From: Zootoca vivipara
Lineage: Eukaryota
Assembly (NCBI RefSeq): GCF_963506605.1
Contig: NC_083280.1
Location: 41,602,001 to 41,666,000, forward strand
DNA: 64,000 nucleotides
Direction of reading: 5' to 3'
Shown here: positions 1-64,000 of the stretch, piece after piece
Numbering within the stretch: the first letter of the stretch is position 1
Layout: each line of letters begins with the position of its first letter
Program-made: the position numbers and the translations under genes
Notes under the pieces: model-generated
Told to the model about the DNA's origin: nothing
Seen by the model: only the letters and a program-made list of their open reading frames with translations
Databases searched by the model: none

Positions 1-860
1 ATCTCTCCGCACCCAGTAAGAGAATCAAAGCTCTTCAGGGAAGCAACATCTTCGCACAGAGCACTGGGGTACTCATAGGAGGACTCTGACAGCAGCTCGC
101 CATCAGAACATTCTTGTGCCAAACAGTCAGCAGAAAACGTTTCTCCGGCTTTGAAGAAATACTTGCCGAACCTGCCTGCCAACTCTGACTTGCAGCCTGG
201 AAATGGCAGCCTTTTTTGTTTCTCTGACAGCAAGGAAAGACTCTCCGGCTTGGTTTTTTTCATGTGAAATATATCCCGGAGGCCTTTTTTGGATCGCTTC
301 AGGGAAATCCTCTTCCTTGGGATACTTTTTGCAACCGCTGGCACAAAGGGCACCTGTGGCACAAAGTTTCGGTAATCAATCATCTGCTGTGGGCTGTTCA
401 AGAAGTGGCTCGAGCTGCCCACCGATTCTTTCTTGCTGCTAGAATTCTGTGTGTTCCCAATTCCAGAAAAGCTGGCGCTGTTGATCATACGCCCTTTACT
501 TCTCCCAGGAGCTGCCATGCCTTCCTCTGAGATCTTGTTATTGTAGCTGCTGTGTTCAGTTTTGTCCACACCTCCCAGAACACAGTCATGGGTTTTACTT
601 TTCCTTACTGGTTTGTAGAAGGAATCTGGGAGCAACAGGATGCTCTCACTAGATCCAGTCTTGATTGAGCTGTTGGAAATGCTATCGCTTCTATCAGCAG
701 GAAAACTTGCTTTTTGGATTTCAACTGCAGGGTGGCTCCTTTCTCTTATGTCTATTCCTACATTGCCCTTTTCCCCAGGACTCAAGCTCACTAAAGGTAA
801 TTTCTCATGGGTCAGCTGCATGCTGGATTTTATAAAGGTTTTTCCTCTTTTGAACTCCAT
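1..860 (-). CDS. AMER3: APC membrane recruitment protein 3, N-terminal 286 codons; CDS runs off the left edge of the window
   Basis: Hand translation from ATG at 860: MEFKRGKTFIKSSMQLTHEK...KPVRKSKTHD...MIDYRNFVPQVPFVPAVAKSIPRKRISLKR...ALCEDVASLKSFDSLTGCGE, matching recalled human AMER3 motifs. Splice acceptor ttgtag|A places the exon start at 881. Not in the ORF track because there is no stop codon in the window. Confidence 0.95.
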   Translation of the reverse strand, partial: MEFKRGKTFIKSSMQLTHEKLPLVSLSPGEKGNVGIDIRERSHPAVEIQKASFPADRSDSISNSSIKTGSSESILLLPDSFYKPVRKSKTHDCVLGGVDKTEHSSYNNKISEEGMAAPGRSKGRMINSASFSGIGNTQNSSSKKESVGSSSHFLNSPQQMIDYRNFVPQVPFVPAVAKSIPRKRISLKRSKKGLRDIFHMKKTKPESLSLLSEKQKRLPFPGCKSELAGRFGKYFFKAGETFSADCLAQECSDGELLSESSYEYPSALCEDVASLKSFDSLTGCGE

Positions 861-994
861 GTTGTCTCATCACATCTGGATCTACAATCAAAACAAAGAG
901 TAAACTTAAGGAGTACCTCCAGGATTCACCTGGTGGCAAGCAACCATGCTTCTTGGATACTTTGTTTAAAATCATGGTTTTAAAAGTTTAAAAG

Positions 995-1103
995 TTTTAG
1001 AGGGAACATGGAAGCAAGAACTTGTATAAATCCTAGATGTGTAAGTTTTGCTTAGGGCATTTTGAGCCTTTGCTTTTTGACTTGGGTGGGTATAAATAAT
1101 AAA

Positions 1104-1148
<45 letters not shown>

Positions 1149-1236
1149 CACCCAAGAAGCAAAGGCTTAAAATGTCCTAAGCAAAACTAACACATCTAGA
1201 TTTATTCAAATTCCTGCTTCCATGTTCCCTCTAAAA
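995..1236. repeat. Imperfect inverted repeat (arms about 100 bp) flanking an (ATT)n microsatellite
   Basis: ttttagagggaacatggaagca...cttgggtgggta (about 995-1092) is the near reverse complement of tacccacccaag...tgcttccatgttccctctaaaa (about 1145-1236). Confidence 0.9.
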
Positions 1237-3705
1237 TGACAATAAGTGAAGAGGCACTTAGCAGCTGACTTGGCAGTGTCTGTTCAAATAATGTTTCCTG
1301 ATCCAATCAGGATGTTCAAAGTGGGTTGTGGCAAGGTCAGGAAGTAACTACTCTTGCCTCCTTAGGAGTGTGCTGTGCACTTTGAATATCCTGGTTCTAG
1401 AAGGATAGTACTGTGCTGCAGAACTGGTTTAGTCCTTTGTGCAAGACATTTCCACCTGCTGTATTGTGCTTGAAGAATGGTTGTTTGGTCAATAGCGACT
1501 TGGATGTATTTTGTTTTTCAAAATTTAGATTAACTTGATGACCTGGCCCTTAATCTCCCTGTTCCATCATGACTCTTTCAAGATTAGACTGTTACTATGA
1601 TCTGAAAATAGCAGATTGCTCCACTGAAGTCAATAAAGCATCATAGTTTTTAGAAAATTTGTTTACACTATTTTTTTATACTAAATTTATAATTTTCCAG
1701 CTACAAATAACAATCATAGCTTGCTTTCCATTGCTCTCAGATTCTGCTGTCATCTTTCATCAAGCTACAGCTTTCTATTCACCATTTGCAAACTGAGCCA
1801 TATGACCATTTTTGACATAGTGAAGTTACTCCAGATTTTCACTGACCTTTTGAATATTCCAGCATCTGGTGAGATTGTATGCTCTATATCATATGACAGA
1901 AAACATTGGGATCTTTCTAAGTTATTCTCAAAGTAGACCCATTGAAATCAATGGACATGTTAGTCCTAACTCAATGGATTTACTCTGAGTATGACCCCAT
2001 TACAGGGAAACTAGCTAAGCTGTGTAAGTTTCTATCCCGGAGTTTGTCAGACCACTATTCATCATACCAAAATAATGAGGAAATTTGTAACCGTGCCAAA
2101 AATAATTGTGTGAATCAATCCAAGTCTCCTTAAAGTAAAGAGCAATAGATTGGCTAAAATACAGCACTTTGACTTAACTGGAGTGCAGATCAACCTACTT
2201 TATTGTCAGGATACAGAGAAGCACAATATGTTGTCATTTTTGTGTTTTTTTAAAAAAAGATTTAACTTATCAAAGAATCAAACAAATAAGTCAAAGCGAT
2301 GTTGGTTTTATGCTTTACCATGTATCCTAGACACATAGCTGCCAAGTTTTCGTTTTTCTCGTGAGGAAGCCTATTCAGCATAAGGGAAAATCCCTATAAA
2401 AAAGGGATAACTTGGCAGCTATGCCTAGACAGAGTCACTGAATTAAAGCTGCAGTCTTTAAGCCCCATTTAACTTAATTTGGACTTACTTTTAAGTAGAC
2501 AGGTATAGTGTTGCATTAAAAATTGCCCATTTGAGAGCTGCCATTGGATTTTTATATGTATTGGTATTCAGGAGCTGGACTTATATCTAGAATCTCAGAT
2601 TACTTTTCTGCTTTTTGATGCTTGGTTATAAGGATTAGGGGGGGAACAGCTTTAATCATTGAAAAAAGGACTGTAGTTTTCATTCCTTTTTTCTAAAGCT
2701 TCTTTTCAAATTGTGCATTTGTCACTGTCACAATTTAATTAAAAGATTTAATCATTATCTCTCAGTGTGCTTTAATGGCAATTTATTAAAGACATTATTC
2801 ATTGAGAGTGTTGCCTATTCTATTTGTTGTTATGGTATTTTTTTAAAAAAACAGCTAAGATGAAAATGGCTTGGGAGTATTTACATATTTTTATTCTCTA
2901 TTTTAATCCTCACATTCTAAATGCAAAGCACATGGATATCACAATTTTTGTATTTTACAGTTTAATAACTGTATTTATTGATATTAAGGCTTGTAGCCAA
3001 TTTGACAAATTACTCTTCTATTTATTTAGAGTGTGGTGCAGAGATACATTTAAATAACTATTGATCATCTCACTGCTCAAACTGATTGCTCTAATAATAG
3101 CCTCTCTATTTCCCTTTGAAATAAAAATTGAAAAAAGGTGACACAATGGATTTTTATCAGACAAGAATGTTATTTGTGTGTTATTATCATCATTCTAAAT
3201 AGAATCATGCAACATAGGCTCCCATTCTTAAAGCACCCTACATGCTTGGAGCACTGTTTTCTTTTTGTTTCATCAGCCCTCTTTATCATCTGCCTCTCTA
3301 GGGTAAAATAGCTTTCTAATTTGAATATCATTTTAGGTCAGTCTCTGATTTCCTCATGAATTGGCCAAAACATGTAAATCTCCATTGGGTTTTTTTCAGG
3401 CTTAATATGCTCAGAAAATAAAAATTGCAAATCCTCTGAACATTTAAACTGTTTATATTTTTACAGTATTGAACCTACCTGTGTAGACCTTAATTCCCCC
3501 CTCAGTAAAGTATAAATGAGAAATCCGTATCTTAAATTAAGCCAAGCCAACTGTTCATTTAAATGAAGGATGCTATGTAGCTGGAAAAGGCCTTAGTTAT
3601 CACACATCTTCAGTTTTGTGAGAATAAATAACCCAGCCATATTGGGGGTATTACTGTTTCCCCCTTCTTTATAGTGCAGGGTACATACAGTAATATTTCC
3701 AGACA

Positions 3706-3726
3706 ATCAGCACAATGGATAGCTCC
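3706..3726 (+). promoter_or_regulatory. Candidate RE1/NRSE (REST-binding) element upstream of the AMER3 coding exon
   Basis: aTCAGCACaATGGAtAGCTCC versus consensus TTCAGCACCACGGACAGCGCC; two core mismatches. Confidence 0.4.
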
Positions 3727-4457
3727 CTGTGTCAATCCTCTGATCGAAGAAGAATTGCAATAATTATTCTTTCACAGCTAATGCAGAAATCAACGACTGA
3801 GGAAGAATAACAGCGCACAGGAATGCGGGCAAGAAATTAATTTGCTTCGCAAGATTTCCTTCATGCCAACAGTGTGCTACGATAGTTTATGCAGGTCTTC
3901 CTCGCCCCTCCTTGAAGCTGAGAGATTCCCCCCCCCTTCTTCACACCTTATGGAATAACTGCATGGCAGCCAGCACAGTAATCTAACCAATCACTAGCCT
4001 ACCTCCAGAGAGAGAGCTCAACAACAACAACAAAAATATTTGCAGTATACCTGAGAGGAAATCAGCATTTCATTTCTGGCTGTATTTTTGGCAGCCCGCT
4101 GTATTAGCCCGCAAAGCTTCCACCCTGCCAGATCTCATCACCTTTGCTGTTCAGTGCCTACACAAAGAATGGAAATGCACATTAAGGTCCGGCATCAGAA
4201 AGAAGGGCCACGAAGAAGCAACTAGCCCCAAAATAATCACACACACACACTGCCACTGGGACAAAGAAAAACAAACACACCACACCCTTGCACCAAAAAC
4301 CTAGTAAAAAGCCAAGGCAACAAAATATCCCACTCACCATGTTTTACCATGCCAAAAGCAGAAATCTTTGTAGTTATATTCTTGTTGCTGAGGCTGCTAA
4401 GTGTTTTATGCAAAAGCTCCTGCAATGCATGTGAGACTCTAAGGGGCTGGTTGCTTC

Positions 4458-4603
4458 NNNNNNNNNNNNNNNNNNNNNNNNNNNNNNNNNNNNNNNNNNN
4501 NNNNNNNNNNNNNNNNNNNNNNNNNNNNNNNNNNNNNNNNNNNNNNNNNNNNNNNNNNNNNNNNNNNNNNNNNNNNNNNNNNNNNNNNNNNNNNNNNNNN
4601 NNN
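4458..4603. other. Assembly gap (146 N)
   Basis: Run of N. Confidence 1.
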
Positions 4604-5429
4604 GAAATATTCCCAGGTATTTGATATCACACCCTGCATGGACTTTGGGTTTTCACATGTAGCCAATTTTAGAACAGAGAGGATTCTTTCAGCCATCTGT
4701 AAACACCAACTGTTAGCATCCACACCGAAGCATTTCTGCTTCTTGTTATTCTCTGCAAATAGAAGGTTTTGAAATGCCCATATTCCCCCAGTGTTTATAA
4801 TGCTGGTTTTCAAAGACGATTAGTGTGTGGATGGATATCTAACAGTTTGTAAGCAGACGTCATTATCCATTGTGTAGTAAGGTCACTGTACTATGTCCCT
4901 TTTTGAAGATGTTTAAATGGAGCATAGTGGGAAAGAAGGCAGCTCTCTGTGTCTTCTGCTTATTTGGAAGGCATTTTGCATCAGAAGGGAGATGGGAAGT
5001 GAGAAAGGCGGCAGGAAAAGGCTCCCCACTAACCAGGGCACTTCTAATCTGTTGCTTTTTGGTGGGTGGGGTTCAGTCACATACTGGCAAATTCACATTG
5101 TACAACTGAAGTGGATTTGGGGCTCTTTTGGAAGGCACTTCCAAAAACAACCTGACTTTCTGCAGTAAGGAAAGTGGTGTGGAAAATAAGAATTGCTTGA
5201 TATCACTTAGGTTGCACCACGCCCATATAACCTCCCAACAAATAAATCAGAATTAATGCTTGAAGAACAGTGAACATCTTATAACCTCCCATAAATTTTG
5301 TGCGGACAAATCAGCGCGAATGTTCAATGAACAGGCCTCCTGGGAGTAATTTGAGCCATTTCTTCTTCAGTGGCATTGCTGTCTGTAAACATTTTCTGTT
5401 TTATTTAAATGTTCGAAAAGAACACAAGA

Positions 5430-6080
5430 GGAACCCATGTGGTCCAGGAAACAGCTCTCACAGTCGTCAGCCAGATGCCTGTGGGAAACCCGAAAGCAGT
5501 ACCTGAGCAGAGCAGCATTCTTTGCTTTTGTGATTCCCAGCAACTGATATTAGAGGCTAGTAGCCATTGATAGCCTTATCCTCTTATTGACATGTCTTAC
5601 CCTCTTTGAAAGCCATCCAAGTTGATGGCCATCATCAGTACCTCTTGTGGAAACAAATGCCATAATACTAGTAGCAGCAGCAGCAGTAGTACTAGTATTT
5701 TATTTATTACCTGCCTTTCACCCTAAGGTCACAAGGCAGGTTACGAGTTTAAAATGTAACATTAAAAACAGCTAAAAGCTAATTGTGATCACAAGAATGA
5801 GGTGGGTGAAGGGGTGGGTGTTTTGTGTTGTGTCAAAGTCCAGGGTAAAGAGGTACATCTCCAGCATATGAGAAAACAGTATAATGAAGGTACCAGGCAC
5901 ACCTCTGAGGAGGAGGGAATTCCACAATCTAAGGGCTGCCACAGACCATGTCTTTTCTTGGGCCACCTGAACTTCTGAAGCTGTGTAAAGAAATACTTTA
6001 TTTTCTCTGTCCTGAATCGTCCAACATTCAACTTCATTGAACGCCCACCCCAGAGCTCTAGTATTATGACTGGAAACCAA
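5430..6080 (-). mobile_element. Cluster of degraded CR1 and L2 LINE 3' fragments (boundaries approximate)
   Basis: Translations resembling CR1 (KLNVGRFRTEKIKYFFTQ) and L2 (SVAALRLWNSL) C-termini, with (AGT)/(ATTT) tails. Confidence 0.6.
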
Positions 6081-7689
6081 AAGAGCGTCATCTAACCACA
6101 GTCGTTCCTTTGCTTCCTCCTTAAACCTTTGCCTACCTGGAAGGTGTTTTTGAACTAATGCTTCTTGCTTGCCTGGATGGAGGTAAAGGTAAAAAAAGGT
6201 AAAGGACCAGGGGTTATAAATGTAGAATGTAGAAACTAACCTACTACACATATTCAGTGTTCTGCCCGCTTTTGCCTCTGACCTCACGCACCACTAGCAT
6301 GTGGCCCTCAAAAGCTTGTCTAGAAGGGAATATGGCCCTTGCACTTAAAAAATACCGCCTCCTTGTTTAAAATCTTTTTTCTGACATTTAGCCAAAAAGT
6401 TTTAGGGCATTCAGATGGAAGGAAGGAGCCTCTAAAATGTTTTTTTTAAAAAAAAAATTCCCCTATTCCTTCCAATGCACATACCAATGTCTGTCACCTG
6501 AAGAAAAAAATGTAGCTCTAAGGTTTCCTTCACTCTGCAAAAAGACCTTTAACTTTTAATCAGATATTATTTTATATATTAGAAATATACATATGTCAAG
6601 TCCTTATATACCTAACTTGTTTCTTGGGACACAGGTCCTAAAGATTTTTTGTGGGGGTTTTCTTGGCTGACAACACTAGAGTTGAGCCAAGTGCTTCTAG
6701 CAACCCTGAGAGGTTTCCACCAAACCTTTGTCAAGGAAGACAAACTTCATTGGGATTTCTGCCCTTGTTTTGGCATCTTAAAATAGAATTCAGTTATCCC
6801 ATGTTAGTCATCCCTGATGTAAACTCTGGTCTTTAGCAGCCTAATTGGGTTACGTTTGTACTGAAAACTTTTCTGAGGCCATTTCTAAGATTGGGGGAAC
6901 TATCCATACTCTGCTGAATGTAAAGCAGCTTGTTCTGCAGGAATATTAAGCAGTAGGGAGTTTTCCTCCTTATATTAACTTTCGTAGGCTAGAAACATCC
7001 ATTGCAGGGGTTAGATGGCAACAGGTTGAAAATATGGTTCTACAATATGAGCCCGCCGCCATGCTCCATTTCACATTTCGCTGATAACTGTCTGATAGAG
7101 AAAGCAACAGACAGGGCCAACGTTCAGAGCACTCCCACCCATGAGGCAAGGTGAGGTGACTGCCTCAGGCAGCAGGATCCACAGGGGCAACAGATCCCAA
7201 TGTAGATCTTTTGTTTCCCCTTTGTTCCTGATGTCAATCTTCACTCCCCCCCCCCTTCTTCCCTGGCATGGGGGAGTGCCATTTTGTCTTGGTGCCATAT
7301 GTCTTGGGCTGGCCCTGTTAGAATTGAGCAGCCACATACTGTAGCAAGAAAGTGGGCCGAAAGCCTGGCAGCCATTTTGTAGACAGAAGGCAATCAGGGA
7401 GCCAGCAATACAAGCCAGTAGCATGGAAGCTGCTCTTTCAGTGCATGTCTCTTTGTGTGGAGCAGAGAACTAAAACCATGCTTGTCGGAACAGAATCAAA
7501 AAGTGAATTACTTCACAACAGCCAGTCTGTTAGGCGAGCAGCACGATCTGTTGTGTTTGTTAGTGTCCCTGGTTTGCTTTACGCAAGCTCTGGACTTCAT
7601 CTACTCTTGTGTCTAGAGAGGTGTTTCATACTATGCCAGATGTAGAGACAGTGCGAAGGAGGCCCCCCCCCTTCTTTCACAATGCTCAA

Positions 7690-7980
7690 ACATTCCAGCT
7701 GAATGTTGGGAGATTCAGGACAAACAAAAATACCTTCTTCAGCGCATAGTTAAACTATGGAATTTGCTTCCACAAGACTGCCAACTTGGACAGCTATAAA
7801 AGGGTAATAGACAAATGTATGGAGTATAAGGCTCTTAATGATTCCTAGTCATAATTGCTACATTTCCTCCAGTATCAGAGGCAGCATGCCTCTTAATACC
7901 AGTCACTGTGGACCAGGAGAGTGCTATGACATACCCTGATTGTGAACTTTCCAGAGGCATCTAGTTGACCACTGCATGTT
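7690..7980 (+). mobile_element. Degraded CR1 LINE 3' end (boundaries approximate)
   Basis: gaatgttgggagattcaggacaa...gttaaactatggaatttgcttccacaaga...tagacaaatgtatggag is a typical CR1 3' region. Confidence 0.6.
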
Positions 7981-8800
7981 CAGTCTAGATTTATTTAATA
8001 CTTTATTTTTATTACTCTTTCCTCCTGAGTTAGGGAACAGCAATAAAGGATGTAGAATTGTATTGTTATATGTTAATAATCTTTCAATTAATCGTAAGAA
8101 AATAGTTTATTTTGCATTGTGTCTATTCCTCCTTCCAAAGCATAAGATGAAAACAAAAAGCACTTTAGATTGGGCACGGGGGTGTCAAGCCACATTTTAT
8201 TCTCCTTTTTGCATCTCAATATTTTATAGTAGGTGGCAGAAATATATATGGGATTTTGGTGTATGTATACTGTTTCAGATAGCTGAAAATATAAGGCAGC
8301 AGTCTGCTAAGAACCATGTATTAAAAGGGATTATGATGCACTTGTATTTCAGGAGCTAAGGGCACCATTCCTATTGATTACATTGACTCAATACGTTTCT
8401 GATTGCATTTGAACACTCTAGTATATCCTCTGGCTCCATTTATGACTTGATTGCATTGGCAAATTTGGAATGTCCCCTTTTATCTCATCACATCTGTTTA
8501 ATCAAGCTAATATTCCATCTGCTACTTTGCTATGCTAATGCTTGCAGTGTGGACAAACTTAAGTTCTTAGTGATGAACAGCCCATTTACTTCCTTCCCAG
8601 AGTGCCTGCTCTGCAGTTTGAATTTTGAGCCCTATGAGTGTGTTGCCTACTTCTGAACAAGCAGTGTGATATTTTCTTGAAGAAAAGATTCCACTTGTGC
8701 GGATTTCAAGATCTACTTGCGGAGCTCGCTTACAAAAACCCCTATGTTTTGCCCATCAGCTTATCATTACAGAGGTGCTGACAGATGGTGATCCGGTTGC

Positions 8801-8807
8801 TATAAAA
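8801..8807 (+). promoter_or_regulatory. Candidate TATA box of GPR148
   Basis: TATAAAA about 85 nt upstream of the ATG at 8890. Confidence 0.45.
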
Positions 8808-8889
8808 TGCATCTTTGCTTGTTGCTAAACCTCAACATTGAAGAACTTCTTTTGTCTACATCAGCTGCCATTCCAAATCTCTGGGGGAA

Positions 8890-9942
8890 ATGAACTTCTC
8901 ACTATGTGTGCCAGCCAGGATTTTGAATGCAACCTTCTCCCGCTATAGAGAAGTGCCCTCAAACGCCTCCTTCACTTTGGATAAAACTTCATTCCAAAAC
9001 CTGCAAGAATTGATCATCTATCCTCCATACTCCAAGACAATGATGTTCCTGATCCCGCCGATATTGTGCCTTACAGCAGCCATCCTGATCAACCCTTTCA
9101 TTTTGTTGGTGATTCTTTCCCATGTCAACATCCGTCAGGAGACAAGATACCTGCTGTTGGGAAATGCTTTGCTCTGTGATTTGTTATATCTGATACTCTA
9201 TGCTATGTCTGCAGTTTTCAATGTAATGAAACTCCACCTCCCCAAGAACCCCTGTGTGCTCCTGCTGTTTCTGCTGGCCATGACTTACTGCGGAGGGTTG
9301 CTAACGGCTGCTGCCATGGTGCTGGATACATACTTGGCCATTTTGTGGCCTTTGCATTACATCTCCATTTTGCCATCTTCACGAGCAAAGAAGCTGATAC
9401 TCTTCCTATGGATCTTGTCTGGGATTTTCCCTGGGATTGTCTTCTTAATACTCAAGTTTACCCAAAAACCCAGTGTATGTCCAGTGGAAAACTGCTCTGT
9501 CCCCATAATACTGGTAATGACTCTACATGGAGATGGGGCTGTGAAATCCTGCTATGTAGTCTCCGTTTCTGCCCTTTTTCTCTGTCTGTCCCTCATACTC
9601 TGCTGTTATATGATCCTGTATTTCAAAACAAAGCAGTCGGGAATATGGAAAAGCATGTTCTCTAGAGCCAGTGTGACGTTCCTGATGCATCACATTCTCT
9701 TGTTCTTTCATTTCTCTCCCCTCTTGGCTATTGTGGTGGACTCCTTGCTTTATGTCAATGCTGTCATTGGGACACAGACAGGGATATTGGTCTCTCTGAT
9801 AATATGCAATGTGCTGATAATCTTGCCCAAAGCTCTGTTGCCTTATCTGTGTGGGCTTCGATACAGGGAGATAGCCTCATCCCTCAAGTTCTTCTTCAGA
9901 CGGAAGCGCATGACTGCCGTGTCTCCAGTCTCAACCACTTGA
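8890..9942 (+). CDS. GPR148: Orphan class A GPCR GPR148(-like), single exon, 350 aa
   Basis: Seven hydrophobic segments. Motifs RQETRYLLLGNALLCDL, VLDTYLAILWPLHY, KQSGIW..FSRA and VLIILPKALLPYLCGLRYREI parallel recalled human GPR148 (RQEPHYLL.AN.LLSDL, VLHTYLAVIHPLRY, KTSGIW..YSRA, VLMMLPRAMLTYLYLLRYRQL). Adjacent to AMER3 as in human. Confidence 0.88.
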   Translation: MNFSLCVPARILNATFSRYREVPSNASFTLDKTSFQNLQELIIYPPYSKTMMFLIPPILCLTAAILINPFILLVILSHVNIRQETRYLLLGNALLCDLLYLILYAMSAVFNVMKLHLPKNPCVLLLFLLAMTYCGGLLTAAAMVLDTYLAILWPLHYISILPSSRAKKLILFLWILSGIFPGIVFLILKFTQKPSVCPVENCSVPIILVMTLHGDGAVKSCYVVSVSALFLCLSLILCCYMILYFKTKQSGIWKSMFSRASVTFLMHHILLFFHFSPLLAIVVDSLLYVNAVIGTQTGILVSLIICNVLIILPKALLPYLCGLRYREIASSLKFFFRRKRMTAVSPVSTT

Positions 9943-11593
9943 GCAGAAACATACAAAAGGCTTGTTGTGATTTGGAGCTGTATTTGACCTCTTCTATCAA
10001 GTTGGAAGGATTCCCCCCCCCTTAAAATTCATTCATTTGTTGTCTGCTGGCTGAGTTATTAGCCATTTGTTTTCCCAAGGTCAGCATACTGTGAATGGAA
10101 AAGTAGTACGGTAGTATCATGCTGATATTTTGATATATAATGATAACAATGTTGTGTTGGATTAGATGTCACGGTGCAGCAGTAAATTAGAAGGAAGAAT
10201 TTTACCAAAAAAGAATTTCCACCTGTAGAGAAAACTGGAAAACCAAAGAACATGGGGAACAACACAATAAGGGCAAGTGTAACAATTGTTACTATTCTGA
10301 TTTCAAAGTCATCGTATGTGCCTGGTTTTCAAATGAGACCCCCTTTGAATGTTTTTTTTAATGATGATTTGTGCTTATGATGGTTTGGGGGCAGTCATAC
10401 AATATTCCACTTTCAGCACTGTTCGTGCCTGCAGAAGTTTTGGGGGTGGCCATATGGCTTGATTTCCTATCATTGCATATCCTCTAATTTCTTGCTGAAA
10501 GCCTTTAACTTTTCATACCACAAACAATCTGGGGGTGGGTCCTATTTTATTTTATTTTAGCTACAGTGCAAGAATGTCCCCCCCAGACAGCAATGGGAGT
10601 GCTAGCAATGGGACAGAACAAGTAATGAAGTCCAGTGATGTGTGGACCGTCCAGTATAAATCCACCATTAAAGCAAAATTGCTGAGTCGAAAACATGTCG
10701 CAGAATACAGCCATAAAAAACAGCAGCCTGGTAGTGCCCTGGATTCAGCATGCATATTCCTGTGATCAGATAGCCTACATTCCCAATTACATCTCTGAAA
10801 CAACAGATATCTCCCTACCTTCTGATAGCATATTAACTTTGTATATACAGTTCAATCCTATGCACTGTCCCCTTGATTACTTTTGCATCTATTTGTCTTT
10901 TCGTCTGTTGCTGAGCCTATGAAATGTACGGTAGCTATGAAGGCAGAGGAAACGTATGGAATTTCTGAGTTACTGAAAATGTATGGAAATTTTCAGAGCT
11001 ACTGTAGGGGACGTGTCAACAGAGAATCTGTTTACAATTTTCCATAGTTACATGCCTCTTGTGTTGTTGTTTTTAGCAGTCTCATCAAATATATGCATAA
11101 AGATGTTAGAAATTGTGTGGCTTGATTTTAGGGGGGGTTACTTTTACAGCATTATCTAGACCTGACTTGGGGTGACATTCTTTCTTTCGGAGGCTGCAAT
11201 TCCCTTGGGAATAATCTGCCAGGGCTGCACATCAGCAGTGGGGCTGAAGCCAGCAGTGGGTAGGTTCAAAGCCAGTCCTCCCTCTCTCCCTCCCCCCTCT
11301 TTGGAAACCCTTTTTCTACCTCTGTTTCTGACACCCTTTCCCCCTCCCTCCCAGATCCTTGCCTGAAATTAGGCTGGGGGAGAATGCAGCCCTGGGGCCA
11401 CAGATTCCCCCCCCCATTCAGACCAAGGACTCAATTTGTCACTCTGAGATGCCATTTACACTTTAGCCAGGGGAATGTAAAATGTAACTAAGCAAGAATA
11501 GAATTTCATCATTTGTTGCTGTGCTCTTATCTATAGACTGGAAAATCAGGACCTAAGTATGCTTAGGGAACTGATCAAACTAGTCTAGCTTCT

Positions 11594-12289
11594 GGGACGG
11601 GGCTGATGGCTCCAGACATACACCAAGGGTAAACAAAGTGGACTGTGAACGAGTTTCAGTAAATAATAACTCACAGCGAATGTTTTCATCTACCAGTGTT
11701 CCGTTCCGCAGGCTCCAAGAGGGCCTATGCGAGTGGTTTCATGCAGGGATACCAAAAAAGGAATGGCTAGTTTTAGTGCTTTATTAAAGACAGGCGTAAA
11801 CTTACAACACAGCCTGTAGAACTCTGCTGCCTTTGCAGACTCGCAAATGGATGGACTTAAACAAAGCAAGTTATGTAAGCAGGCATCAGTAGCCCAATTA
11901 ACACACCCCTGGCATGGAGGCCTCTTCCCAACTCTTATCCATCTCCCAGATAAGGGAGTAGCTGACAGGAAGCCAGTATGAGAAGCCTCCCCTCTCCCGA
12001 CTAGGTGGTAATGGTGCAGGCATTATCCATGGGCAGAATTCTGGTTGAAATGGCCTTGGAGAGTAGTGGCCCAGAACGTCTGGGTTGGAGCACTGTTAAA
12101 TGCTTTTTTCTTTGGGTGATGGCAGTGGTGTCCAATGGCCCAGTAGGTGGGCAGTGGCAGTAGCAACATCAACCAGTAGCAGCAGGCTGCTTGCTGGGTG
12201 CAGTGGAGGTGGCTGTGGCATGTGTGGCAGGCAAGCAGGTCAGTCTGCTGTGGATGAATGGAAATGCAACCCCCTTTTGATCTACTACT
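11594..12289 (-). mobile_element. Probable LTR-like element in reverse orientation (boundaries uncertain)
   Basis: GC-richer block with reverse AATAAA (tttatt near 11780) and LTR-like composition. No clean TSD found. Confidence 0.3.
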
Positions 12290-12295
12290 TGAGGC

Positions 12296-12425
12296 ATTTG
12301 CTCAGTTGGCTAGAATGGTGCTGATAACACCAAGGTCGTGGGTTCAATTCCCGTATGGGGCAGCTGCATATTCCTGCATTGCAGGGTCCCTCAGGGTCCC
12401 TTCCAGCTCTTCAGTTCTATGACTC
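12296..12425 (+). mobile_element. tRNA-derived SINE with CR1-like 3' tail
   Basis: A-box-like gctcagttgg, B box ggttcaattcc, then ggtcccttccagctct...ttctatga. Confidence 0.7.
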
Positions 12426-12624
12426 ATTACAGGGCCACCCTTGCATGCTGTGCTATTGTTTATTACTCCAGTTTGCTGTTTCTCATAGAGACGTATCAGT
12501 ACCACTTATTTCTGATGTTATTTATGGTTTTCAGAGTTTTAATAGGAAGAGCTTTGCTCAGAGAGGAGCTTAATGGTCCGTGCTTCCCCAAAGCTCTATA
12601 CATGATTCAGAAGAAAAGAGGTTA

Positions 12625-12839
12625 CAGGTAGGTAGCCGTGTTGGTCTGGATCGAAGTAAAATAAAAAAATTCCTTCAGTAGCACCTTAAAGACCAACTAA
12701 GTTTTTATTTTGGTATGAGCTTTCGTGTGCATGCACACTTCTTCAGATACCTATCTGAAGAAGTGTGCATGCACACGAAAGCTCATACCAAAATAAAAAC
12801 TTAGTTGGTCTTTAAGGTGCTACTGAAGGAATTTTTTTA
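12625..12839. mobile_element. Penelope-like (PLE) non-autonomous insertion forming a perfect 88-bp-arm palindrome, flanked by a 17-bp TSD
   Basis: 12662-12749 is the exact reverse complement of 12752-12839 with a 2-nt loop (cc). TSD cagaagaaaagaggtta at 12608-12624 and 12840-12856. Ends ggtagccgtgttggtc and ttagttggtctttaaggtgc resemble squamate PLE termini. Confidence 0.85.
12712..12751 (-). ncRNA. Minimal type I hammerhead ribozyme motif (PLE-type); second copy on the + strand at 12752-12789 with a shorter stem I
   Basis: 5'-GGUAU CUGAAGA A GUGUGCAUGCACAC GAAA GC UC^AUACC-3': stem I GGUAU/AUACC, core CUGAnGA and GAAA, palindromic stem II, 1-bp stem III with palindromic AGCU, NUH triplet CUC. 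Confidence 0.72.
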
Positions 12840-13382
12840 CAGAAGAAAAGAGGTTATCATTCTGCAGTCGTTGCAAAGGACATTCAGGCTCTGAAGCTTG
12901 AGAAGAAATCCATCGTTTAACACAAGGAGGGAACAAACCCTAGGCTAAAGGGTGGGGGAGCCACATCACTTTTCAGAATGCCCGTTTGACCCGTCCATCA
13001 ATGGCTCGAGTCAATAACACGACTATGTTGGAAAGAAAGTAAACATTCAACAGTACATCCTTTAATCCTTTATGAGGCTACTTTGTTCCCCCAGCAACAT
13101 TTAAAAATGCAGAGAAACATATACAGGGGCCCTTTCTACTGAGGAGTGGGTAAATAATGTTCTGTTGACACAGAAAGTTGGGCTACCAGCCAAATTTTTC
13201 AAGCTTAGTATGGACACAAACCAGATCCAGGCAGGTGGCTGCATTCAGAGAAGTCTCTTTCCCTATCAACGTTTATTTATCCTCATGCCAAGAAGATGTT
13301 TTTGAGGCATGAGGGAAATGTACTCAGCGTGACTAAGATGTATGATTCTACAGTATCTAAATATATTAGGTAATTTCATACA

Positions 13383-13785
13383 TATGGTTTTCCCAGTAGT
13401 AATGTACGGAAGTGAGAGCTGGACCATAAAGAAGGCTGATCGCCAAAGTGATGCTTTTGAATTATGGTGCTGGAGGAGACTCTTGAGAGTCCCATGGACT
13501 GCAAGAAGATCAAACCTATCCATTCTGAAGGAAATCAGCCCTGAGTGCTCACTGGAAGGACAGATCCTGAAGCTGAGGCTCCATTACTTTGGCCACCTCA
13601 TGAGAAGAGAAGACTCCCTGGAAAAGACCCTGATGTTGGAAAAGATTGAGGACACTAGGAGAAGGGGACAACAGAGGACAAGATGGTTGGACAGTGTTCT
13701 TGAAGCTACCAACATGAGTCTGACCAGGCTGCGGGAGGCAGTGGAAGACAGGAGTGCCTGGCGTGCTCTGGTCCATGGGGTCACT
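13383..13785 (+). mobile_element. BovB (RTE clade) LINE fragment, 5'-truncated and lacking its 3' tail
   Basis: MVFPVVMYGSESWTIKKAD...FELWCWRRLLRVPW...RLHYFGHLMRRE...WRALVHGVT. Confidence 0.93.
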
Positions 13786-13897
13786 AGATTTCAGTCTCAG
13801 ACAGATGTTCATCCTGTAGGCTCTTCAAAACCCTTGAGCAATAAGAAGTGCACATCTCTTTGGCTAATTCTGTCTGCTACTTAAGCATTCCAATAGT

Positions 13898-14070
13898 ATG
13901 ATGGTAGGAGCTGTTAGACAGTGGAATGGACTCTCGCAGAAGGTGGTGACCTCTCCAATGGAGGTTTTAAAACTGAGGTTGGATGGCCATCTGTCAGTGA
14001 TTCCTGCATTGCAGGAGGTTAGTCTAGATGGCCCTTGGGGGTCCCTTCCAACCCTACAATTCTATGAGTC
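13898..14070 (+). mobile_element. CR1 LINE 3' end
   Basis: AVRQWNGL...EVLKLRLDGHLS followed by gtcccttccaaccctacaattctatga. Confidence 0.75.
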
Positions 14071-16442
14071 ATTTATTCCGACCTAAGAATGTTCTATTGC
14101 ATCTGGGACACAGTGCTTCTTATCCTAGCCTTGGCAATCTTAACAAACAGCTGTTCTTAGGGTTATGGATGGTGGTCCTTCTGTTCCTTTACACAGTGCT
14201 CAATGGTCGCTCAAGGGCTGAATGTTTCTGTTTGAGTGCTCCAAAGATCCTGTCTTACAACCTGCTCAGGTCCTGATTGTGTGCTAGTGGATACCAGTGG
14301 CCCCAGCCAAAGGTATGTCTTGATGCTATCGCTTCATTATTGCAGAGCTGGTGCATGTGAAAAGAGAAGGTGACAGTGGGCTTCCTTAAGAGCAGTTCTA
14401 AAAACTAGTTCACACAGGCAGGTCTGGTCATGTGATCACAGCACATGTGATTGAGAAGCGAAGGTGTGTTCATAGATGCAATCCATCTGATCCTTCTTTC
14501 TCAGTAAACGGGGGGGGGGGGTCATACACACACAGCACCTGTGTTGCACATTACCATGCCACACACATGGCATGCTTATCTACTCCTTCACCACAAGTAC
14601 TGAATCAGGTTCAAAGGATTTATGTGTGCACATGTATGTACACAAACACACACACATTATACATAGCTACGGTACATAGCCAGCCTCTTTGCACATGTCC
14701 TTTTTCTCTATTTGCTTATCATGTAGTAGTCATAGCCATAATCATAATATTTACAGTCTTAGAAAATGTAATGTCATTATATCACGATCATGACAATGCT
14801 GATTTAGAAAGAGCCAGAAAAAACATTTCTTGGAAAAACTTGCAAGCTACTTGCCAAGAAAAGTGGAACATTCTTTTCCAGAATTTGTTGCCTTTCCTCT
14901 CTGTAAAGAAATGTCAAAACAAAGCAATGAGATCCACAAAACAAAACAGAAGTGTTACTGGGGTGTTTTCCCACTGCCCATTGCGAATGCTGGAATTGTG
15001 TGAACTGGAGCATATGCTAGAGCTTGGTTAATTGTCAAATATTAGGAGTACTGAGGACCCTTCCAACTAGCTAGCGTGGGGGCTCTGGGTTTAGGAGCCA
15101 GCACACATCATGCTGTGAGCTGGGGAAGGGATTATTGAAGAATATTTTGCAAATTAAGCAAGAGACCTTGGGTGAGTCACTGCCTCTCAGCTCAACCTAC
15201 CTCACAGGGTAGTCGTGAGGATTAAATGAGGATGGGGAGAACTATGTGCACCTTAAGCTCCTTAGAGGAAAAGGGTAGAGTGTAAATGCAGTAAGCAAAT
15301 CAATAAGAGATGGGGAAACTACACTTTAAAAAAAATGCCCCCAATTACTTGTGTATTTGATGGTAAGGTTATGAAACACAATCTTGCACTGCTTGCTGTA
15401 GTGCCATAAGTGATTAACATTAACACTAATTTCTTTGATTGTCAATTCTCTCTGTCTCCTGCTCAAAGCACCTGACACGATGCTTTAAAATTCTTCATGT
15501 TCATTAGAACAGAGGGGAGTCTTTGGAGGAGGACGAGATCAGGGAGAAAATAATGACAAAAATATTAAGAGAGAAAGAAAAGGCTGCAGTAATCAAAGGG
15601 TGGTTTTACAGAAGAAATTAGTGGGTGTCAAAGAGAAAATAATTACCAGGGTGCATTCCAGGAGAAAATTACTGTGATCTGTGCCATATTGACCACCCCC
15701 TCCCCTATTCCCACAATTTCATTTGTCAATCCCTCCGTGTCTTCTTTGTCTCCGTCTAATGAGGACTGCATATATTCTGGGCAAGGAGACAACTCACTCC
15801 AATATTCTATTCCAGACGTAGCACATGACTGCCCGGTAGGAAACAAAAGTGAGATGGTACTAGAAGCAATTCACAGAAGAGTGTAATGAATACTAATGGA
15901 GGTTGGAGGGATGTCATTTTGACTGTAGCAATTTCCTCCAACTGTAATTGACTTAAAAGGCAATCCATGTTAGCAATTTAAGTACGAGTTAGGATGCAAC
16001 CAGGTACCGTTTAGATTAGGATTGCTTCAAACAAGGCACTTTCATATGGTTCCTGAGTACCAAACACATGAGTCAATCTGAACTTCACACCTATGTATTT
16101 TTAGCTGCTTGAGAAAGAACCGAGTTCTCCTCCGCTTGCATATATTTTTAAAGCTGTCACAGGGACAAATGTGCTGTTCCCACACCCAGCACAAAAAGCC
16201 TTCAGAGAGATCAGTCTGTCTCCTGCTGAAATGGGAAAGGTTTTTGTGGTGTTGGAGATAAATTCTGTGGTCCTGAGCAGTAGCCATCTTAGAGCATCTT
16301 TGCACGTCTGCCCTTTACTAAATTTAAAGTCTACTGTAAATGCCACCCAGAAGCCTGCACGACATGTTGTTAAGCATCACATGCTGCCAGAAACAGAAGC
16401 TTCACAAATGCACTTGGTATGAGGATCATGGGGCATATATAT

Positions 16443-16952
16443 TGTTACGAGTTTCTGGATGCCACTGAATCCCTGGATTCAGGAAATGTTAAAATATAAG
16501 CCAGGCCCATTTCCTGTTGAGGAAATCGCCTGGGAGATGAGCCATTGGGAGAATAAAAGGAAGCTGCTGAACCATTAGCAAAGGCAAAGAGAGGGGGCTC
16601 TGTGTCATACGACAAATGTAAGGGGCCCTCTGTCAACTCAGAGTTAGTTAAAAGACAAAGCAAGGGTTTGAATTAAGAGTCTTTTAGGGTTGGCTGTGGT
16701 GTAACCTAGAGGGGGAAAGGTTTTAAAAGTGGCAAGCTGGAGAGAGAGTGAGAGCATGATGGCTGCTTTGTGTTTGAACCTCTGGTTTTGGCTATGGGAG
16801 AGATGACCCTTTTAGGGTGGTAAAGATGTGAACCCCTCCATTGTAGGCTCAGGTTGTATATATATGTAAACAAAAGGAAATATGGGCTCTGGGTAAATGC
16901 CTGGAATCCCTGGGATCTTACACTGCTCAGAGATTGGGAGTGGTATGCAACA
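16443..16952 (+). mobile_element. Solo LTR (510 bp) with 4-bp TSD
   Basis: TGTTAC...GCAACA termini with atat on both sides. A related 3' fragment (cactgctcagagattgggagtgg) occurs at about 25650-25695. Confidence 0.7.
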
Positions 16953-16995
16953 ATATTAAAAAGAGCCCCTATGGTGTGTAAGGTGCACACACCTC

Positions 16996-17150
16996 ATAGC
17001 TCAGTGGTAGTGTTTGCTTTGCATGCAGAAGGTCCCGGGTTCAAGCCCCGGCATCTCCAGGTAGGGCTGGGAAGGACTCTTGGCTGAAACCCTGGAGAGC
17101 TACTACCAGTCATTGCAGATAATACTACATCTGACTCAGTTTAAGGCAAG
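16996..17150 (+). mobile_element. tRNA(Ala)-derived squamate SINE (Squam3-like)
   Basis: tagctcagtggtag...tttgcatgcagaaggtcccgggttcaagccccggcatctccaggtagggctgggaa...ccctggagagc. Confidence 0.8.
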
Positions 17151-17969
17151 AGATGTATAATTAGATTATGAGAAATTAATACCCATGTTTAGCTTATTCT
17201 TTAAAATCATAACATAGAATTTTCCTGGAAATCGTGTTGCAACATCAAGCATTTTTTTCATTATTCAAGGGATTGTTTTGTAGCTTTGTTCCCAGAAATT
17301 AATATTTGTTTTTAAAAAATAGTGTAGCAGCACCACCTACTGGGCCAAAGAAATTCCGATTGTACAGTACATGAATGCAAGGAAAGAGTAATCCAAAAGC
17401 AATGGATTAAATGAAGTACAGTACTTTGTTTTGTTTCTAGAAAGAGAAAGGTGAGGAGGAAGGGTTTGGCAAATAAATGGAAGCTATACATTGCTTATGG
17501 CTTATGCCAACAACGATTGCAAATATTCAGGCTGCCTGCAACGTAGCAAAAAATGACTTCAGGTCAGAGTATTTACTTTATTTATTTAAAACATTTCAAT
17601 TCCATCTTTTGATGCAAGTAATCAGATTTTTTAGAAAAATAAAATAATAATATCCAAAGTGGCACCTACAAAAATATTAATAATAGTAACTGCAACTCAC
17701 AGAGCTCAGCATTGCTAATTATAGGGGGATCTCATATCGTTGAATGTTTCATTGGCCTACAAGTCCACAAATAGCCCGGTCCTTCTGGATATGACGTTAA
17801 TTTAAGGCACATGCTATACAGCAGGAAACTGAGCAAAAATACACGTTTCTTGAAAAGACTGTGACAGCCTAGTGGTTTCATCCTGATCATCCTATATAAA
17901 AACCTGGGGGAAATGAGGTATTTCATGACAACAACTTCTTCTTTCCTTCTCCCGATTACCCCTGCAAAG

Positions 17970-18271
17970 TCAGACTGAGACTGCTCCAGGCACTACCTTA
18001 CGGATATATGTGTAGGACTTCCGGAGAGTGACACTTCCGTGATGGGAGACTCCGCGGGGGAGGACACATTCTTCCGTCAGTTTCTGGGTCTCAGCATCCC
18101 AACACAGCACAGTGGCAATGACGTCGTTCTTCTCGTCTCGCCCTCCGGTGATGAACAGCTTGTTGTTGCAAGGAGCAATCCCACAACTTGCTCGTTCGTG
18201 GCTTAACTGGGTCGCCAGGCACCAGGCGTCTGTGAGTGGGCTGTAAGAATAGACTGCCCTCATAGCTCCAC
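17970..18271 (-). CDS. KLHL6: Kelch-like 6, coding exon 7 (last)
   Basis: Acceptor cttcag|GT; (G)[16 protein letters not shown]...[10 protein letters not shown]; 302 nt. Candidate poly(A) signal (tttatt on +) near 17577. Confidence 0.96.
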
Positions 18272-19277
18272 CTGAAGTGGGAAGAGAGCAAATGATTCCT
18301 TCTGGCAAATTTGTTTCTTTTTTTAAATGCGTTCTAGGCTTCTGGCCCAAATGTTAGTGTCAGGTTTCCTCAACCCACAAGACAAAGAGAGGACAGGACA
18401 CTCATTCCGAAAAGACAGCCAGCCAAAGACTTTACTTCATCAACTAGCCTTCATCAACCGGGTGGGTGCCTTCCAGTTGGTTTGGACTACGTTTTCCAGA
18501 AGCCCATGCTCACTGAGGCTGCTGGGAATTGTAGCCAAAGACATCTAAAAGCCACCAGGCTGGTTGTTTTCATCAATGGGAACTGTGACCCCCCCCCCAA
18601 CCATGGCACAGCATATCAGTATGAAACATCAAAAGGGCACTGGGGATCTTGCAATGCATTTCAGCTTTCTGTTGAACTGGAGGCTGTCTCCTCACACTGA
18701 GAGACACGAAATAGAAACCTATGAATATAAGTATTTTGCCTGCATAGTTTTTGACTGCTACTGTAGCTGTGAAACAATGCATGATTATAAAGAAAGAAAA
18801 TCTTATTTTTAAACTTACTTCCCCATTTGTTGCCTGGTTCTTTGTTAAGTGGGTAGAAAGGGGAAGCCAGTTTACTTTTGTTAGCTGGACGTGGTCAAAC
18901 AAGATTTTATAGCCTAACTCCTATGCTTTCAACCCACACATGTGGGCTCCCACAGGGATAAATTGCAATTAATATATCCTCTCCTACCAGTGCTGTAACT
19001 CTCCAACCGTTTGACTTCACCACCAAAGGTGCTTTTTCCATTGTCTACTGAGACAGATGAATGCCAACCAGTCAGTCAAAACCATTAAAACCCATCCCCC
19101 AATTTGCACCTCTTTGTGTGCATGCACAACCCAATTAAAAATATCTTGGCATGGAATTCAAAACTATTCCCATTCCCCCAAGTGGCTATTCAACAATGCA
19201 GAGGGACCGGAGTTTGACTAAATTGCCTTCTTGTCCTTCAACTGGAATTCTAGAAAAAGCATTTCAGCTGTACCTAC

Positions 19278-19491
19278 CAACAACATAGATGTGGTCATGG
19301 AAACTGGTGGCATTGACACATTTTGCCTCAACAGGCATGGGTGATTTTAAGGTCCAGCTGTTTGTTGCTGGGTCATAACATTGTGTTTTGTCCGTGGCCA
19401 GCTTCCCATTGGGTCCTCCCCCAATCACATAGAGCTTCTTCTTGTAACTGGCGGCCCCAAATGAACTGACGTTGACCATGAGAGGAGCTGC
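19278..19491 (-). CDS. KLHL6: Kelch-like 6, coding exon 6
   Basis: ttatag|GCA...GTT G|gtaggt; [14 protein letters not shown]...HIYVV; 214 nt. Confidence 0.96.
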
Positions 19492-19955
19492 CTATAATAA
19501 TGCAGAACAACAGAATTGAGGGATGTGCTGAAGGTTCATCAGGACTCCATGCGTTATGTATATTAATTCTCTTTTTTTTAAAAAAAAAAAGTAAAGTGGA
19601 GAGAAATGAGTTGGGTGCAAGTCACGAAGAGTGTATGACTGACACCATTTGGTTTAAGATGCCTATGGCATTCAAAGGGACTTACTTCCAGGTAAATGTC
19701 TAGAATTGCCACCTTTGTTTTGCATAATGTGCATCCATGTATGATGGTTGATTGGGTAAAAAGAAAATGCCATTCTAAATTTATCTTCTAGATAATCTTA
19801 CATTTGGATTATAGATGCAGGAAATGCCAAAAACAAAACAAAACATTTTTGGTGTGAAAACACCATTTGCCTATTATCCAACATCTGAGAGTAGAAAGTC
19901 GTTGTTTTAGTCTGTTTCCTGTTTCATCACTACCAAAAGCACATCTGTACCTTAC

Positions 19956-20158
19956 CTCTGACCAACAGTTGTGAAAAGAATCATATGTCTCCACACTGTT
20001 GATTCTTTGTATACCGTCGTAACCACCAATGACATACACTTTGCCACCCAATACAGCCATTTTGTGTCTCCATCTTCCAACGTTCAAATATTCAATTTGG
20101 ATCCATTTGTTGATGGATGAATTATATTTCCAAACTTCGTGTTGCGTTTCTTTCCCTC
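19956..20158 (-). CDS. KLHL6: Kelch-like 6, coding exon 5
   Basis: cgcag|GA...GAG|gtaagg; [11 protein letters not shown]...HNCWSE; 203 nt. Confidence 0.96.
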
Positions 20159-20387
20159 CTGCGATGAATGTAATATACCAAATTAGAACCAAACTTCCAG
20201 AATTTGTTCCTTGATTTTTGATTTCTAAATATATATAGCAATATTTCCCAAGAGCGAGCTCAATTCTTTTTTTAAAAAATGAGGGTAAAAGTTCCACAAC
20301 AAAAGCATTGTAGGATAACTGCAATTTCACCATAAAACTTATAGTCTGGCAACAGTCCAACTCCTGAAAGAATTATGAACATTGTTA

Positions 20388-20697
20388 AAAGGTAAAGAGA
20401 CTCCTGACCATTAGGTCCAGTCACAGACGACTCTGGGGTTGCGGCACTCATCTCACTTTACTGGCCAAGGGAGCCGGCGTACATGGCGGACCAGAGCAGC
20501 ACACGGAAACGCGGTTTACCTTCCCGCCAGAGCGGTACCTATTTATCTACTTGCACTTCGTGCTTTCAAACTGCTAGGTTGGCAGGAGCAGGGACCAAAC
20601 AACAGGAACTCACCCCATTGCGTGGATTCGAACCGCTGACCTTCTGATCGGCAAGCCCTAGGCTCAGTGGTTTAACCCACGGCGCCACCTGCGTCCC
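20388..20697 (-). mobile_element. Sauria SINE with 15-bp TSD
   Basis: (ACCTTT)-type tail (aaaggtaaag on +), tRNA-like head gggacgcaggtggcgc...ggttcgaatcc. TSD ttatgaacattgtta / ttatgaacgtcgtta. Confidence 0.9.
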
Positions 20698-20929
20698 TTA
20701 TGAACGTCGTTACTTAAACCTAATGTTTAATAGTCTCAGGTCATAGAATCATAGAATTGTAAAGTTGGAAGGGATCGCAAGGATTATCTAGTTCTAGTCC
20801 AACCTCCTGCAGGAATCTTTTGTCCCATCCAAAGATAGAATCTTTGGAGCTAAAGCCCATAACCCTGAGATTAAGAGTCTCATGCTGTAACTATCCCCCC
20901 CCCTTCATGGGCATTATGATCTTCCTTAC

Positions 20930-21167
20930 CTGATATGTAAACTTCATTTTTTAATGTGGCACAAGCAAACTCCACCCATTTTTTATTCTCACACTCGGTT
21001 TCTTGTTCCGTGTTTGGCAGTTTTGCCACCTCCAAACGACTGCGCCTCAGAGGATCAAGGCAGGTGACTTCAGCTACGAACTTTTCATCCTTTGTGCAGC
21101 CACCTATGATCAAGAAGACCTCTGACTGGAATTCGTGCATTCTCGGCTTTGTTCTTTCAGAAATGAT
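20930..21167 (-). CDS. KLHL6: Kelch-like 6, coding exon 4
   Basis: tttag|ATC...TCA G|gtaagg; [18 protein letters not shown]...KNEVYIS; 238 nt. Confidence 0.96.
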
Positions 21168-21414
21168 CTAAATGAAAGCAAAGAGCTGAAGAGATCTTTA
21201 TCTTTAAACATTTTAACAAAAGCCCCCCCTTCACTCCCAGTAAATAATTCTCCTAGGGACATATCAAGCTCCAGACACTTTCAAGAGTGTCTACCCACCT
21301 TCCAAATGCAAGATGTGTTCATTATTTTATTTTATTTTTGGATTAGAAAAACAGCATACAATAAAACTCTTATAACTGTAGGTTACAAAACTCATCCCGA
21401 TCAGTGTACTAGTG

Positions 21415-21631
21415 CAGTGCTCCCCAACCTTTTTATCGCCGTGGACCAGTCGATGTTTGATAATTTTACCGCAGCCCGCTAAAGGGGGGGGCGTTGATTG
21501 TTTATATTTTATTTAGATTGTTTTGATTTAATAATTTTAATTTAATTGTATTTAAATGTTCCTTGGGCGGACCGGTACCAATTGATCCACGGACCGGTAC
21601 CGGTCCGTGGCCCGGGAGTTGAGGACCACTG
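21415..21631. mobile_element. hAT-type MITE
   Basis: Ends cagtgctccccaac / gttgaggaccactg; 8-bp TSD tactagtg / cactagtg. Confidence 0.85.
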
Positions 21632-21981
21632 CACTAGTGTATACAATATATTGTAATAAACATTTCACGGATTATTCCAAAAGATCTAGAAGGCATGATT
21701 TTAAGAGTTATTTGCATGCATTTAATGCATGGTTGTTACCTATTTAAAAATACTCATTCTTCATAAGACACACATGCCTAGCTCTATGAAATTCATGAAA
21801 TAAATAGTCTAACATTAAAAACCCCACCTTTTCCCCTAACAATTGAGCAAATTGTGGCCATACAGCTTCAATATAATACTGACTATTTATACCAGGGATG
21901 GAGAAAATATGACTCTCCAGCACCAACAAACCCTGAAAATTGGCCGTGTAGACTGGAGCTGAAGTCCATCAAAGTCTAGAG

Positions 21982-22356
21982 CAGGGGGTGGCAAGGCTTA
22001 CCAGGCATGGGCTAGATCACTCCTGCGGAGATCCTCTGTGGGCCGGGCTGGTGCAGCGTGACACCGGAAATTGCGTCTGTGCATGTCTGCGGCGCTGGAA
22101 ATCGCTTCTGCTCATGCCCAGACGCCGAAAATCGCACCTGCACAGAAGCGATTTTCGGTGTCTGGGCATGCACAGAAGCGATTTCTGGCGTCTAGGCATG
22201 CAAAGAAGCGCTTTCCGGAGCTGTGGAAGAGAGTCCCTATGTCGGTTTAGTGGGGACTTGTTGAGCAGGTGGCTCGGTTCGGGGACGGCTCGTGGGCTGG
22301 TTAAACAGCCTCTGTGGGCCGCTTCCAGCCCGTGGGCCGCAGGTTGAGGACCCCTG
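21982..22356. mobile_element. hAT-type MITE with internal repeats of about 30 bp
   Basis: cagggg...cccctg ends, perfect 8-bp TSD gtctagag, internal repeated gcacagaagcgatt...cgtctgggcat units. Confidence 0.85.
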
Positions 22357-23136
22357 GTCTAGAGGGCTGCTCCTAATTTAGACCCATTTCAATCTGGCAT
22401 CAGGTCTGAATTGCCACTGAAATGGCCTTGATTGTCTCACCTTGTGCTGAGGGAATAACAGGGGAAGTGCAACCCTGTTAATTCTCCTGGACCTCTCGAT
22501 GGCATTCATACTGGAAGTTGGATAACCACCATTTTGATAGCTCTAGTCTTACATGGAAGATCTTTTTTCTGAAAGTTATGCTGGGAAACTATTGCTCTGC
22601 ATTTCGCCTTGCTCTACCTATTCAATTTATATCCCAACCTTTCTCCCAAAAGAGCCCAGGGTGGCTATGGTGTTCCACAGGCCTCCTCATCCCGTCCTCC
22701 CTGCTTTATAACTTCTATGTGATACCACTGGAGGGAAGTTATTCAAATATGTGCTGTGAAATACCATTGATATGCTGCTGCCACCCAACTCTATTTCTTC
22801 TTTGCTTATGAGGCCGTTGAGGACCTGAACTGGTGACTGAGGTCAGGAACCTGCGGCCTTCCAGAAGTTGTTGGACTTCAGCTCCCATCAGCACCAAACG
22901 ACGTGGCCAATGGTCAAGGATGATGGAGATTGTAGTCAGAACAACATCTGACAGGCGACAGGTTCACCACTCCTAGTATAAGTTGTTACTAATACTAGAT
23001 CAATAAAATTATCAGTATCAGCGTAATATAAAACTAGTAATTATTTATTTACTTATTTACTATATGAGTATAAAGGGGTGTGAATTTCTCTTCCTTTTTA
23101 TGCAGACTTCTTTCTTCCTTGAAATAATATTCAATA

Positions 23137-23444
23137 CAGTGGTACCTCAGGTTAAGAACTTAATTCGTTCCGGAGGTCTGTTCTTAACCTGAAACTTTTC
23201 TTAACCACCACTTTAGCTAATGGGGCCTCCTGCTGCCGCCGCGGCGCAATTTCTGTTCTCATCCCGAAGCAAAGTTCTTAACCCAAGATACTATTTCTGG
23301 GTTAGCGGAGTCTGTAACCTGAAGCATCTGTAACCTGAAGCGTCTGTAACCTGAAGCGTCTGTAACCTGAAGCGTCTGTAACCTGAAACGTCTGTAACCT
23401 GAAGAGTCTGTAACCTGAAGAGTCTGTAACCCGAGGTACCACTG
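23137..23444. mobile_element. Tc1/mariner-type MITE containing a 16-bp minisatellite
   Basis: TA|cagtggtacctc...gaggtaccactg|TA; (tctgtaacctgaagcg) x7 plus a partial unit at 23311-23432. Confidence 0.9.
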
Positions 23445-24025
23445 TATATACAGTCCAACTCCCACCATAAAGCACCCTGAACCTACGTAACCTTCCACAA
23501 CAATAGCTTGAGAATCTGCATTACAAACTTTAGGCTTCTTCCTCTTTCCAAATATATACTGATAAGGTGTTCAAAGGGAAAGTATGGCAGCTGTCCAACT
23601 CCCATACATTGACACTCATACCTGAAAAATAGTCACAGGTGGGGGAATCTTGTAGCACCACCTCAAAGTCTCATTTATTAGGGCAAAAGCCGTCATGGAC
23701 TTCACCAGAGGCAGAAAGCATTGTTGGTAGTCAGCAGTGTATGTATGTTCATGGTTACGGGGGCAAAATATGTAAGTAATTGAACCACTGTATATCTGTT
23801 AGTCTTTATGGTGCCACAAAACTATAAGAGATTAGCATGGCTACCTTCTTGAAAATGTTTCCATAGAGATGGATGTTAGGAAGTTAGCCTTTCCAAAAGC
23901 AGGATGGCACTGCCACAAGCAGGAACACCACAGAAAGCTCATTGCAGAGTATCTATAGATAGTTCAAGCAGCTCATTGAATCACTAGTCTGAACTCTTTC
24001 TTAATACGATCAACATTTAACTCAC

Positions 24026-24475
24026 CTCGTTCCCTGATAGATGGTACATTCTGGCTTCTTGAAGCAAAGGAAAGACATCGGGGCACTGTCGGATCAGTGG
24101 CTCAGCTTCTACAGTCTCTACAAAATACCAAGGGTCCAGAAGGGGTAGTCTGACACCCTCAAGGATGTAAGGCAGGAGAGGAAGCCTGTCTGCTATTTTG
24201 TAATGCACCCAGTTTATAACCATCTCAAACACTTGAGCTTCGTCAGTGACATAGAGTTCATCACTCTTTAGCATACTATATAGGACATCCACAGGCAGTT
24301 CTAAGAACTCGTCGTAATTCAGTACTTGGGAAAAATTCTGGATAATATACCTCTTGACCTGCTGCTTCAGTTTATCAAGTGAATGAGCATCAGCCAGTCT
24401 CAGAATCCCAACACAGTTTTCTGGATGAAGAGCTTCGTTGAGAAAATTGGAGCAAGCTTCTACCATTCGCAAAAA
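24026..24475 (-). CDS. KLHL6: Kelch-like 6, coding exon 3 (BACK domain)
   Basis: tgtag|TTT...GAG|gtgagt; [12 protein letters not shown]...YHLSGNE; 450 nt. Confidence 0.97.
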
Positions 24476-25026
24476 CTACAAGCAGGAAAAGAAGCACATT
24501 AAGTTACTACCGGTATGCAGACAGGTCCTCCTGTGCTTGTTCGTTTATTTTATAGTACTGCTGTTAACAAATCTTAAGAATGTGAGGAAGCAATGTCCCT
24601 GATGTAAAATGTGCAAATGCCATGTTTAGTATGCATTCTTAGTGAAGGCAATTTGCCTCTGAATGCCAGTTTCTGGGAACCTAAAGTGGGGAGAGTGCAG
24701 TTGCACTCAGCTTGCAGTCTCCCCATAGGCATCCGATTGGTCACTGTGGGAACAGGATGCTGGACTAGATGGGCCTTTGGTCTGACCCAGCAAGGGGCTT
24801 CTTATGCTTCATTGAGCTTAATGCTGCTCATCAATATAATAAACCTTCAAAATGCTAGGATGTGGTAAGTGGGGATTCCAGGGGAGAAAGGAATTCTGTG
24901 ACAAGTGCGAAAATAGTGTCAGGTAGGCAAAACTGATGTCACAGGGCCTATTTGCACAATCATTTGGAGAGTGTAAGAGGCTGTACAAAAGGTGAGGCTC
25001 CTGAAGTGTCCAGACACCATCTTGAC

Positions 25027-25130
25027 CAGGCATCCCCAAACTCATCATCCCTGACCATTGGTCCTGTTAACTAGGGATGATGGGAGTTGTAGTCCCAAAA
25101 CAGCTGGAGGGCCGAGTTTGGGGGTGCCCG
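25027..25130. mobile_element. Short hAT-type MITE (internally deleted relative of 28992-29127)
   Basis: caggcatccccaaact / agtttgggggtgcccg ends; TSD atcttgac. Confidence 0.8.
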
Positions 25131-26624
25131 ATCTTGACTGTGAGTCCTGGAAGACTTGCTCCCTGCACTGCTGGCCTTTTTCTACCTGGCCATATTGTTT
25201 AGGAAGTTGGTGTGTGTGTGTGTGTCTTTATTTTTAGATCTTATGGTTTATATGCAGATTGTTCAATTTGGTTGTGTACTTTTTGATGTGCTTATTTATT
25301 GTTGGCTATGTTTGTAACTAAGTAAATATTTTTATGTTGTAAGCTGCCTTGAGCATGGTTTTAACTATGGAAAAGCAGCATCCACATAAAATGATGGTGG
25401 TGGTGTAAGATGTTTTCACATCAACATACCATGCACATGGTCTGGATCAAATGTTGAAAGGGGGTGAAGGGCAGATCACATTGGCTGGGTGGAAATGAGT
25501 TTGAGAGATTACTAGTTCTAATTGCACCCATCTCAAACTTCCATTTACTGTGAATTTGTTTTCATTGTTACTCAGGAAAGAATGCTGCCTTTGGTTAACC
25601 CTGGATAAAAAAGGAAACATAGGCCCTGGGTAGTACATCTGATCTGGAACTCCCTGGAATCTTGCACTGCTCAGAGATTGGGAGTGGCATGTACCACTAT
25701 ACATACCAAAAGCCCAGCTAAAATCTCAAGGAAAGGCTGAGCACCCAGGGTGCTTCCAGATATCAATAGTTCAGGAGTTTTCTCTATAACTTTTTTAAAA
25801 ATCTGCACCTAACCTTAGAGTTGATGGAGTACAAAGTAGTGCATGACTTTTGAAAAAAGTAGTTAAAAGGAAAAGAGGGAAGTGAAAAATCTGAAACACC
25901 ATTTTTAATGGTGATGGTGTATTTTAAAGAAATGTTTACAGCAGAGTTTTGTGCTGAGAACCGTGTCCTGTTGACACATTTAGGCTACTTATCATAACAG
26001 ACCTGGCCTATAAACCACTGGTTCCTGTTTTTTAAATATACATGTGGGCAAACATTTAAAGAAACGAAGCTCTCAAATCAAAATTAGATGTACTTATTCC
26101 ATTTGATAAACTTCCCCTTTGTATCGTATTTACAGCCAGCTTTATCTGCCACACATGGAGTGGAGCCATGCAGGGCTGGAACTACAAGTTAATGGGACAA
26201 AAACTGGAAGGAAAGCTGGTCTGTTTAAAAATAATTCATGTGCTTCAGCATTTTTTATTATTGTTGTGATCAAGCTGAAAAATTAAAAAGCTTGCTTGCT
26301 ACTTTGAGATATTTTAGGTCGTCCTCATTATGCCAGTCCCATTAAAGTGGAGTAGGTGTAGGGATGAGCAAACTGGTCCATTATGGTTTATATTGCCTCT
26401 CACTGTGGAGGCAGAACACAGCCATCATGGTTAGTTAAGGGTAGGAGCAGCATTATCAAAGTAGCAGAACTAGGGATGGACACAAGGACAGCACTCTAGT
26501 TGGTCCTGTCATAGGCAAGCAGGCAGCCTTCCTGACAACTCTAGGGGTGGGGGTGGGGTGGAGCTGGGTATGCTTTCCATTATTTAAGTTCGGAATAGAG
26601 TAGTTGCTTTGGAAGACAATAATC

Positions 26625-26885
26625 CAACTGGAGAACAGCCTTTACCAAAGGTGTCATGGGCTCTGAAGATGCTCGAACTCAGGACGCAAGGGAGAAACTT
26701 GCTAAGAGGAAGGCACGCTTGGCAAACCCTCACCATCTACTCCCATCCGGAAACCTATGTCCCCACATGTCCCCACATGTGGATCCAGAATTGGCCTCCA
26801 CAGTCACTTACAGACTCACTGTTAAAACCGTGTTTATGGAAGACAATCTTACTCGGCTACGAGTGATCGCCAAAGGAGGAGGAAC
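26625..26885 (+). mobile_element. RTE-clade LINE 3' end distinct from BovB, frameshifted
   Basis: EDARTQDAREK.AKRKAR...GNLCPH then GSRIGLHSHLQTHC* in another frame (C-terminal Zn-finger-like end of RTE), short 3' UTR and purine-rich tail. Confidence 0.75.
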
Positions 26886-27251
26886 AGGAACTGGGTAAAG
26901 CAGGCAGGCAGAGCCAGCCCTTAAACAGCAAAAAAACAGTTTAAGACTGCGGTGCTTTGCACGCTTAATTGGGAATTGATCTTGGACTTACTTCTGAGTA
27001 AGCACATTTTGATTCACACAGCAAGCCTTGTTCTCCTTGTGAACTTAGGCTGAACATTAGATCTCGTCATTAAATAGAACAGCCAATGAAACCCCAAAGC
27101 AAAATATTGTTTCAAAGTAAAATTCATGTTGCCCAAAGACTAATGCAACAGCAGTTAATTAGCCATTTTCACACTAAACAATGGGCTAAAACTAGTACTC
27201 ACGTGAATTTGGTTTGGTTTCTATGTGCTGTAAATATTTTACTTCACTAAC

Positions 27252-27417
27252 CTGAAAAAGACTAGCGGCTTCCAGGACTTTCTGGACATTTTCCTTAGTG
27301 ATCAGCACTTTGCTTGTGTAAGTGTAATCCAAAAGAATCTGCATTGTTTCAGCATCAACTCCCTTAATTACTATTTTTTCTTCATACTTTTCTTTCAAGT
27401 CGTTGCAAAACATTGCC
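27252..27417 (-). CDS. KLHL6: Kelch-like 6, coding exon 2 (BTB domain)
   Basis: ttcag|G GCA ATG...CAG|gttagt; [12 protein letters not shown]...ASLFQ; 166 nt. Confidence 0.97.
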
Positions 27418-28391
27418 CTGAAGGGGAAAATAGGTAATTTCTTAGAAGACCAGTCTTTCTGAAATACACTCTGGAAACAAGAATACTAATACTTCCCCAG
27501 TCACTTCATGTTTATGCTATTTTTCTATTTTAAAATATTGAAAGTTGCTAACAATATATATCAGACCAGAGCAATAATAAATAATTTACTGTAACTACAA
27601 AACCATAAGAGTAATCCTTTAAAACCATCAAACTGATCGATAATACACATGGCAATCTCAGTACACATTAAAATGCATCTTATAAGTCTGAACATTATCA
27701 TTTAAAAAGATTGTTTTTAATGCATGCTATTAATTTGTTTTTGATATTTTTGTATACATACTGTATTGGGCTATAGTGCCTTATTAAAATGCAGATTTGA
27801 AAAATTAAAATAAATAAATAAAATGCAGTGTCTAATCAGCTAATGAGTATGGAATAAATGTGTTTTTATTCCAGAAGCTAAAAGCCAAGCAGAGGTGGAA
27901 CTGTGTAGATCTCATGCTGGTGCCATGACAAAGAAGAACCTCTTTTCGGTGCTCAGCTGTCATACTTCAGATGGCAAGAAGGCACAAATCAGAGTCTCAC
28001 ATATTGACCAGAGGCAAGTACACATGGGATAGCACAGTTCTCCTTCTAAGCCATTGGGGCTGTAAAAATCAATACTGTACTTTGAATTGACACCAGAAAC
28101 AAATTTGTAATCAATAAATATGGCATGATGCTGGAATAGATTATCTTTCCTTTGAGCCTCCATTAACACCTTGGCATCTGTATTTTGTTTCTGATGAAGT
28201 TTCAGAGACATATAGAGCATGTTATAGGAGGGACAGGTAGCCTGTAGCCCTCCAGATGTTGCTGAACCATCTCTGAGAGATGAGTGGCTAATAAATGTTT
28301 TAAAAAGAACCAATACCACTCCACAGCCTCCCTAGGATAAAAAGATGGAAATGAAAGACAGAACAGCTAGGTATTTTCAGCATATTGATGA

Positions 28392-28888
28392 TGTCAGGAG
28401 TATGGGCAGGAGTCAGGCTCTGGGGCCTGTAGTGCTTTGCAGGACTGGGGCCTGCCTCAGCTTGTGCTGGAGAGGCAAGGAGTGGTCACCCAGGTGAGGC
28501 CACTTGATAACTCACTGCACCTGGTGGCAGGAGCTGGGAGGGATAAAAGCTCAGCATTTCCCTTCAGCTCTTTGCCACAGCAACGCTATCCCTGCCTGGT
28601 TGCCTCTGGCCTCTCGCTCCTTGGACCCTTGCCTTGCGGACGCCTTGATCCTCAACCCTTGGACCCTTGCCTTGCCGATGCCTTGATCCTCAACCCTTGG
28701 ACCTTTGCCTTGCCAACGCCTTGCTCCTTGACTCCCAGACCTTCGCCTCTGCCTTGCTCCTTGACCCTGTGACTGCCTGCTGATGGACCCTCAGCCCTGC
28801 ACCTGTTCCTGCTTCTACGTCACCATCTTGCCTCTGGTCCTGACGTCCTCAGTCAGGGCTTCAACCGCCTGCCGACCGGACTGTGACA
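28392..28888 (+). mobile_element. Solo LTR (497 bp) with 5-bp TSD and internal tandem repeats
   Basis: TGTCA...TGACA termini, TSD gatga on both sides, repeats of about 38 bp (cttggacccttgccttgc..acgccttgatcctcaacc) at 28620-28770. Confidence 0.85.
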
Positions 28889-28991
28889 GATGACACCTCA
28901 ACTGAAATGTATGGAGGGCGTCATCCAGTGGTTTCATGGGGATGTTAAACAGCACAAGGGACCAGATGAACCCATTCAGTGCCCCATAAAC

Positions 28992-29127
28992 CAGGCTTCC
29001 TCAAACTCGGCCCTCCAGATGTTTTTGGCCTACAACTCCCATGATCCCTAGCTAGCAGGACCAGTGGTCAGGGATGATGGGAATTGTAGTCTTAAAACAT
29101 CTGGAGGACCGAGTTTGGGGAAGCCTG
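28992..29127. mobile_element. Palindromic hAT-type MITE
   Basis: caggcttcctcaaactcgg / ccgagtttggggaagcctg; TSD ccataaac. Confidence 0.88.
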
Positions 29128-29471
29128 CCATAAACCATTGTTCAGGGTGGATCAGCAGTTTCTCAGAACGTCCTCCTAGGAAGTCTTTCAGAAAGATGAG
29201 AATTTGCACCACAATATAGTCAGATAGTTCAGAAGGGTACCAGAGTACCATAAATGGTATTGAAAACCACTGAGAGGACAAATCAGTGGGATTACGCTCC
29301 CTTGTCTATCTCAGAGTGTAAGTCACCCACCAGAATGAGCAAGGGAATGTCTGTCCCAAATCTGGGACGGAAGCCAATTTGAAAAGGATCTAAATGATCA
29401 GTCTCATCAAGAAATAATTGAGCCACCACATCTTGCCCTGATATAGCCTTACAATAACTTTGTATTATTAT

Positions 29472-29503
<32 letters not shown>

Positions 29504-30039
29504 TTTCTCCTCCTAATACAGATAAGAGTTAAGGGTGAGGAACAGTGGCTTGTCTGGAGCTACCCAGTGAAGTTCAAGGCTGAGCTGAGATTTAAACTGG
29601 AAACCTCCCAGCTTCTAATGTATGTTCTTAATCACTCTGCTACACTAGGTCTACATACGGTATCTGTGTTTTAGCATTTCAGAATCCTAGAGTTTTTGGT
29701 CACTCTCTTGACATTTGTTTTCTCACATCTAACACTCAAATATTGCTGTATCAAATAATTGTGTGCTTCAAGGACTTATTGGTCAATTGTCCGATTGGAA
29801 TTGTTTTTTTCAGTGTAACTTGTTGGCTTAGAGCATGTTATTATTAATCTTGCTTCCCTTCTTTGAAGATAGAAACATTTGGGCTTTTTAAAGGCTAAGC
29901 AGTCGGAAAGGAGCCCCAAGTAAAGTTCACATAGGCAACCCTTTTTCGGCATAAAGCTGAACCAAAGCTATTGTGCCTTGTTCTCAAGGAGAGGGATCAC
30001 TCTAAGAAATAAAGTCACATTCCAACAAAACAACATATA

Positions 30040-30282
30040 CAGTGGTACCTCGACTTACGAATTTAATATGTTCCGAACGCACATTCGTAAGTCGAAAAAA
30101 ATTGTAAGTCAAATCCCACAGGAATGCATTGGGAGAAAAAATTCGTAAGTCGAAGCAACCCCATCTAAAAATTCGTAAGTCGAAAAAATCCTATCTAAAC
30201 CGCATCCAAGATGGCGGACGGAGCTCCGTTCGTAAATAGAAACATTCGTAAGTAGAGTTATTTGTAAGTAGAGGTACCACTA
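30040..30282. mobile_element. Tc1/mariner-type MITE (same family as 39211-39429)
   Basis: TA|cagtggtacctcgacttacga...gtaagtagaggtaccact; repeated ttcgtaagt motifs. Confidence 0.88.
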
Positions 30283-31945
30283 CATGTTCTTGGCTTAAAA
30301 AATCATCAGAAGTCCTATCTCCCCAAAGATAAATAGTTGTGCTAATCACATGGGATAGTCCATGGAATTATCTGGTGGAGAACTTTATGTGGTTTTTCCA
30401 AAAAATCTGATGTAAATATGTATTTGTATGCAGCATTTAAATCTGAATGGAGTTGTTATAAACTATGAGTAGCTAAATCTGAATGGCAAATACTCACCTG
30501 TCAGAAGACCAGTATAGATAGCTACACCATTTAATTTACAGACTGAGCCTATCCACATTCACTTGGAACTCTTGTTGAATTAAATGATACTCCTCCCAAG
30601 CATGCACAGGATTGAAAGCTTAGCCATTTAATATTTCTGAGTATTGCTTCACCCCTTCCCCACAAAACAGTAACCAAAAATGAGACATTAAAATGAGACT
30701 AGTAGATTTGAATTACGGTTGTAAGACACCTCAGATCCAAAATACCTGCTTCATTCTCTTATGCCAAAAGAAAGGCAAGATCTTGTGTCAAAATAATTTT
30801 GTTAGTTTTCTGTGACAGTGCAAGGGATAGTTTTCTGTGAATTAATTAATCCTGCTAGCCGAAATATTTATGTTTCCAATTAATATACATTTTGAAAAGT
30901 GGATAAAGTCCTATGTTAGCTACTTTAAAAATGCATTATGATGAGTAGAAATACGGAGGCCAGCAATAAGTGCCTAAAATGGCCCCAATTACATTTGGAA
31001 TTAAATAAGCCAAGCATCCCCCCTTTTTTTCGTTCTACCATCTAGGATAAATGTCACACCTTGACCTGACTGAGTAACTTTTGGTATCAAAAGTTAATAA
31101 TGTTCCTTTTACCATTAAAAATAATAATAAAATCTATCCCCATGTCACAATGATTCTCACTGACAGGGACTGATCAAAAATTTTCTTTATTTTCCAGTGT
31201 AATTAGTAACATGATAGTGGAGTATTTTGTTTCTCACTATTTATTTGGCCTATTTTCTCAGTGTTTCCAGAAGGAACACCATTTTCTAGCATACGCTACA
31301 GAAGGTGACCTTGCTGGAGTTCAGTGTCTTCCTTCCATGTGTTTTTCCCATTTCTCAAATCGCTTTTTTAATTTTAGAAGTCCAAGAAAAATAGGAAGCA
31401 CACTCCTTTCCCCTCATTGATTGCTTTTGCCATATGTTGCCCTCCTCATGGAAACAGGTTTTGTGGGGAAAGGATCATTTAGCTTCCACACATTCAACTA
31501 CATTAATGATAACATACCTACTACCTAAAACACCCAGGAACCTGCGGAACAACACTTTTTAATGGGCAGCTGTTGAATTAATATTTTATTTTATTATTAC
31601 CAATAGTAATTGGTTGGGATTGTTATAGAGTGGGGGGGGAACAGGGGGAACTGTAATTGATTGCATGTCTGTTCCTATATTCAAAAATTTTCTATCCCAC
31701 ATACTTAGCATTCTCAATTAATATTCTGGATGCTGTAATTATCACCCTGTTTGGCTATACACTTCTTCTGACATGCCACCAAATATAGACATTATTGGTA
31801 GCTCATAGACTGTTGGGGTAGGTTTCAAATCAAGTGCTCGGGAAATGTCACTTTCCCATCTTACCTGCTTAACTATTTCTGGTTGCAATTGAACATCCAA
31901 ATGAGAGGAGAGAGAAAAAGACTTAATTTGAAATATCTCCCTTAC

Positions 31946-32208
31946 CTAAAATAATTGCTTGCCGCTGCTAGAACCACGCGGTGGCATGAGAATTTCATGT
32001 TGCCCACACACAGGGTAACATCTGTGAGGGAGTTTTCCAGTCGGAGGTTCTCCAAGCCGTTCTGCAGCACCATGGATAGGCCTGTGTCATCAAACTTAAC
32101 CCTTTCACTGATGGAGACCTCCACAAGCTCTCCCATGTTCCTGGAACACTCATTTTCCAAAGGCAACAGAGATTCCTCCTCCAAGTTCTTCTTCACTATG
32201 TCTCCCAT
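31946..32208 (-). CDS. KLHL6: Kelch-like 6, coding exon 1
   Basis: [10 protein letters not shown]...LTDVTLCVG...[13 protein letters not shown](R), donor AG|gtaagg; 263 nt. The seven exons total 1836 nt, 611 aa. Confidence 0.96.
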
Positions 32209-34276
32209 GTTTCGATCAGCAGCAGCAGCAGCACATCATGCCATTGATACTTCAATCTAAGATGGTTCCTGAGCTTCAGACAAGTCATGCTGCAGAAGCA
32301 AGACGGATTTCCTGTTTGGGCCTCCCCACTTATCTACAGCTGTCACACATGCATAACAGGAAGCCTTGCACTTTCTCATCCTGTTAACACAAACAAAGTC
32401 AGTGGGCTTGTGTTGTTATTTTTTAATTCCACACATTTCCAAGGAGTTTTACTATGCCTAAAGAAGACTTTAAGGTGCCTTTGAATATGGGATTATAACG
32501 AATGCCAAAGACCTCTAAAACTGTTTTGAAATCAGCATACTGCTGCATAACTTATATGTATATATCAATCCAGATATACCTGATGAGCATGATGGGAGAC
32601 TTATGGGGTTATAATTTTGACAACCAGCATTTTGAAAGAATGCCTAGAGTAAAAATAAGCTTTGCATGCATGCATGCATGTATTTATGTATTGTGTGGCA
32701 ATTGTCTTGGCTTTGAGAGGTATTACTCGCCAGTTTGGGAATATCAACAATATCGTTTTCTAGCTGCCTGCACTGACTATCTCTGTATCTGCACTTTATA
32801 TACGGTATATTTTTTACACACTATACACAGCTCAATGAGGAATTCAGTACAGGAATGGTCTGAATGAACCAAAGCTAAGTTTGGCTAAGTTTGTCATTTT
32901 GGATGGCACTTGAAAAATAAATTTTAAAAGCTCCCAAATAAGAACATTCCTCTCATAAGTTAATGCTGAGATACATGGTATAATTAGTTAATTAAAATGA
33001 AATTTCTATGGATGCAGAGTTTCCCAAATATGCCGCAACAGTGCTCTCAATGCAAAATGTGAGCAGTTATTACAACAAGCATACAATTTCACCTGACCAC
33101 TTTCTATTTCATGATGATGATGATGATGATGATGATGATACCCCATCCATCTGGGCTATGTCTTTAGAAGCATGACATGGATCAGATGCCAGCCATATCA
33201 CAGACAGCATAAAGTCAAGCATTATATGCATTGTATTGATTAGCAGCAGCAGGAAAAAACAGATCTGTGAGATAACACTTACTCTCTTCACTCGGGCCTT
33301 ACAGTCTAATGCAGTTTATCACATAGATTCTCAGAATTGCATAGAAAGTTTCCATGCTTCAGCCTGACATCCAAGAATAGTTGGCACAGGTGTAAAAACT
33401 TTCCACATGACTGGAAGGATCAACATGATAAACAATGTTAACTTGCAGCCACCATGAATACAGTCACCATGCAGTAGTCTCTTGTCAAAGGGATAAGGCT
33501 GCCCTTGATTATATTTCAAGAGGCTTAATCCATATGCTTCTTTGGTTTCCATTTTTAAAATTATATTTACCCTAGATCCCACCAACGCTTTGTCCCTTGC
33601 CTTTCACTTGCTGTTTTAGGAGTAACTTTAGATGGCATTTTGTTGCAGGAATATCAAGCCACACCTTTGGTAAACAGGACTGACAAAGGTCCCCTCCAAA
33701 CTGTCAATATTTTGTGGGAAGGACTGAAGCACATACCAAAAACCTAAGTTTGTGCAATTAAAATGTGCAACAAAGCCACTTTGTGGTTAGGAAAGTGACA
33801 GGGAAGTACATGTATGGAATGAATGAATGTTTAACAGGAAGACACATTTACAACCCACAAGCAAATCAGGATGAATGTTTATTGTCATATAACCTCCCCA
33901 CCAACAAATCAGAACAAGGCATTAATAAAGAGAGAGCATAATCTAACCTCCGCATAAGCTTTTATGCAAGCAAATAAGAATAAATGCTCTATAGTCATCT
34001 GGAGGAGCCCACTTACCACTCTAATTAGTAGCACTGGCTATAACATTCTCCAAAATTCAAATGGACACCCCCCCCAAAAAAGGGTTAATTTGTGATATAA
34101 ACCACCACCTTGACTAGTAACAACTGCCACAATTTGGTATTGCCTATATGAATCCATTGGGCAAGTTTTTCTGGAAATGTTGAATAATGAATCCTGAGAA
34201 CTGTCATTTACCCCTCACAGAGCTACAATTCCCAGCACCCTTAGCAAACTACAGTCCCCGGGATTCTTTGGAGTAA

Positions 34277-34628
34277 GTAAAGGTAAAGGGACCCCTGACC
34301 ATTAGGTCCAGTCGTGACCAACTCTGGGGTTGCGCGCTCATCTCGCATTATTGGCCGAGGGAGCCGGCGTATAGCTTCCAGGTCATGTGGCCAGCATGAC
34401 AAAGCCGCTTCTGGCAAACCAGAGCAGCACATGGAAACGCCGTTTACCTTCCCGCTGTAGCGGTTCCTATTTATCTACTTGCATTTTGACGTGCTTTCGA
34501 ACTGCTAGGTTGGCAGGAGCTGGGACCAAGCAACGGGAGCTCATTCCGTCACAGGGATTCGAACCGCTGACCTTCTGATCAGCAAGCCCTAGGCTCAGTG
34601 GTTTAACTACAGCGCCACCTGGGTCCCA
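34277..34628 (-). mobile_element. Sauria SINE, near full length, adjacent to an older actacaattccca-containing repeat
   Basis: gtaaaggtaaagggacccctgaccattaggtccagtc...gcgccacctgggtccc; homologous to 20388-20697. Confidence 0.9.
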
Positions 34629-34999
34629 ATGTGCTTTAAATGTGTGGTGCATACACAGGCTTTGTCTCCTGAACCATTTGTTCATATTCTTCTCTTTCAC
34701 ATTTTTTCTTTTGAAAGACTAAGTGTTTAGGTTCCATCCTAGCTAACTGCTTCAGGGTGCAGGGTTATTCATACATTTCTGCCAGGGCATCTCATACAGT
34801 TTACCATTTTATTTACATTTCTTGCCTCCCTTTCCTTCAAGGCGCTCAATGTGGTGTACTGTACATGGTTTTCCTTATTTTATCTTCACAGCAAGTGAAG
34901 TGACTTAAGGCCAGCCAAGTGAGCTTCATGGATGAGTGGGAATTTGAACCCTGGCCTCCCAGGTCCTAGCAAAGCAAGAGTACGGTACAGTAAATGCAG

Positions 35000-35304
35000 A
35001 CCTACGGTAGCACTGAAGGCAAGAGGAAGAAAGTGCTCAGCTCTGCGCCTCTGGTGCAACGCGGCATTGCATCGCAAACCGTGAACTACATCTCCCAAGA
35101 ACGTTTGCAGCCGGCCCGCCTCTCATTGGCCGGCACATCCGTGACATCATGTGTTTTGGCTCTGGGAGGTCACATGTTTCGGGGTCTCCTTTGTTTTGAG
35201 TTGAGCTCGAACTTGAAGCAGACAAAAAGAGAGAGCGCGAGAGCGGAGGAGACGCGGAGCCGTTGTGCGGCTCCTTCTGATCGGCAGAAAACTGTGATTG
35301 ACAG
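35000..35304 (+). promoter_or_regulatory. KLHL24: Probable KLHL24 promoter and non-coding first exon
   Basis: CpG-rich; ZNF143/THAP11-type actacatctcccaag (about 35084), reverse CCAAT (attgg), tgacatca; donor CAG|gtaaat at 35304/35305. Confidence 0.6.
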
Positions 35305-36329
35305 GTAAATGGCTTGGCTAAACTCAGGAGGCCAAAAGTATAATTGGGGTCAGGTGGCCGGCGCAGGAGTTATTTCCTTTCGAAAAGCAGCATCAAGAGG
35401 CGCACAACCATAATAATACCTACAATTGTAATGGGTTCGAATGCAAGGCTCGTGGTAACTCCCGTACAGTAATAATTACAAACAGAAAATATGTCCTCCC
35501 TTAACATTTATGTTTTCACCCCACCCCAGTCCGGCTTTTCTAGGAAACTTCGTATGAAATGAATTTCAGCGAAGATTAAATTGCGTCTGGATTCTGCTAT
35601 GGTGTTCTGTTTTTAGATCAGTTGTGTCAGGTTTGCAAGGGAGAGAAAATCCCGTTGATATTGCAATGTCTAGCCGTTGTTATGTTGGCAGGGCAGAGAT
35701 AAGTTGCCCTGGCGCAATTTCCATTTTCCCCCTCCTGGCTAGTATTAAACACGCAGCGAAGCACAACGCCGTTAATACTGTCGAGCGCCTTGTTCGTGCG
35801 CAGAGAAAGGAAGTAGAGTTCAGCTGGAGGTGGAAAACAATGTGCGTGGCGACTGGCGGGGGGGGGGGGGAGAGAGAGAGTTCGCCTCTTTCCTAGGTCG
35901 GTACTTAAGGACACGTAAATTCCGGATTTGCACTGCCATTGGGCGAGGGAGGGGAGCAATACTGCAAGTTCTTGATTTCGAATGGTAAAGTTGTCAGGCC
36001 TCTTGTTATATTAAGGTTTCGTGCTTCGACACCCAAGGATTACGAGTGGAACTCGATAAAGAATTTTTTTCTCTCCCTACTTTTTCCTCTTTCCTCTAAA
36101 CAGTCCACCCAGTTGGACATCTACTCCGTAGATTGGCCAGGCACTTGTGTTTCAGGCCGGCACTAGAAAGCTGGATTGGTCAGAGAATGTTGACAGATCT
36201 GGATCAATCTCGCGAGCATCTGGAAAGTGTTCCATTCCTCCCCCCTCCTCTCTCTCTTTTTTTTTAACAATGTTCCTGCGTTTTGATATGGACGGTCACC
36301 CTGGTCTAAATTTGGTGGCTGTTTTATGC

Positions 36330-37010
36330 TTATGCGAATAGGCTGGTTCGTGCACTCCGTCTTCGCTTGCGCATCGTATTCCCGTTGGGGTGAATCCTAG
36401 TCACTGGAGCTCCGCTCCCCCCCCCCCCCGCCCTTGAGGTACTTGGCAAAGAGGCTGCGTTGGCTGCAAGTTCCTCTGGACCAGACCACTTTTTCAGGAG
36501 GGGGGAGGAGGGAGGCCTCGCAAGGAGCCGTTGGAACACGCAGGCCTTTGTGAGGAAGTGGAAATGCTGCTCCGACGCTTTGGCTTAGACCCGAACCGCG
36601 AAGAAGCGTCGGGAGGCGGAGTCGCCTGAGGCCCAAAATATACAGTAATCGGGTCCGGGTGACCATCCCTTAGCGCGTTATGGTTGGTTCTCCGCTCCCT
36701 TCTTCGGGACAGCTGGAGGAGTGATTGGATCGCCGCACCAGCCGGAGAGAAGGGGGGGAGCGGTGGGAGAGTCGCGCTCTCTAATTGGACATAAAATGCG
36801 GGGGGCGAGGCTTGTCTTCCAGGGCTGTTCAGGGTGAAGGTGAACTGGAGGATGTGTTCGAGCGCGCGCCGGGCCGAGGCGTCGCTCGGGTTCGAGCCGA
36901 GGCCGCTTGTATAACGGCTCGAACCGGACGCTCACTGCAGGTTGACGCGAGAAGGCCGTTATTTTGCCTCAAGTGCTTTAAAGTGACGCCTGCCTTTCAG
37001 TCACGCGCCT
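36330..37010 (+). promoter_or_regulatory. Second CpG island in the KLHL24 5' region (possible alternative promoter)
   Basis: High CpG density, two reverse CCAAT boxes (about 36724 and 36784), possible donor CAG|gttgac at 36940. Confidence 0.55.
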
Positions 37011-38129
37011 GCTTTTACCCGGAGTTTTATTTCTCATATAACACACTTCGAATGTGACTTAAGTCAAATGAACACCTTTCCTCCTGCTCAGTTAGTGCTG
37101 GGCTCTTTACATGTTCTTCATAGGGCCCGTTGATGCCACAGCGAGTCTCGCAGCAAATCATACCTCTCTTCAGTACAATGGGAAATAATGAAACCCCAGA
37201 AGAATGACGAGTGTTAGTCATAGTGACATTTATTTTTGCAGACCAAACAAAACACAGCCCCCCCCCCCCCGTCCTTGTAAAGGGTGGAAGGAGACTTGTG
37301 TAATTTCGAGATGATCTGGAAAGGAAAGAGGAAAATGTTGCCAGGTACTTTGGCTCTGCTGTCTTTTTAAAAACAACAACAACAACATGTTTTAAGTAAG
37401 GGAATTATCTGGAAAGGAAACGAGGTGAACATTTGCAACTGGCTAATAAGTAGCATCATAATGTTGACTGACATACATTTCACTGGCGAGTTAAGCAGAA
37501 TTATTAGTTGATCGTATCTGTCCAAAGAGAACATTTTATGGAACGTTAAGATTTCCTGGTAGTATTTACATTCTCAGATTTCAGCCCTGGGGTGGTGGGG
37601 CACACAGGGAGCAGAATAAGGTGAAGTGAGGGAGATACATAGGTAACATTAGGTGAACACAAGGAAATACAGTTAGGCATATTGGGTCTTAAGGAAGTCA
37701 ATATCAGTGTCCTGTTTCTGCTATTTTACCTGATCTCAGGTTAATTATAAGAAAAAAATTATAACAGCATAAGTTACAATGCAGTCTCACCTACTCAGAA
37801 CTGTTGGCAGGAAAGGTCAAGCTGCCTGATACACTGTATTTACAAAGAGCTAAGGAGATAGTAAAAAGACTGAACTGCAAACCATGACCTAAAACCTTAC
37901 TTTAGCAAGTACTTACTTTTGGAATCACTTTGATGGCCTTAGGTGAACCATTCTTTTCTCATAAAGGTGCAAGAACAGCCCTGCTAGGTCAGGCCAGAGT
38001 CCCATCTAGTTCACTTCTCTGCTCTCACAGTGGTCTGCCATATGATTATGGGAAACCTACAAGCAAGACCTGAATGCTCTCTCCAGAGCCCTCTATCTGT
38101 AATATGAGAATAATCATACTTACCTATAT

Positions 38130-39200
38130 TACTGATCTATTTTATTATTTACTCTCTATCTCACACTTTCTCCAGGGCAGCAAATACATCACAACAAAAC
38201 AACTTTAAAAAAAACCCACAGATCATTCAACAGTGATCTCAGGGTTCTTGGGAACAGTGCTTTCAGCCATCAAATGACTGGGTAAACATGAATACTTTTT
38301 AAACTTCCTCCTAAAAGTCAGCAATGAGGGAGGGAGACACTCCTGCACAGAGGGGGCATTCCACAAACAAGGAACCACTTCTGAATTGACCCATCATGAG
38401 TCAATGCCAACCAGACAGCCTCCAGTGTTGGCACCTACCGTATATGCAAAGTGGTCCCCAGCAGCAACACCAGTTTCAAAGTGCAGTATACGAAAGGCAG
38501 ATACAGTCACAGTAAAACAAAAAAAGTTATTATTAACCTAAAATACTGTAAAAGAGCCGGGAATATTTAAAAAGCAGTCCTAGAATGAAAGTACATTTAA
38601 AGGTGGCCCTATACTAAGAAGGTCTGGAACTAGATAGTTTTCAAAGTCTGCCAAAAAATAGGAGATGAAGAGGACAAATGTACATGTGCCTCTCTTGGGA
38701 GGTCATCCTAAATTAGGGTGCCGTAGCAAAAGAGGGCATATTTCTCATCGCCACCTGCTGCACGTCTGTTGATGGGAGGACAGAAGGAACAGTCACAGAG
38801 ATATAATAAAGTTCTTGGAGAGGTTCACATGGGAGGAGATGATTCCCAAAAATACCCTAGGCCCCAGACACTTTGGGGATTTAATGAGAAAAACAAGTAC
38901 CGGTACCTTAAATTGAGGCTGGAGGCAAACTGGCAACCAGTAAAACTGGCAGGTGAACTGTATGCGCTCCAGTCTATTGACCCCAGGGGAAACTTGCAAC
39001 CATATTTTGCACCAATTGGAGTTTCCAAACTGTCTTCAAGGGTATCCCCAAGGAAAATGCATTACAGAAATCCCACTTGGAACTAACTAGCTCAGAAACA
39101 AACTTAACTAGGGCCAGACTCTGCTTCTCCAGAAGAAAGTACGACTGAAGAACTATCGGTAAATAAAAATATACTCCTATACACTACAGCTACCTGTATA
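38130..39200 (-). mobile_element. Degraded L2 LINE fragments (boundaries approximate)
   Basis: YWLPVCLQPQFKVPVL..KSPKCLGP resembles the L2 ORF2 C-terminus; reverse-oriented tails. Confidence 0.55.
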
Positions 39201-39210
39201 TATAAGAATA

Positions 39211-39429
39211 CAGTGGTACCTCTACTTATGAATTTAATGTGTTCCGAACACACATTCGTAAGTTGAAAAAAAATTGTAAGTCGAATCCCATTGGGAGAAA
39301 AAAATTGTAAATAGAAGCAACCCTATCTAAAAATTCGTAAGTAGAAAAAAATCCTATCTAAACCGCATCCAAGATGGCGGACGGAGCTCCATTAGTAAGT
39401 AGAAACATTCGTAAGTAGAGGTACCACTG
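39211..39429. mobile_element. Tc1/mariner-type MITE
   Basis: TA|cagtggtacctctactta...gtaagtagaggtaccactg|TA. Confidence 0.9.
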
Positions 39430-40199
39430 TACTCTAAACTGTGAACCTACTGCTTCAGGGGGAGTATGACCCCACACAAAACCATCTATACACTTCTTCC
39501 AGGTTGTTGTAAAGATTATTGATGTAGTAGATGTGAGGCACTTTGTTAATAGCTTAACTATTGAGTCTCTGAATCACATATTAAAGTTATTTAAGGTCTA
39601 GAATAACAATCAAATGGTTTTAAGATGACTTTTTATGTCTAGTATTAAATATGGGTGTAACTGGGCAAAAGCAATGAAATTGTAAGTGATATTTAAATAA
39701 AAGAGACAGCTTAAATGCTAGAAACTTATGTACGGTATATTTATCTAAGGTAGACAAGACTAAAGTGAGATAATAGCAAGAGTCATGCTTCTAGGAAACA
39801 CACCTGGTAAATTCAGTCCGTTGATTTGTGCGAGATAATGCATGCATGCATAACTAATATATTCATATTGTTTCCATTTCACATGGCCTGGTCACATTGA
39901 AATGATACTTTATGAGTTTTGAGCTGAGAAAAGAACTTTTATTTTAGATACATTCAGAAAGCGCAGGAATGAATGTGAAATAAGGCAGAGCAGAGGGAAG
40001 GAAACTTTCTATCTTTCCCCTTGTTCTTCTCCATTTCGTAATCTTCCAATAATGACGGACCTCTAGTCATTGATGCAGTAATAATCTCACTTAACCTGGG
40101 AAATTTAAATTGCCTGATTTCTTGATTGCTGTGGTCTTTCACCTTTATTTTCCCTTAGGTCATGGCATTTTAAATTAAGGATTCATTTGCACAGTTGAT

Positions 40200-40640
40200 C
40201 TCATGACAAATGCTTTTGCCCAGTTTCAGTTGGTGCACCAGTTGCGCTCATTCTTGGCACAGCCAGACCTGGCCTTGGTCCCGTGTGCACTAGTTACATC
40301 TCGACTGAAGTACTATAACATGCTCTGTGTGGAGCTGCCCTTGAAAACTACTCAGAAACTTAAATTGGTGCAGAATGCTGCTACTTAAAATCTTGACAGG
40401 GGCAAGGTGAGCAGAATCATGTAAACCTTTCATTATATCAGGTGCACTAGCTTCAACCTCAGTTCCAAATGCAACTCAAGGTGTTGCTTGAAACCTATTA
40501 AGGCCCTAAATAGCTTAAGACCAAGCTACTTGAATGACTTTCTCCTCTTACATGAATTTCCCCATTAGTTATGTTTGGCTGTTATGTCCCACTTGCACAT
40601 GCTATTGCCTATTTCTGTGGTGGCATCTTGTATGTGGAAC
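40200..40640 (+). mobile_element. Degraded L2 LINE ORF2 fragment
   Basis: ALVTSRLKYYNML.VELPLKTTQKLKLVQNAA is the decayed L2 ALVTSRLDYCN...LQLVQNAAAR motif. Confidence 0.75.
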
Positions 40641-41845
40641 TCCATGCCCCATGATTTAGGTTATCTCTTTATTTATGTTCCACAGGCAACTGAAAAATTA
40701 GGGTGGTATCCAACTAACTTATGCTTGTGCAACAGAACTCCTGATGTTTGCTCCACTCTCTTCCTAAATTTGCTCCGGGGGTAGAAGAAAACCCAGAACA
40801 GATTTGGGGAGAGGGATTTGGTTTTACAAGTGTAAATTTTAGAAGCAGTTAGTTGGATATCATCCTTTATTTTTTTAAGCAAAGTTTTGACTGTAGACAA
40901 GTAAAAGCCAAGACAAGGAAGGTAGGAGCTAAAAATAAGGCTGCCCAAGAGAGATGCAGGTGTTTTCAGGGACCAAAAGGGTTAATACAAATACAGCCAG
41001 ATCCTCCCTTTTGTCGTATACACCTGTTACCTCATCCTCCCAACTAGAGTTATGATCAAGTCTACTTGCAGCCAAGCAAACACTCCTCCACTGATTCTGT
41101 ATCTTACACTGGGTCTGTGTTCATCTTAGTTCTTGGTGGATGAAGGGGAAGAGACTGGATCCATGGTATGATGTAGGAGGTTATCTAAAGCCCCAGGTGA
41201 AGTATTCAAGTAACTTGGCTGGTCAAGCTGCTTAATGGGTTTTTCAGGTGTGCTGGGGTTTTCTCTGGGGCCTCAAGCATCTTTATTGCATTATGTTCTC
41301 CCAGGATATTGAATATTCAGCCATAGGGGCCCCAGATTCTAAGCTTACATTTTAAAAGCAGTCTCTGGCCCTCCTAGAAAGAAAGCTCTGAAACAAAATG
41401 TGCAGATGCTCTTCAAAGAGATTCCTAACCTCCCTTGGTGGGCTAAGAGTGCTCTTTCCCTTGACTATGCTTTGATGGTTGTGGGAATGAGGTTGCAGTC
41501 AGCAAGCGTAGTGGTTGGTGAAGCTTTAGCCCCTTTCTCCTTCAAGGTCCTTCATGGTATAGGACTGAAAAGTTCAGTATGAAACATGAGCACGGCTGGT
41601 ATCTGGGTGGCACTTCACTCATAAGGGCATGCAAATGTCCATGCAGCGTGTGTGACTCAGTGATGTTATATGCACGACCATCTTGGAGCCGGATGTTTAG
41701 AGAACCAAACCTAGTTACTATCATAATGTAATTGATGGCATTTGCAATTTGAACTAATGCTTTGGAATTATTTTTTCTCTTTAGCACCCAAAAGACGACA
41801 CTCATCAGTATTTTCTCCATGGTATTATAAAGAGTTGATATAACA

Positions 41846-42768
41846 ATGGTACTAATAATGTTGGGACGCAGATTGAACAGAGGGGAGAGCCGAGCTCAGG
41901 AATCCCCGGTCACGAAGCGTAAAGTTTTTGAAATGGACCCAAAGTCTTTATCGGGCCACGAGTTCTTTGATTTCTCTTCTGGCTCATCCCATGCTGAAAG
42001 CATACTGCAAATTTTCAATGAATTTCGTGACAGCCGCTTGTTCACAGATGTAATAATCTGTGTTGAAGGCAGGGAATTTCCTTGTCATCGAGCTGTTCTT
42101 TCAGCATGCAGCAGCTACTTCCGAGCTATGTTTTGCAACGATCACCGAGAAAGCAGGGAGATGTTGGTAGAAATCAATGGAATTTTTGCAGAAGCCATGG
42201 ATTGTTTTTTACAATATGTATATACAGGCAAGGTTAAAATCACAACAGATAATGTGCAATACCTCTTTGAAACATCAAGTCTCTTCCAGATAAGTGTTCT
42301 GCGTGATGCTTGCGCTAAGTTCCTGGAAGAGCAACTGGATCCTTGCAACTGCCTAGGAATCCAGCGTTTTGCCGATACACATTCACTGAAAACACTCTTT
42401 ACCAAATGCAGAAATTTTGCACTGCAGAATTTTGAGGATGTGGCCCAGCATGAAGAATTTCTTGAACTTGGAAAAGATGAACTCATTGATTATATTTGCA
42501 GCGATGAACTGGTAATTGGTAAAGAAGAAATGGTTTTTGAAGCCGTTATGCGCTGGGTTTATCGGGCTGTTGAACTCAGACGCTCAGTGCTACAGGAAAT
42601 TCTCACACATGTAAGATTGCCCTTGTTACACCCCAACTACTTTGTTCAGACAGTGGAAGTCGACCAGTTGATCCAAAACTCCCCTGACTGCTATCAGCTG
42701 CTGCATGAAGCAAGACGATACCACGTACTTGGAAACGAAATGATGTCCCCAAGAACTAGGCCACGGAG
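41846..42768 (+). CDS. KLHL24: Kelch-like 24, first coding exon (BTB and BACK domains)
   Basis: MVLIMLGRRLNR...EMDPKSLSGHEFFDFSSGSSHAE...MMSPRTRPRR; probable acceptor tctttag|C at 41785; donor AG|gtgaga; 923 nt. Confidence 0.98.
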
Positions 42769-43147
42769 GTGAGAGGGCTGGGTTGATTTTTGTTGTTGTT
42801 ACATTCCTGAATAAATTCTTCATTATACTGATAGCTTTTATTTGAAACATTCAGTCTATTAAAAAACATTTAACCAATTGACCAGATAACATACTGTATT
42901 TTGTATTACCTCAGTAAAGATGTGATTTGCTTTTTATCTTTAGGCTTCTTTGTGTTGAAAAATTAAGGAACAACATGAGACAGAATGTGCGGGAGGGAGT
43001 ACATCACTACCACACAAGAAATGTTAAACACATTTGAGTGCTTTATATTTCAGTTACTTCAGTTGTTATGTCTTGAAAGTTTCTGAAGGCTAGTTGTTTT
43101 TTTTACTGAAACAGAGAAACATGACACCCCCCTGAAAATGTGACTTA

Positions 43148-43882
43148 CAGGGCAATCCTAACCATGTTGGGATTTGGGGAGGGCTCAATGGTAGAACATC
43201 TGCTTTGTATTTAGAAGGTCCTGGGTCCAGTCGCCAGGTAGGGCTGGAAGAGACCCCTGCTCTAAACACCGGAGTGCTGCTGCCATTCAGTACAGATAGT
43301 GCAGTACAGTCCTGCACACAAACCTCGGTTTGCGACCGCTTTGGTTTCCGACCACCGTGGACCCAGAAGTGTTTACATCCGGGTTCCGCAGCGCTCGGAT
43401 GCGCAGAAGTGATCTGCGCAGCGCGCGCACACGCAGAAACGCTCTATCAGCGCTTCGTGCACGCGCAGAAGCGTGCCTTCAGCAAGCGACCGATTCGGGG
43501 CACGCCCGGCTCCGCGGAACTGATTGCGGTCGCAAACCGAGGTACCACTGTACAGTGAAACCTTGGTTCTCGAACTTAATCAGTTCCATAAGTCCATTCA
43601 ACTCCTCAAAACCAAGGTGCTGTTTCCAATTGGCTGCAGGAGCTTCCTGCACTCAAGCAGAAGCCACATCAGACGTTCGGCTTCCAAAAAATGTTCGAAC
43701 GCCGGGACACATTTTCGGCATTTGGGAGCCGATTTGTTCGTCAACTAAGCCATTTGACAACCAAGGTTCCACTGTACTAAATTAGATAGACTGGTCTCAG
43801 TCAGTGCAAGGCAGCTTCTTATGCCTACTCAGAATTAAGTCCAGTGGGGCTTCTCTGCAAGTAATTGGCTTCGAATTGCAGC
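43148..43882. mobile_element. Nested TE cluster: short gcaatcct-type repeat containing a Squam3-like SINE containing two adjacent Tc1/mariner MITEs
   Basis: SINE halves at about 43176-43305 and 43777-43823. MITEs at about 43307-43550 and 43553-43774 share a TA. Outer repeat halves at 43148-43168 and 43824-43882. Confidence 0.75.
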
Positions 43883-44207
43883 TTTTTAAGCATGTCTGAA
43901 TTTCTATAGTACGTGCCTATAGACTAGGGATAACTTTTCCTGCTTCATGTGAACTCTGGTCCATTAAAGCCTAGTACCAGTGGATTGGTTAGTCTTTAAG
44001 GTGCCACAACTTTGTTTTAGTAAACTTGTGGATTTATTTATTTTGGAAATTAAAAATATATATTTATGTTCTAAGAATACAAAAAAGTATTTACTACTTT
44101 GAATAAATTAAGGACAGATAAATTGACTTTTGTTTTTCATGTTTTCTTCAGATTCTGGTTTATTTATTAGGTTTTTCAATAAACTACTTTGGTTTTTTTG
44201 TTTCTAG

Positions 44208-44392
44208 GTCAACTGGCTATTCTGAAGTGATAGTTGTTGTTGGGGGCTGTGAAAGAGTTGGGGGATTTAATTTGCCCTATACAGAATGTTACGACCCCAT
44301 GACAGGAGAGTGGAAATCACTGGCTAAATTACCAGAATTTACAAAGTCTGAGTATGCAGTTTGTGCTTTGAGGAATGACATCCTCGTTTCAG
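44208..44392 (+). CDS. KLHL24: Kelch-like 24, coding exon 2
   Basis: ttctag|G TCA...TCA G|gtaaac; STGYSEVIVVVGGCERVGG...NDILVS; 185 nt. Confidence 0.97.
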
Positions 44393-44881
44393 GTAAACAA
44401 TTTATATTACACAAACAAGCACTGTAGTGAGAATACTATTATCATCAGTTTATGGAAGTATTGTGGGAAATGGAGAGGTGGACTTAGTGCTACTTTTGCA
44501 CATTGTCAGAAGCACTGAAAAGTGAATGCACAAATTACTTAGGCACCCACTTTTGGATAGCATTCGAAGAGGTGACTTACATCACCACAGCTAAGTTATA
44601 TGTGAAATGCACTTTACCACTAAGCACAAGTTTTCCCCAGCTAGGTAAACAGCATCCAAAGTGTAAACTACTCCAGAAAAAAGTACATTGGTGGAAAGAG
44701 GTATTGCTTTAATTGCTCAGTAGAAAAGAATTCTAGGAAGTGTTTTCATATATTGTTGTGAACTTTATTTTCAGAAATATACTTTTATCATGATATGGCA
44801 TTGTCCACAACTGGGCACAATGGAGCCAACCCTTTGTTTAATAACAGCCAAATTCCTGTCTTTTCTTTTCTTTCAAATGAG

Positions 44882-45000
44882 GTGGAAGAATCAACAGCCG
44901 TGATGTGTGGATTTATAATTCTCAGCTTAACATTTGGATCAGAGTTGCCTCTCTAAATAAAGGGAGGTGGCGTCATAAGATGGCTGTTCTTCTTGGTAAA
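44882..45000 (+). CDS. KLHL24: Kelch-like 24, coding exon 3 (absent from ORF track)
   Basis: aaatgag|GT GGA AGA...GGT AAA|gtaaga; [39 protein letters not shown]; 119 nt. Confidence 0.95.
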
Positions 45001-45528
45001 GTAAGAGATATTTGTTATTTTCTAATAACATGGTTGAAATGAACATCACATATCTAGAAATCAGACTGCATTCTCTCAATTAATTGCACCACTTTTAAAA
45101 TTGAAGTGGATGTCAACTCAGTTCTGATTTTTAGTCTGTGCTATATAGAACTACACATTTTGCCAGTAAAAAAATAATAAAAGAAAATGGCCAAGGAAAA
45201 TAGTTTATTTAGGAAGCCTCAGTTTTAAGCATGCACAATATGTGAGATTGTATATTATATTTACAGTGCACACAGTGTGGAAATTAAGGAAGGAGTCTTA
45301 ATTTCCAATATCCATGCTTTTTGGTGTGTGTGAATTTGTAACTGCATTAACTTCCTTTTCTTAAACTGCAGGGGGGGAGGGATTGGTCCTAAAATACATA
45401 AATACATTTTCACAACTCAACAGGTCACAAATGAAAACATTGAGGCTTTGTGTAATGCCACATTTTGGTTTGCTAAAGTAGCCAGGCAATAAGCATATTC
45501 TGGCAACATTCTCTTTTTACTTTTAAAG

Positions 45529-45717
45529 GTATATGTGGTTGGAGGATACGACGGACAAAGCCGACTGAGCAGCGTAGAATGTTATGACTCATTTTCCAAT
45601 CGATGGACAGAGGTAGCATCTCTTAAAGAAGCAGTGAGTTCTCCAGCAGTTACCAGCTGCGTGGGCAAACTGTTTGTGATAGGTGGAGGTCCTGATGACA
45701 ACACATGCTCTGATAAG
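45529..45717 (+). CDS. KLHL24: Kelch-like 24, coding exon 4
   Basis: taaag|GTA...AAG|gttggg; VYVVGGYDGQSRLSSVECYD...TCSDK; 189 nt. Confidence 0.97.
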
Positions 45718-45856
45718 GTTGGGTAATTGTATTCACTTTCTTTTCTCTATTTTAGTAACATTCAAAATGAATAATATATAAAAATTACTAGTAATTAAAA
45801 ACCAGCGAGAACCTACCATAACATGTTGCAAGATATTCCCAACTCCTGTTCTAGGC

Positions 45857-48619
45857 CAGGGGTTCCCAACAAAATTTTCTCGAGGACCCCTCATCGAGCC
45901 GCTATTGTGACAAGGACCCCCATTAATTCCTAATCCTAAAATTAAAAAGTGAGAGCCAAATTAAGTCTTTTTAGTTACAACAGAGTACTCCAGTTAGTTT
46001 AAATTTTCAGTTCTTAATGAGATGAGTTAAATCTGTCCTTTGAGTCCATTATTTCTGAAATATTAGGTTCCAAACTTGAAACTTTCACTCTGAAATCCGA
46101 CTGCATGTCGAGCCGATTCCTATATTTGTTTTTCATGAAACACATGGAAGAAAATGCTTGCTCACACCGATATGTGGTTGCAAATGGAAGGATCTTTTTT
46201 CTCCAAGTTTCTTGTACTCCTTGCGTGCTGATGCCCAGAAGTCTGTAATTTTATCACTGATGAAAATGTTTTTCATCGTACCACAGCTGGACAGATCCAC
46301 AAGTTGATCTTGCTCTTCTTTTTTTGTGTATTTCTTCACAGCTGAAGGGATTTCGAATCCATCTGTCGTCAGGGTCAGGTTCAGGGAAATACTCTCTAAA
46401 AGTGGTGGCTAGGCTGCGTAGATGCTCGGCTACATTGATCTTGATCTGGTCAGGCAAACTCTCCTCTGATGGCTCCAAGAATTGTTTTAAAGTAGAAAAG
46501 TTAGTTAGTTACTTGTTTTCTATCCTTGACGCCCAGATCTGACACTTTTTGACCATAGCACTAATCTTATCCTCAACTTTGAACATGTTTACATTTTTTC
46601 CTTGTAAACTCAAGTTTAACACATTCAAGTGTTCAAACACATCAGCTAAGTACGCAACTGAGCAAAGCCAAGAGAAGTTAGTGAGAAAATCCGCGTACTT
46701 TGTGTCAAGAAGGAAGAGACGAACCTCGTCTCTAAGTTCAAAAAATCTTGACAAGATCCTACCTCGAGAAAGCCATCTTACTTCCGTATGAATAAGAAGT
46801 TGCTCATGCTCACTGCCGATCTGTTTACACAACAAAGAAAATAATCTGGATTGCAGAGGTCGAGTTTTAATGTAGTTGATGATTTGAACTACTTCTTTAA
46901 GTATCTTTTGCAAGTCTACACAAATCCAGAGTGGACTCCCTGAGTGTCTTGCACACTTCCTTCTGGCAACTCCTGCAGCCCAACTGGTGCCAAATGTATT
47001 GCTCGGCTTTCCTTTGGACCACATCAGCGAGGCTGAAAAGGGGGTGTCTTATAATTTTGCAGCCCAGGACCTCCATATACACAAAGTGACCCCCAGGGAG
47101 GTCACTTTGGTGCAGAGGCACACTCCATTGCCTCTTGATACAAATGGATGCCAACCACAACAATTAATTATAATATTGCATTTTATTGTATTACACTTTG
47201 AATACTATGGAAGTAAAAGAAGCAAAGAAAAATACAATTAAGGAATTATACAGCATATCACAATTTCTACAACTGCAATAAAATTTACTAAGTGTTCCCC
47301 CAAGACCGTCAGCAATATTAAGGTGGTCCGTTGGCACATCGCCCCAAGGAATCCTGGGAATTGTAATTTGTTAAGGATGCTGGGAAATTGTAGCTCTGCT
47401 ATGGGTAAACTAGAGCTCCCATAATTTTTTGGGGGGTGGGGGTTCGTGTTTTGAATCTGCTGTAAAGGTATGTATCATGTTTCACAATGGGCAAAATGCT
47501 TGTTTTTTGGGGGGAGTAATATCCATTTCCATTTGGTTTTTTTAAAAATGTTTTTAATACTGAAATATTGCACACAGTGATATTTCTGTAACAAAGGCTG
47601 CCAAGACCTCTTTATATATAAAAAAGAATTGTGGCCCGTATTAGTTAGTACAGTATGATGGGCGTTCCTTTTCCAATTGGATATTTTACATCAGGCTCCA
47701 TGTCTTGGGCCTGACCTGATCCCACCCAGATCAAAGCTCCATCCCATTGACCCACACAGCCTGTTTGCTGTCACTTTCCTCGCTGGGCAACATTTGCTGG
47801 AACTGGGGGAGCTGGAGGCACGAGGGAAGTGGCTGGAGGAGGAGGGGGAGGTCCTGATTGTTCCTGCGTCTTTGTGTGTGTGTGGAGAGAGAGAGAGATG
47901 TGTCGTCGGCTTCTCTTCTCCTTTGGAGAGGCTCCTGAGTCGCAGGTGCGACGTGAGCTGCAGACAATGGGCGCTTTGAGAAAGGAGGCCGCGCTATGGG
48001 GGCGGGGAAGCGGCGTGCGCTTTGGGTCTGGCGATCTCCAAAAGCTACTGCGCAGGGCCGAGTCAGAAAAAAACTTTATAAAAAACCTTTGCATCCATTT
48101 AAACACCACCGCATTCCGTTGATTCAAGCTACAGGACCGTGACAGAACTATAACAGTGACAGAACGCTAACAGAACTCTTCCAACAGAGCAAAGCCTCTT
48201 CTCCCTCCTCCCTATGTCCCAGTGAGGGAGAGGGTGGCAGCGGCAGCGCGTTCGGGGGCCCTCCGATGTGGGCTTCAGCGCGCTCGGAGGCTCGGGGGCT
48301 CTCTTTCTCCACCGGAGCGCCGGCGCTCCGCAATGTAGCCTGCCCCAAGCCCCAAGGCCACGGCCGGGCGTCCTCGGCGCCGATCCGGTGCGGTCGCTGG
48401 GGGGGGGGGTTCGGCTAACAACGCAGCAGCGGCTGCGGTTTGGGTTGCTTTTTACCGTTTGGGGGCTGATTTGGCGGCGCTGGCACGTTGGTTGAGTTTA
48501 GGAGCTCCACGCCAACGTGCCCGCCGCCATCTTGCCTCGCCGGAAGACCCCGTTGCGGACCCCTCCGGCATAGCTCGCGGACCCCTGGGGGTCCGCGGAC
48601 CACCAGTTGGGAACCTAGG
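45857..48619 (-). mobile_element. hAT DNA transposon of the Buster/Charlie group (2763 bp), defective; transposase C-terminal remnant at about 46000-46915
   Basis: TIRs caggggttcccaac / gttgggaacctagg (3 mismatches); perfect TSD ttctaggc (NNNTANNN pattern). Motifs HTEVRWLSRG, AYLADVFEHLNVLNLSLQG and WIRNPF are interrupted by a stop and frameshifts. Confidence 0.92.
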
Positions 48620-49710
48620 TTCTAGGCTCCAGCAAACCTGAAACAGAAGCCTCATAGTTCTGTTCTGTGTTTTGGGTGGGGAGCCTTCAGGAGGCATAAA
48701 AGGAAAATAGATACTTGTGGGGGGCAGGGGGTTAATATTTCTCCACCCTCCTAAAGCCTTTCTGTGCTGTGCTATATAGAGCTAAGGTATTCAGTTTGCA
48801 GGGTGGGCTTCCTTTCCTGAGCATTTTATTGCTTTATAGTGGGGAGGGATGTGGTTTTTTATTCCCCATCTCCTAAAACCTTGCTTTATAATATGTATTC
48901 CAACAACCCTAATCTCTATGTCCAGGCTTGTGTAAGCTAGGGGCTTGAACCACCACTCACTGCCAGTATTTCCATTGTTCCTGGAGACAAGGCAGCTCAT
49001 AGTATGCAGTCCTTATCAGGCTGTTTGGCGTGGAGGTTATCTTCTCTTTTTTGTAATGTGTTAAATAATAATACCTAACAAGTCCCCTATGTCTGCAGAA
49101 ATTGCTACATTGTTTGTGGGTGGCCCGATTTTACTGCCAAACTGATAGGCACAGAACCATCGAAGTTATTTTAGAGCCCTCACTGCCTTGCTTGGCATCT
49201 CTGGAGGGGGTTTTACTGCCTTCCATCCAAGCTTAGAGGAGAGTCTACCTTCAGGATAGACTGACAAAACACAAATGGTCAATAAGTGGCATGAGGTACT
49301 ATGCATGTGTGCTGAGTCCTCTGCCTTTATTATTGTGTTGGGGAAATTTTTGATGCTTTGCAATGGGATAATATTTCATATTCCCCCGGGAATGGTGAAA
49401 CCTCACTTTTGTTTGTGGGTTGCCCTGGCTTGTCTTCAAAGTGATTGGCCACGGAGCAACAGAATTTTACTATTATATAAAACGGTTGCATTACTAATGT
49501 TTTGCCCTGTGACATGAAGTCCTTATAGAGTCTCACTTGCTAATTGGGTTGGCATGAAAAGTTCTTTGATAATTTGCAATTACACAGTTGACTTGCTCAG
49601 CCATTTAAAGATATCATTCAATCAGTATTAACAACTCGGGGAAGCTGAAACCATGATATCAAGTTAGACTAGAAGAGCTTTGAAAGTAAAATGTGTTTGT
49701 TACTTTTCAG

Positions 49711-49899
49711 GTTCAGTCTTACGATCCTGATACTAATTCTTGGCTACTCCGTGCAACAATCCCCATTGCAAAGAGATGTATAACAGCTGTATCACTAAAC
49801 AATCTCATCTATGTTGCGGGAGGGCTCACAAAGGCAATTTATTGTTATGATCCAGTTGAAGATTATTGGATGCATGTGCAGAATACATTCAGTCGACAG
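49711..49899 (+). CDS. KLHL24: Kelch-like 24, coding exon 5
   Basis: ttcag|GTT...CAG|gtaaca; VQSYDPDTNSW...NTFSRQ; 189 nt. Confidence 0.97.
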
Positions 49900-50909
49900 G
49901 TAACAACAAAGAACTAGCAAAGTTGCTCCTTTGTACATTGTATTTATCCAAATTTTAAACACATTGTGTTAGATCCAGATAAAAGCACATCTAATGAGGC
50001 TGACAAAAGCTAACTTTCTCATGAAAAGGCTATACCCTAAGAAGCAATGAAACAGGCTGGTGTTCATGTTAGCTTTCCAAACTTTTCATGTTGGTGAAAC
50101 ACTTTTTAGACATGCATCATTTCGCGACACAGTAATTCAGTTTTACTAGCAAACCAGCGGTTAAACTAACCCCTTTCCGGTTCTGGGAGGAGCCAACTTC
50201 AGCCAACACACTAACGTGTTGCAACAGTTTGGAAAGCTCTGGCCTACAACAGAAGGCCTAACACTTAGTAGAATTACACAAACCCTACTACTAGAAAACA
50301 GTTTATCATTTTGCTACAGTACTTTTGCCAACACATTTATAAAACCCATAAAGAAGCTTACTCGGAGGGTACCGGCCTCTGCTTATCCTATATTTTTACT
50401 CCTGATTTTCCTCTCATCTGTTTTGTGTAATATCTAACATCATTTTTGTCTGTTGTTTTGTAGTTTTCCATTCTTTCCAAAGTGTTCTTCTACCTAGTAT
50501 TTAAGACAACTCACAGCTCTTCTGCTTGTACTCCTTTTCAAATGTTCCAGCATATTTCCTCATTTGCTGCCAGTTATCTATCTTAATTTTGTTTTCACAT
50601 CATTCCTCTTTTCTTATATAGTACTGTGCATCCATTTTCTTAAACTTATCACTTACTTGATACTTATCTAGCCTTTTCCCAGCACAGTTGGCCAAGGATA
50701 GAATCCACTACAGATGTTCAACTATTGGGCCAAGATTAACAAAATGCTACAAAATTATTATGCTGCTCAAATCCAAGCCCAGACTGAGGAAATAGTTTAT
50801 TGTAGCCTAGCACATCTATTTTAGGGTGCATCAGGATGAGAATAACATACTAATAATCACAGCTATAAATGTTTTAATTATCAATTTTCTTCATGTATTT
50901 GATGAACAG

Positions 50910-51110
50910 GAAAACTGTGGCATGTCTGTGTGTAATGGCAAAATCTACATCCTTGGTGGGAGGCGAGAAAATGGAGAAGCTACAGATACCATTCTTTGTT
51001 ATGATCCTGCCACCAGCATCATCACAGGAGTAGCAGCAATGCCCAGGCCAGTCTCATACCATGGCTGTGTGACTATTCACAGATACAATGAAAAGCACTT
51101 TAAACTCTAA
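50910..51110 (+). CDS. KLHL24: Kelch-like 24, last coding exon
   Basis: aacag|GAA; ENCGMSVCNGKIY...HRYNEKHFKL*. The six exons total 1806 nt, 601 aa. Confidence 0.97.
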   Translation, partial: ENCGMSVCNGKIYILGGRRENGEATDTILCYDPATSIITGVAAMPRPVSYHGCVTIHRYNEKHFKL

Positions 51111-51288
51111 AAAAGAGGAGTCTGTAAATACAAACAAGTGGCATATTACAATCAGGATTTGAAAGCTGCCTTTTCCAAAGTATCATCTGGAAAGATACAA
51201 GATTGTACTTTTTCCTTCTACAATTTTGAAAGTGATTCCTATTGTAATTGTTAAATGTTTTCAATAACCACAATTCAGTCATTTTTCC

Positions 51289-51696
51289 CAGAGCAATCCT
51301 AACCCTTGATCTGTACTGCTGGTGGGGTAAAAGATGGGCTCCCTCTCTAGTGGGATCAGTTGGCACCGGGCTCTGCTGCCACAGTGTCCCCCATTGTGCC
51401 CACTGAAAGTGCAACAGAGCAACGCTAACACAGGCAGTGACTGCCATAAGAACCCAAAATGGGCAGGGTGGAACAGGGCAAGCAATGGAACTGCTAAATC
51501 CAAAGCAGATCCATTTCATGGCAAGGAACCTGATTTGGGCTTCTCGGCTACATCAGCAAGGAGCTAGTGGAGCAAGAATGTTGGAAACAACTATCCCTGC
51601 TCCCCCGCCCCCCCCCCAGCCCAAATGCAGATGTCACAGTGATCCTTCTGCTCTGTTCCACCCTGCTGTACCCTGGGCCCAGTTAGGATTGCTCTG
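51289..51696. mobile_element. TIR element (PIF/Harbinger-like MITE) in the KLHL24 3' UTR
   Basis: Perfect 15-bp TIR cagagcaatcctaac / gttaggattgctctg; 3-bp flanks tcc / tcc. Confidence 0.7.
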
Positions 51697-54332
51697 TCCT
51701 AACATGTTCTGGTTTGAAAACTTATAAAACTGGCACTTATCAATTTATATTAGTAATTATATTAGTAATTAGAGCATGTTCACTTCTATGTTATCTGTAA
51801 AACAAAACACCTTGGATTTTGGGTGTATAGCAGTGCCTTTGGAAGTATTCATCCCTATTTTATATGAAGCATTATCTGCATATTTTCATACCTTATTTGT
51901 GGTAAGCACTGTTAACAACAGTGTGGGCATTAGAATTGGAATTCTGTCTGAAGATCTAAATAACTTCCAAATATTGCATTGGCCTTTGGTAACACGATAG
52001 ACCCCTCATCAGTAAGCACTATATGTACAGGGACATTCAGTGAGGAAAGCACACACCAATCACACATGGTTATTTGAATATAATCATGGGATTGCTTTAA
52101 ATCTTGCTTCTACACCAAGTCTGAGAAGCTATTGATTCTCCCTTGAGTGTTCAGAATTCCCACTTGAAAGCTATCTGAGCTCAAATCACAAGTATCCACT
52201 AGAAATGTTCTGTAGAACCTATGAAGATTTTCTCTGATTAAGATTAAATTTGTGCTCAGGTTCAGTATTGTTTACTGTTCTCAGATAGCAAGTCAATAGA
52301 TCTTAGGGGTAGGGAGTTCTTGATTATGATAATACCTTTAGAACCAATAAGTTAAAAAAACCTGTTGATTAATACCGGTTTGTCTTAGTTTTATTTTTTT
52401 TAATGGAATAGGGCAGGCAATGCAGCTATTCTTGAAAATTTGGCAGAGATCCACACCTTGTGGTATGAATCATCATCTGAGTTACAATATTTTACTGTAG
52501 CACTCCTTAAACAGCATAAGTAAATTTGTTATACTTACTCATGTCTCCATGGAAGAACTCTGTTATACCTGGTCACTGAATTAGTAACTAAACATGTAAT
52601 TGTCACTGCACTTAATTTATGCTGTATTTTGTTAATGATCAGTGGCCTGTGATAGACACAGCACAATAATAATTTGCTGCAAATGATAAATAACTGATGC
52701 AGCTACACAGAACTGACAAAATTAATTATGCAAACATGTCTAATACAAGAAAAGTCCATTATGTCATATTAAACTGTAATTTTAATTTGTACTTTTATGT
52801 CAGTTTCCTGAGCCTTACTTTGACAAGTTTCCTAACTCTAATATATGACAAAGTTTGTACTTAAAGTGTTTACGTTGCTCTGAATACTATTCTTTTTAGG
52901 ACAGTGCATATGATGCTTATGTAAGCCAATCCATAGCCTCTCATTTTTATGCATTTCCATTTTACATTGTCCATCCAACGTATACTAGCTTTATGGGTCT
53001 GCAAGGTTTATTGTTTCTTAAACTGACATTTTAGTTTTATGTAAAAATAGATTGTGAAGCAGTGAATGAAACAATGGTCCTTGCAACTACTTAATCCGGC
53101 ACATTCCAATGAATGCAATTATTAAGCAGTAAGTCTGAGTTTTGTGGCCTTAGTATCCCTTATTTAACACATCTGTTTTGTTAGGAGGTTGTTGAGCCAA
53201 TATTTGTTTTCAAAAGAAGATATGGCTCAAATGACCCACTGAGTGCTTTCTCATATGTTATATGACTGTGTTGAGTCTTCCATGTTCTGACTATGGAAGC
53301 AACTACATAGTAGTATCATTGCCTGTGCTTCTATCATTGAGTAAATTGTGCTACTACTATTTTCTAGATTAAGCATCTTATATAGTGAATATTCAATATT
53401 AGCTGTATGAATGAGCAATACTATATCTTAACCAAAGATTGCATTTTTCTGATCAATATTTTTTCTTTAAAACATAAAAATTAATGCATAAAGTGTATAT
53501 CACTTTGTATGTTTCTATAAAGAAAAAAAGGATGAAGTGGATCCTCATGCCATTATTCTTTTGAATGGGTATACATTTTAAAGAAGTAGTTCACAAGTGG
53601 CAGATATTAGACAATTTACTGGATGGTACCCAATACCAATATTTTCATGGCTACTCTTTTGGAGCCAACATTAAGCTTGGCTCCCATTGATATTGGGCCA
53701 TGCACAGACTATGATGTCTGCATTTTTCCTTTGCTGATTTCTTTTTACTTTGGGTAACATCGCAATCACTGCAACCTTAGAACTTCAAGTTTAAACACAC
53801 ATATCTGGGAAAAGGCCCCATTTCTTTTGAATATACATGTATAGGATTGCACTGCAAATCATCTGTGTAACATCAATTATTTGAGACACTTTAATGATGC
53901 TAGTTTAAAAAATCTGTTTGTAGTTGCAAATAAATCAAACTGCTTTTAGCTTTTTGAAAACGGTACTTATGCATCTGCTTGTAGTTTGGCATATGTCAGA
54001 ATAATATTTGCTTTATGCAGGAAATTAACCTTTACAAACTTTATATATAGTTTATTTTATCCTAATTTACTTGCATGCTCACTCTCCCTCCTTAGAGTTT
54101 ACTTAAGTGGAATTCACATGGAAAAATTGATTAAGGGGGAAACAGCTGCATGTTTTACAGTGATTTGCATCCTTCAGCATGAATCTTTATGGAATATATT
54201 ATTTCGCTTTAACTCACCTAAGTTCACTTTTGCTGTATACTGCGAGCTGGGTCCCTCTTTTTTGACTATCCTCTGGTCTGTGCTTTGATGCTGTGACATA
54301 GCTTAGCCTCCAGGAAACCTGATACTTTGCAT

Positions 54333-54404
54333 CAGTGCCTTTTTTCTGGGGATACACAAGGGTACGCAGTACCGGCACATTTTTTTCCTAGAAGAAAAGC
54401 ACTG
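54333..54404. mobile_element. 72-bp hAT micro-MITE
   Basis: cagtgcctttt...aaaagcactg ends; TSD ctttgcat / ctctgcat. Confidence 0.75.
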
Positions 54405-57400
54405 CTCTGCATGTTTGTTTAGTCCCAAGCGAAAGGGGGGTGACTTCTGATATAAGGAATTACAGCCTTACTATACTAGCTGCAGACTTGATCCTCAACC
54501 TGTGCTTACTGTGCCTTAAACCTGATCCTGGTTGGGATCCAGCTGTGGACACAATAAGGCCTACCACTGCCTAATTCTGATTTAAACCACATTCATTTGT
54601 GGGATGGGCACACAAGTCATCTGTAAACCTCAGTAGTTTAATTGTATTTTTGTAGCCCCATCAAGGCTGCAGATTCTACCTCCTCAGTCATGCAATCTGG
54701 GTGCATATCCCATTCCTAGGAGAAAATACATTTGCTTTCACTTTTTCTTTCTCAACACTGCTTGCACTAGTATCTTGACTTTTGATATGCAGAAGTAAAA
54801 TACTATGTCGGGTATTCAACTCCAAGTAGACACATTGTAATTAATGAACATGACTAAGTTAGGTCCGTTAATTTCAATAGGTTTATTCTGAGTTTGCTTA
54901 TTTGAGTATCTTCCTAAAACTGGTGAAAATATTATAAAACAAAGAAAGCAGAATATTTTACATGATGAAGCGATCTCAGGAATCACATTTCATTTTCTAA
55001 TTGAAATAAAATATACATCTAATCCAGTGATAACAAGTAGAAAGTTACTGATTTATATCCAAGTGTCCTAAAAAAGGAAATATTTGTGGAAAAGAATGAG
55101 ATTTGGCAAACCAAAAGTTCTCATTCCTATGAATAAGAACCATTGCCAGATAACAATAAATATACTGTGCTACACTTTGCTTTTGTACTCGTGAATAACT
55201 GTACAGTCATTGTCAGGAAAGATGGCGATTAAATATGATCTAATGAAGCTCTGTTTTTTAAAAAAATGCTGTACATATATAATGTTTGTGTTTACAGTTC
55301 CTTCTGAATTGCACGTATAAAGTTGTGCCTGCTTTGTAAATACACTCAGCTTTTTATGGTTGTGAAGCACCATCCCAGATATACATTGGATTTCATCTTG
55401 AAGTTGTTGGTTTTGGGTTGTTGTTTTTTTACCATTTTAGAGGTCTTTTTTAGTTGATTAAAGTTTATACAGACAATTATCAGTAAATAGTGAACACATA
55501 TAGTTAAAATTGCAATATATATTTGGGCAATAATGCTTTTTTAAAGATGAGCAATTTATTTACTTGACAAAATATATTTACAGTGCAAGCCTATAAGTAT
55601 CTACGCAGAAGTAGGTCACTGAGTTCAATGGGGCTTACTCCTAGCTAAGCAGGTATAGGATTGCAGCCTTAGGTGTAGCTATAGCCCATTGTGAGAAAAC
55701 AGTTGCTGAACATATAACATAGAATCATATATCTTGCAAAAGATACCTGTTCAGCAACATTTCCTGGACCCTTGTAAACAAACTTACTTCAAGAGCAATT
55801 CAAAAACTGACTTGTTAAAGCATAGAAAATGTTACCTGCACGCAAAATGAAGATACCTGTTTGCATTTGGTGAGCTCAATAAATATTCACAGTGGTTTCA
55901 AAAAGTGAAATGTATTCATATTTGGTCACTGAGTTGTGCTTGCTGCAATTTTTTTTTATCTTTCCCAAGATTGTATATTAACATTGCCAGTTGCATGAAA
56001 GAAGTAGTGAAGGAATGGGTGTTAACAATTTTGATACTGAAATGAAACATTTGTTAAGGATTTCGTTTTGAAAGAAGTGAGTTTTCTACCTGTACTTCCA
56101 TTTCTCTAAAACTAGCAGTCTGGGAAATAACTTTGATTTTATTATTGCAATCTAATTCTTAGAAAAACGGCATTGTTTCAATCTGCTTCTTTAAAAATAT
56201 TGCACCCAAAATTTGAGATGAGTGCCTTCTAGACTTGCCTCCTTGGCAAGTCTAGTACATTCTGTTTAACATAATACCCTGTACACCGCAGGAAGGCAGA
56301 ATCCAGACTTGTGAGATGTACTGTACTTTACTAGACCATCAAGATCCTTGATACAAGATACAGTACAAGATACAGTAATAGTTTGGAATGGGGATAGTTT
56401 GAGAGATGTACACCTAGAATTAAGGAACAGGGCATCTTAAACACATGCTCAGCCCCATAATTTATTCTCAGTACTGAACTCACTGTTTTTTCACAGAAAA
56501 TTCTATGCCCCGTTTCCTCTAAAGCTTTCTTATTCTTGACAGTCCAATTTTGAAAGAGTGAAAAGCCTTTTACGTTGGCGTTATTACTATTGAAAAGCAG
56601 AAATCCTTGCTGATATACTGTAAATAGTCAAGAGATCCTGATCTATTTCCATATCCATCCAGATACTCTGTCACTTTTAAGCACCCTGAAAAGGTTGCTT
56701 TTGCAAGATTTTCAGATTTAGCAGTTTGACGGGTATACAATGAGTTAACTTAGTACGTTTCAAATCAAATTCTTACATGAGATTTGTCCTCCTAATATAA
56801 TTGAAAAGTATGTTGCTTAATATTTTTCTTACCAATGAAAAACTCAAATAGGCCAACATTCCTTTTCAGTTCAGTTACAGCGCTTTCTGAATACAGTAAT
56901 TATGTCAGTACTGCAGGATAAATGGCAGCTAAACATATAAAACTCATCATGTGAAATCTTACAGTTGTAACTCAAGGATTTCATCTAGTGACAGCAGTTT
57001 TAACAATTATCATTCATTTATATGCTTTATGAATGCATTGCCCTACCTAAGTCTGTTCTCAGAACTATGTTAACACTTAGTTTGTATTGTTGTAATGCTC
57101 AAATGATTCAGACAATATTTTAATGTTTTGTGTATGTATTTATAGGTATGTGTGATTTCTTTTTGTAATCATTTTAGAATATTAAAGATGGTTATTTAGA
57201 AATTATACATTTGAAGCTACTGTGTAATGATATGTAGCAGTATTTAAGTGTGTGTGAAAAGCATGTGATTTTAGCTTATTTTGTATAATTAATCCAAAGA
57301 ATAGAGAATCTGTATGTTTGTAAACAAATCTATTCTTGGTGTAATCTTTGCCAAAAAAATCAAATTCTGAATAAATATTGCTAATTTGCATAATTTTGGT

Positions 57401-58248
57401 TTGCCTCTTTTCTTGCTTTTTTTTCTCATTGAGAATTTTGCCCTACCAGAGTTTGGAAAACACAGGTTTGTAAAGATTGGCCATATTATTCCCATGCTTA
57501 TATACTCTGAATAAACCTCCTTTGTTTTTCACTGCCACGTGTATGTTGGTTTCTCACTTCTTGCAGATGGAAATATTTATTTTCCCTGTGCTCAGAAACA
57601 GCGTTTACTATTGCTGGGAAGATGCCATTTTACACAGCAAGCGCTGCTATTTTCTGAGTTTTATGTCATGCTGGCTCAGACCAAGTCTTGGTCTGTTTCC
57701 AGCCATGGGCATTCACAAGCCAGAATATACTTAAAGATGAAAATTCAGATTCTGCAAAAGATTCAGTACAAGGCTATATGCTACTGAGCTTATATAATTG
57801 TGCTTATAACTGCATCTGTCAGCATGAAAATCTCCATTATTCAAAGTATGGGTGTCCAGTTGGCAAGTTCCTTGCATACTTGTAACTCAGTAAAAGATCA
57901 CAGCCTTGGCACTATAGGACCCTTTATGCACACAATTTTAACTAGCTGAGACTAGTTTATAATACTTTGGTGTGCTGCTCCTTATTCAGTGTGGAGCTGC
58001 AAATAGGAACTAGGATATGAAAAATATTGTGTGCTGAAATAAGTTCAGAACCACCTCAAATCATGTCACTGGTGCCTACTTCACTATATCTACCACCTTA
58101 TCAAGTTCAACATTGCAGATAACTTGGTTGTTATAATTCCTCCTCTAAACACTACCAATATAATTTTTGAACTCAGAGATCCGGAATGGTGGTCAACCAA
58201 AATTCTTCTCCCAGGTAGCAATTTCCGCAACAAGCTTTCAATCAACCT

Positions 58249-58634
58249 GTTGTTGTTGTTTAGTCATTTAGTCGTGTCCGACTCTTCGTGACCCCATGGA
58301 CCATAGCACGCCAGGCACTCCTGTCTTGCACTGCCTCCCGCAGTTTGGTCAAACTCATGTTCGTAGCCTCGAGAACACTGTCCAACCATCTCGTCCTCTG
58401 TCGTCCCCTTCTCCTAGTGCCCTCAATCTTTCCCAACATCAGGGTCTTTTCCAAGGATTCTTCTCTTCTCATGAGGTGGCCAAAGTATTGGAGCCTCAGC
58501 TTCACGATCTGTCCTTCCAGGGAGCACTCAGGGCTGATTTCCTTCAGAATGGATAGGTTTGATCTTCTTGCAGTCCATGGGACTCTCAAGAGTCTCCTCC
58601 AGCACCATAATTCAAAAGCATCAATTCTTCGGCG
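58249..58634 (-). mobile_element. BovB LINE, 5'-truncated, with (CAA)n tail and TSD
   Basis: RVPWTARRSN...HGVTKSRTRLND*; tail gttgttgttgtt; atcaacct at 58241-58248 and 58635-58642. Confidence 0.95.
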
Positions 58635-58803
58635 ATCAACCTACACACTCTGAATTATCACTGGGGGGGGAAGATAGACCCTGTTCCCTAGACTATTAAC
58701 AGCTAAGCTTCAAAAATGCCACCCATTTTCACTACTGTTTGTGCACTTAGACCTACTGGTGAACATGATTAGCAACAGGACTGACAGCGAAATTACTTGT
58801 AAC

Positions 58804-58974
58804 CATGGCCATAGCCAAAGGGGGCAGGGAGGGGCAGCTGCCCCCCCTAGATCAAGTAAAACAGTAGAAATACTTAACTGACTGACCAATCACGATGGTT
58901 CTGGCCCCCTAACAAAACTTTTGGGCCCCCAACAAAGTCCTGCCCCCATAACAAAAATCCTGTCTACACCCATG
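58804..58974. mobile_element. hAT-type MITE
   Basis: catggccatagcca / tgtctacacccatg ends; TSD cttgtaac / cttataac. Confidence 0.75.
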
Positions 58975-59629
58975 CTTATAACTAGAGTTATCAACAACAG
59001 CAAAGCCCATTAAATATCAACATGTTCACAGAGAACACTGCCCTATTTATATCCAACCTGAATAATTAGATCCCCATGTTAATGTTGTTAATGAAGAGCT
59101 TTGGGAACTTGCGAAAGAGTTTGGGATCCACTGCTGTACTGCATCATTTATCTCAGGAAAGGATTCGTCAAGCCTGGAAAAAAGGTGGGCAGCAGATACG
59201 TGAAGACGAGGAGTTCCCCCCTCTTCTTTCTTTTGGACTCGCTGTTCGTGAGAGATCAGCGGAGAGATCTGGTCCTTTCCGGTTGCATGTGAGCAACCCA
59301 CTGCCCAAGATCACAGCTTAACGAGCCGTTCCAAAACCGACCATTACATTGGTTCCAGGTTCATTTTAAATTTAGCCCGATTTGCGGGGGTTGGGGGGGT
59401 GTTGCTCTATAACTGACCAGCTTCCCAAATTCTAACCCCTAAGATTGCAAACTAGCAGTCCCCCCCTTTTTTTAATTGCGGGGGCCGAACTGCTACGGGA
59501 CAAAAACAATATTGCAAAAAGCAATTAAAAATCGCAATCGACCAACAGGAGATAAAACATTACCGTAGTCAAAAGAGGAAAGAAAAGGCACTTAAAAAAA
59601 AGTTTCTCAGGGAAATAGAAAGAAAGAAA

Positions 59630-60350
59630 GAAACCAGCGCCTCGGGCTCCTCGGATCCTTCAGCATCTGGGCTGAGCCCAAGCCGCGGCTGCAAAGAGAG
59701 CGCCCTGCCGGCGGCGCCCCCTCGCGAAACCGGCTTTTCCCAATGCCCGCCCCTTCTCCGCTCTCCGCCTGCGCAGCCGCGCCCCGCCGTTGCCGTGACG
59801 GGCAGGCGAGAGGGGACGGAGTTGATGGCGGCTGCGCGGTAGAGACGCTGGCCTCGCTGGAGCTCAGGGCTGGGCGGAGGCGAAAGGGACTCACTGGCGG
59901 CGGCGGCGGCGGCCCATCGGGGCGTCTTCGGCGAAGGCGGGTGAGTTGCGCGGCCCCGAGACGGGGCTCCGCTTCCCGCCCGCGGGGCTGAGGAGGAGCG
60001 GGGCGTTTGCGCGCGGGGGAGAGAGCGCCCCCCTCTGGCGCGGGGCCTCGACTCTGGCAGCAGGCGCGGGGGTCCCCATCCCAAAGAAGAGGGTGTCGAG
60101 GCGCTCGCCTCCGCCAGAGTCCCCGAAGTTTGCTCGCTCGTGCAACTTGGTCGGCGCTGGAGCCGAAAAGTCCCATCTGGCACCCCGATCCTGGCCGTGT
60201 TTGCTTGCTGCTGGAAGTAAGACCCGCGGGAGCTTATGGTTAACTTTACTCCCAAGTTAGCCCTCTGGAAGCTGCAGTCTTGCAGACGGATCCTAACTAA
60301 GCGCGTTTACTTGCGGGCACGCGCAGCCCCAGTCCCTCGTCGAGTTTGCT
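59630..60350 (+). promoter_or_regulatory. YEATS2: CpG island: YEATS2 promoter and non-coding exon 1
   Basis: Very high GC and CpG content; (GGC)n tract near 59896; donor CGG|gtgagt at 59940/59941. Confidence 0.8.
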
Positions 60351-61572
60351 ACATGTCCCGCGGATTGCAACTGGTTCGCCTAACGCTGCAAAGGATCGGG
60401 CTGTTAAAGAGGGCAGTACGATTTTATGGCTACCTGGAAACAAGTTGCCAGGCACATGTAGGACCAGCCAAAGCATTGTTGTTTCTCACAGGGGTCTTCC
60501 CAAAGGCCACCCTACTGAGTTTTGCATGTTGCGTGAACATCTTGCTAGAAGCCATCCTTGGTGTGCTTTTCCTTGATGCTCCTGCAGTCATTCAGGCTTG
60601 TTCTGAAGACCCTCAGAAAGTTGGCTCCTAATAGCACAAATGGCTCCTTTGCAAACTAGCATGCCACAGTGACTCACTGTTCCTGTGCCAGCTTCCTTGT
60701 AGCCCCATCATAACTTGCTTCCCAGTGCAATCGTTTATGTCTACATCTATTCTGAAGTAAGCCCCATTGTGTTCAGTAGGACTTGCTCCCGCTTAAATGA
60801 GCTTTAAAGTCCCACGGTGTTTGGTAGTAATGCACCGTGACCGAAGCAGCATTTTGCAATGCCTAATAATAGCTTGAGCTATCAGCTTGTTTTGCTTTGG
60901 TCACTCGTAGTTGTGATTTGGTAAAGATCTTAAGTTGGAAATTGAAATACTATTCTGCTCGTAACAGAACATGCTGGGAAACTTGAGCTTCAAGAAAATG
61001 ATTGTTTTCACTTGTCTAAAAGAGTTTTTCTTCAACAGGGGTAACTGGAAAGGAAACTGAAAAGCCTTCAACAGAGGTACAGTGACATTTGAGGGAAAAC
61101 AGATTCTGCCTTTTTGACACATCTGAGGTAAAATATTGCAGAAAGGTTTTTTTCCATTCATAATGGCCTTTCATTGTCTTTCTGTGTGAGTCATTCACCG
61201 AGGACATCTATGTATTCACTCATATGTCTTCGCACATAACTTTGCTAAGGAGAGTGAGCAGCAAAAGGAAGGTTTCGACAATGTGTGAAGAAATAATTGT
61301 GCAGGATTAGGGCCTTTGTTGGTGGCTGGTCACACATTTGCCCCCTCTAGGCATTCTGATGCCAGGTAGAAGAATAATCCAAGGGGGGCACGGGCACTAG
61401 CTCTGTCTCCCCTTGTTGCCATTCTCTTCACCCCCCATGAGTAGCAATGTGAAGAATATCTGTTTGGAGTCTCAAACAACAAAATGAAAATAGTCCATCA
61501 TAATAGCAGATTATGCATTAATAGTAGCCCTCAGGTGTTCTGATGCTATTTAGATAAATTATTGCAGTAGAT

Positions 61573-61612
<40 letters not shown>

Positions 61613-62798
61613 GGATGGTTATGCTGCTTTGTCCTTGGTCATTCTCTTCACCCTCCAAGTTAGAGGACAATTGGGAGCCTTCTGAACTCACGACACATTT
61701 TAGATCTCTGGAAAACACGTTTCTGGAGCGCGAACATAATGATAAGTCTGAATACCTTGCTCATCCCTATGGGGTGCCCTCATTGTAGTTGCTCTTCATA
61801 GCTTCAGAATGCCTGACTAACACTACTGTTACTGCAAAATCTGTTGCACTGGACTCTTTTCACTTTGTTATTTGAGGCTCCATGCAAATGATAACTTTTC
61901 AGAGATTTGGAGGCTGTATAGTGGAGCTGTCTGTGGTCCAGCGGTTTATTTCTAATTTTTAAATATCTTGTTTATCCTGTCATGGTCTTTGGTCACCTCA
62001 ATTTAGCTGGGTTTTGTAGCATTTCAGATGGTACCCTCCCCCCAAAAAAACCAAGAGAAACTCATAGAAATGTAGCCAGCAGTAGATGTGCGGTTGTTTT
62101 TATGTGACTATTGCTTATGATAATTCAAAGAAAAACAAGGTACTTGCACTTGATTCCTAAACCAAAAGAGCTTTTTTTAAAAAAGAGGAAAATAAGAAAA
62201 AAGAAAAATAGGACAGGTTTTTACCGCAAAGTAGCTCAATTCAGAATATAGCTTGAAGGAGCTGGATTACTTTATAGATCTTGGAGTTTTGGGGAGCTGT
62301 TGAGACAGAAACTCAGTTCACAAATTACTTGTGTGTAGGTACTCAAGATTTCAAGCTGATGCAGGGCTGTGTTTCTCCTGATATTGTGATGTTCTGCTAG
62401 CTCTACCATCTGATATGTCTGCATGTTGAGCTGCTTTTGTTTAAAGGTTGTGCACAATGAGGATGCCGAATTGCACAGGGTTCCTAATCCTGCAGAGCCC
62501 CTAAGTGTTAGCAGTTGTTCATGTTTAGGGGTTCCTTCGGAGGCAACCATGTTTCAATGTGCCATCATCAGAGAGTAGATGTAGCAAGACATTGTGAGAT
62601 GAGAAGTGTGGTCCTGTTCTGGGTTGAAACTATGAGTTCCCTACACACAAGTAGCATATAAATTGATCTGTACTCTTCCTCCCAGTTGGAAGGTTTACTT
62701 CTTCTGCAATGTGACCTTGTAAATGGAAAGATGTTGTCAGATGTTTGAATTCACTGTTTGTTTCCCCCCCCCCCTTCCCTCTAGTGAAGTCGCCAAAC

Positions 62799-62898
62799 AT
62801 GTCCGGAATCAAAAGAACTATAGAAGAGATGGACCCAGACTACGAGGAGATCTCGCATGTACCTACAAATAAACGTCATAAAGTAGCTGAGCAGTCAG
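62799..62898 (+). CDS. YEATS2: YEATS domain-containing 2, first coding exon (absent from ORF track)
   Basis: Acceptor ctctag|T at 62785; MSGIKRTIEEMDPDYEEISHVPTNKRHKVAEQS matches recalled human MSGIKRTIKETDPDYEDVS...NKRHK; donor G|gtaaaa. Confidence 0.93.
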
Positions 62899-63195
62899 GT
62901 AAAAAATAAAAAATAAATTCGGAAATTGAAGTGGGACAGAGATAAGAGGAGAGTCTATAGGTATTGGTTTGTGTTAGATTTCTAAAATATGCAGAACGCT
63001 GCTGTTTTTCTTTCAAAATAATAGAATTGGTTTCAATATTTCTTTGTGTGAAATTCAAGAGCTTGACTGATGGATCAATTGCCACCATTTCCCATTTAAT
63101 TTTATTAAAAACTTAAATTACTATAGCCAGACTGTACCTGAACTGCAATAATACTTGTTATTACAACACTCTTCTCACATGTTCTGTGGTAGTGG

Positions 63196-63230
<35 letters not shown>

Positions 63231-63239
63231 AAACCACCT

Positions 63240-64000
63240 TGTTTAGTCGTTTAGTCGTGTCCGACTCTTCGTGACCCCATGGACCATAGCACGCCAGGCA
63301 CTCCTGTCTTGCACTGCCTCCCGTAGTTTGGTCAAACTCATGTTCGTAGCTTCAAGAACACTGTCCAACCATCTTGTCCTCTGTCGTCCCCTTCTCCTTG
63401 TGCCCTCCATCTTTCCCAACATCAAGGTCTTTTCCAAGGATTCTTCTCTTCTCATGAGGTGGCCAAAGTATTGGAGCCTCAGCTTCACGATCTGTCCTTC
63501 CAGGGAGCACTCAGGGCTGATTTCCTTAAGAATGGATAGGTTTGATCTTCTAGCAGTCCATGGGACTCTCAAGAGTCTCCTCCAGCACCATAATTCAAAA
63601 GCATCAATTCTTCGGCGATCAGCCTTCTTTATGGTCCAGCTCTCACTTCCATACATCACTACTGGGAAAACCATAGCTTTAACTATACGGACCTTTGTCG
63701 GCAAGGTGATGTCTCTGCTTTTTAAGATGCTGTCTAGGTTTGTCATTGGTTTTCTCCCAAGAAGCAGGCGTCTTTTAATTTCGTGACTGCTGTCACCATC
63801 TGCAGTGATCAAGGAGCCCAAGAAAGTAAAATCTCTCACTGCCTCCATTTCTTCCCCTTCTATTTGCCAGGAGGTGATGGGACCAGTGGCCATGATCTTG
63901 GTTTTTTTGATGTTGAGCTTCAGACCATATTTTGCGCTCTCCTCTTTCACCCTCATTAAAAGGTTCTTTAATTCCTCCTCACTTTCTGCCATCAAGGTTG
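63240..64000 (-). mobile_element. BovB LINE with uninterrupted RT C-terminal ORF, continuing beyond the window
   Basis: 250-aa open frame: GLKLNIKKTKIMA...FTFLGS...EIKRRLLLGRK...SRTRLND*. Confidence 0.96.

Follow-up and report, generated by a model that had tools for sequence, protein, structure and literature searches.

The palindromic 215-bp insert described here derives, as a stump, from a young Neptune-type Penelope-like element (PLE); it does not constitute a family of its own. It lies in a window of 64,000 nucleotides of the Zootoca vivipara genome (NC_083280.1, 41,602,001 to 41,666,000; positions without a prefix refer to this window), the insertion is real and recent, and the palindrome does not move as a unit but forms anew at each insertion. 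This promoterless back-to-back stump was probably produced when both target strands primed and the cDNAs ran off the RNA. The observations behind this reading are the anatomy of the insert, its parent, a long-plus-short rule for paired arms, markers shared between the arms, a common stop point and an extra C.

Anatomy of the Insert

The two arms of the palindrome (12662-12749 and 12752-12839) are exact reverse complements over 88 bp with 0 mismatches in the window sequence, and meet at a centre of CC (12750-12751). They are enclosed by a 17-nt direct repeat, CAGAAGAAAAGAGGTTA, at 12608-12624 on the left and 12840-12856 on the right, which occurs in these 2 copies only within the window. The arm length, the 2-nt loop and the 17-bp duplication of the preliminary description could thus be re-derived exactly. 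Since the final 5 nt of the repeat (GGTTA) are also the element's own end in an intact copy, L106, the real target-site duplication is 12 to 17 bp long; the commonest duplication length across the family is 12 bp. The insert is lopsided. The left arm, which is RNA-sense on the minus strand and represents the 3' part of the pLTR, carries 37 additional nt, the tail (12625-12661, minus strand), which lie between two putative RT start sites and, in the intact copy, just upstream of the ORF start. The right arm, RNA-sense on the plus strand, is short and tail-less. Neither an ORF nor a TATA box is present in the insert.

Each arm reads CUGAAGA-A-GUGUGCAUGCACAC-GAAA-GC-UC, followed by AUACC. On the minus strand, the candidate minimal type I hammerhead occupies 12712-12751, with the core CUGAAGA at 12746-12740, an extra A, a palindromic stem II at 12738-12725 and GAAA-GC-UC at 12724-12717, and cleavage is predicted between 12717 and 12716. 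The second minimal hammerhead lies on the plus strand at 12752-12787 (core at 12755-12761, predicted cut between 12784 and 12785). Judged by sequence, the features of PLE minimal type I hammerheads are all present, namely the CUGANGA and GAAA boxes, stems I and II, a palindromic vestigial stem III and an NUH site, and the earlier assignment to this class agrees with the accessible part of PMC4209133, the activity being predicted. The lengths first given for stem I, 5 bp on the minus-strand and 3 bp on the plus-strand hammerhead, are correct, but the "perfect" 5-bp stem is a by-product of the junction: the parent element has 4 bp (GUAU/AUAC), and the fifth pair is due to a single non-parental base, the C at 12751 (plus strand), which likely stems from a copied RNA cap or from RT addition at the template end. 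The adjacent G at 12750 (minus strand), which opens stem I, is the putative transcription start of the parent RNA and lies 31 nt below TA(C/T)ATAAG in the parent.

In an Rfam search at E up to 10, none of the 25 matches was to a hammerhead family; what was obtained were hairpin-driven miRNA matches below the gathering score only. This lowers the claim of Rfam membership only. In the genome copies, stems I and II are near-invariant and the flanks differ between subfamilies, with no compensatory pairs seen in a set of copies partly preselected by an exact core match. Among the first 100 of 20,955 matches, a recurrent variant at N7 of CUGANGA (A or C) and scattered single changes were present.

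Genomic Setting and Age

The insert is intergenic, 2.7 kb and 5.1 kb from the stops of two convergent genes, a single-frame rhodopsin-family GPCR ORF (8842-9942, plus strand) and a BTB-BACK-Kelch gene (17970-32028, minus strand); the latter is head to head with a further BTB-BACK-Kelch gene (41831-51110, plus strand). AATAAA hexamers are present within the insert on both strands (12660 and 12792, plus; 12704-12709, minus) and could truncate a long 3' UTR, if one extends through. Upstream, a high-copy tRNA-related repeat, probably a SINE, covers 12300-12420 (Rfam tRNA 32.6 bits at 12300-12362, very high read depth). Elsewhere in the window, the matches to this type of pLTR at 43985-44007 and 23798-23817 are short and degenerate and probably represent older Penelope scraps, and further short inverted repeats are found at 995-1236, 28992-29127 and 22093-22190.

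Perfect palindromes are a known artefact class, and among the contigs listed for four runs against 12300-13200 none spans the centre of the palindrome. In run X1, which may be the assembly's own sample, short-read contigs at 12362-12645 and 12818-13200 do span the two outer junctions and agree with the assembled orientation. Together with the duplication on both sides, the one-sided tail and hundreds of similar structures with their own duplications, this makes an assembly or library artefact such as a fold-back chimera extremely improbable; at the least, it is not an obvious one.

The site appears to be empty in three of the four runs, as judged from partial contig matches. In X3 and X4, which share the organism code, the contigs cease to match precisely at the duplication, leaving 13 further letters. 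X12, which has a different organism code, contributes a contig of 165 nt that matches from 12840 onward; its first 39 letters appear to lie on the left flank, where depth adds at 12579. A single copy of the target site would thus be present in these three runs. This, and arms identical to an intact copy, bear out the recent insertion that had been proposed.

The Parent Element and Its Family

The 30-nt core has 18,022 exact matches in the genome (1.44 Gb, 48 contigs) and 0 in the control, so its abundance is not due to chance. A looser hammerhead pattern gave 20,955 matches, again with 0 in the control, corresponding to about 20,000 hammerhead copies. One of these, L106 (C1:3426350-3435125), contains an open 902-aa frame with an RVT_1 domain (E 4.5e-12) and a GIY-YIG domain (E 5.9e-5), both above the curated cut-off. 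The arm of the window insert agrees base for base with the 3' pLTR of L106, and the tail does so with the bases immediately ahead of the L106 start codon. The insert therefore consists of two pLTR stumps whose 5' ends meet centrally, and the suspected Penelope-type origin is supported by this RT and GIY-YIG copy.

The parent displays the organization of an EN+ PLE: a single ORF with RT as well as GIY-YIG at its C terminus, and a pLTR with hammerhead in a partial-tandem layout. Furthermore, the translation of L106 contains a CNKPRCQLC linker (CxxxxCxxC) before ...CQQC...H...H, in line with the CX2-5CxxC and CCHH feature described in the accessible text of PMC8557442, in which the linker is shared with Nematis. 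The assignment to Neptune rather than Nematis is assumed from the vertebrate range.

L106 is itself a 4.9-kb inverted insertion (1939-6872) with 1,799-bp perfect arms and a 16-bp duplication. Its upstream pLTR is truncated; it lies 3,030 bp away from the 3' pLTR, ends 4 nt past the hammerhead cut site and therefore lacks promoter and core. In L095 (3495-5917), four near-identical 598-bp tandem units are present, each consisting of ORF end, pLTR and ORF start with a whole hammerhead, a layout which could form dimeric ribozymes. In L080 (1942-2653), one small inverted insertion is present twice, 512 bp apart, possibly by local duplication.

The Palindrome Forms Anew

The preliminary description had left it undecided whether the palindrome moves as its own family or forms anew, and had proposed a genome-wide search for the arm. 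This search gave 1,415 places in which both arms stop at most 16 nt apart around the core, with varied centres (control 2; nested matches may count twice). The exact centre of the window insert was found at 24 loci, which is 1.7% of the total. Within these 24, the extra C belongs to the tailed arm in 12, to the tail-less arm in 11 and is unclear in 1; three subfamilies are represented and the short-arm ends span positions 24 to 47. Since the centres vary and both polarities and three subfamilies occur, the palindrome forms anew at each insertion.

A unit moving as a retrozyme, SINE or MITE would be expected to have fixed ends, junction and polarity across its copies, and these were not found. 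The idea of a self-propagating non-autonomous family, retrozyme- or MITE-like and with twin hammerheads processing its RNA, draws on the 24 loci of identical centre and on small tandem retrozymes from PLE ends described in vertebrates in the accessible portion of a preprint (bioRxiv 10.64898/2026.07.22.740005). It is already largely refuted by the small share, both polarities, the different subfamilies and the scattered short-arm ends of these loci; moreover, the insert is promoterless, its hammerheads are masked and copies seldom end at the cleavage site. We therefore regard it as very improbable, if slightly less so than an artefact.

Two Outer Ends and a Proposed Single Template

The ends were studied at 149 loci, most of them within the initial 4 Mb of contig C1, comprising 202 arms (187 unique). 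The arms were found by a 28-nt anchor with at most 2 mismatches, which leaves out older subfamilies, and inner ends above position 135 are unreliable, as the extension halts at G runs or passes through fold-backs. The outer ends of the 114 arms that were not picked by their junction fall into two classes: 58 lie at a far site (long arms), with a mode 4 nt outside 12625, 56 at positions 19-46 (short arms), and 0 between. Out of 63 candidate inverted pairs, 5 were set aside as mispairs, shorter matches or pairs without duplication. All 58 inverted insertions with a duplication of at least 8 nt combine one long and one short arm, and in 56 the duplication measures 12-17 nt. Each of the 58 thus shows the hallmarks of an EN+ PLE insertion, i.e., an inverted 5'-truncated copy, a tail at one end and a target-site duplication. 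Unpaired arms comprise 30 long and 26 short ones, so both start sites work alone. Inverted insertions number 30 against about 56 solo ones, which means that about a third are inverted.

At arm position 81, a subfamily marker is carried by both arms in 18 pairs and by neither in 36, and only 1 of 55 pairs is discordant, compared with 24.6 expected if the arms were independent. In L065 and L129, private variants are common to both arms. This marker sharing could partly come from later gene conversion between the arms.

Identical arms and shared markers would also be obtained by fold-back, in which a single cDNA or an antisense RNA bends back at its end and serves as its own template, the short arm being a DNA copy of the long one. 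For rotifer Penelope, the published interpretation is self-priming on an antisense template, according to the part of PMC3846280 that is accessible. In addition, a TTCAG/CTGAA inverted repeat is naturally present at the stop point of one subfamily, and such junctions do occur. However, in L011, L106, L115 and L129 the tail-less arm extends 185-1,302 nt further in than the palindrome, so that neither arm is contained in the other, an arrangement that simple fold-back cannot give. The cases named are the clear ones, since a scoring of 15 non-nested pairs among 30 is noisy where inserts separate the arms (L073 looks misassigned). In addition, the short end coincides with the end of solo short insertions, the extra C sits on the long and the short arm about equally often in the loci of identical junction, and the TATA box at -31 and the C bias described below indicate a sense template. 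As a general explanation fold-back is therefore unlikely; it is possible at individual very short palindromes such as the window insert.

Twin priming could use two RNAs, one per protein subunit, or the upstream and the downstream pLTR of one tandem transcript. In favor of the former, the anole protein extends both strands and is predicted to be a dimer (PMC11167929, accessible text), and the use of two pLTRs fits unequal arms such as those of L106. Two RNAs drawn from the pool should, however, give about 25 discordant pairs, against the single one in 55 seen, although two RNAs of one active locus would escape this test, and the model does not by itself explain the constant long and short arms. 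We judge it somewhat less likely still than fold-back.

The Inner Stop Point and the Extra C

A total of 19,765 copies reach ...CAGATAC, and 9,727 of these go on into the parent GAAA 6-8 nt further; about half of the copies thus terminate at the opening base of hammerhead stem I. In the parent, the next base is A. Among the copies without A, the next base is C in 3,755 and G or T in 1,902 (66% C, with about 29% expected from base composition). Non-continuing copies with A after ATAC number 4,381 by difference; since these outnumber the C copies, the start is possibly spread over at least two bases.

In most subfamilies, TA(C/T)ATAAG is found at -31 from the stem-I G, with differing intervening bases; a crude regular expression gave a spacing of -29 to -37 in some subfamilies. 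The usual distance from TATA box to start is 30-31 nt. From this we infer that the stumped cDNAs ran off the 5' end of a capped RNA. An untemplated 5' G in L1 insertions has been linked to the cap being reverse-transcribed (PMC9341517, accessible text). The extra C could also be due to terminal-transferase activity of the RT or to microhomology at the junction, where CTGAAG is the reading in about 10 of the first 100 copies lacking A. The promoter type varies within the PLE class: Drosophila Penelope has a TATA-less internal promoter (PMC2377424) and rotifer pLTRs carry TATA and initiator motifs (PMC3846280), both according to the accessible portions of these papers.

Other explanations of the stop and of the C were considered and rejected or found to be minor. 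Only 351 places deviate at the cleavage site, and inspection by eye put about 60 of the first 100 down to point mutation; cleaved RNA is therefore a rare template, and the stop at the stem-I base with its C bias likewise speaks against it. A splice acceptor, an idea modelled on a Drosophila intron (PMC4209133, in the accessible text), does not fit, as one subfamily reads CAG and the window CAC-TG, and solo copies run directly into the duplication. Fold-back of the cDNA onto GGTAT as source of the C predicts C-AAAAT, and about 8 of 66 C cases begin with CAA by eye, which leaves it a minor contribution.

A Model of Two Primings and Run-off

The simplest model is two primings on one RNA. A parent copy would be transcribed from the TATA promoter of its pLTR, starting at the G which opens hammerhead stem I. 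The protein would bind the first pLTR of the uncleaved RNA and nick both target strands 12-17 nt apart. One 3'-OH would prime at the near site, which lies about 90 nt from the 5' end, and the second would use the far site on the same RNA, 37 nt beyond. The two sites cannot coincide, because one cDNA covers its own site. Both cDNAs would then run off the RNA 5' end, one of them acquiring the C, and joining of the two cDNA ends would result in the palindrome. In the RNA sense of 12625-12700 (minus strand), which holds both start sites, a stem-loop is found in which UUGGUCU pairs with AGACCAA; it may position both priming events.

Two-strand priming with run-off is, as stated, the probable origin of the stump. 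The full version is more demanding, namely that one capped uncleaved RNA is copied twice by a two-enzyme mechanism from fixed sites 37 nt apart and that this is routine in PLEs, and we regard the arguments for and against it as evenly balanced.

Predicted Fate of the Hammerheads in RNA

It had been suggested that RNA from either strand could fold either as a self-cleaving ribozyme or as a long hairpin. The computed folds do not sustain the first half of this. In read-through RNA of either direction, the antisense arm is made first, the hairpin reaches -156 to -164 kcal/mol, and for the hammerhead fold a share of 1e-42 to 1e-43 was computed, compared with 0.16 for the sense arm alone. Read-through RNA is thus predicted to form the 88-bp hairpin only, and the insert to be inert as a ribozyme. 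The two ribozymes cannot dimerise in cis, since they are on opposite strands. Minimal PLE hammerheads have been described as inactive as monomers and weak as dimers (PMC4209133; PMC6765202), and the hammerhead of the anole element PAc required protein (PMC11167929), as far as the accessible texts go.

RNA-seq reads mapped on L106 (3 runs of one study, about 6% of each) gave no pile of read ends at the putative start (L106:2034) or at the cleavage site. This is weak evidence, because the libraries are fragmented and dominated by embedded copies: 51-88% of the reads on L106 continue into unrelated sequence, from which it follows that they mostly come from such copies. On L106, reads joining opposite element strands are present in all three runs. 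Mismatches on L106 affect 51/44/30 A>G places in the three runs and 36/47/36 T>C places, in a mixture of subfamilies without matching DNA.

Relation to Known Systems

The architecture of the insert has already been published, and the present case is an EN+ PLE insertion with an inverted pLTR and a one-sided tail. Such insertions (PMC8557442; Pen2a_Av of Adineta, PMC3846280, both in accessible excerpts) share the head-to-head inverted pLTR, the palindromic junction, the duplication and the tail on one arm. In Pen2a, the inverted pLTR is 37 bp shorter, the tail here has 37 nt and published tails have 30-40 bp; also, both kinds of pLTR contain TATA-like and initiator-like motifs (PMC3846280, same excerpt). 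In contrast, only two pLTR stumps without ORF are present here, and the duplications measure 12-17 bp compared with 8-10 bp in the published excerpts. Unlike the published antisense self-priming (PMC3846280, same excerpt), the present data favor two primings on sense RNA.

The closest biochemical precedent is the Poseidon protein PAc of the anole, which, according to the accessible text, nicks and extends both strands, has two start sites that define the tail, is predicted to be dimeric and uses uncleaved RNA (PMC11167929). Seen or, in part, proposed here as well are two adjacent RT start sites bounding a tail, extension of both strands, an uncleaved main template and the lack of RNA-seq ends at the cleavage site. 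PAc differs in belonging to the Poseidon clade and in that its ORF begins inside the hammerhead, whereas the ORF of the present element starts right behind the tail, and a CxxxxCxxC linker is present. Neither inverted insertions nor run-off at the cap are treated in the accessible part of that paper.

With the metazoan PLE hammerheads of PMC4209133 (accessible text), the motif shares CUGANGA, the extra base before stem II, the G-C first pair of stem II, a stem I of 4-5 bp and a palindromic A-GC-U in place of stem III, and these are known in reptiles. Here, stem II has 5 bp with a palindromic loop and not 7-8 bp, and the two motifs abut without spacer; pairs of hammerheads on opposite strands, 100-700 bp apart, were noted in Schistosoma in 2014 (Cervera and de la Pena, PMC4209133, accessible text).

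For PLE inversions, we found no statement of two primings on one capped RNA in the literature, with subscription papers and older Penelope reviews mostly outside the search, and the term "twin priming" has 0 occurrences in the PLE papers searched for it. In the twin priming of L1, both nicked strands prime and an inverted product with flanking duplication results. The two-strand priming, the inverted product and the duplication are thus the same as here, but the L1 arms copy different parts of the RNA, whereas here the same stretch is copied from two fixed sites 37 nt apart.

Significance

As a single locus, the insert has little weight, being an intergenic copy among thousands and probably without function. 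The family data weigh more, as they bear on the origin of the inverted pLTR and of the one-sided tail of PLEs. A young family of 20,000 copies with an intact member leads to sharp predictions, namely always long plus short, one template, a stop at the cap and uncleaved RNA, which can be tested in an existing in vitro system. For the host, about 1,400 near-perfect hairpins, many of them probably polymorphic, supply dsRNA within transcripts as well as fragile DNA. If the proposed mechanism is true, run-off at the cap would yield thousands of 90-130-nt stumps and these near-perfect palindromes in one genome, and the inverted pLTR together with the one-sided tail would be explained without an antisense template. 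The genome would then record the start site of the element and its cap at single-base resolution.
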